Positions 1 to 64,000 of a stretch of 64,000 nucleotides of DNA are shown here, piece by piece (position 1 is the first letter of the stretch; each line of letters begins with the position of its first letter). Location: the NCBI GenBank assembly GCA_963829565.1, contig CAWHJC010000003.1, forward strand, positions 72,615 through 136,614, in the 5' to 3' direction. The notes beneath the pieces were generated by a model. It did no database searches. It saw only the letters and a list, made by a program, of their open reading frames with translations, and was not told the DNA's origin. This stretch comes from an uncultured Actinomycetota bacterium (GTDB lineage Bacteria > Actinomycetota > Actinomycetes > JACCUZ01). The position numbers were made by a program, and so were the translations under genes.

Positions 1-41
1 TCTTCGGTCGTGCGGTTCAGGTGCGGTGGGCGGGTCGTACG

Positions 42-626
42 TCAGTCGTGCAGCTGGCGCAGCGCGGCCCACCGGGGGTCGACCGCCTCGTGCCGGTGCC
101 CCGGGTCGTCGGCCAGGTGCACCCCGCACTCGGAGCACAGACCCGGGCAGTCGTCCCGGCACAGCGGCTGGAGCGGCAGCGCCAGCACCACCGCGTCCCG
201 CAGCGCCGGCTCGAGGTCGAGCAGGTCACCGTCGAGACGAGGCAGCTCGTCCTCGTCGGCGTCGTCCGAGCTCTCGCGGCGGGCCTCCTGCTCACGACCC
301 GGATGGGTCCAGAGCTCCTGGAGGTCGACCACGATCGCGCGGCTGACCGGGTCGAGGCAGCGTACGCATTCGCCGGACACGGTGCCTGTCACCGTCCCGG
401 AGACGAGAACGCCCTCCACGACCGACTCGAGCCGAAGGTCCAGCTCGAGCGCCGACCCCTCCGGCACGCCGAGCACGTCGACGCCGAGGTGGGCCGGTGC
501 CGGAACAGACAGGGAGAGCGGGCGCATCGACCCCGGTCGTCGTCCCAGCTCGCGTGTGTCGAGCACGAGGGGCGAGCGGGGGTCGAGGCGGTGGGCCGTT
601 CTCCTGGTCTCTTCGGGCATGCTCAC
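42..626 (-). CDS. yceD: YceD/DUF177 family protein (large ribosomal RNA subunit accumulation protein)
   Basis: 194-aa ORF with an acidic N-terminus and a C-terminal CxxC...CxxC motif typical of DUF177. Position matches the conserved rpmF-yceD neighbourhood upstream of coaD. Confidence 0.75.
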   Translation of the reverse strand: MSMPEETRRTAHRLDPRSPLVLDTRELGRRPGSMRPLSLSVPAPAHLGVDVLGVPEGSALELDLRLESVVEGVLVSGTVTGTVSGECVRCLDPVSRAIVVDLQELWTHPGREQEARRESSDDADEDELPRLDGDLLDLEPALRDAVVLALPLQPLCRDDCPGLCSECGVHLADDPGHRHEAVDPRWAALRQLHD

Positions 627-709
627 ATCGGGATCGGGGCGGGCTCGGGCCCCGGACGGGACCCGGACAGGCTACCTGACCGCACGCCGAGCGCCCAAAG
701 AGTCGCTGG

Positions 710-1228
710 TCAGCGCTGGTCGGTGTCCTCGCCCAGCGGGTGTCCCCGGTCCGCGAGCGCCCCGTCGTCCCAGTCCTCCTGCGGCGCGCGGCCGCCGAGC
801 TTCTCCCGGCCGCGGTTCACGGCGCCCAGCGTCTTCTCTAGGACGACCTCGAAGTTGGCCAGCTTGGTGTCGACGTAGTCGTCGACCTCGTTCCGCATGG
901 TCCGGGCCTCGTCGAGGGCCTCGGCACGGATGCGCTCGGCCTGCCGGCGCGCCTCACTGACCACCTCGGTCTCGGACGTCATCGCCAGGCGCTGCTCCTC
1001 GGCGAGCCCGATCAGCCGCTGTGCCTCCCGCCGGCCCTCGTCGACCACGCTCTCCCGGTCGTCCAGCAGCATCCGGGCGTGCCGGAACTCCTCCGGCAGC
1101 AGGGTCCGGATCTCCTCGAGCAGCCCCAGGACCTCGCCACGGTTGACGACGCACGACGCCGACATCGGCATCGAGCGGGCCTGCTCGACGATCGCGGTGA
1201 GCTCGTCGAGCTTCTCGTGCACGTCCAC
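710..1228 (-). CDS. DivIVA-domain coiled-coil protein
   Basis: 172-aa ORF. N-terminus (LDELTAIVEQARSMPMSAS..VNRGEVLGLLEEIR) resembles the DivIVA/GpsB-type domain. The remainder is a charged coiled coil. Confidence 0.5.
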   Translation of the reverse strand: MDVHEKLDELTAIVEQARSMPMSASCVVNRGEVLGLLEEIRTLLPEEFRHARMLLDDRESVVDEGRREAQRLIGLAEEQRLAMTSETEVVSEARRQAERIRAEALDEARTMRNEVDDYVDTKLANFEVVLEKTLGAVNRGREKLGGRAPQEDWDDGALADRGHPLGEDTDQR

Positions 1229-1281
1229 GGGCGGTCGTCTCCTGATGAGGGCTGGTCAGGCCGGCCAGTCCGGGATGCCGG

Positions 1282-1770
1282 TCAGGTCGTCGTCTCGAGT
1301 CGCTCGCGCAGCCGACCGAGCACCGGCTCGGGAACCAGCCCCGAGACGTCCCCGCCCCACTTCGCGACCTCCTTCACGAGACTAGAGGAGAGGAAGGAGT
1401 ACTCGGGGTTCGTGGCGACGAACAGCGTCTCGACGCCGGTCAGCCGGTTGTTCATCTGGGCCATCTGCAGCTCGTAGTCGAAGTCGCTGACCGCGCGCAG
1501 GCCCTTCACCACCACGGGGATGTCGCGAGCCCGGCAGTAGTCCACGAGCAAGCCCTGGAACGAGTCGACCACGACGTTGCCCAGCCCGGCGGTGACCTCT
1601 TGCAGCATCGCGATGCGGTCTCCCACCTCGAAGAGTCCGGTCTTCGACGTGTTGACCAGGACCCCGACCGTCACCTCGTCGTAGAGCCGGCTCGCCCGCT
1701 CGATGACGTCGAGGTGGCCGTTGGTCACGGGGTCGAAGGATCCCGGGCAGACGCAGCGCCGCACGGTCAC
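1282..1770 (-). CDS. coaD: phosphopantetheine adenylyltransferase
   Basis: 162-aa ORF with the CPGSFDPVTNGHLDV nucleotidyltransferase motif and full-length similarity to CoaD. Confidence 0.9.
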   Translation of the reverse strand: MTVRRCVCPGSFDPVTNGHLDVIERASRLYDEVTVGVLVNTSKTGLFEVGDRIAMLQEVTAGLGNVVVDSFQGLLVDYCRARDIPVVVKGLRAVSDFDYELQMAQMNNRLTGVETLFVATNPEYSFLSSSLVKEVAKWGGDVSGLVPEPVLGRLRERLETTT

Positions 1771-1791
1771 TCTCCAGCGGTCTCGGGGGGC

Positions 1792-2364
1792 TCAGGCTGA
1801 TCGGCGGCGCGACCGTACCAAAGCGTCGCCTCGCCGTAGCGCCGGGAGCGCAGCCGCGCGGATCCCGGGCGGCCACGCCCACTCGCCGCCCCGGGTGGCC
1901 CGCTCCACCGCGACGAGGGCTCGGGTGGCGAGCCAACCGTTCGCGACGGCCGCCCCCAGCACGGCGCGCAGGTCGTCGTCGGGCAGCTCGTAGGGCGGGT
2001 CCAGGAAGAAGACGTCGTACGCGGGGCTGGTCGCCGCGCGGCCAACCATCCGCTCCACCCGCCCGGACACGACCTGCGCGCCGGGCAGTGCGACGAGCGC
2101 GACGTTCTCCCGCAGGGTGCGGACCGCCCGCTGGTCGGACTCGACGAGCAGGCAGTGCGCCGCGCCACGGCTGAGCGCCTCGATGCCCACCGCGCCCGAC
2201 CCTGCGTACAGGTCCGCGACCCGGCGCCCGGCGAGGGAGCCCAGCTCCGACTCCAGGGTCGAGAACAGTGCCTCCCGGGTCCGGTCGGCGGTCGGCCGGG
2301 TCGCTCGCCCGGGCGGGACGGCCAGCCGGCGCCCCCGCGCCGCCCCGGCGACGACTCTGGTCAC
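1792..2364 (-). CDS. rsmD: 16S rRNA (guanine966-N2)-methyltransferase
   Basis: 190-aa ORF with the DLYAGSGAVGIEALSRGA SAM-binding motif and the DPPY catalytic motif. Lies immediately upstream of coaD, as in other Actinobacteria. Confidence 0.85.
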   Translation of the reverse strand: MTRVVAGAARGRRLAVPPGRATRPTADRTREALFSTLESELGSLAGRRVADLYAGSGAVGIEALSRGAAHCLLVESDQRAVRTLRENVALVALPGAQVVSGRVERMVGRAATSPAYDVFFLDPPYELPDDDLRAVLGAAVANGWLATRALVAVERATRGGEWAWPPGIRAAALPALRRGDALVRSRRRSA

Positions 2365-2367
2365 GGC

Positions 2368-4552
<2,185 letters not shown>

Positions 4553-4553
4553 G

Positions 4554-6221
4554 TCACTCCACCCCGAGCAGCAGCGGGTAGCGCGGCTGGCCCCCGTCGT
4601 AGACGACGGTGTCGACCTCGGGCCGGGTGCGGCGCAGGTGGCCGACGACGGCGTCGGCGAGCTCCCGCGCGACGGCACCCTCCGCCTGCCCGGTCACCAG
4701 CGTGACGAGCTCGCCGCCGCCGCCGAGCATCCGGTCGACGACCGTGCAGGCGACGTCCGAGAGGTCGGCACCGATCACCGCGAAGTCGCCGTCCACGATC
4801 CCGAGCACGTCGCCGACGCGGCACACGCCGGCCATCGTCACCGCCTCGCGGGCAGCGACGGTGACCCCGCCGTGGCGGCAGTGCCCGGCCGCCGCCGTCA
4901 TCGCCACCACGTCGTCCTCGAAGCGCCGGTCGGCGTCGTGCACGGCCAGCGCCGCGATCGCCTGCACGCTCGCACGGGTGGGGATGACCGCGACCCGCAG
5001 TCCCTCGTCGCGCGCCTTGCCGGCGGCTGCCTCGGCGACGGCCAGGCTGTCGGCGTCGTTGGGCAGCACCACCAGGTCCCTCGCCCGGGCCGCCCGCAGC
5101 CCGGCGAGCAGCTCCGCCGTGGAGGCCCGCCGGCCGGGGCCGCCGCGCACGACAGTGGCACCGGCCGCCTCGAACAGCGCGCCCAGGCCCTCGCCGGCCA
5201 CGACCGAGACCACGCCGCGGCTGTCGTCGGGGAGGCGGCCCACGGCCGACCGCGCGGCGTCCGCGAAGTGCGTCACCCGGATCCGGTACGGCCGGCCCGC
5301 TTCGACACCCGCCTCGACGGCGGCTCCGACGTCGTTGACGTGCACGTGGACGTTCCACGTGGGCTCCGAGCCCACGACGACCAGGGAGTCGCCGAGAGGG
5401 GCCAGCCTCGCCCGCAACGCCGGCACCGCGTCGCCGGGGGCGTCGAGCAGGAACATCACCTCGTACGCGGGACCGGGACCCTCGTCGCCGGCACCGGCCG
5501 GCTCGGTGCTGCCCGCGCCGCGGTCCGTCGCCTGCACGTGCACCTCCACCGGCTCGGGGACCGCACCGGTCACCACCGAGACCAGGGCGTCCATCAGGAC
5601 GCAGACGCCACGGCCGCCGGCATCGACGACGCCCGCCCGGCGCAGCGTCTCGAGCTGCTCGGGGGTGCGGGCCAGCGCGGCGCGAGCACCGGCCGCCGCC
5701 CGCGTCACCACCCCGGCGAGCCCGTCCGCGGCGCCGTCGGCCACCTGGGCGGCGCGGGCGGCCTCCCGGGCCACGGTGAGCATCGTCCCCTCGACGGGCT
5801 GGGCGACGGCGGCGTACGCCGCGTCCGCGGCCAGGGTCAGAGCTCGGGCCACTCCGTCCGGCCCGACCGGCCCGGCCTCGTCCGCCACCGCATCGGCGAG
5901 GCCGCGGACCATCTGGCTCAGGATGACCCCCGAGTTGCCCCGGGCGCCGAGCAGCGCCCCGTGGGCCAGCGCCGAGAGGGCTTCGCCGGGCGTCGCACCG
6001 CCCGAGAGGCCGGCCTCGCTCAGGGCGTCCACCGCCGCCGCGACCGTGAGGTGCAGGTTGGTCCCCGTGTCGCCGTCGGGCACCGGGTAGACGTTGAGCT
6101 CGTCGATCTCCTCCCGGGCCTCCTCGAGCGCGTCGCGGCCGGCCCGGGCCCACCGCTCGACGGCTTCCGCGTCCAGCGCCCGCAGCGGGGCGGGCGGGGC
6201 GGTGGGGGCCGCGGGGCTCAT
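4554..6221 (-). CDS. DAK2 domain fusion protein YloV (dihydroxyacetone kinase-like)
   Basis: About 556 aa from the ATG at 6221, which has an upstream GGGAGA Shine-Dalgarno. Contains the DAK2 motif ([12 protein letters not shown]) and a C-terminal DegV-like region. Synteny is recG-DAK2-rpmB. Confidence 0.85.
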
Positions 6222-6418
6222 GCTGGGTCTCCCGTGGTGGTCGCTGCTGGCGGGTGGCGGTGTGGCCGCGTGGCCGCAGGCTAGTCGCAGGGCCGGACGC
6301 GGGCCCGGCTCGGTTGGCGCCCCGGCGCGCCGGTCGGTTACCCTTCTGCGGTTGCCCGGGGCAGTGTGAGCACGGCTCGGGCCGCCCTCAACCGTCCCAC
6401 CACTCTTGGAGATCACCC

Positions 6419-6604
6419 GTGGCTGCCACCTGCGACGTCTGCGGCAAGGGTCCGGGCTTCGGGCACAGCATCTCGCACTCGCACCGGCGCACCAAGCGCC
6501 GCTTCAACCCGAACATCCAGACCGTGCGCGCGATGGTGGGCAAGACCCCCAAGCGGCTCAACGTGTGCACCTCCTGCCTGAAGGCAGGCAAGGTCAGCCG
6601 CTAG
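6419..6604 (+). CDS. rpmB: 50S ribosomal protein L28
   Basis: 61-aa protein ([35 protein letters not shown]...) with a GTG start and a GGAGA Shine-Dalgarno. The ORF track extends it upstream artefactually. Confidence 0.9.
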
Positions 6605-7563
6605 AACGACCGCCAGCCGCCTGACCCCTGCCACGGCGTGCCGTCCACGACGACGGCCTCCCCGGCGTCGACCCGGCCGATGACGCTCCACGCCATCGGC
6701 AGGTCGACGTCCGCGGGGAAGGTGGCGACGAGGGCGTGGTCCTCGCCGCCGGTGAGCAGCCACTGCATCGGGTCTGCGTTCAGCGCCCTGGCCGTGTCCT
6801 GGAACTCCTGCGGCACGTGGAAGGCGCTGGACTCGACGCGCACGCAGACCCCGCTGGCCCGGGCCAGGTGACCGAGGTCGGACACCAGGCCGTCGCTGAC
6901 GTCCACCATCGCGGTGGCACCCAGCGCGGCGGCGCGAGGACCCTCGTCGTACGGCGGCACCGGCCGGCGGTGGGCGTCGGTGAGGGCCCGCGGGGAGCGG
7001 AAGCCGCGGGAGAGCACCGCGAAGCCTGCGGCGGACCACCCGAGCCGGCCGGCGACGGCGACCAGGTCACCGGGCCGGGCGCCGGCACGGGTCACGGGGT
7101 CGCGGCCCTGCAGATCGCCCAGGGCGGTCACGCTCACGGTGATGGCGTCCGCTCGCACCACGTCGCCGCCCGCGACGGCGGCGCCGGCACGTTCCGCCTC
7201 CTGGCCGAGGCCGTCGGCGAAGTCCATCGCCCACTGCACGTCGAGGTCCGGCGGGACCGCGAGCCCGACGAGCAGGGCCGTCGGTACGGCGCCCATCGCC
7301 GCGACGTCGGCGAGGCTGGCCGCGGCCGCGCGCACCCCGACGTCGACGCCGCTCGACCAGTCCCGCTTGAAGTGGCGGCCCTCGACGAGGACGTCGACCG
7401 TGGCGACGACCCTGCCGTCCGGCGCGGCGACGAGTGCGGCGTCGTCACCCGGGCCGAGCAGCAGCGCGTCGGTGCTGCCGAGCCGAGCGGTGACCGCCTC
7501 GATGAGGCCGAGCTCACCGAGCTCGCCGACGGTGCCGCGCGTCGTGCTGCCGGACATCGCCAC
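6601..7563 (-). CDS. thiL: thiamine-monophosphate kinase
   Basis: 320-aa ORF with the AIR-synthase-related fold motifs (GEFGLI-like [15 protein letters not shown]). Convergent with rpmB; the two stop codons overlap. Confidence 0.85.
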
Positions 7564-7648
7564 TTCCCTTTCCGGTAGGTTCGCTCGCGAGCGACGCCCC
7601 CCGGCGGCGCACGCGACCGCCAGACTCTACGTAAGGAAGGGGCCCTCG

Positions 7649-7885
7649 ATGGTCGTCCAGGCCTACATCCTGATCCAGACCGAGGTCGGCAAGGCCGCTC
7701 AGGTGGCTCGCGAGATCGCGGACGTCAAAGGCGTCACCATGGCAGAGGACGTCACCGGCCCGTACGACGTGATCGTCCGCGCCGAGGCCCGCAACGTCGA
7801 CGAGCTGGGCAAGCTCGTGGTCGCCAAGGTCCAGGGCGTGGACGGCATCACCCGCACCCTCACCTGCCCGGTCGTCCACCTCTGA
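7649..7885 (+). CDS. Lrp/AsnC-family ligand-binding (RAM) domain small protein
   Basis: 78-aa ORF (MVVQAYILIQTEVGKAAQVAREIADVKGV...). ATG at 7649 with an AGGAAGG Shine-Dalgarno. Confidence 0.65.
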   Translation: MVVQAYILIQTEVGKAAQVAREIADVKGVTMAEDVTGPYDVIVRAEARNVDELGKLVVAKVQGVDGITRTLTCPVVHL

Positions 7886-7887
7886 CG

Positions 7888-8331
7888 CTGCGCGTCACCG
7901 CCGCGGTCGCGCTCGGCACGGCGCTCGCCGTCCTGGCCGGCTGCTCGGCCGACCCCGCTGTGCGGGTGTCGCCGCCGACCGGCCCGGGCACGGGGTGCGA
8001 GCGCCTGCACCATGCACTCCCCGCCTCGCTGGACGGCGCCGGCTCGCGCGACGTGACCCCGTCGTCCACCCGCACGGCGGCCTGGGGTGACCCCGCCGTG
8101 GTGCTCCGCTGCGGGGTCGCCCGGCCGGCGGGGCTAACCGGCTCGGAGGTCGTCGAGGTCGAGCGGGTCGAGTGGCTGGTGGCCGAGGGCCGGCGGGCGT
8201 ACGTCTTCACCACCACCGGCCGGACGACGTACGTCCAGCTGCGCGTCCCCCGGTCCACGCCGCGCGACCGCGCCACCTCGCCGCTCGTCGACCTGGCCCC
8301 CGCCGTGCGGCGCTGGATCCGGCGGGTCTGA
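7888..8331 (+). CDS. putative lipoprotein (start codon uncertain)
   Basis: In-frame sequence directly after the asnC-like stop encodes ..RVTAAVALGTALAVLAGCSAD, a signal peptide with a lipobox. There is no ATG, GTG or TTG before the GTG at 7960, so a CTG start or a sequence error is suspected. Confidence 0.45.
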   Translation: MRVTAAVALGTALAVLAGCSADPAVRVSPPTGPGTGCERLHHALPASLDGAGSRDVTPSSTRTAAWGDPAVVLRCGVARPAGLTGSEVVEVERVEWLVAEGRRAYVFTTTGRTTYVQLRVPRSTPRDRATSPLVDLAPAVRRWIRRV

Positions 8332-8337
8332 CGCCGG

Positions 8338-9493
8338 TTAGCGGAGGCCGGCGGGCTTGGCCAGCGCGGTCTGCACCAGCCGGTCGACCAGTGCCGGGTA
8401 GTCCAGGCCCGTGGCGTCCCACATCAGCGGGAACATCGAGACGGGCGTGAAGCCCGGCATCGTGTTCACCTCGTTGACGAGCACCGAGCCGTCGCCCGGT
8501 GACGAAGAAGTCGACCCGTGCCAGGCCCTCGCAGGCCAGCGACGTCGAACGCCCGGCAGGCGAGGTCCTGCACCTCGGCGACGACGTCGTCGGGCAGGTC
8601 CGCGGGCACGATCAGGTCGGTGCCCTCGTCCGGCAGGTACTTCGCCGCGAAGTCGTAGAACTCGTGACCACCCCCGACGACGACCTCCCCGGGCACGCTG
8701 GCCTCGGGCGGTGCGCCGTCGAGCCCCTCGAGCACACCGCACTCGATCTCGCGGCCCGAGAACGGCTGCCTCGACGACGACTCGCGGGTCGTGCGACCGA
8801 GCCGTTTCGATCGCGTCGTCGAGCTCGCCGGGGACACGGACCTTGGTGATCCCGACGCTCGAACCGGCCCGCGCGGGCTTGACGAAGACCGGGTAGCCCA
8901 GCCCCGCCACCGTCTCGCGCACGGCAGCCTTGTCGGTGGCCCAGGCCCGCGGCGTCACCACGGCGTACGGCCCGACCGGCAGGCCGGCCCCCTGCAGCAG
9001 CGTCTTCGCGTGGCCCTTGTCCATGGCGGCCGCGGAGGCGAACACGCCGGAGCCGACGTACGGCACTCCGGCGAGCTCGAGGAGCCCCTGCAGGGTTCCG
9101 TCCTCGCCGTACGGGCCGTGCAGCAGCGGCAGGACGACATCGACCTCGCCGAGCTCCTCCGGCATCTTTCCCGGCTCGTAGACGGCGAGCCCGCGATGCG
9201 TCGGGTCACCGGAGAGCACGACGGCGCTGCGCCGTCGTCCGGCGACCTCGGGCACGGTCGCCGCCGGTGACGGCCGGCCGCTGCGGGTCGTCGGCGGCGA
9301 GCACCCAACGGCCCTCGCGCGAGATGCCGACCGGGACGACGTCGTAGCGGTCGCGGTCGATCGCGGCCAGGACGCTGCCGGCCGAGACGCAGGACACCGC
9401 GTGCTCCGTGCTCCGGCCACCGAAGACGACGGCGACGCGGGCTCGGCGTGGCTGCTGGTCGGGGCCGCTGGCGTCAGCAGTCTGGTCGGTCAT
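8338..9493 (-). CDS. ddl: D-alanine--D-alanine ligase, with three apparent single-base insertions
   Basis: Ddl sequence is spread over three frames. The N-terminus (RVAVVFGGRSTEHAVSCVSAGSV) runs 9493-~9262, the middle (EIECGVLEG...HEFYDFAAKYL) lies within 8466-8837, and the C-terminus (VLVNEVNTMPGFT) ends at 8338. Each junction is repaired by deleting one G or C from a G/C run. Confidence 0.85.
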
Positions 9494-9540
9494 CGCGGTC
9501 GACCCTACCGACGGCCCACCGGACCGGGATACTCGCTGCC

Positions 9541-10648
9541 ATGACCGCCGCCGGGCACCCGACCCGCCGTCCCGCACCCGGCTCTCGCCTGCCACGGTCG
9601 CCGTCTCGGCGGGCCGGCCACCCAGGCAGCCCGACGGGCCGCTGAACCCGCCCCTGGTGATGGCGTCGACCTACCACGCCGGCGGCGAGGTCGGCTACGG
9701 CAGGTACGGCAACCCCACGTGGGAGATGCTCGAGACCGCCGTCGGCGCGCTCGAGGGTGGCGTGGCCACCTCCTTCGCGTCCGGGATGGCGGCCGTCGCC
9801 GCGGTGGTCGACCTGGTGCCCGACGGTGGCGTCGTCGTCGCCGGGCCCCGGCTCGTACTACGGCACGCTCTCGTTGCTCGCCCGCCTCGAGGAGCGCGGC
9901 CGGCTGACGGTGCGCCGCGTCGACTTGACCGATCAGGTCGCCAGCGCCGAGGCGATGCAGGGCAGCGACCTGTGCTGGGCGGAGAGCCCCACCAACCCGC
10001 TGCTGCAGCTCGTCGACCTCGAGCGGCTTGCCGAGCAGACAACGGCGGCGGGCGTGGTGCTCGCGGTCGACAACACCTTCGCCACGCCGATCCTGCAGCG
10101 CCCGCTCGAGACCGGTGCCGACGTGGTGGTGCACAGCGCCACGAAGTACCTCTCCGGCCACTCCGACCTGCTGCTCGGCGTCGCCGTGGCGGGCGACGTC
10201 GGCGTGGCCGACCGCCTGGTGGAGGTGCGCAGCCGCCAGGGGTCGGTGCCCGGGACGGTGGAGGCGTGGCTCGCGCTGCGCGGGCTGCGCACGCTGCACC
10301 TGCGCGTCGAACGGGCCCAGGCCAACGCGACCGAGCTCGCGGCCAGGCTGCGCGACCACCCGAGGGTCGAGCGGGTCCACTACCCGGGGCTGGGTGCCGT
10401 CGTCAGCATCGAGCTGCGCGGCGACGTGGCGGCCAGCGGACGCCGTCACGACGGCCACGGTGCTGTGGGTGCACGCGACGAGCCTCGGCGGCGTCGAGTC
10501 CAGCCTCGAGCGCCGGCGGAAGTGGCCCGGCGAGAGCCGGGACGTCCCCGAGACGCTGCTCCGGCTGTCGGTCGGCGTCGAGGACGTCGAGGACCTCTGG
10601 GCCGACCTCGTGGACGCCCTCGGCACCCTCCCGCTGTCCGGGTCCTAG
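9541..10648 (+). CDS. PLP-dependent Cys/Met-metabolism enzyme (cystathionine gamma-synthase/lyase family), with about three frameshifts
   Basis: Shows AVSAGR...[30 protein letters not shown] (PLP-lysine region) and [13 protein letters not shown] motifs, spread over frames 9541->~9585->~9850->~10440. Convergent with gpsA, overlapping by 4 nt. Confidence 0.7.
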
Positions 10649-11646
10649 TCGCTCTCGGCCTTCGCACTGCGGCTCATGATGCGCCTCACGATCTCCGCCG
10701 GCGGCAGCCCGTCGTGGACGGCGGCCACGACGTGCTCGACGATCGGCATGTCGACGTGGTGGGCACGAGCCAGCGCCAGGATCGACTCCGCCGACTTGAC
10801 GCCCTCAGCCGTCTGCCGGGTGGCCGCCACCACCTCCTCGAGCGTCATGCCGCGGCCGAGGTTCTCGCCGAAGGTCCGGTTGCGCGACAGGGGCGACATG
10901 CAGGTGGCGACGAGGTCGCCGACACCGGCGAGACCGGCGAAGGTCGCCGCGTCCGAGCCCTGGGCCAGCCCGAGGCGGGTGATCTCGGCCAGCCCGCGGG
11001 TGATGATCGACGCCTGCGAGTTGTCGCCCATGCCCATGCCCTTGGCCATCCCGACCGCGAGGGCGATGACGTTCTTCACCGCTCCCCCGAGCTCGACCCC
11101 GACGACGTCGGTGTTCGTGTAGGGCCGGAAGTAGGGCGTGAGGCAGACCTGCTGCAGCTTCTCCGCCACCGCCTCGTCGACGCACGCCACGACGCTGGCC
11201 GCCGGCTGCCGCTGGGCGATCTCCTTGGCCAGGTTGGGGCCCGAGACGACCGCGATGCGCTCCGGTCCCGCGCCGGTCGTCTCGGCGATGACCTCGCTCA
11301 TCCGTCGGGTCGTGCCGAGCTCGATGCCCTTCATCAGGCTCACCAGGACGCAGCCGTCGGGCAGCAGCGGCGCCCAGCCGGACAGGTTGCCGCGCAAGGT
11401 CTGTGACGGCACGGCCAGCACCACGACCTCGGCGCGCTGCAGCGCCTGCTCCGGGTCGGCGGTCGCCACGATCGCCTCGGGCAGCGCGATGCCGGGGAGG
11501 TAGTCGGCGTTCTCGTGCGCCCGGTTGATGGCCTCGGCGGCCTCGGCCCGCCGGCCCCAGAGCGTGACCTCGGCGCCCGCATCGGCGAGGACCATGGAGA
11601 ACGCGGTGCCCCACGAGCCGTTGCCGAGCACCGCCACGCGCGTCAT
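10645..11646 (-). CDS. gpsA: NAD(P)H-dependent glycerol-3-phosphate dehydrogenase
   Basis: 333-aa ORF with a [12 protein letters not shown] Rossmann motif and full-length GpsA similarity. Synteny matches the M. tuberculosis ddlA-gpdA2 pair (Rv2981c-Rv2982c). Confidence 0.9.
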
Positions 11647-11677
11647 CCGGCTCTCCTGACGTCGTTGCTCAGGCCGC

Positions 11678-12463
11678 TCACGCGGACCTCCTGTCGGCGC
11701 CGCCGTCCCGGCCGGGGTCGCCGGTCCGAGGCAGGCCGGCCTGCTTGGGGTCGAAGCGTACGGCGGGAGCCTTCTCGCCGCGGATCTGCTCGAGGAGATC
11801 GGTGATCGCAGCCATGATCCGCTCGGTCACCTCCCGCAGCAGCTCCGCGTCGACCGGCCGCCCCACCACGTCGGCCAGGTCGACCGGCGGACCGGCCCGG
11901 ACGTGCATCGTCCGGCGGGGCAACAGCTTCGGCCGCTTGGTGTACGGCGGCAGGATCTCCTGCGGGCCCCACTGGGCCACCGGGATGACCGGGGCCCCGG
12001 TCTCCAGCGCGACGCGCGCCGCTCCCGTCTTGCCCACCATCGGCCAGAGGCCGGGGTCGCGGGTGAGCGTGGCCTCTGGGTAGATCGCGACCAGCTCACC
12101 GTCCCTGACGGCGGCGACCGCGGCGGCGTAGGCGAGCGATGCGCTCCCGGACTCCCGGTAGACCGGGATCTGCTTCGCACCGCGCACGACCATGCCTACG
12201 AACGGGACCTTGAACACCGAGTCCTTGGCCAGGAACCGCGGCAGCCGCCCGTTGTCGTAGACGAAATGGGCAAAGGTAAGCGGGTCGACGTGCGACACGT
12301 GGTTCACCACGACCACGGCGCCGCCGTCCGGGACGTGCTCGGTGCCTCGCCAGTCGCGCCTGGTCAGCAGCATCAACGGCGGCCGCAGCACGACGACGGC
12401 GAAGCGGTACCAGAATCCGTGCCGGCCACGGCGCTCCCGTTGCCTCGACCGCTCGCGCCTCAC
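11678..12463 (-). CDS. 1-acyl-sn-glycerol-3-phosphate acyltransferase (PlsC family)
   Basis: 261-aa ORF with the acyltransferase HxxxxD motif (NHVSHVDP) and PEAT/PEGT-like motifs. Confidence 0.8.
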
Positions 12464-12574
12464 TCTGGTCCCTTCTCCGCCGGTGCGCGACAGTCTCCCG
12501 TCCTGGCGAGCAGGCTGTCGAGCGCGCTGCCGCGATGTCGAACTGAGGCCTGGCGGGCCTGGCAGGATCCAGGG

Positions 12575-13214
12575 GTGCCCGGCGCTGCGGACCGTTGGTG
12601 CCTGATCGTGCCCGTCAAGCGGCTGGCCGCGGCCAAGACCCGGTTGGGTCCGCCGTTCGACGGGTCACGGGGCGCCCTGGCCCTGGCCTTCGCCCTCGAC
12701 ACCACCGTCGCCGCCCTCGCCTGCCCCGACGTGCTGGCCGTGGTCGTCGTCACCGACGACCCGACGGCGGCCCAGCGGCTCGCGGCAGTCGGTGCCGAGG
12801 TGGTCGGCGACGAGCCGGACGCCGGACTCAACCCGGCGCTCGAGCACGGTGCGACCGTCGCCCGCCGGTCCTACCCGGCCTGCGGCGCGGGAGCACTGTC
12901 GGCCGACCTGCCGGCCCTGCGAGCCGACGAGCTGGCCGCGGCACTCACGGCGGCCGGGGCCCATCGTCGGTCCTTCGTCCGCGACGCCGAGGGCAGCGGC
13001 ACGACCCTGGTGCTCGCGCGCCCCGACGAGCGCCTGCGGCCCGCCTTCGGCCCGTCCTCGGCCGCCCGGCACGCCGCCGCCGGCTACGTCGAGCTCGCCG
13101 GTGAGGGCCTCGGCTCGGTCCGCCAGGACGTGGACACGGTCGCCGACATGGAGCGCGCCCGCCGACATCGGCGTGGGTCCGCACACGAGGGCGCTGCTCC
13201 TCGACATCCAGTGA
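12575..13214 (+). CDS. cofC: 2-phospho-L-lactate guanylyltransferase (F420 biosynthesis), with a frameshift near 13160
   Basis: GTG start. Sequence LIVPVKRLAAAKTRLG...GALALAFALDTT matches CofC/FbiD. The C-terminus (IGVGPHTRALLLDIQ) is in a second frame because of one extra C. Synteny matches M. tuberculosis Rv2983 next to gpdA2. Confidence 0.75.
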
Positions 13215-13236
13215 GCATCGGATAGGTTCTGCGTCC

Positions 13237-13464
13237 GTGCAGGCGACCGTGCGCAGGTTCGACGCCGAGACCCGCTCCGGCACCGTGGTCCTGGACGACG
13301 GGGTGGAGCTGCCCTTCGACGCGCCGGCGTTCGACGCCGGGGGGATCCGGCTCCTGCGGGTGGGGCAGCGGGTGCGCATCGAGGTGAGCGCGGACGACGC
13401 TGCCGGCCGCGAGGTCACCTTCCTCACCATCGCGACTCTTCCCGGCCTGCCGGCTGCGCCCTGA
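13237..13464 (+). CDS. cold-shock-domain-like (OB-fold) small protein
   Basis: 75-aa ORF. ATVRRFDAETRSGTVVLDDGVELPFD...GQRVRIEV has the same spacing as CspA (GTVKWFNAEKGFGFI..DG.DVFVH...GQ.V.F) but is divergent. Confidence 0.4.
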   Translation: MQATVRRFDAETRSGTVVLDDGVELPFDAPAFDAGGIRLLRVGQRVRIEVSADDAAGREVTFLTIATLPGLPAAP

Positions 13465-13515
13465 CGACGGACGGCCCGGCCGCCCTGGGGCGACCGGGCC
13501 GTGCAGTGCAGACCG

Positions 13516-14004
<489 letters not shown>

Positions 14005-14161
14005 TGTGGAAACCCCTTGGGAGTGTCTGCGGATGTCGAGCGGTCACTCGATTCGAGGCGACGTTAGGCGTTCATCGGTTACTAGACAAACACCGGGAGG
14101 CTGAATTCCCGTTGTGTCGCAAAGGCGTCTCGCCTGACGAGCGGTCCGGCACCCGCTCTCG

Positions 14162-14749
14162 TCAAGCAGTCGTGGGCATCCACCGTGGCCGCCGTGACTC
14201 GAAGTCGGCCACCGCGTCGCCGTGCCGAAGGGTCAGGTCGACGTCGTCGAGACCCTCCATCAGCCGCCACCTCGTGTAGTCGTCGATGTCGAAGCCGGCG
14301 CTCTCGCCGGCCCAGGTCACGGTGCGCGACTCCAGGTCCACGGTCACCTCCGTGGCCGGATCGGCCTCGACGGCGTCCCAGATGCGCTCGACGTCGGACT
14401 GCTCGACGCAGGCCGTGACCAGCCCGCCCTTCCCGGCGTTGCCCCGGAAGATGTCGGCGAACCTGGAGGACAGGACGACCCGGAACCCGTGGTCGTGCAA
14501 CGCCCACACGGCGTGCTCGCGCGAGGACCCGGTCCCGAAGTCCGGCCCGGCGACGAGCACCGACGCACCGGCCGCCTCGGGGCGGTTCAGCACGAAGTCG
14601 GGGTCGTTGCGCCACGCGGCGAACAAGCCGTCCTCGAAACCCGTACGCGTCACCCGCTTGAGGTAGACCGCCGGGATGATCTGGTCGGTGTCGACGTTGG
14701 ACCGACGCAGCGCGACCGCACGTCCGGTGTGACTGGTGACCGGGTGCAT
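14162..14749 (-). CDS. leuD: 3-isopropylmalate dehydratase small subunit
   Basis: 195-aa ORF with full-length LeuD similarity. Its start lies 4 nt after the leuC stop. Confidence 0.9.
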
Positions 14750-14752
14750 GGC

Positions 14753-16180
<1,428 letters not shown>

Positions 16181-16233
16181 GAGTTTCTCTCCCTGGACTT
16201 GCGTCTCAGGCTATGAGACTAGAGTATCGGTAC

Positions 16234-17010
16234 ATGGACAACAGTAGCGGAGTCGGCGTCCTGGACAAGGCCGCCATCGTGCTGGGTGCGCTCGAGGCCG
16301 GCCCGGCCAGCCTGGCCGCCCTCGTGCAGGCGACCGGTCTGGCGCGCCCGACGGCGCACCGGCTGGCCACGGCGCTGGAGCACCACCGCCTCGTCGGCCG
16401 CGACCTGCAGGGTCGCTTCGTTCTCGGGCCGCGGCTGCGGGAGCTCGCGACCGCGGCAGGTGAGGACCGCCTGCTCGAGGCGGCCAACCCAGTGCTCGCC
16501 CGGCTCCGTGACATCACCGGCGAGAGCGCGCAGCTCTACCGCCGGCAGGGCGACAGCCGGGTGTGCGTGGCCGGGGCCGAGCGGCTGACCGGCCTGCGGG
16601 ACACGGTCCCGGTCGGCGCCACCCTGACGATGAAGGCGGGGTCCGCCGCCCAGATCCTGCTCGCCTGGGAGGAGCCCGACCGGCTGCACCGCGGGCTGCG
16701 CGAGGCCCGCTTCACCGCGACCGCGCTGTCCGCGGTCCGGCGCCGGGGCTGGGCGCAGAGCGTCGGGGAGCGAGAGCCGGGAGTGGCCTCGGTCTCCGCA
16801 CCCGTCCGGGGCCCGGCGGGCCGGGTGGTGGCCGCCGTGTCGGTGTCCGGCCCGATCGAGCGACTGACCCGCCAGCCCGGCCGGCTGCACGCCCAGATCG
16901 TCTGCGCGGCGGCGGCCAAGCTCAGCGAGGTCCTCCTGCAGGGCCAGCAGCAGGGGCAGCAGGGACAGCAGGCGCAGCCGACGGCCCAGGGACACATGCA
17001 GCCCGCCTGA
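16234..17010 (+). CDS. IclR-family transcriptional regulator (LtbR-like, divergent from leuCD)
   Basis: N-terminal wHTH (VLDKAAIVLGALEAG..SLAALVQATGLARPTAHRL) plus an IclR effector domain. The divergent arrangement with leuCD is conserved in Actinobacteria. Confidence 0.8.
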   Translation: MDNSSGVGVLDKAAIVLGALEAGPASLAALVQATGLARPTAHRLATALEHHRLVGRDLQGRFVLGPRLRELATAAGEDRLLEAANPVLARLRDITGESAQLYRRQGDSRVCVAGAERLTGLRDTVPVGATLTMKAGSAAQILLAWEEPDRLHRGLREARFTATALSAVRRRGWAQSVGEREPGVASVSAPVRGPAGRVVAAVSVSGPIERLTRQPGRLHAQIVCAAAAKLSEVLLQGQQQGQQGQQAQPTAQGHMQPA

Positions 17011-17027
17011 CAACGCCTAGGCCCCGG

Positions 17028-17981
17028 TCAGGCCGGCGAGAACCGGACCTGGCCCTTGCCGCCGCGCTTCGCGGCGTACATGGCGTCGTCGGCGCTGCGC
17101 AGCAGCGCGTCGTGGTCGTCTGCGTCAGTGGCGACATGGATGCCGATGCTGGCCGACACCGGGACGTCGCCGGCCGCTGTCTGCACCGGCGCGGTGAACG
17201 CTGCACGAACCCGCCTGCCGATCCGGGCCGCCTGGTCCGAGTCCGCGAGCTCCTCCAGGAGCACGACGTACTCGTCCCCGCCGTAGCGCGCCAACGTGTC
17301 GCACTCACGCACCCGCTCCTGCAGTCGGCGAGCGACCTCGACCAGCACTTCGTCCCCGACCTCGTGGCCGAACTCGTCGTTGATCCCCTTGAACCCGTCG
17401 AGGTCGACGAACACCGCCGCCACGCCGGGGCTCCGTCGGGCGCGCATCGACAGCGCGTGCTCGACACGGTCGCGAAGCAGACGCCGGTTCGGTAGCCCGG
17501 TGAGCGGGTCGAACAACGCGGCCTGGCGGAGGTCTTCCTCGAGCCGCCGCTGCGCGGTGATGTCCTGGACGCAGAGGACGCGACCGATCAGCTCGCCGTG
17601 CTCGTCGCGCAAGAGAGACAGTGTGATGCGCGCCGGGAACTCGGTGCCGTCCCGGCGGAGCCGGGTCACCTCCCCGCGACCGATACCGTGCTCGAGCGCT
17701 GCGGCGATGATCGGCTGGACGTCGGCCGCAAGGTCCTGGGTCCGGTAGAACCCGCTCATGTGCGCCCCGGTCAGCTCCTCGACCGTGCTCGCGTGCTGTT
17801 CGGCGAAGGTCGGGTTGACGTACTGGAACCAGCCGTCGTTGTCGGACACCACGACGCCCTCACCGACCTGCTCGGCGACCCGGGACAGCATCCGCAGCCG
17901 GGCCAGGTCGCTCACCGGCTCGCGCGGACCGGGACGTCGGTCAGGCGGGCGCGGCACTGGTGTGGGGACGGCCATGCTCAC
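17028..17981 (-). CDS. PAS-domain diguanylate cyclase (GGDEF)
   Basis: PAS region, then LTGLPNRRLL...FVDLDGFKGINDEFGH...RYGGDEYVVLL, a GGDEF-type active site. Confidence 0.8.
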   Translation of the reverse strand: MSMAVPTPVPRPPDRRPGPREPVSDLARLRMLSRVAEQVGEGVVVSDNDGWFQYVNPTFAEQHASTVEELTGAHMSGFYRTQDLAADVQPIIAAALEHGIGRGEVTRLRRDGTEFPARITLSLLRDEHGELIGRVLCVQDITAQRRLEEDLRQAALFDPLTGLPNRRLLRDRVEHALSMRARRSPGVAAVFVDLDGFKGINDEFGHEVGDEVLVEVARRLQERVRECDTLARYGGDEYVVLLEELADSDQAARIGRRVRAAFTAPVQTAAGDVPVSASIGIHVATDADDHDALLRSADDAMYAAKRGGKGQVRFSPA

Positions 17982-18067
17982 CTCTCACGGCCATCGGCGT
18001 TGCCGCGTCGAGACGTGCGGCCGAGGCTAGCGCAGAGGCCCAGATCGCGGCGATCTGGGCCTTTGCG

Positions 18068-18143
18068 TGGTAGCCCCGACGGGATTCGAACCCGCGCTAC
18101 CGCCTTGAGAGGGCGGCGTGCTAGGCCGCTACACAACGGGGCC
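18068..18143 (-). tRNA. tRNA-Glu (anticodon CTC)
   Basis: Manual fold of GGCCCCGTTGTGTAGCGG...CCGCC CTCTCAA GGCGG...GGTTCGAATCCCGTCGGGGCTACCA. CCA is encoded. Confidence 0.85.
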
Positions 18144-18178
18144 ACGATGCTGCGACGCGCTGCGTCGCCGGTGAAGCG

Positions 18179-18250
18179 CTGGGGTACCAGGACTCGAACC
18201 TAGACTAGCTGAACCAGAATCAGCCGGGCTGCCAATTACCCCATACCCCA
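18179..18250 (-). tRNA. tRNA-Gln (anticodon CTG)
   Basis: TGGGGTA...GCTGA TTCTGGT TCAGC...GGTTCGAGTCCTGGTACCCCA with discriminator G. It has the U1-A72 acceptor typical of tRNA-Gln. CCA is not encoded. Confidence 0.85.
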
Positions 18251-19255
18251 AGGGTTCTCGCCTCCCGCTGGCGGCGGGGTGGGCGGGCGCGCACCAGGAT
18301 AGCCGACCTCGCGCGGGCCGGACAAAGCGCCGTACGCGGGGGCGCGGCGCACCTCGACGCGCCACCGCGCGGCCAGTCGGTCCACGACGACCGCGAACGC
18401 GATCATCATCGCGACGTCGAGCGCCGCGAACTGCCATTCGAGCGTCGAGGCCGTCAGCGAGTCCTCGAGCGACCCGGTGGCGGCGGTGAAGGCAAGGCTC
18501 ACCAGGTTGTTGACGATGTGCAGAGCCACCGGGGCCTCGAGGCCACCCGTGCGCCAAGCGAGCCACGAGGCGACGACCCCGAACGCCAGGCGGTCCCCGA
18601 AGAGCCACGTGTCCTGGGTGCCGTGGGCCAAGGCGAACAGCAGTGCGCTCACGGCGCCGGCGACGACCGTCCCGACCTCAGGCCGGGAGAACAAGGAGGC
18701 CACACCCTGGCTCAGGTACCCACGGAAGCCCACCTCCTCCGCCGCCGCCTGCAGCGGCGTGGTGAGCAGGATCACGGCGAGCAGCGCGACCAGCGTCGGG
18801 GCGCTGGGGGTCTCGATCTCCTGTGCGGCGTCCCCCGGCAGCAGGAAGCTCGCGCCGAAGAACACGACAACGACGAGGGTGGCGACACCAAGAAAGCGAG
18901 CGAGGAGGCCCCACCGCGGCCGCCCCACCACCGACGCGAGCCAGCCGACCCGCTCACGGTGCACGACCATCACCGACAGCGCGGCGGCCGGCACCATCAT
19001 GGTGATGACGAGGTTGTTGGCCAGCAGGCCGATCGGCGAGTCAGGGCTCAGGGACTCGTCGGAGAACGGGTCGGCCGACCCACCTGTCAGCCAGTCGAGG
19101 ACCAGTGCGCCAAGGATGACCACGACCGCGCCGGACACCAGCGTCACCGCCGCCAGCAGGAGTCCCAGCACTGGCTTCCACCAGCGGTGGCGCGGCCCGC
19201 GCAGCAGCTGTGGGTAGCGCTCACTCCCGACCGTGGCGACGTCCGTGGGCGCCAC
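18236..19255 (-). CDS. CPBP-family intramembrane metalloprotease (CAAX protease-like)
   Basis: Multi-pass membrane protein with EEVGFRG, FALAHG and HIVNN motifs. The annotated 3' end overlaps tRNA-Gln by about 15 nt, so the true stop may be earlier. Confidence 0.8.
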   Translation of the reverse strand: MAPTDVATVGSERYPQLLRGPRHRWWKPVLGLLLAAVTLVSGAVVVILGALVLDWLTGGSADPFSDESLSPDSPIGLLANNLVITMMVPAAALSVMVVHRERVGWLASVVGRPRWGLLARFLGVATLVVVVFFGASFLLPGDAAQEIETPSAPTLVALLAVILLTTPLQAAAEEVGFRGYLSQGVASLFSRPEVGTVVAGAVSALLFALAHGTQDTWLFGDRLAFGVVASWLAWRTGGLEAPVALHIVNNLVSLAFTAATGSLEDSLTASTLEWQFAALDVAMMIAFAVVVDRLAARWRVEVRRAPAYGALSGPREVGYPGARPPTPPPAGGENPWGMG

Positions 19256-19260
19256 CCGAC

Positions 19261-20755
19261 TACGCCCCGGCGGAGCGCGAGGGCAGCGCGCAGCCGGCCG
19301 AGGGAGCGCTCGGGACCCAGCAGCTCGAGCGACTCGAAGAGCGGCGGTGACACCCGCCGTCCGGTCACCGCGACGCGCACCGGTCCGAAGGCGAGCTTGG
19401 GCTTCAGTCCCAGCCCGTCGACGAGCGATGCCCGCAGCGTCGCCTCGATCGCCGCGGTCTCCCAGGTGCCGAGCGCCTCCAGCGCCGCGATGCTCGCGGT
19501 CAGGACGGGCACGGCGTCGGCGGTGAGCACCTTCTGGGCGTCCTCGGGATCGACCGCGAAGGCGGCTTCGTCGACCAGCAGGAACGCCAGCATCCCCTCC
19601 GCCTCGGAGAGGACCTGCATCCGCTCGTTGACCAGCGGGGTAGCCGCAAGCACCGTGGACCGCTGATCGGCGGTGGGCTCGGCGGGCAGCACGCCGGACC
19701 GAGACAGGTGCTCGACGATGCGACCCGCGAGGTCGACGACCGACAGCTCGCGCACGTAGTGGCCGTTGAGCCAGGCCAGCTTGTCCAGGTCGAAGACCGG
19801 GCCCACCGTGTTGACCCGGGCCCAGTCGAACGACGCGACCATGTCGTCGAACGAGAAGACCTCCTCCCCGTCAGGCTGCGAGTAGCCCATCAGCGCGAGG
19901 AAGTTGACCAGTGCCTCGGGCAGGTAGCCCTGCTCCCGGAACCAGGTGAGCCGCGCGGCCGGGTTCTTGCGCTTGGAGATCTTCGACTTGTCGGCGTTGC
20001 GCAGCAGCGGCATGTGCGCGAAGGCGGGTCGCTCCCAGCCGAGCCAGTCGTAGAGCAGCACGTGCTTGGGCGTCGAGGAGATCCACTCCTCGCCGCGCAC
20101 GACATGGGTGATGGCCATCTCGTGGTCGTCGACGACGTTGGCGAGGTGGTACGTCGGGAAGCCGTCCGCCTTCACGATCACCTGGTCGTCGGGACGCGGT
20201 GCCTTGACCTCGCCGCGGATCACGTCGTCGAACACCAGCGGGACGTCGTCCGGGATGAGCATCCGCACGACGGGCTGCTCGCTGAACCCGGGCAAGGACG
20301 CACGCTCCTCGCGGCTCATGCCCATGGCAGAGCCGGTCGTAGCCGGTCGGCAGCTTGGCCTTCTGCTGCTCCTCGCGCATCTGCGCCAGCCGCTCGGTCG
20401 AGCACCAGCAGTAGTAGGCGTGACCGTCGGCGAGCAGCCGGTCGACGTGCACCTGGTAGGTGGCCGACCGCTCGGACTGGCGGTAGGGCGCGTACGGCCC
20501 ACCCACGTCGGGACCCTCGTCCCAGTCCAGTCCCAGCCAGTGCAACATGTCGAAGACCTGCTGCTCGCTGTCGGCGACGTACCGCGCGCGGTCGGTGTCC
20601 TCGACCCGCAGGACGAACTCGCCGCCGCGCGACCGGGCGAAGGCGAGGTTGAACAACGACATGTAGGCGGTTCCGACGTGCGGGTCCCCGGTCGGGGACG
20701 GTGCCACCCGAACCCGCACCGGGCCGGTCGTGGCATCCGTCGGGATCTCAGCCAC
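19261..20755 (-). CDS. gltX: glutamate--tRNA ligase, with an apparent frameshift near 20310
   Basis: N-terminal frame carries HIGH ([12 protein letters not shown]). A second frame carries the KMSKS-like KISKRKN motif and the anticodon-binding domain. One extra G in CATGGGC rejoins the frames. The 3' end is uncertain; another late frameshift is likely. Confidence 0.85.
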
Positions 20756-21533
20756 GGGCCACCACCGAGTTCGTCAGGGTGCCGATCTCCTCGATGGTCA
20801 CGCTGACCTGGTCGCCGACGGCCAGCGGTCCGACGCCCGCCGGGGTACCGGTGAGGATCACGTCGCCGGGCAGCAGCGTCATGGCCTGGCTGACGTGCGC
20901 GACCAGGGCATCGACGCCACGCAGCATCTGCGACGTGCGGCCGGCCTGGCGCAGCTCACCGTTGACGGTGGTCGTCACGGCCAGGTCGGAGGGGTCGATG
21001 CCGGTCGTGACCCACGGCCCGAGCGGGCAGAAGGTGTCGAACCCCTTGGCCCGCCCCCACTGCTTCTCGGTCTTCTGCAGGTCTCTCGCCGTGACGTCGT
21101 TGGCGCAGGTGAAACCCAGCACGACGTCGGCGACCCGCTCCGGCGGCACCTCGCGGCACAGCCGGGAGATCACGACCGCCAGCTCACCCTCGAAGTGCAC
21201 GTCCTCGGAGACACCGACGGGGTACTGCACCTGGTCGCCGGGGCCGACGACGGATGTCGAGGGCTTGAGGAACACGACCGGCGGGTCGGCGAGGGAGACC
21301 TCGGCGCCCATCTCGGCCGCGTGCTCGGCGTAGTTGCGACCGAACGCCACGACCTTGCTGGGGAGCACCGGGGCGAGGAGCCGGACATCGGCGAGCGGCG
21401 TCGGCTCACCCACCACCTGGAAGGGGGCGAAGGGGTGTCCCTCGACCCGCCGGACCACGAGCTCGTCCTGGTTCTCGCCCTCCACTACTCCGAAAGATGC
21501 GCCGTCTCCTGTGGTGTACCTCGCGATCCGCAC
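20748..21533 (-). CDS. fumarylacetoacetate hydrolase (FAH) family protein
   Basis: 261-aa ORF with the FAH-fold metal-binding region ([10 protein letters not shown]...GTPAGVG). Overlaps the gltX start as in M. tuberculosis Rv2993c-gltS. Confidence 0.85.
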
Positions 21534-21654
21534 CCCAGGAGGTTACTTGCGGCGCAGGTGCGGGTACCCACGCGGTCGCGGGGCGGACTCGGTCGTCGGC
21601 TGCGCGCCGCGGCTGAGAGGCGTACCGGGCTGGACCCGCCGACCAGCCGGGCCG

Positions 21655-24600
21655 TCACAGCAGCCCCAGCTGGCGAGCGGCGCCCACGACGTTGCCCTTG
21701 GTCCTGTACAGGTCGATCGCCGTCAGCCGGTGCTGCCGCGCATGGGACCTGTCGCCGAGCACGGTGGCGGCCTCGGCGCAGGCGACGTGGATCGTCGCAC
21801 GGTTCGACAGAACTTCCCGGGGCAGCAGCGTCGTCCCTCTGTCCGTATGGAGCTCCGCCGCGGCCCGGTCCCCGTCGAGCGCGGCCAGCCACGCCGAGGC
21901 TGCGTTCGCCAGCGCATGGGTCATCACGTCCTCGGCGGACCCTGACCGCAGGGCCAGTCCCACCTGTGCACGGGCAGCGTCGACCCGGCCCAGGTGCAGC
22001 AAGGCGAGGGCATGCATGGCAGCGTCCGTCGAGAGCCTCCCCTGGTCGCCGCTGGCTTCGGTTTCGCGGCAGACCTGGTCGAGGAGCCGGGCCGCCTCCG
22101 GCCAGTTCTCGACATCGACCTCCGCGCAGGCGCGCACGTAGGTCACGAGCTGGTGCAGAGTTCCTCCGACCTCGCCCGCAACCCGCTCCGCGAGCTCGCG
22201 AGCATCTCTCGCCTCCCCCTCACGCCCCAGCAGGGCAGCGAACCATCCGAGGTAGGAGGCAGGGATCACCCGAGCGGTGCGGTGATCGGCCGCTTCGAGA
22301 GCTCGGCGGCACGCGACCAGACCGTCGGCTGCTGGGCAGTCCCCGAACATCAACGCCGACAGAACCTCCTGCTGATGGAACCGCGCCGCCCGGTATCGTC
22401 CGGCGAGCTCCGCGTGGGCCCCTGCAAGCTCGAACTCTCGGGCACTGTCCGCGTGGCGGGCTCCTACGTTGGCAACGTCCGCGAGTGCCTCGTGCGCGAC
22501 CGAGAGGCCGATGTGGTGGTCAGCTGCCGAGAACACCCGCAGCCCTTCGTGAGCCGCTTGACGCAAGGCCGCCAGGGATCCCGCGGGGTGGGTCAGCAGG
22601 CGGACCTGCCCCTCGAGGATGCCTGCCAGGGCGGACCAGATCGGGTCTCCCGCCTCCTCCGCGGCGGATCTCACGCTGCGGGCAAGGTCAACGGCTCCGC
22701 TGAGGTTCGACCCGGTGCGCGACCACGCGCTTGCCAGGTCAATCTGGCGCGTCCAGCGTTGCGGTCCGTCGTCGGTCCGGAGGCGCTCGGCGCGCTCGAA
22801 CAGCCCAATGGCCGCCCGGTCGTCCACGAACACCAGGCTGTCGGCGGCCGCCGCGAGGCGGTCGGCGGCCGCGCGACCCACCCTGCAGGCGGCGTCGTCG
22901 ATGGCACCGAGCTCTGCGCGCAGGAGGTAGGCGGCCTCCAGGTGACTCCCGACGAAGTCGTCGACTGGCTGGCCGTAGTTTTTCGTGTCCAGCCATCGCG
23001 CGAACTTCTCGTGCAGGTCGGCTCGCACTGCCTTGCGCAAGCGTCCGTACGAGGCGTCGTGGATCAGGACGTGCCCGAACTGCAGCGCGTCCTGCCCCGG
23101 CAGGTCCGACCTGACGGGACATACGAGCCCCGTGCGGACCAACGACGTGAGCTGGGCCGACACCATGTCCATGGGCACCGTTGAGAGCGCTGCGACCGCA
23201 GCGGGGTAAAAGACCTGACCCATGACCGACGCCGCACCCAGGAGAGCCCGCTCCTGTGCGCTGAGCCTGTCGAGACGGGCTGCCAGGACGGCGCTGATGG
23301 TGGGCGGAACGCTCAGGGAGGTCAGGTCACCGGCGAGCACCCACCCATCGCCGTCAGTGAGCAGCACGCCGTCCTCGACCAACATCATCACTAGCTGCTC
23401 GACGAACAACGGGTTACCGCCGGCTGCCTCCAGCAGCTGGGCGACGGCTCCGTCAGGGATCGCTCCGCCGAGAAGCGCCGCGGCAAGGCCGGCCACCTCG
23501 GCGTCGACCAGCGGCTCGAGCGCAGCGGTGATGGCCGCGTCGACCCCAGCACCCCAGTCGGGATGATCGTCCAGCAGCTCGGGCCGGGCGAAGACCGCGA
23601 CCAGAACCGGGCCTGCCCGGCGGCGCGCGCACACGGCCTCCAGCAGAGCCACGAACCCCGGCTCGGCCCAGTGCAAGTCGTCGATGACGAAGACCACCGG
23701 CCGGTCGCTCGACATCGCGGACAACAGCGTGGAGACGGCCCATGCGGTGTCCTCGGGAGGCCCCGGGGCGCCGCCCAGCCCGGCGAGCGGCGCGATCCGC
23801 TCCACCACGTCTGATGCGTCAGGGAGGTCGCCGAGCAACTTGGCCAAGGCGTCATGGGCCGACGGCACGGTTTCGGACCCCGACAGGCCCGCCGCCTGCC
23901 GGACAGCCTCGACGAGCGGCCAGTAGGTTACGCCCTCCCCGTAGGAGAGGCACCGCCCACGCAGCACGGTGGACTCGTGCTCCACGTTCGACACGAGCTC
24001 TGCGGCCAGCCGGGACTTTCCCATGCCGGCCGGCCCGAGCACGGTCACCAAAGCGAGCGTCCCGTGAGCCACGGCACGGTCGAACGCCAGCCGGAGAAGT
24101 GCGAGCTCCCGGGACCGCCCGATCATCGGCGCGCTCGCCGGGCGGTCACCGACCAGGTCTCGGACGCCGAGCAGCCGGTATGCGTGGACCGGCTCGTCGA
24201 TGCCCTTCAGCAGCAGGCCAGGGCGGCTCTCGACGTCGACCCGCGCGCGCACGAGCCGATGGCAGCCTGGTCCGATCAGGCACTCGCCAGGTCCGGCGAT
24301 CTGCTCCAGGCGAGCGGCGGTGTTGACACCCAGCCCCGTCGTGAACGTGCTGCCCCGGGCCGGGTCGCCGACCACTGCCTCACCGGTCTCGATGCCGAGC
24401 CGGACCAAGAGGCGCTCGCCGTGGGTCGCCTGCACCTCCCGGTCGACCGCCTCGACTGCGGCGAGGATGTCCACTGCGGCGCGGCAGGCGCGCAGCGCGT
24501 CGTCCTCGTGCGCCGCGGGCACGCCGAAGACCGCCATCACGGCGTCACCGACGAACTTGTCCACGGTCCCGCCATGCCGGGACACGACCGCACTGACTGC

Positions 24601-24819
24601 GGAGAAGTACCTCTCGATCACGCCGCGCATGGCCTCAGCGTCGAGTCGACGGCCGAGACGGGTCGACCCCGTCAGGTCGCAGAACAGGGCCGTGACCGTC
24701 TTGCGCACCTCGCCGGCGGGCTCCGACGAGGCCGTGGGCGCCCCGCACGAGGGACAGAACCGGGCGCCCCGCGGAAGCCCGCCCCCGCACTGTCGACACG
24801 TCACCACATCGGTGGTCAC
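21655..24819 (-). CDS. multidomain signalling protein: N-terminal zinc ribbon, class III adenylate/guanylate cyclase domain, AAA/STAND-like ATPase and TPR repeats
   Basis: 1054 aa. N-terminus has CRQCGG..CPSCG. The cyclase signature is ALFCDLTGST..GDAVMAVFG. The P-loop is GPAGMGKSRLAAEL. The C-terminal half is repetitive and helical (TPR-like), with no LuxR HTH. Confidence 0.7.
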   Translation of the reverse strand: MTTDVVTCRQCGGGLPRGARFCPSCGAPTASSEPAGEVRKTVTALFCDLTGSTRLGRRLDAEAMRGVIERYFSAVSAVVSRHGGTVDKFVGDAVMAVFGVPAAHEDDALRACRAAVDILAAVEAVDREVQATHGERLLVRLGIETGEAVVGDPARGSTFTTGLGVNTAARLEQIAGPGECLIGPGCHRLVRARVDVESRPGLLLKGIDEPVHAYRLLGVRDLVGDRPASAPMIGRSRELALLRLAFDRAVAHGTLALVTVLGPAGMGKSRLAAELVSNVEHESTVLRGRCLSYGEGVTYWPLVEAVRQAAGLSGSETVPSAHDALAKLLGDLPDASDVVERIAPLAGLGGAPGPPEDTAWAVSTLLSAMSSDRPVVFVIDDLHWAEPGFVALLEAVCARRRAGPVLVAVFARPELLDDHPDWGAGVDAAITAALEPLVDAEVAGLAAALLGGAIPDGAVAQLLEAAGGNPLFVEQLVMMLVEDGVLLTDGDGWVLAGDLTSLSVPPTISAVLAARLDRLSAQERALLGAASVMGQVFYPAAVAALSTVPMDMVSAQLTSLVRTGLVCPVRSDLPGQDALQFGHVLIHDASYGRLRKAVRADLHEKFARWLDTKNYGQPVDDFVGSHLEAAYLLRAELGAIDDAACRVGRAAADRLAAAADSLVFVDDRAAIGLFERAERLRTDDGPQRWTRQIDLASAWSRTGSNLSGAVDLARSVRSAAEEAGDPIWSALAGILEGQVRLLTHPAGSLAALRQAAHEGLRVFSAADHHIGLSVAHEALADVANVGARHADSAREFELAGAHAELAGRYRAARFHQQEVLSALMFGDCPAADGLVACRRALEAADHRTARVIPASYLGWFAALLGREGEARDARELAERVAGEVGGTLHQLVTYVRACAEVDVENWPEAARLLDQVCRETEASGDQGRLSTDAAMHALALLHLGRVDAARAQVGLALRSGSAEDVMTHALANAASAWLAALDGDRAAAELHTDRGTTLLPREVLSNRATIHVACAEAATVLGDRSHARQHRLTAIDLYRTKGNVVGAARQLGLL

Positions 24820-24883
24820 GCCGCCGACAGTAGACGCGCGCGGAGGACCGGGCGCCTCGGCTTTGCCGACCGCACTCCGCCGC

Positions 24884-26497
24884 TCAGCCGGCGCGGTGAC
24901 GCAGCAGGCCGTAGGTGACGGCGTCGAGCAGGGCCTCCCAGGACGCCTCGATGATGTTCGGGTGGACGCCGACGGTCTCCCATGACGTCTCGCCGTCGCT
25001 GGTCTCCACGAGCACGCGGGTGACGGCGTCGGTCCCGTGTGCGGCGTCGACGATCCGGACCCGGTAGTCGATCAGCTCGAGCTTCGCGAGCTCCGGATAG
25101 GCCTTGCCGAGGGCGGTCCGCAGGGCGTGGTCGAGGGCGTTGACCGGACCGTTGCCCTCCCCCACCGCGACCAGTCGCTCGCCGCCGGCCCGGACCTTGA
25201 CGGTCGCCTCGGCGGCCGCCGTTCCGTCGCCGTGCGCATCGACGATGACCCGCCACGACTCCACGTCGAAGAAGTCGGGAGCGGCACCCTCGACCTCGGT
25301 GCGCAGCAGCAGCTCGAACGACGCATCAGCGGCCTCGAACGTGTAGCCCTGGCTCTCCATCTTCTTGACCTTGTCGGTGATCCGGGTGAGCAGCTCCGTG
25401 TTGCCCGCCAGGTCGTAGCCGAGCTCGCGGCCCTTGAGCTCGATCGATGCACGGCCGGCCATGTCGGAGACAAGCATCCGCATGTCGTTCCCCACCGACT
25501 CCGGGTGCTCGTGCTGGTAGAGCATGGGGTCGATGCGCACGGCGCTCGCGTGCAGCCCCGCCTTGTGCGCGAACGCCGAGGCGCCGACGTACGGCTGACG
25601 CGAGTACGGCGGGACGTTGGCCAGCTCGGACACCGCGTGGGCGATCCGGGTCGCCTCGCGCAGGGCGCCCGACGGCAGGACCCGCCGCTCGCGCTTGAGC
25701 TCGAGGTTGGCCACCACCGTGAGGATGTCGGCGTTCCCGGTGCGCTCGCCGTAGCCGTTGAGCGTCCCCTGCACGTGGGTCGCCCCTGCGTCGACGGCGG
25801 CCAGCGAGTTGGCCACCGCGCATCCCGCGTCGTTGTGGCAGTGGATGCCCAGCCGGGCCGAGGTCGCCTCGCGCACGGCGTGCACGACGTCGGCGACCTC
25901 GTCGGGCAGCCGCCCTCCGTTGGTGTCGCACAGGACGGCCACATCGGCCCCGGCCTCCATCGCGACGCGCAGCACCTCCAGCGCGTACGACGGGTTGCTC
26001 GCGTACCCGTCGAAGAAGTGCTCGGCGTCCAGGAAGACGCGCCGGCCCTCGTCCCTCAGGTGGCCGACCGTGTCGCGAACCATCGCGAGGTTCTCCTCGA
26101 GAGTGGTACGCAGGGCGAGCTCGACGTGCCGGTCATGGCTCTTGGCCACCAACGTCACGACGGGCGCCGCGGAGTCACGCAGGGCGGCCACCAGGGGGTC
26201 GTCGGCGGCCTTCGCACCGGGTCGGCGGGTCGCGCCGAACGCGGCGAGCTGCGCGTGCCTCAGGTCGAGCTCGGTCCGAGCCCGCCGGAAGAACTCCGTG
26301 TCCTTGGGGTTGCTGCCCGGCCAGCCGCCCTCGATGAACCCCACGCCCAGCTCGTCGAGGTGGGCTGCGACAGCCAGCTTGTCGGCGACGGAGAACGCGA
26401 GGCCCTCCTGCTGGGCGCCGTCGCGCAGGGTCGTGTCGTAGACATGAAAGGCATCGGAGCGGCCCACCTCGTCGATGGCGTCGTGCTGGCCAGTCAT
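24884..26497 (-). CDS. cimA: citramalate synthase / 2-isopropylmalate synthase family (LeuA/CimA, with the LeuA allosteric domain)
   Basis: HVYDTTLRDGAQ, HCHND and LNGYGERTGNA motifs plus a C-terminal LeuA dimerisation domain. True start is the ATG at 26497; the ORF-track TTG at 26515 lies inside a terminator U-tract. Confidence 0.85.
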   Translation of the reverse strand: MTGQHDAIDEVGRSDAFHVYDTTLRDGAQQEGLAFSVADKLAVAAHLDELGVGFIEGGWPGSNPKDTEFFRRARTELDLRHAQLAAFGATRRPGAKAADDPLVAALRDSAAPVVTLVAKSHDRHVELALRTTLEENLAMVRDTVGHLRDEGRRVFLDAEHFFDGYASNPSYALEVLRVAMEAGADVAVLCDTNGGRLPDEVADVVHAVREATSARLGIHCHNDAGCAVANSLAAVDAGATHVQGTLNGYGERTGNADILTVVANLELKRERRVLPSGALREATRIAHAVSELANVPPYSRQPYVGASAFAHKAGLHASAVRIDPMLYQHEHPESVGNDMRMLVSDMAGRASIELKGRELGYDLAGNTELLTRITDKVKKMESQGYTFEAADASFELLLRTEVEGAAPDFFDVESWRVIVDAHGDGTAAAEATVKVRAGGERLVAVGEGNGPVNALDHALRTALGKAYPELAKLELIDYRVRIVDAAHGTDAVTRVLVETSDGETSWETVGVHPNIIEASWEALLDAVTYGLLRHRAG

Positions 26498-26507
26498 GGC
26501 TGTCCCC

Positions 26508-26542
26508 TCAAACAAAAAGACCCCCCGCGGTCGCGGGAGGTC
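26508..26542 (-). terminator. Intrinsic terminator/attenuator hairpin immediately upstream of the cimA ribosome-binding site
   Basis: Minus strand: GACCTCCCGC-GACC-GCGGGGGGTC (10-bp stem with one G-U pair) followed by TTTTTGTTTG, then GAGGGGACAGCC-ATG. Confidence 0.6.
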
Positions 26543-26707
26543 TGCGCGTCGGCCGGCTCTTGTCGGGCGCCGGCGGGCGCGCTCAGGTCGTAATGCAGGC
26601 GTTCATTGCTCCCGAGAGTGCCACCGCGCGCCCACGGAGCGGAACCACCGTCCCACCATCCGGACCGGACGCCGGCTTCCCGGAGTCGGATGGCGGGACG
26701 TCCTGGG

Positions 26708-27118
26708 TCAGGCGGGGCCGTCGTCGTAGACGGGCAGCGCCCGGACGGCGTCCGGCGGGAGGGTCAGGCCGTCCTCGGTGCCGGGGTTCACGGCGAGCCA
26801 GAGGTCGTCGGAGGGCCAGTTCGCCGCCAGCTCGGAGGCGGAGACGGAGACGGCGTCATCGATGTCCGGTGCGGCGGCGGCCATGGTCGCCTCCGAGGTG
26901 AAGACCGGCACGTAGGACGTGCCGTCCTGCTCGATCACCGGCAGCGAGATCGAGCCGTCGGGAGCGGCTCCGTCCTGGCCGGCTGCCTGGGGCACCACGA
27001 CGTCGCTGGCGGCGACCGCACGCATCACGGCATCGGTGTCACCCGCCGCCATCCCGGCGGCGATAGCCGACTCGGTCTGCTGGGCGGGCTGGCTGCCGTT
27101 GGGGCTCGGCACGGTCAT
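26708..27118 (-). CDS. SseB-family protein
   Basis: About 136 aa from MTVPSPNG. Has an acidic pattern ending ...SYVPVFTSEA..., typical of the actinobacterial SseB N-terminal domain. Confidence 0.5.
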   Translation of the reverse strand: MTVPSPNGSQPAQQTESAIAAGMAAGDTDAVMRAVAASDVVVPQAAGQDGAAPDGSISLPVIEQDGTSYVPVFTSEATMAAAAPDIDDAVSVSASELAANWPSDDLWLAVNPGTEDGLTLPPDAVRALPVYDDGPA

Positions 27119-27222
27119 CGGGATTCTCCTCGGGGGAGGGGTGGTGGGACCCCTCCACCCTGACGGTTCGACGCGAGGATCGGGCAAATCCCCAGGTCAC
27201 AGGTGGTCAGGAGCCTGAGCCC

Positions 27223-28315
27223 TCAGACCACCCGCTGCATCCAGCCGTGCGGGTCGCGGAGCGGTCCCCTGCTGGATCCCGAGCAGGGACTCACGGACCT
27301 TCATCGTGACCGCGCCGGGCTGCCCGTCGGCCACCTCGAAGCTGCCTCCTGCGTGCTTGACCTGGCCGACCGGCGTGACGACGGCCGCCGTGCCGCACGC
27401 GAACACCTCGGTGATGGTCCCGTCGGCAGCACCGCGCTCCCACTCCTCGGTCGAGATCCGCCGCTCCTCGACCTCGAGGCCGAGGTCCTTGCCCAGGGTG
27501 AGGATCGAGTCCCGGGTCACGCCGGGGAGCAGTGTCCCGGTCAGCGCCGGGGTGACGAGACGGCCGTCGGCGAACACGAAGTACAGGTTCATCCCGCCCA
27601 TCTCCTCGACGTAGCGGTGCTCGATCGCGTCGAGCCAGACGACCTGGTCGCAGCCCTGCTCCGCAGCCTGCGCCTGCGCGACGAGCGAGGCCGCGTAGTT
27701 GCCGGCGCACTTCGCCTCGCCGGTCCCGCCGGGCGCCGCGCGCACGTACTCCGTCGAGAGCCACACCGACACCGGCCGCACCCCACCGGGGAAGTAGGTG
27801 CCGGCGGGGGAGGCGAAGAGCAGGTAGCGGTAGGTCAACGACGGCCGCACGCCGAGGAACGGGTCGGTGGCGAACATCAGCGGCCGCAGGTAGAGCGACT
27901 CGCCGGATCGCTGCGGCACCCAGTCGCGGTCGGCCCTGACCAGGGCGCGGACGGACTCGAGGAACAGCTCGTCCGGCAGCTCGGCCATGGCCAGCCGCCG
28001 CGCCGAGCGTCGGAAGCGGGCCGCGTTCTGCTCCGGCCGGAACAGCGCGACCGACCCGTCGGGCTGGTGGTAGGCCTTGAGCCCTTCGAAGATCGCCTGG
28101 CCGTAGTGCAGGACCGACGTCGCCGGGTCGAGGACGAGCGGCTGGTACGCGGTGAGGCGGGCGTCGTGCCACCCCTCGTCGCCTGACCAGTCGGCGCTCA
28201 CCATGTGGTCGGTGAACACCTGGCCGAAGCCGGGGTCCTGGAGCAGGCCGGCGCGCTCCTCGGCACTGCGCGGGGAGCTCGACGGGGCGAGCTCGATCGT
28301 CAGGTCACTCGGCAT
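27223..28315 (-). CDS. ilvE: branched-chain amino acid aminotransferase, with a frameshift near its 3' end
   Basis: Full IlvE similarity (fold-type IV PLP enzyme). The last ~13 codons ([10 protein letters not shown]) are in another frame, repaired by removing one C or G near 27265. Confidence 0.85.
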
Positions 28316-28334
28316 GGGCAGACGGTAGCCGACC

Positions 28335-29388
28335 TCAGCGCAGGTACTCCAGGACGGCCTGGCCGACCTCGCGGGTCCCCCTGGGCGCCGGCCCGCGCGC
28401 GGCCAGGTCCCGCGCGACGGCGCTGCTCGACGCGCGACGCCGCGTCGGGCAGCCCGATGTGCTCCAGCAGCAGTGCCACGGACAGCACGGTTGCGGTGGG
28501 GTCCGCGATCCCTCGCCCGGCGATGTCCGGCGCGCTGCCGTGGACCGGCTCGAACATCGACGGGTTGGTCCGGCTCACGTCGAGGTTCCCGCTCGCGGCG
28601 AGCCCGATGCCACCGGTCACCGCGGCCGCCAGGTCGGTGACGATGTCACCGAAGAGGTTGTCCGTCACCACGACGTCGAAGCGGCCGGGGTCGGTGACCA
28701 GGAAGATCGAGGCAGCGTCGACGTGCAGGTAGTCGGTGGTGACGTCCGGGAAGTCGGCGCCGACCGCGGCGACCGTCCGGGCCCACAGGTCACCGGCGTG
28801 GACCAGCACGTTGGTCTTGTGCACCAGGGTGAGGTGACGTCGGGGCCGGTTCATGGCCCGGGCGAAGGCGTCCCGGACCACCCGCTCGACGCCGTACGAG
28901 GTGTTGACGCTGACCTCGGTCGCGATCTCGTGCGGCGTGCCGCGCCGGACCACTCCCCCGTTGCCGACGTACGGGCCTTCGGTGCCCTCCCGGACCACCA
29001 CGAAGTCGATGTCCTGCGGGCCACGGCCGGCCAGCGGCGACGTCACCCCCGGGTAGAGCCTCGCCGGGCGCAGGTTCACGTGGTGGTCGAGCTCGAACCT
29101 CAGCCGCAGGAGCAGGCCGCGCTCGAGGACGCCGCTGGGCACCGACGGGTCGCCCACGGCACCGAGCAGGATCGCGTCGTGGCCGCGCAGCTCGTCGAGC
29201 ACGGAGTCCGGCAGCGTCTCTCCGGTCTCGTGCCACCGCCGGGCACCGAGGTCGTACTCCGTGGCCGCCAGCTTCACGTCGTCGCCGAGAACGGCCTCGA
29301 GGACTCGCAGTCCCTCCGACACGACCTCCGGGCCGATGCCGTCGCCGGGCACCACGGCGAGCCGGAGGGTCGAAGGGCTGGTCTGCAC
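28335..29388 (-). CDS. leuB: 3-isopropylmalate dehydrogenase, with a frameshift near its 3' end
   Basis: GTG start, then [22 protein letters not shown] and the isocitrate/IPMDH signature. The C-terminus ([10 protein letters not shown]...AVLEYLR*) is in a second frame with one extra C near 28410. Confidence 0.85.
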
Positions 29389-29390
29389 GC

Positions 29391-29516
29391 TCAGTGGCCG
29401 GTCTCGCCGCCGTTGTCGCGCCGGTCCATGGCTTCCTGCACGGCGTGCTGGACGGCCTGCACGGCGTCGGCGTGGTCGCGCCGCTCGCTCGGGCTGCTGG
29501 GGTGGTGGTGCTTCAT
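29391..29516 (-). CDS. small His-rich ORF (41 aa) translationally coupled to leuB
   Basis: [47 protein letters not shown] Shine-Dalgarno lies 7 nt before the ATG. Its TGA sits 2 nt before the leuB GTG. Contains no Leu codons. Confidence 0.3.
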
Positions 29517-29706
29517 GACGGATCCTCTGCGTTCGCGTTCCGAGGCGGGCCAGCGCCGGACTCCGCGACGGGGAGCCGGCCCTTGCTAGCGGGCCCCGCC
29601 GCGGCAGCGAAGTACGAGGAGAACGCGTCGCATGATCTTCCGACCGTACGTCGGGACGGCGCACCTGTCTCGGCCCTCGGCGGACTGTTCCGGATACTGG
29701 ACAGAA

Positions 29707-31296
29707 CTAGTCGGTGAGGTCGGCCTGGCGGGCCGTCGCGGCGCCGATCTCGGCGACGATCTCGTCCAGCACCGACCCGGGGATGGCCCCGTCGACCGTC
29801 ATGGCTACCAGGGCGTGGCCACCCTTGCGGTCGCGGCTGACCTGCATCCCCGCGATGTTCACGCCCGCCTCGCCGAGGATGCGCCCCACGGCGCCGACGA
29901 TCCCCGGTCGGTCGTCGTAGCGGAACACGGCCATGTGGTCGGAGAGCGTGACCTCGATGTCGAAGCCGTCGATCTCGACGAGCTTCTCCACCTGACGCTG
30001 CCCGGTCAGTGTGCCGGACACCGACACCTGGGTGCCGTCGGCGAGGGTGCCCCGCAGGGTGAGGAGGTTGCGGTAGTCGGGAGAGTCGGCGTCCGTGCTG
30101 AGCCGCACCCCGACGCCGCGCTCGGACGCCAGCAGCGGCGCATTGACGTAGGAGACCGGGTCCTCGACCACGTCGGTGAACAGCCCCTTGAGGGCGGCTA
30201 GCTCGAGCACCCGGACGTCGTGGGCGGTGATCTCGCCGCGCACCTCCACGTCGAGCTGGGACGGCACCGTCCCGGCCAGCGCCGTGAAGAACCGCCCCAG
30301 CTTCTCGGCGAGGGGGATGCCGGGCCGGACCTCCTCGGCGATGACGCCGCCCTGGACGTTGACCGCGTCGGGGACCAGCTCACCGGCCAGCGCCAGGCGC
30401 ACGGAGCGCGCGACGGCGACACCGGCCTTCTCCTGGGCCTCGTCCGTGCTGGCCCCGAGATGCGGTGTGGCGACGACCGACTCGAACTCGAAGAGCGGCG
30501 AGTCGATGCACGGCTCCTTGGCGTAGACGTCAAGCCCGGCGCCGGCGACCCGGCCCTCCTTGATGGCGGCGGCCAGCGCGTCCTCGTCGACGATGCCGCC
30601 GCGGGCGGCGTTGACGAGGATCAGGGACGGCTTGACGAGGGACAGCTGCTCGTGGCCGATGATGCCGACCGTCTCGGCGGTCTTCGGCAGGTGGACGGAG
30701 ATGACGTCGCTGGTGCGCAGCAGCTCGTCCAGCCCGACCAGGCGGACGCCCATCTGGGCGGCCCGCCCGGCGGCGACGAACGGGTCGTAGGCGATGACGT
30801 GCATCCCGAACGCGGAGAGCCGCTGGGCGACCAGGGCTCCGATCCGTCCGAGCCCCACGATGCCGGCCGTCTTCTCGTAGAGCTCGACGCCGGAGTACTT
30901 GCTGCGCTTCCACTCCCCCTGCTTGAGAGCCGCGTTGGCCGGCGCGATGTTCCGGGCCGCCGCGAGCAGCAGGCCGACCGCGAGCTCGGCGGCGCTGACG
31001 ATGTTGGACTGCGGGGCGTTGACGACCATGACGCCGGCCTGGGTCGCCGCCTTGACGTCGACGTTGTCCAGGCCGACGCCGGCGCGCGCCACGACCTTGA
31101 GCCGTCGGGCAGCGTTGAACACCTCGGCGTCCACGGCCGTCGCGCTGCGGATCAGCAGGGCGTCGACGTCGGCGACCGCCGACAGCAGCGCGGCCCGGTC
31201 GGTCCCGTCGACGTAGCGCACATCGAAGTCAGGGCCGAGGGCGTCGATCGTCGCGGGCGAGAGCTCCTCGGCGATGAGCACGACGGGCTGAGTCAC
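29707..31296 (-). CDS. serA: D-3-phosphoglycerate dehydrogenase
   Basis: 529-aa ORF with an NAD-binding 2-hydroxyacid dehydrogenase core and a C-terminal ACT domain. Confidence 0.9.
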   Translation of the reverse strand: MTQPVVLIAEELSPATIDALGPDFDVRYVDGTDRAALLSAVADVDALLIRSATAVDAEVFNAARRLKVVARAGVGLDNVDVKAATQAGVMVVNAPQSNIVSAAELAVGLLLAAARNIAPANAALKQGEWKRSKYSGVELYEKTAGIVGLGRIGALVAQRLSAFGMHVIAYDPFVAAGRAAQMGVRLVGLDELLRTSDVISVHLPKTAETVGIIGHEQLSLVKPSLILVNAARGGIVDEDALAAAIKEGRVAGAGLDVYAKEPCIDSPLFEFESVVATPHLGASTDEAQEKAGVAVARSVRLALAGELVPDAVNVQGGVIAEEVRPGIPLAEKLGRFFTALAGTVPSQLDVEVRGEITAHDVRVLELAALKGLFTDVVEDPVSYVNAPLLASERGVGVRLSTDADSPDYRNLLTLRGTLADGTQVSVSGTLTGQRQVEKLVEIDGFDIEVTLSDHMAVFRYDDRPGIVGAVGRILGEAGVNIAGMQVSRDRKGGHALVAMTVDGAIPGSVLDEIVAEIGAATARQADLTD

Positions 31297-31353
31297 CCGC
31301 TCATGCTAACCAGTCCTTGTGAACGGGTTCACGAGCGTTCCACGGGCTGGTCG

Positions 31354-32925
<1,572 letters not shown>

Positions 32926-32929
<4 letters not shown>

Positions 32930-34729
32930 TCTCGGGTCTCCCCCGGCTCGGTGTCCCACTGCGGGGCCATGTCACGGGCCACCTGGATCTCGTCGTTGCT
33001 CGTGCCGGCCGGGACCATCGGCCACACCATCGCGTCCTGGTGGACGGTGAAGTCGACGACGACCGGGCGGTCGTCGATGGCCATCGCGCGGTCGATCGTG
33101 GCGTCGACTTCCTCCGCCTTCTCGCAGCGCAGCCCGACGCAGCCGTAGGCCTCCGCCAGCTTCACGAAGTCCGGGATGTGCTCCACCTTCGAGCCTGCTG
33201 CCGCGGCCGACCGGCCGGCACCGCCGAGGTCGGTGTTGGAGTAGCGCTCGTTGTAGAACAGCGTCTGCCACTGGCGGACCATGCCGAGACTTCCGTTGTT
33301 GATGATCGCCACCTTGATGGGGATGTCGTTGATGGCGCAGGTCGCGAGCTCCTGGTTGGTCATCTGGAAGCAGCCGTCGCCGTCGATCGCCCAGACGGTC
33401 GCGTCCGGCCGGCCGACCTTGGCGCCCATCGCCGCCGGCACGGCGTAGCCCATCGTGCCGAGCCCGCCGGAGTTCAGCCAGGTGGCCGGGTTCTCGTAGG
33501 AGATGAACTGCGCGGCCCACATCTGGTGCTGGCCGACTCCGGCAACGTAGAGCGCCTCCGGCCCTGCGATCTTGCCGAGCCGCTCGATGACGTACTGCGG
33601 CGCGAGCGACCCGTCGGCCGGTCGCTCGTAGCCCAGTGGGTAGGTGGCACGCCACGTGTCGACCTGGGCCCACCAGCCCTCGTAGTCGCCGTGGCGCCCG
33701 GCGGCGTGCTCGGCCTGCACCGCGGCAACCAGCTCGGTGATGACCTCCCGGGCGTCCCCGACGATCGGCACGTCCGCGGTGCGGTTCTTGGAGATCTCGG
33801 CCGGGTCGATATCGGCGTGGATCACCTTCGCGTCAGGGGCGAAGCTCGACAGCTTGCCGGTCACCCGGTCGTCGAACCGGGCGCCCAGGGAGATGAGGAG
33901 GTCCGACTTCTGCAGCGCGGTCACGGCGGCGACGGTCCCGTGCATTCCCGGCATCCCGAGGTGCTGTCGGTGGCTGTCGGGGAACAGCCCACGGGCCATC
34001 AGGGTGGTGACGACTGGGATGCCGGTGAGCTCCGCGAGGACCCGCAGCTCGGCCCACGCCCGCGCCTTGAGGACACCGCCGCCGACGTAGAGCACCGGCT
34101 GGCGCGACTGCGTGATCAGGCGCGCAGCCTCCCGGATCTGCTTGCCGTGGGGCCGGGTTACGGGGTGGTAGCCCGGCAGGTCGATCGAGGTCGGCCAGGT
34201 GAACGTAGTCCGGGCCTGCAGGGCGTCCTTCGCGACGTCGACCAGCACCGGGCCGGGGCGGCCGGTCGACGCGATGTGGAAAGCCTCGGCGATGGTGCGC
34301 GGGATCTCTGCCGGGTCGGTGACGAGGTAGTTGTGCTTGGTGATCGGCAGCGTGATGCCCCGGATGTCCGCCTCCTGGAAGGCGTCGGTGCCGATCGACG
34401 CACTGGGCACCTGACCCGGTGATGGCCACGATCGGGACGCTGTCCATGTAGGCGTCGGCGATGGGCGTCACCAGGTTGGTCGCGCCGGGCCCGCTGGTGG
34501 CCATGCACACGCCGACCCGGCCGGTGGCCTGGGCGTAGCCCTCGGCGGCGTGCCCGGCGCCCTGCTCGTGGCGGACCAGCACGTGCCGGATCGCCGTCGA
34601 GTCCATCAGCGGGTCGTAGAGCGGCAGGATCGCCCCGCCCGGGATGCCGAAGACCGTGTCGACCCCGGCAGCCTCCAGCGAGCGGACGAGACTCTGCGCT
34701 CCGGTGACCTGCTCGGGCTGCGCTGGCAT
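32926..34729 (-). CDS. ilvB: acetolactate synthase large subunit, with a frameshift near 34407
   Basis: TPP-enzyme N-terminus ([21 protein letters not shown]) is in one frame. The remainder ([16 protein letters not shown]...) is in another. One extra G in ACCGGGTCAGG rejoins them. Start is the ATG at 34729 ([10 protein letters not shown]). Confidence 0.9.
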
Positions 34730-34762
34730 CGCGGGACCTCTCGGATTCGGTGGGGAGCCAAC

Positions 34763-34799
34763 AAAAAACCCCTCCGGTCCAGTCTGGACTCGTGAGGGG
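34763..34799 (-). terminator. ilvB leader attenuator terminator
   Basis: Minus strand: CCCCTC-ACG-AGTCCAG-A-CTGGAC-CG-GAGGGG followed by TTTTTTG. It lies between the leader ORF and the ilvB start. Confidence 0.6.
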
Positions 34800-34817
34800 T
34801 TGCGCGCCTGGCTGAGG

Positions 34818-34862
34818 TCAGCCGGCGCGCAGGCGAAGTACGAGGGACGGCTGCGGGTGCAT
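34818..34862 (-). CDS. putative ilvB leader peptide ([14 protein letters not shown])
   Basis: 14-codon ORF containing L, V, L, L regulatory-type codons. Its TGA is 18 nt upstream of the terminator hairpin. Confidence 0.4.
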
Positions 34863-35054
34863 GGCGTCACGCTCGCCGGTGCCGCGTCCCGATGTCAACG
34901 GTTTCGAGACGGGCGTCCCAGGATCCGGACCGGACCGAGTAGTCCGGAACCGGCCGGGACAGGACAGGTCCCCGGCAGGTCACCCGACCGGCCCATAGGG
35001 GCTGCCACGGACCGCATCCGAAAACTAAAGGGAAGGTAAAGGGGAGGTGGAGCC

Positions 35055-36800
35055 ATGCCCGCCGAGGAGACGCCGGCTCGGTGGCAGCGCCGGGCCGCTT
35101 GGGCGAGGACGATCCGGGTGACCGTGTTCTGCGCCCCCGTCCTGGCCTCGTTCGTGGCCGCCTGGGCGGTCCGCGAGGCGCTGCCGCCGGCCGCCGGCCT
35201 GACCGCGCGCGCGCTCCAGCTCGCCGTGCTCGTCGCCGTGTCGACGCTCGTGCTGCTGCTCGTGGACCGGCTGGGCAGACGCGCCCTCCCCCTCGTCACG
35301 CTGCTCGACCTCAGCATGCTGTTCCCGGACCGCGCACCGTCACGGGTGAAGGTGGCTCGCGACGCGATTCAGGAAGCGGCCCATCGAGGAGCAGCTGGCC
35401 CGCGTCCGAGACGCCGGCGCCGACCCCGGCGCGGTCGCCCGCGAGATCCTGACGCTGGTGGCGGCCCTGAGCCAGCACGACCGGCCGACCCGCGGGCACG
35501 CCGAGCGCGTCCGGATGTTCACCGACCTGCTCGCCGACGCAGATGAAGATCCCGGCACGGGACCGTGACCTCCTGCGATGGGTGGCGATCCTGCACGACA
35601 TCGGAAAGCTCAAGGTGCCGGCGACCCTGCTGAACAAGCCGGGCAAGCCGACCGAGCACGAGTGGGAGCTGCTCAAGGCCCACCCCGGTCACGGCGCGGA
35701 CATGGCGGAGGCGCTGCTCCCATGGCTTGGCGAATGGGGCGACGTCATCGTGCAGCACCACGAGAGGTACGACGGGACGGGGTACCCGACCGGCCTCTCC
35801 GGGTCGAAGATCAGCCTGGGCGCACGCATCGTCTCGGTGGCCGACGCGTACGACGTCATGACCGCCGCTCGGGCCTACAAGCGGCCGGTCTCCCGCGCCG
35901 CCGCGCTGGCCGAGCTGGTGAAGTTCTCCGGCAGCCAGTTCGACCCGATGGTCGTCCGCGCGATGGTTGCCGTCGGTGCCCCACGGCTGCGCCGCGCCCA
36001 GGGGCTGGTGGCCTGGCTGGCCGACCTGCCGCTGGTGGCGACCGGGTCGGTGCCCGCGGCGACCGTCGCCCGGGTGGTGGGGGCCGGAGCGCTCGCTACC
36101 GGCGCGGTCACCGGCGGGATGGTGGTGGAGGACGCCCTCCCACAGCCACCGACAGGCATCGTGGCGGAGCGGGCGGTGTCCCAGGGCGCGCCGGACCGAT
36201 CCGGGGCGGCCGGTCGCGCCGGCGACGGCCCTGCAGTCGAGAGCGCTGCGGCCGACCGCGCGGCCACATCCCTTCGGCCGGATTCGTCGCCGACGCCCCA
36301 GGCGACCGACGCCTCACCCACGGCAGCGGGAGCCTCCTCGAGGGCACCGGCGACGCGCGGCCCCGGCGACGAAGACGGGTCCGCGCCGGAGCCAGCCGGG
36401 TCGACCTCCACCGACCGCTCGGGCGAGGTCGCGCCCTCGGATGCCGCGACCAGCACCGCGCCGACCCCTGCGCCGGCCACCACGGGCGGCACCGGGAAGT
36501 CGTCGGGTGGCACGCTCACGGACACCGTGGGCACGGCGACGGACACCGTCGACGGTGCGGTCGGCACCGTGACCGGCACGGTCGACGACGTGCTCACCGA
36601 CCCGGTCGGCACGGTGGACGGCGTCGTCAGCGACCCGGTCGGGACGGTTACCGACACGCTGGACAAGCTGCTCGGTGGGAGCAGTCACGACGCCGTCGAG
36701 CCCACGCCGTGGCACCGGCGGCGGGCCGCTGCGACGAGGGCTCTCACCGGGTTGCCTGCTCGAAGCTGGCACTCGCCTCGGCGGTCTGCTCGGCCACTCG
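35055..36800 (+). CDS. HD-GYP domain c-di-GMP phosphodiesterase with an N-terminal membrane region and a Thr/Val/Gly-rich repetitive tail (about two frameshifts; 3' end uncertain)
   Basis: Transmembrane N-terminus (35055 frame), a linker (HAERVRMF) in a second frame, and the HD-GYP core (ILHDIGK...HHERYDGTGYP) from 35543. A TDTVGT / DPVGTV repeat tail lies at about 36500-36690. There is no clear stop before the convergent ilvD. Confidence 0.65.
36500..36690. repeat. degenerate tandem repeats encoding TDTVGT / DPVGTV units in the HD-GYP tail
   Basis: Reiterated gacaccgtcggcacggtg-like units are visible in the sequence. Confidence 0.5.
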
Positions 36801-36842
36801 ACGACGTCAGGTCCGCCAGCGGTTCCCCGATCACGACGACAC

Positions 36843-38541
36843 TCACCCGCAGACGGCACCCTGCGCGGCCGAGCCCACCAGCCGGACGTACTTCCCGAGG
36901 ACCCCACCGCGGGCCGGCTGGTCGAGCGGCTTCCAGCCTGCTCGGCGCGAGGCCAGCTCGCCGTCGGCGACCAGCAGGTCGAGCCGCTTGGCGGCGACGT
37001 CGAGCCGGACCCGGTCCCCGTCCTGGACGAGCGCGATCGGGCCGGCGTCGACGGCCTCCGGCGCGACGTGCCCGACGCAGAGACCGGTGGTGCCGCCGGA
37101 GAACCGGCCGTCGGTGAGCAGGAGGACGTCCTTGCCGAGCCCGGCGCCCTTGATGGCGCCGGTGATGGCCAGCATCTCGCGCATCCCGGGACCGCCCTTG
37201 GGGCCCTCGTAGCGGATGACCACCACGTCGCCCGCGACGATCGTGCCGTCCTCCAGGGCGTCCATCGCCGCGCGCTCGCCGTCGAAGACCCGCGCGGTGC
37301 CCTCGAACACGTCGGCGTCGAAGCCGGCGGACTTCACGACCGCCCCGTCCGGTGCCAACGAGCCGCGCAGGATGGTGATGCCGCCGCTGCGGTGGATCGG
37401 CTCGGCCATCGCGCGCACGACCTTGCCGTCGACGTCCGGCGGGTCGATGTCGGCGAGGTTCTCGGCCATCGTCCGGCCGGTGACGGTGAGGACGTCGCCG
37501 TGCAGCAGACCGGCGTCGAGCAGGGCCCGCATCACGACCGGCACGCCGCCCACCCGGTCGACGTCGGTCATGACGAACTGGCCGAAGGGCTTGACGTCGG
37601 CGAGGTGCGGGACCCGGGAGCCGATCCGGTCGAAGTCGTCGATGCTCAGCGGGACCTCGGCCTCGTGGGCGATGGCCAGCAGGTGCAGGACCGCGTTGGT
37701 GGAGCCGCCGAACGCCATGACCACCGCGATCGCGTTCTCGAACGCCTCGAGGGTCATCACGTCACGCGCGGTGATGCCGCGGCGGAGCATCTCGACGACC
37801 GCCTCGCCGGACCGTCGCGCGAAGCCGTCGCGGCGCCGGTCGGTCGCCGGCGGGGCGGCCGAGCCCGGCAGCGACATGCCGAGAGCCTCGGCGGCCGACG
37901 CCATCGTGTTCGCGGTGTACATGCCGCCGCAGGCGCCCTCCCCAGGGCAGATCGCCCGCTCGATGGCGTCCACGTCCTCGCGGCTCATCAGCCCGCGGGC
38001 GCAGGCGCCGACCGCCTCGAAGGCGTCGATGATCGTGACCTGCTTCTCGGTGCCGTCCGACATCCTCGCGATGCCGGGCAGGATCGACCCGGCGTAGAGG
38101 AACACCGAAGCCAGGTCGAGCCGGGCGGCGGCCATCAGCATGCCCGGGCAGGGACTTGTCGCAGCCGGCGAGCAGGACCGAGCCGTCGAGGCGCTCGGCC
38201 TGCATCACCACCTCGACCGAGTCGGCGATCACCTCGCGGGACACCAGGGAGAAGTGCATGCCCTCGTGCCCCATCGCGATGCCGTCGGAGACCGAGATGG
38301 TGCCGAACTCGAGCGGGTAGCCGCCGGCGGCGTGCACGCCGTCCTTGGCGGACTGCGCAAGCCGCTGCAGCGACAGGTTGCAGGGGGTGATCTCGTTCCA
38401 GCTCGACGCGACCCCGATCTGCGGCTTGGCGAAGTCGTCGTCGCCCATGCCGACCGCCCGCAGCATGCCCCGGGCCGCCGTCTTCTCCAGCCCGTCGGTG
38501 ACGTCGCGGCTGCGTGGCTTGATGTCCGGTGCGTCGCTCAC
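36843..38541 (-). CDS. ilvD: dihydroxy-acid dehydratase, with a frameshift near 38140
   Basis: GTG start ([15 protein letters not shown]). N-terminal frame runs to CDKSLPG. The C-terminal frame from MLMAAARLD carries the Fe-S cysteines and ends at 36843. Confidence 0.9.
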
Positions 38542-38678
38542 GATCACGACCCTATGGCTCAAGTGGGTGGCAGGTTCCTCGCAAGCGGCCCGTGGCCCAC
38601 TCGTGGGTGGGGCTGGCACCACTCGGCACTGCGGCCAGCGCCCTCGATCCACCGACTGCCGGGAAGGAACCTTGCGCC

Positions 38679-39530
38679 ATGGCACTGCACGAGCTCGCCG
38701 CCCGGAGGGCGGGACCCGCCCCCGCCGGGCCGCGTTCCCCTGCGGCCTGGCGCGAGCTGCTGCTGCTCGTCCTGCTGTACGTCGGGTACAGCGCCGCCCG
38801 GATGATCGGCGACGCCGACCTGGGCACGGCGACGGCGCACGCCGAGGCGCTCCTGGACGTCGAGCGCTTCCTGCACATCGACGTCGAGAGGTGGGCGAAC
38901 CGGACACTTCACGACGTACCTCTCCTGGCCGTCCTCGCGAGCTACTGGTACGCCGCCCTCCACTACCTCGTCACCCCGGCCGTGCTGTTCTACGCCTACC
39001 GCTCGGCGCCGCACGTCTACCGGCGGGCGCGCAACACCCTGGTGGCCGGCAGCGCCCTCGGGCTGGTCGGCTTCACGCTGCTCCCGATGGCGCCGCCCCG
39101 GATGCTCCCCGGCTACATCGACACGCTCTCCGCCACGTCCGGCAGCGGATGGTGGGGATCGGACGCGAGCGCCCCGAAGGGCCTCGGCGCGATGACGAAC
39201 GAGCTCGCGGCCATGCCCTCCCTGCACGTCGGCTGGGCCCTGTGGTCCACCTGGGTCGTCCTGATGCTGACCCGGAGCCCCCGGGTGCGCCGGCTGGCCG
39301 TCACCTACTCCGTGGTCACCACGGTGGTCGTCGTCGCGACCGCCAACCACTACCTGCTCGACGCGGTCGCTGGACTCGCCGTGATGGCCGTGGGGCACCG
39401 GGTCGCCACGCGCTGGGCCGACCGGGGCGAGCGCCGCGCCGCCCTGAGTCCACGGCCAGCAGGTCGTCGCGACCCGGCTGCGGACGAGTCCTACCCAGGA
39501 GCACTGACCCCTCTGGGTCGAGCAGCGTGA
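38679..39530 (+). CDS. PAP2-superfamily membrane protein (phosphatidic acid phosphatase / IPC synthase-like)
   Basis: Multi-pass membrane protein with a PAP2 motif ([10 protein letters not shown]) and a conserved HYLLD. The ATG at 38679 is divergent from ilvD. Confidence 0.7.
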
Positions 39531-39548
39531 CCTCTGCGCCGCGGCAGG

Positions 39549-40458
39549 TCAGTAGTCGGCGGTGATGACGTTGGTCAGCGGCTCCCCGGCGACGTACCGG
39601 ACGATCTGATCCTGGACCAGCTGCATCGCGCGTGGGATGAACGCCGTGGTGTTGCCTCCGACGTGCGGGCTCACCAGGACGCCCGGGCAGGACCAGAGCG
39701 GGTGGTCCTTGGGCAGCGGCTCCGGGTCGGTGACGTCGAGGGCGGCCCGCAGCCGTCCCGAGGTGACCTCGGCCATCAGGTCGTCGGTACGCACGACAGG
39801 TCCGCGCGACACGTTCACCAGCAGGGCACCGTCCCGCATCCGGGCCAGGAAGCCGGCATCGACCATCCCACGCGTCTCGTCGGTCATCGGCACGGTCAGC
39901 ACCACGACGTCGGCCTGCGGCAGCAGCGCCCGGGAGCGCCTCGAACGGCTCGACCCCGTCGCGTGCCCTGCGGGCCACGCGGCGGACGTCGCACTCGAAG
40001 CCGGCCAGCCGGCGCTCGACGGCTGCCCCCACCGAGCCGTAGCCGACGATGAGCACCGTGCGGTCGGCGAGGGCGTCGCGCCGGCCTCCGCCCCACCAGC
40101 CGCTCAGCCCGTCGCGCACGAAGTCGGGGATCCCGCGCAGGCTGGCCAGTGTCAGTGTCACCGCCAGCTCCGCGGTCGACGCGTCGTGCACGCCCCGGGC
40201 GTTGCACAGCGTGACGCCGTCGGGCATCAGGGGCCGCACGTCGTCGACGCCTGCGGTCAGCGTCTGGACCACCCGCAGGGTCGGCATCCGCGACGACAAC
40301 CGGGCCGGAGCGGAGCCGAACATGTACGGCAGGACGTAGAGCTCGACCTCACCGATGGTCGCAGGCGGGTCGCCCTCGCCGGTGTAGACGTCGACGTCCA
40401 CGCCTCCCGGCAGGTCCAGGGCAGCCGGCCAGTCCGCGTACGGCAGCCAGACCCTCAT
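39549..40458 (-). CDS. D-isomer-specific 2-hydroxyacid dehydrogenase, with a frameshift near 39900
   Basis: NAD-binding GYGSVG in the N-terminal frame. The catalytic C-terminus (LLVNVSRG...D..AL) is in the 39549..39905 frame. Its start overlaps the patatin stop (ATGA). Confidence 0.75.
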
Positions 40459-41480
40459 CCCTCGGACGCCTCGATCGCGCGGCACCGGGTGAGGTACCGC
40501 CCCCAGTCCCAGTCGCGCAGGAACGCGCCGGCCGCCTCGTGCCCGGCGAGGAGGAGCTGCTCCTGCTGCTCGTCGCTGATCCCGAAGTCGACCGGGGAGA
40601 CGCCGGAGGTGTCGACGAACACGCTGCGGGCCTGGACGCACGGGTCGTGGATGTGCTGGGCGTCGCAGGCCTCGAGCATCGTCTCCACAAGCGACAGCGC
40701 CAGCGACACGGTGCCGCGTACCTCGGTCGTCTGGACCCTGCCGTCCGGGCGCATCGACAGCCGGACACCGAACGTCGGCCACCGGGGCGGGCGCCCGTCC
40801 GTCCGGTCGAAGACGGCGACCGGGAAGTTCGACAGCACGCCCCCGTCGACGAGGGTGGACACCGAGCCGGGACCACCCGCGACCCCCGGAGAGCGCAAGG
40901 TGACCGGCTCGAAGAAGAACGGGATCGAGGCGGAGGCACGGACCGCGTCGGCGACCTCCTGCTCGTCCGGGTCGAGCCCGTAGAGCGCGTAGTCCCATGG
41001 CAGCCGGACGAACCGGTGCCGCGAGACGTCGCTGGCGGTGACCAGCAGGGAGTAGCGCTGGTCGGCGGGCAGCGAGCTGTCGTCGTCCTCAGCCCGGAGG
41101 TCGCCGAACGTCCGGACGCCGAGGTCGGCCAGGGCACCGCGGATCCACGACCGGAGGTAGTCCCCCTCGAAGACGCCACCGTCGAACGCCAGCGACAACC
41201 CGTCGACGACCCGCGCGAGCGGCCCGGCCACCCGCCCGACAGGGCCCCGGTCGCGCAACCGCGGGTAGTGCAGGGTGCGTGCGACGTCCTCGAGCCGCTC
41301 CAGCGGCTCGCCCGCCTTCTGCAGTGCCACGAGGAACGCCGCCACGACCGCGCCGGCCGACGTGCCCGCGACGCGGGGGAAGGAGTAGCCAGCCCGGGCC
41401 ATCGTCGCGACCGCACCCGCCAGCCCGATGCCCTTGACGCCGCCTCCCTCGAGGACGAGGTCGGCACGACGCGACTCCAT
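40455..41480 (-). CDS. patatin-like phospholipase
   Basis: GGGVKG oxyanion motif, GTSAG serine motif and DGG aspartate motif. Confidence 0.85.
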   Translation of the reverse strand: MESRRADLVLEGGGVKGIGLAGAVATMARAGYSFPRVAGTSAGAVVAAFLVALQKAGEPLERLEDVARTLHYPRLRDRGPVGRVAGPLARVVDGLSLAFDGGVFEGDYLRSWIRGALADLGVRTFGDLRAEDDDSSLPADQRYSLLVTASDVSRHRFVRLPWDYALYGLDPDEQEVADAVRASASIPFFFEPVTLRSPGVAGGPGSVSTLVDGGVLSNFPVAVFDRTDGRPPRWPTFGVRLSMRPDGRVQTTEVRGTVSLALSLVETMLEACDAQHIHDPCVQARSVFVDTSGVSPVDFGISDEQQEQLLLAGHEAAGAFLRDWDWGRYLTRCRAIEASEG

Positions 41481-41556
41481 GGCCCGACCCTAACGATCTC
41501 GTCACCGTCGACGCCGCGGGTGGCGTCCGGTGTCCCGGCACGGGAGGCTCGGCGGA

Positions 41557-42705
41557 ATGTCACCCGTGTCCCGCGCCGCCACCGTGCTCGCCCTGCTGCT
41601 GGCCCTGGCCGCCTGCAGCGGGGACGACCCGGGCGACGGCGGCGCCCGCGGCACACCGTCCGACCGGCCGAGCTCGTCCTCGCCCGACAGCGACACGACG
41701 GCGGCGGCACCCGCCACCCCGGTGGCCCGGGCCAGGGTCGATGCGGTCGTCGCCGGTGACCTCGAGGTGCCGTGGGGGTTGGCCTTCCTGCCCGACGGGT
41801 CGGCACTGGTCAGCGAGCGGGACACGGAGATCGTGCGGCTGGTGACACCGAGCCGCGAGGTCCGCGGCGTCGGACGGGTCGAGGGCGTGGACGGCGTGGG
41901 CGAGGGCGGCCTCCTCGGGCTCGCGGTCTCTCCGGAGTACGCCGAGGACAGCACCGTCTTCGCGTACTTCACGTCGGGCTCGGAGAACGTCGTGGCCCGG
42001 ATGACCTACGACGGGCAGGGCCTCTCCGGGCAGCGGACGATCCTCGACGGCATCCCGGCCGGGCCGATCCACAACGGCGGCCGGATCGCGTTCGGGCCGG
42101 ACGGCTACCTGTACGTCGGCACCGGCGAGTCCGGCAACACCGGGCTCTCCCAGGACCGCGGCTCACTCGGGGGGAAGATCCTTCGGATCACACCCGACGG
42201 CGACCCCGCACCCGGCAACCCGTTCGACGGGTCACCCGTCTACAGCCTGGGCCACCGCAACGTGCAGGGCCTGGCCTGGGACGCGCGCGGGCAGCTGTGG
42301 GCCGCGGAGTTCGGCCAGAACACCTGGGACGAGCTGAACCGGATCGAGCCGGGCGGCAACTACGGATGGCCACAGGTCGAGGGACGGTCGGGTGACGACC
42401 GGTTCATCAACCCGGTGCGCCAGTGGTCGACCGATGTGGCGTCGCCCAGCGGCATCGCGGTCGCGGCGGACTCGGTGTTCATGGCCGGGCTCCGCGGCGA
42501 GCGGTTGTGGCAGATCCCGATCCCGGACGGCAAGGCCGGCCGGCCACGGGCGATGCTGCGCGACGACTACGGCCGGCTGCGCACGGTCGCAGTCGCCCCC
42601 GACGGCTCGCTGTGGCTGAGCACGAGCAACCGCGACGGGCGGGGGAACCCGCGGGGGAACGACGACCGGATCCTCCGGCTCACCGTCGAGCCAGCGGGGT
42701 CGTGA
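41557..42705 (+). CDS. PQQ-dependent sugar dehydrogenase lipoprotein (soluble glucose/sorbosone dehydrogenase family; LppZ-like)
   Basis: Signal peptide with an LAACSG lipobox. Has a six-bladed beta-propeller SGDH signature (GLLGLA, HNGGRIAFGPDG, HRNVQGLAWD, GGNYGWP). Confidence 0.85.
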   Translation: MSPVSRAATVLALLLALAACSGDDPGDGGARGTPSDRPSSSSPDSDTTAAAPATPVARARVDAVVAGDLEVPWGLAFLPDGSALVSERDTEIVRLVTPSREVRGVGRVEGVDGVGEGGLLGLAVSPEYAEDSTVFAYFTSGSENVVARMTYDGQGLSGQRTILDGIPAGPIHNGGRIAFGPDGYLYVGTGESGNTGLSQDRGSLGGKILRITPDGDPAPGNPFDGSPVYSLGHRNVQGLAWDARGQLWAAEFGQNTWDELNRIEPGGNYGWPQVEGRSGDDRFINPVRQWSTDVASPSGIAVAADSVFMAGLRGERLWQIPIPDGKAGRPRAMLRDDYGRLRTVAVAPDGSLWLSTSNRDGRGNPRGNDDRILRLTVEPAGS

Positions 42706-43112
42706 TGGCCGCACTGGACTTCTGGGTCGGTGACTGGGACGCGAGGTGGGCGGGTGGCAGCGGGCGCAACCGGGTCACCCGGGACCTCGGTGGCCGGGTG
42801 ATCGTCGAGCGGTTCGAGGTGGCCGGTGACGAGCCCTTCGCGGGGATGAGCCTGAGCGTGCACGACCCGACATCCGGGCAGTGGCGGCAGACCTGGGCCG
42901 ACTCCAGCGGCGGCTACTGGGCCTTCGTCGGCGGCCCGCAACCCGACGGCACCTTCGTCTTCGCGACCCCGGGACCGGTTGACGCGGAGCAGGTGCTCAA
43001 GCGCATGGTCTTCTCCGACATCCGGGACGACTCCTTCGCCTGGCGCTGGGAGTTCTCCCCGGACGGCGCGGCATGGGAGCTGCGCTGGGCGATCAGCTAC
43101 ACCCGCCGTTGA
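42705..43112 (+). CDS. DUF1579-like small protein
   Basis: 135-aa ORF starting MAALDFWVGDWDARW. Its ATG overlaps the PQQ-dehydrogenase TGA. Confidence 0.45.
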   Translation: MAALDFWVGDWDARWAGGSGRNRVTRDLGGRVIVERFEVAGDEPFAGMSLSVHDPTSGQWRQTWADSSGGYWAFVGGPQPDGTFVFATPGPVDAEQVLKRMVFSDIRDDSFAWRWEFSPDGAAWELRWAISYTRR

Positions 43113-44533
43113 GGCCTCGTGGCACCAGGTCCCCTGAGATACGTCACGTGACGCGATAGGTCACCCAGCGGAGCAGGAGGTCGCCAGCTGGGCTCGTACC
43201 GGACGACCGTGACCTTCGCGTACTCGTGGTCCGCGAGGTGCACCGCCAGGACAGCTCCCGGCGGCAGGTCCGCGGGCGACAGCGGAGGGTTGGCGTCGCC
43301 CTGCGGTAGGACGCCGCGGCGAGCTGCGCCGGGGTCACGTCGGCGAACCGCGCGTCGGCGAGCACGACCGCCCCGAGCGTCGTCTCGTCGAAGATGAACA
43401 GCAGCTGAGCCGAACCGTTCCAGGCCAGCTGGCTCGACGAAGCAGGCCCACGACCCGACCCGACTGGAGATCGAGACCAGTCGTCGGGTCCGCCAACCGC
43501 GTCTCGCCTTGGGAGAGGACGCCGTCTGAGAGGGCAGGGCCGGTCGACACCGAGGCCGTCGGCGGGCTCGGCGATCCGCCGGTCGAGACACCGACCGGCT
43601 GTGGTGCTGGGATCCGTGTCGGTGGCCCAGGGGCGGCTCAGCAGGACGGCGACGAGCACGACGAGCAGGCCGAGCACCGAGGCGCCCGCGGCGGCCAGCG
43701 CGGTCCGGCCGCGAAGTCGGCGCCCATGGCGTGCTCCGGCCCGGCGAGGGTGCCGGATCACTGCGCGACGCCGGCAGGTCCGGCCCGGTGCGCGGGCTCT
43801 TCGCGATGTACAGCTCCCCCTGGAGGTTCCCGATCATGCTCGGTGTCTGATCGGGCGTCGCCTCGCGCACGATGCGGAAGACGTAGTCGTACAGCTCGTC
43901 GACCGAGACCCGACCGTCACCGTCGAGGTCCGCGTCACCGGTCCGGAGCCCGTCGAGGACTGCCCTGGTGAACAAGGACGGTGTGCCGCTGCCGGAGACC
44001 GATCCGCTGTCCGTCTCGAAGGCGTACTCCATCGCGGTCGACGCGGTGACGACGGCACGACCGCGGCCCTCGAAACGCTCCTGGATGTCGACCGTCTCGC
44101 TGGCCCGGGGCACCATCCCCCGCGCGAACGCGCCGCTGTAGCAGCAGTCGAGCAGCAGGACGATCTTCCGGGACCTGCTCTGGTCCATCCGCTCGTTGAC
44201 GAACACGGACGAGATCCCCGTGGCCGCCAGGCGGTTGAGCTTGGTGCTCGTGCTCGCGAAGTAGAGCCGGCCGCTGTCGTCCTTGATGCCGTGACACGAG
44301 AGGTAGAGCAGCAGGAGGTCGTCGCGGAGCCGGTCGTCGAAGAACGCCTCGATCTCCTCGGTGACGAGATGTGCGGCCTGGTTGACGAGGGTCCGCACCT
44401 GGAAACCGCCGATCGCCGGGTCGGCCAGCGTCGTCGCGAGCGCCTCGGCCTCCTTGGCCGGCCCCCGGAGCTGCCGCAGCGCGGGATCGTCGTAGCGGTC
44501 GCTCGCGACGATCAGCGCGAAGGACCCCGACAT
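43097..44533 (-). CDS. caspase-like (peptidase C14) protein with an EF-hand Ca2+-binding motif, a transmembrane segment and a C-terminal extracytoplasmic domain (C-terminal third has about four frameshifts)
   Basis: Catalytic His in LYLSCHGIKDD and Cys in LLLDCCYSGAF. A canonical EF-hand loop (DLDGDGRVSVDE) follows. Downstream, a transmembrane helix (LGLLVVLVAVLL) and protein-like sequence (FIFDETTLGAVVLADARF...) appear in alternating frames through 43761-43097. Confidence 0.75.
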   Translation of the reverse strand: MSGSFALIVASDRYDDPALRQLRGPAKEAEALATTLADPAIGGFQVRTLVNQAAHLVTEEIEAFFDDRLRDDLLLLYLSCHGIKDDSGRLYFASTSTKLNRLAATGISSVFVNERMDQSRSRKIVLLLDCCYSGAFARGMVPRASETVDIQERFEGRGRAVVTASTAMEYAFETDSGSVSGSGTPSLFTRAVLDGLRTGDADLDGDGRVSVDELYDYVFRIVREATPDQTPSMIGNLQGELYIAKSPRTGPDLPASRSDPAPSPGRSTPWAPTSRPDRAGRRGRLGARPARRARRRPAEPPLGHRHGSQHHSRSVSRPADRRARRRPRCRPALPSQTASSPKARRGWRTRRLVSISSRVGSWACFVEPAGLERFGSAAVHLRRDDARGGRARRRAVRRRDPGAARRGVLPQGDANPPLSPADLPPGAVLAVHLADHEYAKVTVVRYEPSWRPPAPLGDLSRHVTYLRGPGATRPQRRV

Positions 44534-44554
44534 CAGGGAAGCACCGGATCGGTC

Positions 44555-44950
44555 TCAGCCGGCATCGACCGGCGCCGCATGGCGGGCGAGCCAGGCATCG
44601 ACGAGGCGGCGCTGCTCCTCGTCCGTGGCGCCGGTGAGCTTCAGCGTGTCGCCGCCCATCTGGATCTCGACCTGCCGTCGGCTGTCCCGGCTCAGCCAGC
44701 TCTGGACGGCAGCGACCACGTGCCCCAGCGCGGAGGACTTCGCGAGGGTGAGGATCAGTCCCCCGATGGCAAGGACGTCGACCGCCTTGGTCCCGTCCGG
44801 CGCGGGGCCGGACCGGGCGAGGTCGACAGCGTCGACATCCAGCTCGAGCAGCTCCTGCCGCAGCTGCGCCGTCAGCTCGGCAACCTCCTCGACGTCCGCG
44901 TCCGAGCCGGCGCCGACCTGAACACGCACCCGTTCTGCTGCATCTCCCAT
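44555..44950 (-). CDS. EACC1/trypco1-like small protein (effector-associated constant component), co-encoded with the caspase-like gene
   Basis: 131 aa from the ATG at 44950. ELLELDVDAVDLARSGPAPDGTKAVDVLAIGGLILTLA...VQSWLSR...VEIQMGGDTLKLTGATDEEQRRLVDAWL matches the recalled consensus of effector-associated constant-component proteins found next to trypsin- and caspase-like effectors. Confidence 0.55.
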   Translation of the reverse strand: MGDAAERVRVQVGAGSDADVEEVAELTAQLRQELLELDVDAVDLARSGPAPDGTKAVDVLAIGGLILTLAKSSALGHVVAAVQSWLSRDSRRQVEIQMGGDTLKLTGATDEEQRRLVDAWLARHAAPVDAG

Positions 44951-45038
44951 CCCGACATCGTGCTCCGCGACGGGGCGGAGGGCCACTCCCCGCGCCGGGA
45001 CGCGAGGACGCGCCGGCAGCCGTCCGTAGAGTGCCGGT

Positions 45039-45780
45039 GTGGTGAGCCCGGGGCCGGTCGCGCTGGTCGGCAGCGGCGAGTACCTCCCGGTCATGGAGCC
45101 GCTGGAGCGTCGGCTGCTGGACGGCCGCCCGCCACGCTTCGTCCAGCTCGCCACCGCCGCGGCGCCGGAAGGCGTCACGTCCCTCGCCCGGTGGCACGAG
45201 CTGGGCCGAGCGTCGGCCGAGCGGCTCGGCGTCCAGCAGGTCGTGGTGCCTGTCGTCGACCGGATCAGCGCCGATGACGCGGAGCTCGCCGCACTCATCG
45301 ACGGTGCGGGCCTGGTTTACCTCTCCGGCGGCAACCCGCCGTTCCTCGCCCGGACCCTGCGCGGCACCCGGGTCTGGAACGCGATCGAGGCCGCCTGGCT
45401 GGGCGGAGCCGCGCTGGCCGGCTGCAGCGCCGGCGCGATGGCCCTCACCGGCCAGGTGCCCGACCTGCGGCACCCGCTGCGCGACGCGGAGCCGGGGCTG
45501 GGCGCGGTGCCGCGGCTGAGCGTGCTGCCCCACTTCGACCGGTTCGCGGGGCGGCTGCCCGACCTCGTCCTGACCCGGCTGTCCAACCCCCCGGACGGCG
45601 TCACCGCGGTCGGGATCGACGAGGACACCGCGCTGGTCGGGGGGCCTGACGACTGGGAGGTCGTGGGGCGCCAGTCCGTCTGGCTGCTCGGCGCGGACGG
45701 CCGGCACGAGCACCCGGCGGGCAGCGTGCTGCAGCTCCCGACCGGCGCGCTCGCACGCCTGAGCGGCCATCCGTGCGACG
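45039..45780 (+). CDS. peptidase E-like (S51 family) protein (3' end uncertain)
   Basis: VALVGSGEYLPVMEPLERRLL...LVYLSGGNPPFLARTL...AGCSAGAMAL has the S51 layout (Ser in GCSAG). The ORF runs on without a stop into the GlcG-like gene region, so a frameshift or unknown true stop is likely. Confidence 0.55.
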
Positions 45781-45909
45781 AGCCGCCGACACATGTGCGA
45801 CGGCTGAGGCGCAGGGGGCGCCGGAGCTGCCACCCCCGTCACCGCTGCATCAGTCGTGTCGGGGGGTCAGAGACCGGACAGTGTTCAGCTAAGGCGGTCC
45901 AGCATCTGC

Positions 45910-46326
45910 TCAGCCGGTCGGCGAGAAGCCTGACTTCTCGACCGCGGCGGCGCAGACGGCCTCGTCCTGCGCCCCCGTGCCGCCGCTGGCGCCGACCGCC
46001 CCGAGCAGGGTGCCGTCGCGGTAGACCGGGACAGCACCGGTCTGCGGCGTGTAGCGACCGTGCGTCATGGCCGTCAGCGCGGTCGAGAAGTTCGGCAGGC
46101 CCTCCGCCTTCTGCTTCTGCGCGTCGCTGGGCTGCCCGTAGGCCGCCGCGGTCCAGGCCTTGCCCTGTGCCACGTCGGCGCTGATCCACGGCGCGCCGTC
46201 CATGCGGGCGAACGCGACCAGGTGGCCGCCCGGGTCCATGACGGCGAAGGACATCGGGACACCGAGGTCCTCGGCGCCGGCCCGGGCGTTGGCCAGGATG
46301 CCGTTGGATTCGTCAAGAGTGAGCAT
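45910..46326 (-). CDS. GlcG/HbpS-like heme-binding protein (DUF336)
   Basis: 138-aa ORF with the typical ...[10 protein letters not shown]...A..KA.TAA......GG.P motifs. Confidence 0.7.
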
Positions 46327-46363
46327 GTCCGGGTCCTGCCCCGCGACACGGGGGACGGAAACG

Positions 46364-47889
46364 TCAGGTGCAGCGTTCGACGACGAGCTCGCGGACCCGC
46401 GCCGCGTCGGCCTTCCCGCCGGTCGCCTTCATCACGGCGCCGACGATGGCCCCGGCGGCGGCGACCTTGCCGCCGCGGATCTTCTCGGCCACGTCCGGGT
46501 TGGCGGCGAGCGCCTCGTCCACGGCGGTGACCAGCGCGCCGTCGTCGCTCACGACCGCCAGCTCGCGCGCGGCGACGACCTCGTCGGGCTCGCCTTCGCC
46601 GGCCAGGACGCCCTCGATGACCTGCCGCGCCAGCTTGTCGTTGAGGGTGCCGTCCGCGACCAGGGCGACCATCCTCGCCACCTGGGCGGGGGTCATCGGC
46701 AGCGAGGCCACGTCGATGCCGCGCTCGTTGGCGTGCCGGGCCAGCTCGCCCGTCCACCACTTGCGGGCCGCGTCCTGCGGCGCGCCGGCGGCGACCGTCT
46801 CCTCCACGAGGTCGAGCGCGCCGGCGTTGACCAGCGACTGCATCTCGAAGTCGGTCAGCGCCCACTCGGCCTGCAGCTCGCGACGCCGCTCCCAGGGCGG
46901 CGGCGGCAGCTCGGCCCGCAGGCGCTCGACCCAGGCGGGGTCCGGCGCGACGGGCACGAGATCCGGCTCCGGGAAGTAGCGGTAGTCCTCGGCCTGCTCC
47001 TTGGACCGGCCAGGCGTCGTGACACCGGTGTCCTCGTGCCAGTGCCGGGTCTCCTGCACCACGCGCTGCCCGGCGGCCAGCCGCGCTGCCTGCCGCGAGA
47101 TCTCGTGGCGCACCGCACGTTCGACCGAGCGCAGCGAGTTGACGTTCTTGGTCTCCGACCGGGTGCCCAGCGGGTCGGCCGGGACTCCGCCGCAGCGAGA
47201 CGTTGGCGTCGCAGCGGAGGGAGCCCTGCTCCATGCGTACGTCGGAGACGCCGAGGTTGCGCATCACCTCGCGCAGGGCCGTGACGTAGGCGCGGGCCAC
47301 CTCGGGCGCCAGCGCGCCGGTGCCCTCGACCGGCCGGGTGACGATCTCGATCAACGGGATGCCGGCCCGGTTGTAGTCGACCAGGGAGTAGTCGGCGCCG
47401 TGGATGCGACCGGTCGACCCGCCGACGTGCAGCGACTTCCCGGTGTCCTCCTCCATGTGGACCCGCTCGATCTCGACCCGGACCGTGCGCGTGCCGTCTG
47501 CCGTCGGGACCTCGACGTCGAGGTGCCCGTCGATGCAGATCGGCTCGTCGTACTGCGAGGTCTGGAAGTTCTTCGGCATGTCCGGGTAGAAGTAGTTCTT
47601 CCGCGCGAAGCGGCACCACGGCGCGATGTCGCAGCCGAGCGCCAGCCCCACGCGGACCGTCGACTCCACCGCCACCGCGTTGAGCACCGGCAGCGCCCCC
47701 GGCAGCCCGAGGCAGGTCGGGCACACCTGGCTGTTGGGAGCGGCGCCGAACGTCGGTCGAGCAGCCGCAGAACATCTTCGAGGCCGTGCCGAGCTCGACG
47801 TGCACCTCGAGCCCGATGACCGGGTCGAAGGCCGCTACCGCCTCGTCGTAGTCCATCAGCTCCGGCGCGAGCGCGGACCCTGCCGTCAT
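46364..47889 (-). CDS. gatB: Asp-tRNA(Asn)/Glu-tRNA(Gln) amidotransferase subunit B, with at least two frameshifts
   Basis: N-terminus ([22 protein letters not shown]) in the 47889 frame, the middle ([15 protein letters not shown]...) in the 47726 frame, and the C-terminus ([12 protein letters not shown]...GatB/YqeY domain) in the 47113 frame. Confidence 0.9.
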
Positions 47890-48080
47890 GCCTCGTCCTC
47901 GCCCCGGCGGAGTCGCCGGATGATGATGATCGTGCCGGTGACCAGGACGACGGCGTTGAGCACGGCGTCGACGAGCTCCAGGCGGTCGCCGTCCTCACGC
48001 GCCTGCCGGAGCCGGGACAGGGCGGTCCGGCCGGCCATCACAGTGCTCACGAACGTGATGACGGACTTGATGTTCTTCAC
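47886..48080 (-). CDS. small membrane protein between gatA and gatB (64 aa)
   Basis: [64 protein letters not shown] with one transmembrane helix. Its GTG overlaps the gatA TGA, and its TGA overlaps the gatB ATG. Confidence 0.5.
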
Positions 48081-49599
48081 AGCACTGCCTCCGTGGTGGC
48101 CGGGATCTCGGGTGCCTCGTCGATGAGCAGGTGGCCCCATCGGTCGGCCAGGGCGCCCTCGAGCGCGGCGCCCACGCGGTAGAGCCGCTCGTCGGCGAGC
48201 GGCGGCGCGATGACCTGGAAGCCCGACCGGCAGGCCGTCCTCGGGGGCCAGTCCGGCCGGCACCGACATCGACGCGTTGCCGGCCAGGTTCGACGGGATC
48301 GTGCACAGGTCGGCGAGGTACATCGCGAGCGGGTCGTCCACCCGCTCGCCGAGCCGGAACGCCGTCGTCGGGGTCGTCGGCGACACCAGCACGTCGGCCT
48401 GCTCGAAGGCGCGCTCGAAGTCGCGCACGATCAGCGTCCGGACCTTCTGGGCCTGCCCGTAGTAGGCGTCGTAGTAGCCGCTGGACAGCGCGTAGGTGCC
48501 CGAGCATGATGCGCCGCTTCGACCTCCGGGCCGAAGCCCGCGTCGCGGGTGAGCGCCATGACGTCCTCGGCGCTGGCCTGCGCCGTCGTCGCCGACCCGC
48601 AGCCCGTAGCGCATCCCGTCGAAGCGGGCCAGGTTGGACGATGCCTCGCTCGGCAGGATCAGGTAGTAGGCCGGCAGCGCGTAGTCGAAGCGCGGGGCAG
48701 TCGACCTCGACGACCGTCGCGCCGAGCCCCTCGAGCAGCGCCACCGACTCGTGGAACGCGCTGCTCCACACCCGCCTGGTAGCCCTCGCCGGAGAACTGC
48801 CGGACGACACCGATGCGCATGCCGCGCACGTCGGCCGGCCGGGCCGCCGCGACCACGTCCGGGACGGACTGGTCGATCGAGGTGGAGTCGAGCGGGTCGT
48901 GACCGGCGATGACGGAGTGCAGCAGCGCCGCGTCGAGGACGGTGCGGGCGCAGGGACCGGCCTGGTCGAGCGAGGACGCGAGAGCGACCAGTCCGTAGCG
49001 CGACACGCCGCCGTAGGTCGGCTTGACGCCGACCGTCCCGGTGACGGCCGCCGGCTGGCGGATCGAGCCGCCGGTGTCGGTGCCCACCGCGAGCGGGGCC
49101 TCGAACGCCGCGACCGCGGCGGCGGAGCCGCCGCCGGACCCTCCCGGGATGCGGTCGAGGTCCCACGGGTTGTGGGTCGGCCCGAACGCCGAGTGCTCGG
49201 TCGAGGACCCCATGGCGAACTCGTCCATGTTGGTCTTGCCGAGCACCACCAGGCCGGCCTCGCGCACGCCGGCGGGCCACCGTGGCGTCGTACGGCGGGA
49301 CGCCACCCCTCCAGGATGCGGGACCCGCAGGTGGTCGGCATGCCCTTGGTGGCGATGACGTCCTTGAGCGCGAGCGGTACGCCGGCGAGCGGACCGAGCC
49401 GGTCGCCCGCGGCGCGCTGAGCATCGACCCGGCGGGCGGTCTCGCGGGCGGCGTCCTCGTCGACGTGCAGGAACGCGTGCACGGCCGGGTCGACCGCCGC
49501 GGATGCGGGCCAGATGGGCGTCGGTGACCTCCACGGCGCTGGCCTCGCCGCTCGCGATGACCTCCGCCGTCTCGGCCGCGGTCAGCCGGGTCAGGTCGC

Positions 49600-49603
<4 letters not shown>
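48077..49603 (-). CDS. gatA: glutamyl-tRNA(Gln) amidotransferase subunit A, with at least three frameshifts
   Basis: Amidase-signature enzyme ([27 protein letters not shown]-like) found across frames 49603 / 49482 / 49603 / 49424. The true C-terminus ATTEAVL* ends at 48077. Confidence 0.9.
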
Positions 49604-52021
<2,418 letters not shown>

Positions 52022-53013
52022 TCATCCCTCCGGGTCGTCAGCGAGCTGGCTGGCCGCCGCCGCGGCGAGGCGCAGCGCGGCCACGGCGTGACCGGGGTCG
52101 GCTCCGGCCATGCCGCACGTCGGCGTCACGACCACTCGCCGCAGCGCCTCGGGGTCGAGACCGAGCCGGTGCCAGAGCCGTCGCAACGGCTCGACCGTAC
52201 CCGCCGGGTCGGACACCGCGTGGCGGCGGACCGCACCGCCGGCACGACGCCGGCGAGCAGCGCGACACCCGCCTCGACCGCGACGCCGAGCTCGTCGCCG
52301 AGGCCGTCACCGAGGTCCCGCGGCAGGACCGTGACGTCCAGCGACAGGCCGTGCACGCCGGCGCGGTGCAGCAGCCCCACGGGTGGGCGGTCGGCGCAGC
52401 AGTGCACGACGACCGGGACCCGCAGCGCCTCGACCGTGCCGCGCAGCACGTCCTCGGCCGTCGTGGTCGGGACCGGCCGGAAGGCCCGGGCTCCCGAGCT
52501 GGACAGCACGCCGCCGGCGAGGACGGCCGGCAGGGACGGCTCGTCGAGCTGCAGCACCAGCTCGGCGCCGGGCATCCTGCGGCGTACGTCGGCGAGGTGG
52601 CCCAGCAGGCCCTCGGTCAGCGAGGCCACCAGGTCGCGGACTGCGCCGGGGTCGGACAGCACCGGCTCGCCGCGGGTCACCCGCAGCGCGGCGGCCAGCG
52701 TCCACGGGCCGCAGACCTGCACCTTGACCGGGCTGACGACGCCCTGGCAGACGGCCTCCATCTCGTCCAGGTCCTGCGCGAGGAACGACCGGGCCCGCCG
52801 CTCGTCGCCGCTCGGCCGGTCCACCAGCCGCCAGCCCGACGGCTGCAGGTCGACGTGCAGGTCGACGAGCAGCGCGGCGGCCCGGCCGACCAGGTCGGCC
52901 CCCGGTCCCCGGGCCGGCAGCTCCGGCAGGTGGGGCAGCCGCGGCGCCTCCGCCGTGACGACCGCGACCGCCTCCCGCGGGTCGGTGCCGGGCATCGAGC
53001 CCACGCCGGTCGA
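52022..53013 (-). CDS. methionine synthase II (cobalamin-independent)-like protein (Rv3015c-like), with a frameshift near 52200
   Basis: UROD/MetE-fold sequence (VKVQVCGPWTLAA...VHCCA...). The true C-terminus (VVVTPTCGMAGADPGHAVAALRLAAAA...) is in the 52216 frame and ends 1 nt before ligA. Start is approximate. Confidence 0.6.
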
Positions 53014-53057
53014 CCAGCCGGTCCCGGGCCGGAAGGCCGTCGGCTCCGGCAGCCGGT

Positions 53058-53550
53058 TCAGTACTCGACACGGTCCGCCGTCGCCAGCCACGCCTCGAAC
53101 GGTCCGGTGGCGCCGACGACCGGCTCCTGGCGTACCGGCAGCTCCCAGTCCTCGCGCGGCCGGTCGAACAGCTCGTAGAAGACCAGGTCGTCGAAGCCGC
53201 CGCGCGCCGCGTCGTGCCGGTCGGCCGCGTAGACCACGCCGTCCACTCGCGCCCACAGCGCTGCCGAGAGGCAGAGCGGGCACGGCTCGCAGGAGCTGAC
53301 GAGCACCGTCGACCGGAGGACGTGGGTGCCCAGCGCCGTGCACGCCGCGCGGATCGCGACGACCTCGGCGTGCGCGGTGGGGTCGAGGTCGCGGGTCACC
53401 CGGTTGACCCCCGTCGCCACGACCTCGTCGCCGCGGACGACCATGGCGGCGAAGGGGCCCCCGCCGTCGGCCACGTTGCGCGTCGCCCGCTCGACCACCT
53501 CGGCCAGCCGTCTCCGCGCCGCGTTCGGGTCGAGCTCGGTGTGCGTCGAC
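53058..53550 (-). CDS. CMP/dCMP-type zinc deaminase (nucleoside/tRNA deaminase family)
   Basis: GTG start. [10 protein letters not shown]...SCEPCPMC zinc-binding motifs (HAE, PCxxC). Confidence 0.7.
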
Positions 53551-53557
53551 ACGGGCC

Positions 53558-54669
53558 CTACACCGCCGTGGTGTCGATGGTCGCCGAGCCGAGCACCGTC
53601 TCGCCGTCGTAGAGCACGACCGCCTGCCCCGGCGCCACGCCGCGCAGCGGGTCCTCGAGCGTCGACCACGAGCGACCCGCCGTCGAGCCGCGCCACGGCG
53701 GGCACCGCCTCGCCGTGGGCGCGGACCTGGGCGAGGCACGCGGTGGGTACGTCGGGAGGCGCCCCGGTCCACACCGGCCGGACGCCGGTGAGTCGGGTGA
53801 CGTCGAGCATCTCCGCGGCACCCACGGTCACCGTGCTGGTCACCGGCGAGACGTCGAGCACGTAGCGCGGCCTGCCGTCCGGTGCCGGCCGGCCGATGCG
53901 CAGGCCCCTGCGCTGCCCGACGGTGAAGGCGAACGCACCGTCGTGCGACCCGACCTCCACCCCGTCGCTGTCGACGATCCGCCCGGGAGCAGCACCGAGG
54001 CGCTCGCGCAGGAAGCCGGCCGTGTCACCGTCGGAGACGAAGCAGATGTCGTGGCTGTCCGGCTTGTCGGCGACGGCCAGACCGCGGTCGTCGGCCTCCC
54101 GTCGCACGTCCGCCTTCAGCGACTCACCGAGCGGGAACATCGCGTGGCGCAGCTGGTGCGACGTGAGCACACCGAGCACGTAGGACTGGTCCTTCGCCGG
54201 GTCGGCGGCCCGCAGCAGCCGGCCGTCGACGACGCGCGCGTAGTGGCCGGTGCACACGGCGTCGAAGCCGAGCGCGAGCGCCTTGTCGAGCACGGCCGAG
54301 AACTTGATCTTCTCGTTGCACCGCAGGCAGGGATTGGGAGTCCGGCCGGCGGCGTACTCCGCGACGAAGTCGTCGACGACGTCCTGCCGGAACCGCTCGG
54401 CGAGGTCCCACAGGTAGAACGGGATGCCGATGACGTCGGCCGCGCGGCGCGGCGTCGCGAGCGTCCTCCTTGGTGCAGCAGCCCCGCGCGCCGCTGCGGA
54501 AGGACTTCGGGTTGGCCGACAGGGCGAGGTGCACTCCCGTGACCTCGTGGCCGGCGTCGACCGCGCGGGCCGCAGCGACGGCCGAGTCGACCCCGCCGGA
54601 CATCGCCGCGAGGACCTCACCGGGGTCCCGCGAGGTCGTGAGGAACGAGCGACGTCGTGGGGTGGTCAT
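53558..54669 (-). CDS. mnmA: tRNA-specific 2-thiouridylase, with at least two frameshifts
   Basis: PP-loop [12 protein letters not shown] in the 54876 frame, the middle ([12 protein letters not shown]...NPCLRCN) in the 54620 frame, and the C-terminus ([22 protein letters not shown]) in the 53821 frame. Its ATG overlaps the iscS TGA. Confidence 0.85.
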
Positions 54670-55884
54670 GGGCGTACGCCGTTCTGGCCCGCCCGTCTGG
54701 CCCGCTCCACGACCGGGCCGATCGCGTCGACCACGGCGTCGACATCGGCCTGGGTGGAGGTGTGGCCGAGCGAGAACCGGAGCGAGCCGCGGGCCAGCGT
54801 CTCGGGGACGCCCATGGCGAGCAGCACGTGGCTCGGCTGCGGCACGCCGGCGGAGCAGGCCGACCCGGTGGAGCACTCGATGCCACGGGCGTCGAGGAGC
54901 AGCAGCAGCGCGTCACCCTCGCAGCCCGGGAAGGAGAAGTGGGCGTTGCCGGGCAGCCGGTGGTCGGCCGTCAGAACGGGGTCTCCGCCGAGGACGGTGC
55001 CGGGGACGACGTCGAGCACCCGGCGGACGAGGTCGTCGCGCAGACCGGCGACGCGCTCCGCGTGCTCGGCGCGGCGCTTGACGGCCACCTCGGCCGCGGC
55101 GGCCAGTCCCACGATGGCGGGGGTGTCGAGCGTTCCGGACCGGACGTCACGCTCCTGGCCGCCGCCGTGCAGCACCGGGACCAGGTCGACGGTGCGGCCG
55201 AGCACGAGCACGCCGACACCGAGCGGTCCACCGATCTTGTGACCGGTCACCGTCATCGCGTCGAGTCCGCTGGCCGCGAAGTCGACCGGCAGTGCTCCGA
55301 AGGCCTGCACCGCGTCGGAGTGGAACGGCACGCCGTCGGCCGACGCGACCGCGACCAGCTCGTCGACGGGCTGGACGGTGCCGACCTCGTTGTTCGCCCA
55401 CATGACGGTGACCAGGGCGACCGATGCCGGGTCGGCCGCGATCGCGGCCTCGAGCGTCGACGGCTGCACCCGACCGGTGGCGTCGACCGGCAGCCACTCG
55501 ACGACCGCGCCCTCGTGCTCGGCCAGCCAGAGGACGGCGTCCATCACGGCGTGGTGCTCGACGGCGCTCGCCAGGATGCGCCGACGTCCCGGCGTCCTCG
55601 CTGCGGCGCTGCCAGAACATCCCCTTGACCGCGAGGTTGTCCGACTCGGTGCCGCCACCGGTGAACAGCACCTCGCTCGGGCGGGCACCCAGCGCAGCGG
55701 CCAGCGTCTCGCGCGCCTCCTCGACCAGGCGCCGCGCGGCGCGGCCGGACGCGTGCAGCGAGGACGGGTTGCCGACCTCGCCGAGCCGCGCCGCCATCGC
55801 CTCGACCGCCTCGGGGACCATCGGCGTGGTCGCCGCGTGGTCGAGGTAGACGCGGTGGGCACCGCCGCGGGGGCTCTCAGTCAT
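54666..55884 (-). CDS. iscS: cysteine desulfurase (IscS/NifS family), with a frameshift near 55590
   Basis: N-terminus ([15 protein letters not shown]) in the 55884 frame. The body carries the PLP-lysine motif ([14 protein letters not shown]) and the active-site Cys ([10 protein letters not shown]). Confidence 0.85.
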
Positions 55885-55926
55885 CGCCGCAGGAGTCTAC
55901 GTCGCGACCGGACCGGTCCCCGCGGG

Positions 55927-56892
55927 TCAGCCCTTGCGCGCCTGCACCTTCTCGGTGAGCGCGGGCAGGACCTTGTGCAGGTCGCCGACGACGCCGAAGT
56001 CGACCAGCTCGAAGATCGGTGCCTCGGGGTCCTTGTTGACGGCCACGATCGTCTTGGACGTCTGCATGCCGGCCCGGTGCTGGATGGCGCCCGAGATGCC
56101 GGCGGCGACGTAGAGCTGCGGGCTGACCGTCTTGCCGGTCTGGCCGACCTGGTGCTGGTGGGGGTACCAGCCGGCGTCGGTCGCCGCGCGGGACGCGCCG
56201 ACCGCCGCGCCGAGGGCGTCGGCGAGGGCCTCGATGACCGAGAAGTTCTCGCCGGAGCCGACGCCGCGGCCGCCGGACACGACGATCGCGGCCTCGGACA
56301 GCTCCGGGCGCTCGCCCTTCTCCTCCACGACCCGGTCGGTGATCCTGGCGCCCTTGGCGGCGTCGGACAGCTCGACCGTCACGTCGACCCGCTCGGCGGC
56401 GGCCGCGTTCTGCTCGGGCGCGACCGAGTTCGGCCGCACGGTGACGATCGGGGTGCCCCTGCGTCACCGCCGACCGCACGATCGGTCGACCCGCCGAACA
56501 CCTGCTGCTCGGCGAGCACCTTGCCGGCGTCGGAGGAGAGGTCGGTGGCGTCGGTGAGGACGCCCGACCCGGTCTTGAGGGCCAGCCGGGCCGCGATCTC
56601 CTTGCCCTCCGCGGAGGAGGCGAGCAGCACCGCGGCGGGCGAGCCCTCCGCCACCAGCTGGGCGAGCACCTCGGCGACCGGCGCCACCAGGTGCGTCGGC
56701 CAGGTCAGCACCCTCGGCGACGTACACCTTCGTCGCGCCGTGCGCGGCGAGGGTCTCCTTCGCGGCGTCGTAGCCGGAGCCGACGAGCACCGCCGCGGGC
56801 TCGCCCAGCCGGGCGGCCAGCGTCAGCAGCTCGGACGTGACCTTCTTGACCTCGCCGTCGGTGTGCTCGACGAGAACCAGGACCTCAGTCAT
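55927..56892 (-). CDS. etfA: electron transfer flavoprotein alpha subunit (FixB), with at least two frameshifts
   Basis: N-terminal domain ([10 protein letters not shown]) in the 56892 frame, the middle in the 56711 frame, and the FAD-binding C-terminus ([30 protein letters not shown]) in the 56439 frame. Confidence 0.85.
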
Positions 56893-56913
56893 GTGGTGTG
56901 CCAGCCCTTCTCA

Positions 56914-57695
56914 GACGAACTTCTTGGACGCGAGGAACTCGACGAGCTTGTCCGCTCCGTCGCCGCCCTCGTCCGTGACGACGGTCCCGGCCTGACGCGG
57001 CGGGGCGGTCTCGAACGACTCGACGCGCTCCACGCGCCGCCGAGGCCCACCTCGCCGGCGTCGATGCCGAGGTCGCCCAGACCGAGGCTCTCCACCGGCT
57101 TCTTCTTCGCGGCCATGATCCCCTTGAACGACGGGTAGCGCGGCTCGTTGATCTTCTCGACGACGCTCACCACCGCCGGCAGCGACGCCTCGACGGCCTG
57201 GTAGCCGTCATCGGTGAGTCGCTTGATGCTCACCGTGCCGTCGCCGACGGTCACCTCCTTGGCGAAGGTGAGCTGCGGCAGGCCCAGCCGTTCGGCGAGC
57301 ATCGCCGGCACCACGCTCATCCGCGCGTCCGAGGACTCCGAGCCGAGCAGGATCAGGTCGAACGGTCCGGAGTGCTCGATGGCCTTCGCCAGAGCCAGCG
57401 ACGTGGCGACGGCGTCCGAGCCGTGCAGCGCGGCGTCCACGACGTGCACCGCCTTGTCGGCGCCCATCGACAGCGCCTTGCGCACCGTCTCGGTCGCCGC
57501 GTCCGGGCCCATGCACAGGATGGTCACCTCGCCGCCCTGCGCCTCCTGGATGGTCAGCGCCTCCTCGACGGCGTACTCGTCCATCTCGTTCATCACCGGG
57601 TCGGTGGCAGCCCGGTCCAGCGTCGAGTCCGACGGGTCCAGCTTCTTCTCCGACCAGGTGTCGGGCACCTGCTTGACACAGACGACGATGTTCAT
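56914..57695 (-). CDS. etfB: electron transfer flavoprotein beta subunit (FixA), with a frameshift near 57050
   Basis: MNIVVCVKQVPDT start. The true C-terminus (...DKLVEFLASKKFV*) is in another frame, consistent with one missing G. Confidence 0.85.
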
Positions 57696-58270
57696 GCGGC
57701 TGCCGCTCTCCTACCGTGACGGGAAACTGGCGCTCACCCTGCCAGTCGAACGGGCTCGGCTGACCCGCGGGTGCGGTCTGGCCAATATGTTACCCGCCAG
57801 TAGCATCGGGCGCGAAACGCGGGGGGGTCAGGTCGGGCGGACTCCGAACCCCCTCAACCGTGGCCAAAACGGGCTATGGATTCCGCCGTTCGTCGGGAGC
57901 AGACTGACTGCGCCCGGGCTGGCGTGGGAGGGCTCGCCAACCTGGAGGGACGGCTCTGCAGCGCGATGGGCCGTCACGCGAGGACCTCGGCCGCTGGGGG
58001 GATTCAGCGGCCCGGGTCCTCGCTTCCTGTGGCTTTCTTCCGGGACTTCCTGTCCGGCGGCCCGCCGACGCCCGGGGGGGTGGACGCCGCGGGCCTGGCC
58101 CCGGTGTCCTTGGGGGGGAGAAGGTTCCCGGGGTTGCCCCCCAACGTGCGCTGGAACCCACCTCCGGTCGATCATCGGACCCGGTCAATCGATATTGGGG
58201 CCCGCTCCGTAGCGTCGGGAGCGCCCGCGGGTAGACCCGAGGGTCGTCGGCTCGCACCGGAGGCGCACAG

Positions 58271-59023
58271 GTGACGCTCCCAGCTCGTCGCCAGGTCCAC
58301 GAACCCGCGGGGCTGCGTCTCACCGGTGAGCGGACGCTGCCCGGGATCTGGCACGAGAACTACTGGTTCCGCCGGCACGAGGCGGCCTACCGCTGGGTTG
58401 CCCGCGACCTCGACGTGAGTGGCACGTTCTGGAAGCAGGTGTCGGCGAGGGGTACGGCGGCCGGCTGCTCGCCGACGCCGGCGCCTCGACCGTGCTGGGC
58501 CTCGACCTCGACCAGCCGAGCCTGCAGCATGTGGGTCGCCATCACGGAGCGGTGCTGCCGGTGCGCGCCAACCTGGTGCATCTTCCCGGTCCGCGACGGC
58601 GTGGTCGACCTGGTCGTCAGCGCGCAGACGGTCGAGCACCTGTGGGACCAGGAGGGCTTCCTCCGGGAGTGCGCCCGGGTGCTGCGGCCCGGCGGCCGGC
58701 TGGTCCTCACCACGCCCAACCGGGCGACATTCCCGCCGGGCAACCCCTTCCACAGCCGCGAGCTCGATGCCGGCGAGCTCGCCGGGCTCCTCCCGTCGTC
58801 GCTGCGCCTCGTCAGCCTCCTCGGCCTGCACCACGGCGACCGGTTGTCCGACGCGGACCGGCGGGTCGGCGGGCTGGTGGCGGCGCAGCTGCGCGAGACC
58901 CACGGCGAGTGGGACGACGAGCTGCGCGCGACGGTCGCGGCCACGACGGCGCGGGACTTCGCCGTCGGCCCGGTCGCCCGCTGCCTCGACCTGCTCCTCG
59001 TCGCCACCCGGCGCCGCGCATGA
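58271..59023 (+). CDS. SAM-dependent methyltransferase (Rv3030-like, MGLP-type), with two frameshifts
   Basis: Class I methyltransferase motifs (VLEAGVGEGYGG, RVLRPGGRLVL) are in frames 58271 -> 58492 -> 58271. Its stop overlaps the GH57 start (ATGA). Confidence 0.7.
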   Translation: MTLPARRQVHEPAGLRLTGERTLPGIWHENYWFRRHEAAYRWVARDLDVSGTFWKQVSARGTAAGCSPTPAPRPCWASTSTSRACSMWVAITERCCRCAPTWCIFPVRDGVVDLVVSAQTVEHLWDQEGFLRECARVLRPGGRLVLTTPNRATFPPGNPFHSRELDAGELAGLLPSSLRLVSLLGLHHGDRLSDADRRVGGLVAAQLRETHGEWDDELRATVAATTARDFAVGPVARCLDLLLVATRRRA

Positions 59024-60582
59024 CCCGCGACCCCATCGGCACCCTCAGCGTCGTGCTGCACACGCACCTCCCGTGGGTCGCAGGTCACGGCACCTGGCCG
59101 GTGGGCGAGGAGTGGCTGCACCAGGCATGGTCGGCGTCCTACCTCCCGCTGCTCGAGGTGCTGCACGACCTCGCCGACGAGGGCCGCCGCGACCTGCTCA
59201 CCCTCGGCCTCACGCCGGTCCTGTCCGCGCAGCTGGACGACCCGACCTGCCTGCGCGAGCACCACCAGTGGCTCGGCCGGTGGCGGCTGCGGGCCGAGGA
59301 GCTGGCCGGCCGACGCGGCGCCGGCCGGGATCTTCGCGACCTCGCGACCCACGAGTTCCGCGCCGCCGGCCGGGCCCTCGACACGCTTCGAGCACCGGTG
59401 GCGGAACGGCGGGTCGGCCGCCCTCCGGCCCGTGGTCGATGCGGGGACGGTCGAGCTTCTCGGCGGTCCGGCGACCCACCCGGTGCTGCCGCTGCTGCCC
59501 GACCCGCTCGCCCGGCTGGCCGTGGCCAGCGGCCTCGATGACGCTGCCGCCCGGCTGGGTCACCGGCCGCGCGGTGTCTGGGCACCCGAGTGCGCGGTCG
59601 CGCCCGGCCTGGAGAGCGTCCTCGCGGCCGCCGGCGTCGAGCACCTGATGGTCGACGAGGCCACCTTGCGCGCCGGCGGAGGCAGCACCGACCGCGCCTG
59701 GGCCTGGGGCGACGTCCTCGTGCTCGGTCGCGACCTGCAGCTGACCGACCGGGTCTGGTCCTCCCGGTCCGGCTTCCCTGCCGGCGCCGACTACCGGGAC
59801 TTCCATCACCTCGACCACCCCAGCGGCTTCCGGACCTCGCGCGTGACCGACCCGGCGAGCCCGCTCAAGGCGCCCTACGACCCGGACGCCGCGGCCGACC
59901 AGGCCCGCCGTGATGCGGTGACGTTCACGGCGGCGGTGCGCGAACGGCTGTCCGGCCGGGCCGCGGCCGGCGAGCAGCCGCTGGCCGTGGTGGCCTGGGA
60001 CACCGAGCTGTTCGGCCACTGGTGGCACGAGGGCCCGCAGTTCCTGGCCGCCGTGCTGCGGATGCTGCCCGAAGCCGGGGTGCGGCTCGCGACGCTCGGC
60101 CAGGTCGCCGCAGAGCAGCGGGACACCGCGAAGCCGGTCGACCTGCCGGTGCGGCTCGTGGGGGCATGGCAAGGACCTTCGGCTGTGGGCGGGCGACGCG
60201 GTCGCGGACCTCGCGCGAGGAGGGCCGCGAGGTCTCGGCCCGGCTCCTCGACGACGTACGCCGGTGCGCTCCCCCGGGATCGGCGCGCGACCCGCGGCTC
60301 GACGACCTGGCCCGCGAGGCGCTGCTCGCCCTGTCCAGCGACTGGGCGTTCATGGTGTCGCGCGACACCGCGGCCGGGTACGCGCGGGACCGGCATGCCG
60401 GGCACGTCGCGGCGCTTCCACCGGGTCGCCGACCGGCTGCCACCGTCGACCGGCTCCGGACGACCGGGCACCGTGTCGTCCCGCACCTCGACGCCCGGAT
60501 GTTGCACCGGCCAGGCATGACGGGCAGGCTGGCTGGGCACAGGAAGGGGGTCCGCCGCCCCTTCGCCGAGGTGACCCCGTGA
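59020..60582 (+). CDS. glycoside hydrolase family 57 protein (alpha-1,4-glucan branching enzyme, Rv3031-like), with frameshifts
   Basis: MTRDPIGTLSVVLHTHLPWV, the GH57 signature, lies across frames 59020 / 59432 / 60022. Confidence 0.8.
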
Positions 60583-60744
60583 GCCGACTGGCCGCCCTGC
60601 TCGTCCTGACCGCCGCCTTCGCGCCCGCTGCCGTGATGGGCGCGCTGCCCGTGGTGGCACCGGTGCTCATCGTGCTGAGCGGGCTGGCCCTGGCCGTGAC
60701 GGCCTTCGAGCGTGAGGCGCCTGAGCCCGTGCTGGTCGAACCCG

Positions 60745-61470
60745 CTAGCGAGCCCGCCCTCGCGCCGTGACAGCTGCCGCCTGGCGAGCCATCTGGGCGA
60801 GCGCCGCCCTCTCGACCTCCCTCGCCTCGTAGGCGGCGGCCCGGTCGCGGACCACCACGCCGGGCACACCGGCCACGACGCTGTTCTCCGGCACCGACCC
60901 GCGCACCACCGCGTGCGCCGCGACGACGCTGCCCCGACCGACCTGCGCCCCCCGCAGCACCGACGCCTTGACGCCCACCCACACGTCCTCGTCGATCCGC
61001 ACCGGGGTCTTCACGATGCCCTGGTCCTTGATCGGCGTGTGCAGGTCGTCGTAGCGGTGGTCGAAGTCGCAGATGTAGACCCAGTCGGCCACGATGCAGC
61101 GCGGGCCGACGTGCAGGTCCAGGTAGCAGTTGAGGGTGTTCTCGCGGCCGAGCACCGTCTTGGCCCCGATCCGCAGGGTGCCCTCGTGGGCCCGGAGCCG
61201 GTTGCCGTCGCCAAGGTGCACCCACCGGCCGAGCACGATCCGGCCGTACCCCTTCCGGGCCTTCAGCTCGACCCCGCGACCGAGGTAGACCATCCCCTCG
61301 GTGACGACGTCCGGGTGCAGCAGCCGCAGCCGGAGGAACCGCCAGTAGCGGACCAGGTGGTACGGCGTCCAGGCCCGGTGCCGGACTACCCAGCGGATGC
61401 TGGCGGGGGCGAGGAACCGCCGCAGCGGCACCTGACGTGGGTCACGTCGTCGCCGCCTGCGGGTCGTCAC
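60745..61470 (-). CDS. hexapeptide-repeat (left-handed beta-helix) acyl/acetyltransferase (Rv3034c-like)
   Basis: 241-aa ORF with repeating [LIV]G..X.X hexapeptides (VHLGDGNRLRAHEGTLRIGAKTVLGRENTLNCYLDLHVG). Confidence 0.75.
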   Translation of the reverse strand: MTTRRRRRRDPRQVPLRRFLAPASIRWVVRHRAWTPYHLVRYWRFLRLRLLHPDVVTEGMVYLGRGVELKARKGYGRIVLGRWVHLGDGNRLRAHEGTLRIGAKTVLGRENTLNCYLDLHVGPRCIVADWVYICDFDHRYDDLHTPIKDQGIVKTPVRIDEDVWVGVKASVLRGAQVGRGSVVAAHAVVRGSVPENSVVAGVPGVVVRDRAAAYEAREVERAALAQMARQAAAVTARGRAR

Positions 61471-61485
61471 GCATCGTCAGCATCC

Positions 61486-62436
61486 TCAGCCCAGCGGTCG
61501 GGTACCGGTCACCAGGACGTTGTAGAAGACGGCCTGCGGCAGGACGCGGGCGCAGGCGACGGTCCAGGGCCGACGCCTGCTGCCAGGACCGGTAGGCGAA
61601 CATCGCCCAGCTCCACCCGAGGCGTTCGGGGTTGACACCGGCCTCGAACGTCCGCACCGGCCAGCCGAGGAAGGCGGCGGTCAGCTCCTCGGCCTTGGTG
61701 CGTACGTCGACCGCGCCGGCCCGCAGCGCCGTCCTCGCCAGGTCGCCGGGGACGAACGTGTGGAGGTCGACGACCGACTCCAGGGCGGCGGCCCGGGACG
61801 ACTCGGCGAGCTCCTCGACCGGGCGCGCCCACTTCCTGCGCACGACGGGCAGGTGGGTGAGCCGGGTCGTGGCCGACCAGGTGAGCCGGCCGAGCCGCCG
61901 GGCGTACCAGTCGCCGACCCGGGTCGGCTCGCCGGCGAAGACGAACCGACCGCCCGGCTTGAGGACGCGCAGCACCTCACGCAGCGCGAGCTCGACGTCG
62001 GGGATGTGGTGCAGCACCGCATGCCCCACGACGAGGTCCATGCTGGCGTCGTCGTACGGGATCGACTCCGCGTCGGCGACCCGCCCGACGACGTCGAGCC
62101 CCAGCGCGGTCCCGTTACGGACCGCAGCGTCGACCATGCCCGGCGACAGGTCGGTGAGGTGCCCACGGGTCGCGACGCCTGCCTGCATCAGGTTGAGCAG
62201 GAAGAAGCCGGTGCCGCTGCCCACCTCGAGCGCTTCGCCGAAGGGCCAGCCGTGGCGACCCGCGACAGCCTCGAAGCGGCCGCGCGCATAGTCGATGCAC
62301 CGCTCGTCGAAGGAGATCGACCACTTCTCGTCGTAGGTCGTGGCCTCCCAGTCGTGGTAGAGCACGTTGGCCAGCTTGGGGTCCGACCAGGCCCGGCGGA
62401 TGTCCTCCTCCGACGGCGTCGGCTGGCCGGCGGCCA
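61486..62436 (-). CDS. SAM-dependent methyltransferase (Rv3037c-like), with a frameshift near its 3' end
   Basis: LEVGSGTGFFLLNL motif I and VLKPGGRFVF. The true C-terminus (...LPQAVFYNVLVTGTRPLG*) is in a second frame. Confidence 0.75.
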
Positions 62437-62439
62437 TCG

Positions 62440-63225
62440 TCAGCGACCCTCGAAGGCGGCCTTGCCCGGGCCGTTGGCGACGAACGACTCCATGCCGATC
62501 CGCCGGTCCTCGGTCGCGAACAGCCCGGCGAACTGCAGCCGCTCGAGCTCCAGACCGGTGTCGAGGTCGGCCTCCAGCCCGCGGTCGATCGCCTCCTTCG
62601 CCGCTCGCAGCGCCAGCCGCGGTCCGCCGACGAAGCGGGCGGCCATCTCGCGGGCGGCGGAGTAGACGTCGTCGGCCGGGACCACCCGGTCCACCAGGCC
62701 GATGCGCAGCGCCTCTTCGGCATCGACGAAGCGGCCGGTGAAGATGATGTCCTTGGCACGGGACGGACCGACCAGCCGGGGCAGCCGCTGCGTTCCGCCA
62801 GCACCGGGGATGACGCCGAGCAGGACCTCCGGCTGCCCGAGCTTGGCGTTGTCGCCGCAGACCCGCAGGTCGGCACACAGGGCGAGCTCGCACCCGCCCC
62901 CGAGTGCGTACCCCGTCACCGCGGCGACCACGGGCTTGGGGATCCGCGCGACCGCCGTGAAGGACGACTGCAGCGCTCCGGAGCGCACGACCATGTCCGG
63001 GTAGGACATCGTCGCCATCTCCTTGACGTCTGCGCCGGCGGCGAACACCTTCTCCCCGCCGTAGAGCACGACGGCGTGCACGTCACTGCTCCCGCCCGCC
63101 TCGGCGGCCGCCGCGCGCAGCTCCTCCTGGACCTGCACGTTCAGGGCGTTCATCGGCGGCCGGTCCAGCCGGATGGTGCCGATCCCGTCCTCGACCTCGA
63201 GCCGGACGAACTCTCCGTCAGTCAT
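62440..63225 (-). CDS. enoyl-CoA hydratase/isomerase (crotonase family)
   Basis: 261 aa from MTDGEFVRLEV, with the crotonase oxyanion-hole motifs (VAAVTGYALGGGCELAL). Confidence 0.85.
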   Translation of the reverse strand: MTDGEFVRLEVEDGIGTIRLDRPPMNALNVQVQEELRAAAAEAGGSSDVHAVVLYGGEKVFAAGADVKEMATMSYPDMVVRSGALQSSFTAVARIPKPVVAAVTGYALGGGCELALCADLRVCGDNAKLGQPEVLLGVIPGAGGTQRLPRLVGPSRAKDIIFTGRFVDAEEALRIGLVDRVVPADDVYSAAREMAARFVGGPRLALRAAKEAIDRGLEADLDTGLELERLQFAGLFATEDRRIGMESFVANGPGKAAFEGR

Positions 63226-63267
63226 GGCGCGAGGGTAACGACCGCGCTCCCCCGCTAGCGTGGCCAG

Positions 63268-64000
63268 GTGAGCTCCCGCGCCCATCCGGTCCCGCTGCTC
63301 GGCGCGGTGCCGGACGGGTCCGGGACGACCTTCGCGGTGTTCTCCCGCGGCGACGCGGTCGACGTGTGCCTCCCCGACGACGCGGGCCGACCGACCGTCC
63401 ATCCGCTCACCCGCCGCACCAACGACGTGTGGCACGGGCACCTGCCGTGGGTCCGGCCCGGAGACCGGTACGCGTTCAGGGTGCACGGGCCGTGGGACCC
63501 GGCCCATGGGCAGCGGTTCGACCCGGGTGAGGTTCTCGTGGACCCCTACGCCAGGGCGATCGACGGGACCTGGTCCGTGGTCGTCGACGGCGGCTTCGAC
63601 TGGGGCGACGATGCACCTCCGCTCGTGCCGTGGCAGGACACGGTCGTCTACGAGCTGCACGTGCGCGGCTACACGATGCTGCACCCGGCCGTGCCGAAGC
63701 ACCTGCGGGGCACCTTCGCCGGCCTCGCCCACCCCGACTCGGTCGGTCACCTGCTGGACCTCGGTGTCACGACCCTCGAGCTGCTGCCCGTCCACCACTT
63801 CGCCAGCGAGCCGGCCCTGGTCCGTCGCGGCATGTCCAACTACTGGGGCTACAACACCCTCGGATTCTTCGCCCCGCACGCCGGCTATGCCTCGACCGGC
63901 CACAGAGGCGGTCAGGTCGACGAGTTCAAGACCATGGTCCGCACCCTGCACGCCGCCGGGCTGGAGGTGGTGCTCGACGTGGTCTACAACCACACGTGCG
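63268..64000 (+). CDS. glgX: glycogen debranching enzyme GlgX (isoamylase, GH13), N-terminal part truncated by the window end
   Basis: GTG start (MSSRAHPVPLLGAVPDGSGTTFAVFS ... VYELHVRGYT ... LLPVHHF ... VVLDVVYNHT). Not in the ORF track because no stop is reached. Confidence 0.8.
   Translation, partial: MSSRAHPVPLLGAVPDGSGTTFAVFSRGDAVDVCLPDDAGRPTVHPLTRRTNDVWHGHLPWVRPGDRYAFRVHGPWDPAHGQRFDPGEVLVDPYARAIDGTWSVVVDGGFDWGDDAPPLVPWQDTVVYELHVRGYTMLHPAVPKHLRGTFAGLAHPDSVGHLLDLGVTTLELLPVHHFASEPALVRRGMSNYWGYNTLGFFAPHAGYASTGHRGGQVDEFKTMVRTLHAAGLEVVLDVVYNHTC

Follow-up and report, generated by a model that had tools for sequence, protein, structure and literature searches.

The stretch of DNA analysed here (hereafter the window) comprises 64 kb from an uncultured actinobacterial lineage. 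Its minus strand carries the ilvB-ilvN-ilvC operon, and downstream of ilvC lie serA, leuB, ilvE, an ORF with an SseB domain and cimA. On the other side, the neighbour upstream of ilvB is a gene with an HD_5 domain that is transcribed divergently; because it is divergent, the terminator that precedes ilvB lies between the promoter region and ilvB and is not the 3′ end of another gene. The features of the ilvB leader, its operon and a second leader in the window are as follows.

34898–34893, minus strand: −35 box of the leader promoter, TTGACA, read from the sequence
34874–34869, minus strand: candidate −10 hexamer GAGCGT, 18 nt past the −35 box and 6 nt before the mini-ORF ATG
34862–34818, minus strand: ilvL-like leader peptide mini-ORF of 14 codons, ATG at 34862 and TGA at 34820–34818
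34844–34836, minus strand: regulatory codons CTC GTA CTT (Leu7-Val8-Leu9)
34831–34801, minus strand: hairpin A (the equivalent of P1), UGCGCGCCGGCUG-ACCU-CAGCC-A-GGCGCGCA
34817–34800, minus strand: spacer of 18 nt from the stop codon to the terminator stem
34799–34769, minus strand: stem-loop of the intrinsic terminator (the equivalent of P2), CCCCTCACGAGTCCAGACTGGACCGGAGGGG
34768–34763, minus strand: U-tract (T6), followed by a conserved GTTG
34742–34737, minus strand: Shine-Dalgarno-like GAGAGG, 7 nt before the ilvB ATG, read from the sequence
34729, minus strand: ATG of ilvB, 33 nt past the T run
34729–32926, minus strand: ilvB, acetolactate synthase large subunit (NF005860, 1131 bits)
about 32929–32396, minus strand: ilvN (NCBIfam NF008864, 232 bits)
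32352–31354, minus strand: ilvC (NCBIfam NF004017, 538 bits)
from 35055, plus strand: HD_5-domain gene, the divergent upstream neighbour
26605–26513, minus strand: leader of cimA, a paralogous leader with an Ile codon
26605–26582, minus strand: mini-ORF of the cimA leader, MNACITT
26497, minus strand: ATG of cimA, citramalate synthase (TIGR00977, 644 bits)

The mini-ORF reads ATG CAC CCG CAG CCG TCC CTC GTA CTT CGC CTG CGC GCC GGC TGA. Its codons 11–14 and the stop codon make up the 5′ arm of hairpin A. This hairpin is separated by 7 nt from the GUA codon on one side and by 1 nt from the terminator on the other, and has a folding energy of −26.3 kcal/mol. The arms of the terminator are CCCCUC A CG A GUCCA-GAC-UGGAC CG GAGGGG; folded alone, this hairpin gives −20.7 kcal/mol. 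The initial annotation had described these elements as a 14-codon ORF with Leu and Val codons, lying 18 nt before a strong terminator (a stem and a T run) that sits about 35 nt upstream of the ilvB ATG. All of this stands: the coordinates and the peptide of the ORF are confirmed, as are the 18-nt spacer and the terminator at 34799–34763, and the last distance measures 33 nt.

A role for GAGCGT as the −10 element is suggested by its geometry, which is like that of the ilvL promoter of Streptomyces lividans (TTGACA-18-GAGGGT-7-ATG; PMC8079986). Neither the −10 hexamer nor the leader terminator was called by a built-in consensus scan for sigma-70 promoters and terminators; since GAGCGT is unlike TATAAT, we put this miss down to the patterns used. 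In 65 of 71 distinct actinobacterial loci (from the comparison described below) a TTGACA-like hexamer ends 29–31 nt before the start codon of the mini-ORF, be it ATG or GTG, and the gap in the window is 30 nt. A −35 box at this distance places the transcription start site (TSS) on the start codon, so the leader transcript probably starts at or beside the mini-ORF ATG, that is, the ORF is probably leaderless. Two longer starts were considered, a TTG at 34898 (26 aa), which falls inside the −35 box, and a GTG at 34870, which is in frame with ilvB; the conserved spacing from the −35 box favours the ATG at 34862 over both. The element shows where ilvB truly begins and, probably, where the ilvBNC transcript does: the in-frame GTG would otherwise draw the whole attenuator into an ORF of 345 aa.

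Both genes that flank the leader show apparently disrupted reading frames. The frame of ilvB is broken by one extra base at about 34414–34415, where the window has ACCGGGTCAGG and relatives have ACCGGCCAGG, and the divergent HD-domain gene is spread over three frames relative to intact orthologues, with breaks at about 35370 and about 35539. That three indels occur within 3 kb suggests that the assembly is at fault and that these are not pseudogenes; a genuine ilvB frameshift would make the first gene of the operon a pseudogene.

The arrangement is not a product of chance. The window is 72.9% GC, and runs of five or more T occur just three times, both strands together; the T6 of the leader is the sole run of six or more on either strand. 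A T5 run at 22979 on the plus strand was considered as a terminator and rejected, being inside a long ORF with no terminator-like hairpin adjoining. For the 155-nt leader the folding energy is −72.5 kcal/mol, which corresponds to z = −3.98 relative to dinucleotide shuffles. In the 27 long high-GC3 ORFs of the window GTA makes up 2.3% of Val codons, CTT 1.5% of Leu codons and ATT 0.4% of Ile codons; two adjacent rare cognate codons at the conserved core of the peptide are what a sensor of tRNA charging would need. We also built a covariance model from 24 other actinobacterial ilvB leaders, leaving out the window and its two closest relatives. The best match of this independent model in the 64 kb is at 34759–34850 on the minus strand (65.1 bits, E=7.4e-12). 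Rfam at gathering thresholds returned two tRNAs only for the whole window, with no match to an ilvB-associated motif, a ppGpp/ykkC riboswitch, a T-box or a curated leader, and at permissive thresholds positions 33500–36000 gave just chance-level miRNA matches (E>1). As Rfam holds no model for the element, annotation pipelines will miss the attenuator.

To place the leader among its relatives, we scanned genomes, one for each species, using the frame-repaired IlvB as query, and obtained 80 actinobacterial loci. The nearest IlvB relatives, at 90% amino-acid identity, come from two uncultured Actinomycetota MAGs; the other loci, at 72–80%, are from Streptomyces, Kitasatospora, Actinomadura, Nocardioides, Nocardiopsis, Micromonospora, Rhodococcus, Nocardia and others. 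The initial annotation had named conservation in relatives as a check on its reading, and the outcome is favourable: mini-ORF, hairpin and position before ilvB are kept in 74 of the 80 loci, each of which yields a single copy upstream of ilvB when searched with a model of the element.

Mini-ORFs were found in 68 loci. They have 7–17 codons and a variable N-terminus, followed by the core (I/L)-L-V-(L/V), written (AUU) CUC GUA CUU. The orthologous peptides share the pattern (I/L)LV(L/V)..R(R)(A/V)G, with which the core of the window peptide aligns, and at the regulatory codons the sequence CTCGTACTT is kept across loci at the nucleotide level. Spacing is very strict: the last in-frame GUA is exactly 7 nt from hairpin A in 48 of the 68 loci and 6–8 nt from it in 60, and the linker from hairpin A to the terminator is 0–2 nt in 66 of 68 (1 nt in the window). 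Hairpin A is closed by the helix RGCGCGYC/GRCGCGCY around a variable interior. The terminator combines a stem base, CCCCUCG..CGAGGGG, with a variable interior in about 75 of the 80 loci; U5–7 and usually GUUG come next, and TTTTTTGTTG is common to most loci.

The closing helix of hairpin A also shows covariation. In 76 model-aligned sequences, an alignment that was fitted to the model and is thus biased toward the structure, 94.9% of its cells are paired and four of its eight pairs have both sides changed; hairpin A also folds in each sequence taken alone. The observed covariation score and count of doubly changed cells were reached by none of 500 shuffles, and covariation was far lower when the structures were slid by 1–3 columns. 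In six loci (L008, L028, L043, L055, L067 and L076) a UAG stop precedes the hairpin arm and the GCGCG arm (AGCGCGCC) is nevertheless kept. Because the arm persists where the ORF stops early, the 3′ tail of the ORF (“RRAG/KRVG”) is conserved as RNA and not as peptide.

Together these features place the leader in a known family. It sits directly upstream of the ilvB-ilvN-ilvC operon on the same strand; its short ORF has a cluster of Ile/Leu/Val codons (the L-V-L core); a Rho-independent terminator, a GC stem with U6, separates the upstream ORF (uORF) from ilvB; a P1 stem-loop, the covarying hairpin A, contains the 3′ part of the uORF; and the likeness to other members in sequence and structure amounts to 65.1 bits. 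On sequence, the element is an orthologue of the known ilvB-leader family in an uncultured actinobacterial lineage. We are fairly confident that it is an actinobacterial ilvL-type leader-peptide transcription attenuator of the ilvB-ilvN-ilvC operon, working by the stalling mechanism proposed below. Since attenuators of this kind are already known and validated in relatives, the instance in the window by itself adds little biology.

The closest counterpart is ilvL of Streptomyces, which precedes ilvBHC/ilvBNC in S. lividans and S. coelicolor. In S. lividans TK24 ilvL (MRTRILVLGKRVG) has a TSS mapped as leaderless and is followed by hairpins and a U-rich stretch (PMC8079986). Streptomyces loci of the 80-locus set encode this same MRTRILVLGKRVG. 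They share with the window the xLVLxxRxG peptide core and the position of the leader before ilvB; the TTGACA about 30 nt before the start, which implies a leaderless ORF; the succession of CUC GUA CUU, 7-nt spacer and GCGCG-closed hairpin; and the CCCCUCG..CGAGGGG-U6-GUUG terminator. Streptomyces also has the gene order of the window, ilvB-ilvN-ilvC-serA-leuB-ilvE-cimA. The window differs in that its peptide lacks an Ile codon and has another N-terminus, and in that its hairpin A is minimal (31 nt with a 4-nt loop), whereas Streptomyces has an extra internal hairpin and 43–58 nt between stop codon and terminator. The distance from the terminator to the ilvB start is 33 nt in the window as against about 130–190 nt in Streptomyces.

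Leader peptides and terminators before ilvB were predicted by Seliverstov et al. (2005) in Corynebacterium, Mycobacterium and Streptomyces (PMC1262725). The same paper reports that substitutions of candidate regulatory codons in the ilvB leader of S. coelicolor were without effect, and calls the mode of regulation unclear (PMC1262725). The initial annotation had likened the locus to the ilvBNC attenuation of corynebacteria and streptomycetes. Conservation and the experiments on homologues support the comparison, but its streptomycete half rests on prediction and TSS mapping, given that the S. coelicolor codon substitutions had no effect.

Experiments come from two other genera. In Mycobacterium tuberculosis the ilvB1 leader transcript is about 120 nt long and ends upstream of the ilvB1 ORF; the uORF carries ribosome footprints, and changing its LVVI to AAAA abolishes induction by an AHAS inhibitor (PMC13236596). 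The model put forward there highlights GUA as the regulatory codon and describes a mutually exclusive antiterminator (PMC13236596). The window has in common with this system a uORF of branched-chain amino acid (BCAA) codons that includes GUA, a Rho-independent terminator before the operon (there ilvB1NC) and the logic by which stalling leads to read-through. Loci of Mycobacteriales in our set, two from Rhodococcus (L074, L075) and one from Nocardia (L080), show the same architecture of GUA plus 7 nt, hairpin and terminator. In contrast to the model described for M. tuberculosis, no mutually exclusive antiterminator was found in the window or in the Rhodococcus and Nocardia loci.

In the ilvB-II motif of Corynebacterium P1 is joined by a P2 terminator, and the uORF lies over P1; the motif represses in rich medium (PMC10272879). 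In experiments the Corynebacterium ilvB leader behaves as a BCAA-responsive transcription attenuator, with Morbach 2000 cited for C. glutamicum (PMC10272879). Like the window it has P1, a P2 terminator with a U-tract, a uORF that overlaps P1 and encodes an I/L/V-rich peptide, and a single copy per genome upstream of ilvB. Unlike that of the window, Corynebacterium uORFs usually have 15–17 codons and lie about 150 nt from ilvB, and the antiterminator proposed for them, in which the P1 loop would bind the 3′ shoulder of P2, is not matched above chance level in the family of the window.

The enterobacterial leaders trpL, leuL, ilvL (ilvGMEDA) and ivbL (ilvBN) are made of overlapping 1:2, 2:3 and 3:4 segments. 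They have long codon runs in an ORF led by a Shine-Dalgarno sequence, and rare cognate codons are a known trait. With these attenuators the window shares a short ORF of cognate codons, a ribosome whose position would be read by RNA structure, and an intrinsic terminator. It departs from them in having two adjacent hairpins that do not overlap, only three regulatory codons and a probably leaderless ORF.

We propose that the leader would work as follows. Transcription would begin at or beside the ATG of the leaderless 14-codon mini-ORF, and the translating ribosome would encounter CUC GUA CUU (Leu-Val-Leu), two of which are rare codons. With charged BCAA tRNAs in ample supply it would proceed through codons 11–14 to the UGA; as these codons supply the 5′ arm of hairpin A, that hairpin could not form. 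Without hairpin A, the adjacent CCCCUC..GAGGGG-U6 terminator would halt the polymerase at a point 33 nt short of ilvB. When charged tRNAs run short, translation would stall just before hairpin A, with GUA or CUU occupying the A site; the hairpin would remain folded and the polymerase would read through into ilvBNC. The step from BCAA limitation to read-through, and its dependence on the regulatory codons, is taken by analogy from the experiments on the M. tuberculosis and Corynebacterium homologues. Counting against an attenuator is the make-up of the peptide, which has three Leu and one Val among 14 codons and no Ile. A second element of the same architecture, with Ile codons, precedes cimA in the window and in metagenomic relatives, and an Ile-codon element at that position fits a design of codon-specific sensing.

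In the loci inspected, the geometry implies that a ribosome which has reached the stop codon would sit on the 5′ arm of hairpin A. With GUA in the A site, hairpin A begins about 10 nt past the first base of that codon, roughly at the mRNA entrance of the ribosome, and such a ribosome would leave it intact. The presence or absence of hairpin A is all that distinguishes the stalled from the finished state at the RNA level, and homologues read through on starvation; we therefore infer that hairpin A blocks termination, as a functional antiterminator.

How it does so is a question of base pairing or of position. The initial annotation had called for folding in search of an alternative antiterminator pairing, and this search came out negative: neither MFE nor partition-function folding revealed a mutually exclusive structure, whether the ribosome was left out or placed as a mask over GUA or over the stop codon. 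In the window the probability of the basal terminator pairs is about 0.975 in all three states, and over 66 loci the median terminator probability is 0.956 for the stalled ribosome and 0.955 for the ribosome at the stop. The pairing put forward for Corynebacterium, in which the hairpin-A interior would bind the 3′ shoulder of the terminator, is at chance level: the mean z against shuffles is 0.00, p≤0.05 is reached in 4 of 68 loci, and the window has −6.7 kcal/mol where shuffles have −8.7. Hairpin A and the terminator have no nucleotides in common, and an antiterminator that shares the nucleotides of the terminator, as in the four-segment scheme of the E. coli trp type, is not seen.

These results weigh against the likeliest alternative, that the leader is after all an attenuator of the classical E. 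coli trp/leu/ilvGMEDA type, with a stall-dependent antiterminator that overlaps the terminator and whose pairing was perhaps overlooked. The papers on M. tuberculosis and Corynebacterium draw terminator and antiterminator as mutually exclusive (PMC13236596, PMC10272879), and two pairings come into consideration. One is a short extension of hairpin A into the first Cs of the terminator: Streptomyces, Actinomadura and Rhodococcus have a GG two nt 5′ of hairpin A and, with a 2x2 internal loop in between, this GG could bind the first CC of the terminator. This GG is, however, specific to certain clades, being missing in the window and its clade (CUUCGCC), in Nocardioides and in others, and it would fall inside a ribosome stalled at GUA; we rejected the extension on these grounds. 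The other would join the hairpin-A loop ACCUC, which in the window is a partial copy of the 5′ arm of the terminator, to GGGGU; against it stands the chance-level complementarity between hairpin-A interior and 3′ shoulder over the 68 loci. Equilibrium folding with masking shows no switch, and the strict 0–2 nt linker and 7-nt spacing are not needed by an alternative pairing. We consider a classical antiterminator unlikely. A further candidate would pair CUCGU in the regulatory codons with ACGAG of the terminator; the window has both sequences, but this pairing was also discarded: the stalled ribosome would hide it, it involves different arms in different clades, and it occurs in no predicted fold.

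As hairpin A shares no nucleotides with the terminator, it most likely acts through its position, a classical alternative pairing being less likely. The conserved GC clamp, the 0–2 nt linker and the 7-nt spacer to GUA suggest an effect of adjacency: a rigid, GC-clamped helix 0–2 nt from the base of the terminator could sterically keep its last pairs from closing in the RNA exit channel of the polymerase. Owing to the 7-nt spacer, hairpin A would lie where the mRNA enters a ribosome stalled on the rare GUA codon, and a ribosome that reaches the stop codon would melt it, with termination restored. An adjacency effect appears to us more likely than a classical antiterminator that escaped detection. 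The wider proposal, that adjacency and not alternative base pairing is the mode of antitermination throughout the family and that an Ile version controls cimA, is tentative and less likely than not. If true, adjacency would be a general architecture of actinobacterial attenuators, distinct from the enterobacterial 1:2 / 2:3 / 3:4 scheme, and could account for the old ‘paradoxical’ results in S. coelicolor. The strict spacing, the lack of a detectable antiterminator and the cimA paralogue make the antitermination step directly testable with few mutants.

Another reading is that a regulatory protein or small ligand binds the conserved RNA, in which case the mini-ORF would not be the sensor. The core of the closing helix is invariant in sequence, beyond what conservation of the pairs requires, and the GCGCG helix recurs in the cimA leader; the S. 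coelicolor codon substitutions without effect (as reported in PMC1262725) and the fruitless search for an antiterminator pairing would also fit. A binding site would not, however, explain why the start codon lies at a fixed distance from the −35 box, why the ILV core is always in frame, why rare codons fall exactly at the core, or why ilvB leaders carry Leu/Val/Ile codons and cimA leaders Ile runs, each matching its pathway. Moreover, codon mutants lose regulation in M. tuberculosis (PMC13236596), the Corynebacterium RNA shows no ligand response to ppGpp (PMC10272879), and there is no Rfam riboswitch match. We regard this reading as improbable. More improbable still is a constitutive terminator or short stable sRNA-like leader without amino-acid control, or a chance hairpin and ORF: equilibrium folding does predict termination in every ribosome state, but a strong terminator between the sole visible promoter and an essential biosynthetic operon would silence that operon, the composite element is conserved phylum-wide with a T6 unique in the window, and the homologues are regulated (PMC13236596, PMC10272879).

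The leader before cimA was returned as the second match of the covariance model in the window, at 26510–26601 on the minus strand. A full-text literature search found no description of such a leader. Past its mini-ORF lies a hairpin closed by GCGCG, which a linker of 1 nt joins to the terminator GACCUCCCGCGACCGCGGGGGGUC-U5. For comparison we examined 18 metagenomic relatives, choosing in each the upstream ORF with the most Ile codons. These ORFs usually contain runs of two or three Ile codons (for example ATC ATT ATC). Counting the window with the 18 relatives, the last Ile codon is 5 nt from the hairpin in 16 of 19 cimA leaders, and the linker between hairpin and terminator is 0–1 nt in 15 of 19. 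The leader in the window has a single Ile codon: it reads ATT ACG where one relative (L107) has ATT ATT, in both cases before ACC TGA.

Across the 80 actinobacterial ilvB loci that were compared (L001–L080), the spacing of the leader is unexpectedly strict phylum-wide: the gap between the rare GUA codon and the GCGCG-closed hairpin is exactly 7 nt in 48 of 68 loci, and the end of this hairpin lies 0–2 nt from the terminator in all but two (66/68). Equilibrium folding of the ilvB leaders in this set of loci returned no pairing that competes with the terminator. The classical attenuation model, in which an antiterminator shares nucleotides with the terminator and the two structures are mutually exclusive, gives no explanation for strict spacing in the absence of competing pairing.

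The architecture of the ilvB leader recurs in a second attenuator of the window, upstream of the gene for citramalate synthase (cimA):

26513–26605, (−) strand: second attenuator, architecture as in the ilvB leader, 5′ of cimA
ATG 26605 to TGA 26582, (−) strand: mini-ORF MNACITT
26497, (−) strand: start ATG of cimA (citramalate synthase)

The single Ile codon of this mini-ORF is the very rare ATT. Downstream of the mini-ORF the order is GCGCG-closed hairpin, 1-nt linker and terminator, the last consisting of GACCUCCCGCGACCGCGGGGGGUC followed by U5 and separated from cimA by 16 nt. In 16 of 19 cimA leaders (18 from metagenomic relatives, plus the copy in the window), 5 nt separate the last Ile codon from the hairpin that follows; Ile runs (II or III) are usual in the relatives, where the upstream ORF taken from each was the one with the most Ile codons. 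No Rfam family matched the cimA leader of the window, and a full-text literature search found no description of such a leader.

At the ilvB locus itself, a 345-aa ORF beginning at GTG 34870 (−) runs in frame across the entire attenuator and into ilvB; a gene caller could choose this GTG as the start of ilvB, leaving the leader hidden within the coding sequence. A start at ATG 34729, with GAGAGG 7 nt 5′, is consistent with homologue alignments. Past residue 105 the ilvB frame is broken by one extra base at 34414–34415 (−), where the window has ACCGGGTCAGGTG and five relatives (L001, L002, L005, L006 and L008) have ACCGGCCAGGTG or ACAGGCCAGGTG. The site in the relatives includes CCAGG, a CCWGG motif, a context in which long-read basecalling errors are known. 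The extra base is either an assembly error or the mark of a pseudogene.

A divergent gene lies nearby:

35055–36680, (+) strand: HD_5-domain (HD-GYP-like) gene

It appears to carry two frameshifts: the orthologue is a single intact ORF in loci L001 and L002, and matches the window in three frames, with switches at ∼35370 and ∼35539. Counting the one in ilvB, there are three apparent indels within ∼3 kb, which suggests that the sequence of the window has quality problems.

At gathering threshold, Rfam matched nothing in the window except two adjoining tRNA genes at 18071–18250 (−).

Follow-up and report, generated by a model that had tools for sequence, protein, structure and literature searches.

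Two adjacent genes in the 64,000-nucleotide stretch of actinobacterial DNA that we analyzed (the window) encode a 131-aa protein of the EACC1 family and a membrane-anchored caspase. The pair is an ordinary member of System 4, a described two-gene cell-suicide module, and the earlier note on this DNA was right to place it among conflict or programmed-cell-death systems. We consider it probable that the pair acts in abortive infection or programmed cell death, with an external sensor causing the caspase to cut EACC1 and the cut protein forming pores.

Gene layout, neighbors and reading frame

The EACC1-family gene, whose product is a predicted latent pore-forming toxin, occupies 44555..44950 with its stop codon, and a spacer of 21 nt (44534..44554) separates that stop from the caspase ATG; all features of the pair are on the minus strand. 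The order is the one that System 4 requires, with the EACC1 gene 5' and the caspase gene 3', adjacent and on the same strand. Because they share a strand, lie 21 nt apart, and have no terminator-like site in the scanned interval 42600..45300, the two genes are probably one operon, in agreement with the co-transcription proposed before. A promoter and terminator scan of the locus found nothing and is uninformative at the window's GC content.

A 131-aa gene followed by a caspase gene recurs in contigs L001, L085, L086, and L087 with different neighbors. An adjacent EACC1 gene is not universal in this caspase clade, being absent in L082 and displaced in L083. ORFs of 78 to 81 aa upstream of the related caspases in L001 and L083 were considered as EACC1 candidates and rejected, as an HMM built from A1 did not find them EACC1-like; they look like low-complexity miscalls. 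An exact-sequence look-up of the 131-aa protein returned nothing on record.

The flanking genes encode a GSDH/PQQ-type dehydrogenase, a Peptidase_S51 protein, an HbpS/GlcG-like protein, and GatB, as the earlier note had named them. That note also described the pair as inserted into conserved core synteny, which stands in part: the module was found at none of 80 other actinobacterial gatB loci, 33 of which keep the GSDH gene downstream of gatB. However, GatB identity was 70% or less in all of these genomes, so the gatB-anchored scan reached no close relative from which an insertion could be dated, and in the one close relative, L087 (95% nucleotide identity), the S51-EACC1-caspase-GSDH order is identical. 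No defense genes flank the module; in PADLOC, the small protein and the S51 and GlcG-like proteins had no match and the caspase gave a weak generic caspase match (E 1.6e-8). No NTPase is encoded in the module or among the flanking genes, the nearest being an AAA_16-cyclase protein 20 kb away (21655..24819), which we rejected as a partner because no linkage was found and System 4 requires none. The lack of an adjacent STAND NTPase, pointed out in the earlier note, is no anomaly, as the two-gene system is self-contained.

The caspase gene cannot be read from a single frame. The ORF 43097..44533(-) is present as first reported, but its translation is out of frame after about residue 272, and the two remaining frames encode the transmembrane helix (43639..43704) and the C-terminal domain (43147..43550). 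Using an intact homologue that is 98% identical (P0001) as the reference, a frameshift-aware alignment called for five corrections, near 43717, 43593, 43438, 43301, and 43192. The gene in fact stops at 43144..43146 and not at 43097; in its corrected form, supported by the alignment to P0001 and a DNA alignment to L087, it spans 43144..44533(-) and encodes 460 aa plus a stop. The earlier call that the C-terminal frame requires resequencing was correct.

If the five frameshifts were real, the module would be a decaying pseudogene that leaves a truncated soluble caspase with neither anchor nor sensor. The distribution of indels relative to L087 speaks for this reading, as the six within the two genes are all confined to the final 530 nt of the caspase gene, with none in the 1.2 kb spanning EACC1 and the caspase domain. 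We nevertheless consider it highly improbable. Single-base frameshifts also affect the essential genes gatA (nine corrections) and gatB (two), whose corrected paths contain no stop codon and whose translations are highly conserved, and a 2-hydroxyacid dehydrogenase in the window is likewise split. Moreover, the corrected C-terminal domain of the caspase is stop-free and differs from P0001 no more than does the intact homologue P0002. Because gatA and gatB need corrections of the same kind, the five frameshifts in the caspase gene are sequencing errors and not gene decay, and the gene is most likely intact in the organism. Single-base insertion errors are numerous across the window, and apparent pseudogenes there are not to be trusted.

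The EACC1-family protein and its protease

Taken as a single sequence, the 131-aa protein scores 19.7 bits against Pfam EACC1 (PF19953; E=8.8e-4; profile positions 3 to 105 of 107), below the gathering score of 23.6, and it has no NCBIfam or PADLOC match. Its relatives give a clearer assignment. Apart from EACC1, no Pfam family recurs in them; 32 of 62 match EACC1 (best E 8.6e-9), including P0124, which is 82% identical to the window protein. An hhalign comparison with KrEACC1, from the pair described by Evans et al. (2025, bioRxiv 10.1101/2025.11.14.688446), gave an E value of 1.1e-4 over residues 29 to 118 at a probability of only 56%. By these profile comparisons the proposed EACC1 identity holds at the family level and is marginal for the single sequence. 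The accompanying likeness to trypco1 did not hold: a Pfam scan at E<=0.01 gave EACC1 only, with no match to a Trypco/Pepco profile, and trypco1 belongs to a separate family (Pepco) that Evans et al. 2025 treat as distinct from EACC1.

The AF2 model of the protein (pLDDT 78) has a disordered linker at residues 48 to 60 (pLDDT <50) that joins an N-terminal beta-alpha-beta unit to the C-terminal part, a predicted arrangement consistent with autoinhibition as Evans et al. propose it. A fold search with the monomer model returned generic ferredoxin-like matches only. Within the linker, PAPDGTKAVD (residues 49 to 58; 44777..44806(-)) is the predicted protease-accessible cleavage region, with K55 as the proposed P1 residue. 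All 62 sequences carry K or R at column 55, and P51 does not vary among them. In the hhalign alignment, R46 of KrEACC1 pairs with K55, and D49, the putative KrEACC1 cleavage site, pairs with A61. The invariant D38 (LELD) was considered as a caspase-style P1 and rejected, as it aligns near KrEACC1 V29 to D31 in the folded N-terminal part and not in the linker.

After the linker comes the glycine-containing hydrophobic segment AIGGLILTLA (44741..44770(-)). Kaur et al. (2020, PMC7159879) label this conserved segment "TM" and treat it, with its glycine or small residues, as the hallmark of EACC1. G63 is shared by 60 of the 62 sequences and L65 by all of them, as expected for System 4. Kaur et al. 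also gave the original model for these systems, proposed from sequence analysis on the basis of this conserved Gly-rich hydrophobic helix and the variable caspase C terminus: EACC1 would sit in the membrane as the sensor and activate the caspase, and the caspase would then cut itself, so that its variable C-terminal domain is set free to act as effector. We regard that model as improbable for the window pair. In the AF2 model of uncleaved EACC1 the hydrophobic segment forms part of a soluble sheet, the variable domain here is a small non-enzymatic beta-sandwich outside the membrane and an unlikely effector, and Evans et al. 2025 found EACC1 to be the substrate and its C-terminal fragment the toxin. 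The mechanism with EACC1 as sensor has since been superseded.

The protease that would cut EACC1 has an N-terminal, cytoplasmic caspase (C14) domain of the EACC1-associated type at residues 1 to 245 (43799..44533(-)). The profile search that had been suggested as a check found Peptidase_C14 in the ORF 43097..44533(-) with an E value of 2e-16 over the first ~245 residues, and the NCBIfam model NF047832 ("caspase, EACC1-associated type") scored 164.3 bits against a cut-off of 140 (profile positions 2 to 210 of 211). The His/Cys dyad read from the sequence earlier is confirmed, with H81 in an SCHG motif (44288..44299(-)) and C131 in a DCCYSG motif (44132..44149(-)), both invariant across 73 homologues. 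A transmembrane segment follows the caspase domain in 87 of 113 relatives, and the C-terminal regions vary as in System 4, including WD40, Kelch, lectin, PASTA, RDD, PQQ/BamB-like, and other domains.

A PDB sequence search with the family profiles found nothing significant, the best match being MALT1 (E 0.04). D129 of the caspase lies in a D-x-C motif, as does MALT1 D462, and D/E28 aligns to MALT1 D365; by this alignment the S1 pocket would be acidic, like those of MALT1 and metacaspases. Because of this predicted pocket and because residue 55 of EACC1 is K or R in every family member, we predict that EACC1 is cleaved after the basic residue K/R55. That prediction conflicts with the Kr cleavage site, which Evans et al. 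2025 give as Asp49 and describe as putative. The activity of the caspase on EACC1 is itself assigned by homology with the studied pair.

Membrane anchor, external domain and EF-hand loop

In the corrected frames, the caspase domain is followed by a single transmembrane helix, TALAAAGASVLGLLVVLVAVLL (43639..43704(-)), which has a mean Kyte-Doolittle hydropathy of 2.69 over 19 residues and corresponds to AF2 helix 276-298 in P0001. Because the N-terminal flank of this helix is Arg rich, the caspase domain is predicted to be inside the cell and the C terminus outside. The membrane-anchored caspase with an external domain that the earlier note had described is thus present, although not in the single frame in which it was drawn.

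The extracytoplasmic C-terminal domain (~125 aa; 43147..43550(-)) has no Pfam match. In a fold search it showed an all-beta fold of the HmuY type, a beta-sandwich. The haem-ligating histidines of HmuY are conserved, whereas no invariant His or Cys occurs across 14 homologues of the window domain; the resemblance is one of fold only and not of sequence-level membership. The same rare domain also follows a transmembrane helix in TIR and CHAT proteins, and it diverges by ~8 to 10% between near-identical homologues whose caspase domains differ by 0 to 1 residue. Because it is shared in this way and diverges fast, we presume that the domain is the sensor.

What this sensor would detect bears on the purpose of the module. 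The same biochemistry could serve something other than phage defense, with the external domain responding to a developmental signal, a kin signal, or damage to the envelope, and the pair carrying out stress-induced or developmental death in a filamentous or multicellular actinobacterium. An extracytoplasmic sensor is unable to see cytoplasmic phage proteins, and the genes around the module are housekeeping ones (gatCAB, dehydrogenases), without an integrase or other defense genes in the vicinity and in an order kept in L087. EACC1 systems occur predominantly in organisms of multicellular habit, 650 of 671 according to Kaur et al. 2020, and DnaK-fused EACC1 modules suggest stress sensing (Evans et al. 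2025). On the other hand, close homologues of the pair turn up in unrelated settings, for example next to an integrase and a NERD protein, the fast-evolving sensor domain is common to TIR and CHAT effectors, and the only tested family member is phage triggered (Evans et al. 2025). We hold such a role outside phage defense to be rather unlikely.

The caspase domain also contains an EF-hand loop, D202-E213, DLDGDGRVSVDE (43895..43930(-)), between its last two helices. The loop that had been noticed earlier is sound as a motif: DLDGDGRVSVDE matches the PROSITE EF-hand pattern PS00018 exactly (residues 202 to 214), and AF2 places helix 187-198, the loop, strand 208-210, and helix 211-225 in a helix-loop-helix arrangement. 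It has 12 residues, ligands at positions 1, 3, 5, and 12, Gly at position 6, and two flanking helices. D202 is invariant, D204, D206, G207, and E213 are each at least 90% conserved, and the loop is kept in 113 of 120 relatives. The Pfam EF-hand_5 profile scored 16.8 bits on the caspase against a cut-off of 25.9 and so did not pass, and there is no second EF-hand in the caspase, only this single loop.

Conservation of the loop suggests that the protease may be responsive to Ca2+; the term "Ca2+-gated" in the earlier note goes further than the motif supports. Metacaspases bind Ca2+ via Asp clusters in the p20 and p10 regions and not via an EF-hand. Relative to these Ca2+-dependent metacaspases and to the MALT1 paracaspase, the candidate Ca2+ site of the window protein is instead a canonical EF-hand loop of 12 residues, placed between the final two helices. 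Such a loop goes without mention in the accessible text of Kaur et al. 2020 and in Evans et al. 2025. We tentatively put forward, as a rather doubtful extension, that the EF-hand is a Ca2+ switch in actinobacterial EACC1-associated caspases, by which a membrane breach would admit external Ca2+ and activate EACC1 cleavage or amplify it by feed-forward, with the external domain as a dedicated cell-surface conflict sensor. The breach might come from phage genome injection, from envelope damage reported by the HmuY-like domain, or from the first EACC1 pores. If true, the switch would be a bacterial counterpart of Ca2+-triggered metacaspase signaling with a different Ca2+ site, and the rare external domain that caspase, CHAT, and TIR proteins share would serve conflict systems as their dedicated sensor at the cell surface.

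Proposed mechanism and comparison with known systems

In the mechanism that we consider probable, a signal at the external HmuY-like domain, perhaps ligand- or damage-induced clustering, would activate the cytoplasmic caspase domain, whose conserved EF-hand loop may make it responsive to Ca2+. The activated caspase would cut EACC1 in the linker between the N-terminal autoinhibitory part and the C-terminal part, and cleavage of this 13.7-kDa protein after K55 would yield fragments of 5.7 and 8.0 kDa. The freed C-terminal fragment would then oligomerize into membrane pores and kill the cell. The cleavage and pore-forming steps are transferred from the pair of Evans et al. 2025, and by sequence this transfer spans a large evolutionary distance, because the caspase domains of the window protein and KrAvs12 share only 24% identity.

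The pair does not constitute a new class. The claim that it is not a described system in this arrangement was mistaken: EACC1-caspase pairs have been catalogued since 2020 as System 4 of Kaur et al., are covered by the curated NCBIfam model NF047832, and have a mechanism with experimental support since 2025 from a homologous pair (Evans et al. 2025). The content that is new beyond System 4 is modest, and its value lies in three testable details on a large, transmembrane-anchored actinobacterial branch that has had no prior experimental study. First, a canonical EF-hand loop, conserved as given above, suggests Ca2+ control. Second, an acidic, MALT1-like S1 pocket and an invariant K/R in the EACC1 linker predict cleavage at a basic residue, whereas the published putative site is Asp. 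Third, shuffling has placed a rare HmuY-like domain, extracytoplasmic and a candidate cell-surface sensor, on caspase, CHAT, and TIR effectors alike.

In the accessible text of Kaur et al. 2020, System 4 pairs a 5' standalone EACC1 gene with a 3' gene whose product starts with a caspase domain and varies in its C-terminal region, and it is prevalent in actinobacteria. Its caspases have transmembrane helices in at least 33% of cases, some with an extracellular domain after the helix, and an NTPase is not required. The window pair is alike in gene order, N-terminal caspase, variable C terminus, transmembrane helix with external domain, and lack of an NTPase. It differs in its HmuY-like beta-sandwich C terminus, which is not among the System 4 examples named in that text.

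The closest studied counterpart is the homologous KrEACC1-KrAvs12 pair of Ktedonobacter racemifer, in which the caspase cuts EACC1 into a pore-forming toxin, as established by toxicity, in vitro cleavage, and liposome leakage assays (Evans et al. 2025). There, cleavage in the linker before the hydrophobic segment frees the toxic, pore-forming C-terminal fragment, and the EACC1 topologies of the two pairs can be aligned. However, the Kr pair senses phage tail connector proteins through a cytoplasmic Avs12 STAND ATPase, whereas the presumed sensor in the window is a transmembrane helix with an external domain. The Asp ligands of the EF-hand loop, present in the window caspase, are missing from the Kr caspase (GDVHSRNNLSLYTL), and the cleavage site in KrEACC1 is given as Asp49 as opposed to the K55 predicted here. 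A wider analogy, drawn by Evans et al. 2025, is with gasdermins. In bacterial gasdermins paired with a caspase-like protease and in mammalian caspase-gasdermin pyroptosis, the logic is the same, in that a protease removes the autoinhibitory part of a latent pore-former, whose pores then kill the cell, but EACC1 is unrelated to gasdermin in sequence and, at 131 aa, far smaller.

The caspase gene and its membrane anchor

In this actinobacterial DNA (window G+C, ~72%), both open reading frames (ORFs) of the pair proposed in the earlier note are present on the minus strand. The longer one, 43097..44533 (478 amino acids as a single-frame translation), matches Pfam Peptidase_C14 over its first ~245 residues (E 2e-16) and scores 164.3 bits against NCBIfam NF047832, "caspase, EACC1-associated type" (curated cutoff, 140 bits). 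The catalytic dyad motifs are complete, as had been claimed: SCHG lies at 44288..44299 and DCCYSG at 44132..44149 on the minus strand, and none of H81, D129, C130, and C131 varies across 73 aligned homologues. Downstream in the protein, DLDGDGRVSVDE (43895..43930, minus strand) matches the PROSITE EF-hand pattern exactly. In an AF2 model, the last two helices of the caspase domain (187-198 and 211-225) bracket the 12 loop residues, positions 7 to 9 of which form a short strand; this predicted geometry is canonical for an EF-hand. Position 1 (D202) is invariant in the same alignment, and positions 3, 5, 6, and 12 (D204, D206, G207, and E213) are at least 90% conserved. The pattern recurs in 113 of the 120 best caspase homologues, with or without a transmembrane (TM) segment; the other seven are near-matches of the form DLDLDG. 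The loop scores 16.8 bits against Pfam EF-hand_5, below the curated cutoff of 25.9. Judging from this conservation, the EF-hand may add Ca2+ dependence to caspase activation.

The caspase domain of the ORF stands as first described; the single frame does not. Beyond about residue 272 the translation is Arg/Pro-rich and senseless, and the other two frames supply the TM helix together with a conserved C-terminal domain. Frameshift-aware alignment with the nearest caspase homologue, P0001 (metagenomic, 461 amino acids, caspase domain 98% identical), places five corrections near 43717, 43593, 43438, 43301, and 43192. The corrected caspase has 460 amino acids, with its last codon ending at 43147 and its stop at 43144..43146. 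Matching single-base indels appear in the DNA alignment to L087, the P0001 contig (95% identity). Additionally, gatB, gatA, and the 2-hydroxyacid dehydrogenase gene are each spread over several frames as consecutive Pfam profile segments. When the GatA and GatB proteins of Kitasatospora were aligned to the window, gatA called for nine single-base corrections and gatB for two, and the corrected paths contain no stop codon and are ~70 to 75% identical to the Kitasatospora proteins. After correction, the C-terminal domain differs from P0001 by ~10%. Over the same domain, intact P0002 differs from P0001 by ~8%, and the caspase domains of all three proteins are nearly identical; this divergence is therefore normal for the family. 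By these comparisons, the caspase frameshifts are best read as sequencing errors and not gene decay. Single-base insertions riddle the essential genes gatB and gatA (46074..49603) and were also noted at 39316..40998. Because the window derives from error-prone sequence, anything in it that looks like a pseudogene should be distrusted.

After frame correction, the TM helix and external domain foreseen for the caspase are both found. A Pro/Ser-rich linker leads to a single, strongly hydrophobic helix, TALAAAGASVLGLLVVLVAVLL (43639..43704, minus strand), preceded by Arg and followed by Asp. Given these flanking residues, we infer that the chain crosses the membrane once, with the caspase domain in the cytoplasm and the C terminus outside. 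Few proteins carry the C-terminal domain: 17 clusters emerged when 1.84 billion representative proteins were searched exhaustively with HMMER. Among these, the domain also follows a TIR_2 domain and TM helix (P0185 and P0191) or a CHAT protease domain and TM helix (P0188 to P0190), and in further proteins it comes after an N-terminal TM helix and before TPR repeats. P0195 and P0196 were likewise noted as carriers. These architectures suggest an extracytoplasmic sensor module common to several death-type effectors, and a sensor role would fit a domain that is shuffled among such effectors and diverges fast.

The small EACC1-family protein

The ORF at 44555..44950 (minus strand) encodes 131 amino acids. 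Alone, its product matches Pfam EACC1 over nearly the whole profile with 19.7 bits (E 8.8e-4), below the threshold of 23.6 bits, and NCBIfam and PADLOC searches gave no match. Its relatives settle, at family level, the EACC1 assignment made in the earlier note: EACC1 is matched by 32 of the 62 family sequences (the protein and 61 relatives; best E 8.6e-9), with no second recurrent Pfam family among them. The suggested trypco1 likeness did not hold, since no Pepco match was found. The EACC1 that Evans et al. studied experimentally, from Ktedonobacter racemifer (KrEACC1; sequence as given in their supplement), was compared with the family profile by hhalign, which gave E 1.1e-4 and a probability of 56%.

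The AF2 model (pLDDT 78) has an N-terminal beta-alpha-beta unit and a C-terminal beta-alpha-beta-beta-alpha unit, separated by a disordered linker at residues 48 to 60 (pLDDT below 50). In this model, AIGGLILTLA, the hydrophobic segment that contains Gly, forms a buried strand; G63 is kept in 60 and L65 in all of the 62 sequences. Within the linker, P51 is invariant and position 55 is basic in 62/62 sequences.

Genomic context and relatives

As the earlier note had it, Peptidase_S51 and HbpS/GlcG-like genes flank the pair, on the gatB side; a DUF1579-like gene and a GSDH-type dehydrogenase gene lie on the other. The S51 ORF (45039..46184, plus strand) matches its Pfam profile over residues 63 to 200 only and then extends over the HbpS/GlcG-like gene (45910..46326), which runs in the opposite direction; the long tail of the S51 ORF is probably a further frame artefact. 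Insertion into conserved core synteny was borne out in one respect. A GatB-fragment scan of one genome per species gave 80 actinobacterial loci, all at ≤70% identity, and in none were caspase, EACC1, S51, GlcG-like, or DUF1579-like genes found within 10 kb. The GSDH gene lies downstream of gatB in 33 of the 80. The gatB-GSDH interval is thus variable, and the module lies outside the widespread arrangement. One of these loci (L056) encodes a protein 61% identical to the product of 40455..41480 (minus strand), a 341-amino-acid ORF whose translation contains the patatin-like motifs GGGVKG and GTSAG.

The order S51-EACC1-caspase-GSDH recurs in metagenomic L087 (95% identical). A 429-nt segment (42704..43132) carrying the 131-amino-acid DUF1579-like gene (~42717..43112; Pfam E 5e-4, below threshold) is missing there, the caspase stop lying 6 nt from the GSDH gene end, and it is a recent presence/absence polymorphism immediately beside the module. 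Homologous pairs with 75 to 89% caspase identity occupy unrelated neighbourhoods; hence the two genes move together. In contig L001 (5667..11425), the 75%-identical pair adjoins a second, EACC1-less caspase gene (497 amino acids), a phage-type integrase, an HTH_17 protein, and a NERD protein, a setting that resembles a mobile element or a defence island; in L085 and L086, the neighbours are a SpoIIE phosphatase and a cation-efflux gene. G+C dips at most slightly over the caspase domain (0.69 versus 0.72 to 0.77).

Other pairings occur among relatives. In Actinosynnema (L083), a clear EACC1-family gene (9436..9804, minus strand; 122 amino acids, E 3e-31 to the A1 profile used to find such genes) has as its 3' partner not a caspase gene but a membrane GT2-like glycosyltransferase gene (7743..9401, minus strand). 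Convergent with this pair is a Kelch-bearing caspase gene of the EACC1 type, whose 3' end the pair overlaps, and a TIR protein gene lies 3 kb away; L084 has the same arrangement. In L082 (3302..7962), the gene for a related TM caspase (P0082, 653 amino acids) lacks an upstream EACC1 gene and is preceded by one for a CBM6-GSDH fusion protein, so EACC1 pairing is not universal in this clade. No link to the module was found for the proposed NTPase partner at 21655..24819 (minus strand; 1,054 amino acids), which carries a weakly matched zinc ribbon, an adenylate/guanylate cyclase domain, and AAA_16.

Comparison with the known EACC1-caspase system

The arrangement, which the earlier note took to be undescribed, is System 4 of Kaur et al. 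2020 (PMC7159879), in which an EACC1 gene lies 5' of a gene for an N-terminal caspase domain followed by one of ~50 alternative C-terminal domains. At least 33% of these caspases have TM helices, in some cases followed by an extracellular domain; the system is common in actinobacteria and needs no NTPase. In the K. racemifer EACC1-caspase-Avs12 system (Evans et al. 2025, bioRxiv 10.1101/2025.11.14.688446), toxicity depends both on EACC1 and on the catalytic Cys of the protease, which splits EACC1 in two; only the C-terminal fragment is toxic, and cleaved EACC1 permeabilises liposomes. By sequence, then, the pair belongs to a system that has been described and whose mechanism has been explained. 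What could be read from the sequence here is the family assignment of both proteins, the adjacency of their genes, the complete dyad, and, from the flanking residues of the helix, the likely topology.

By transfer from Evans et al., the caspase would cut EACC1 within its linker and the freed C-terminal fragment would form pores. Our own proposal is that the external domain would control activation of the cytoplasmic protease. The S1 pocket appears acidic by comparison with MALT1: D129 lies in a D-x-C motif like MALT1 D462 and its metacaspase equivalents, and D/E28 aligns with MALT1 D365. Given this pocket, P51, and the basic residue 55, a cut is predicted after K55, which would give fragments of 5.7 and 8.0 kDa. 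K55 aligns with KrEACC1 R46 (hhalign); the published putative site, D49, is three residues farther downstream.

Neither EF-hand nor calcium is mentioned in the text of either paper. At the corresponding position, the K. racemifer caspase is missing the Asp ligands. What remains of interest is the rare HmuY-like external domain that TIR and CHAT effectors also carry, the predicted basic-P1 cleavage site of EACC1, and the conserved EF-hand loop.
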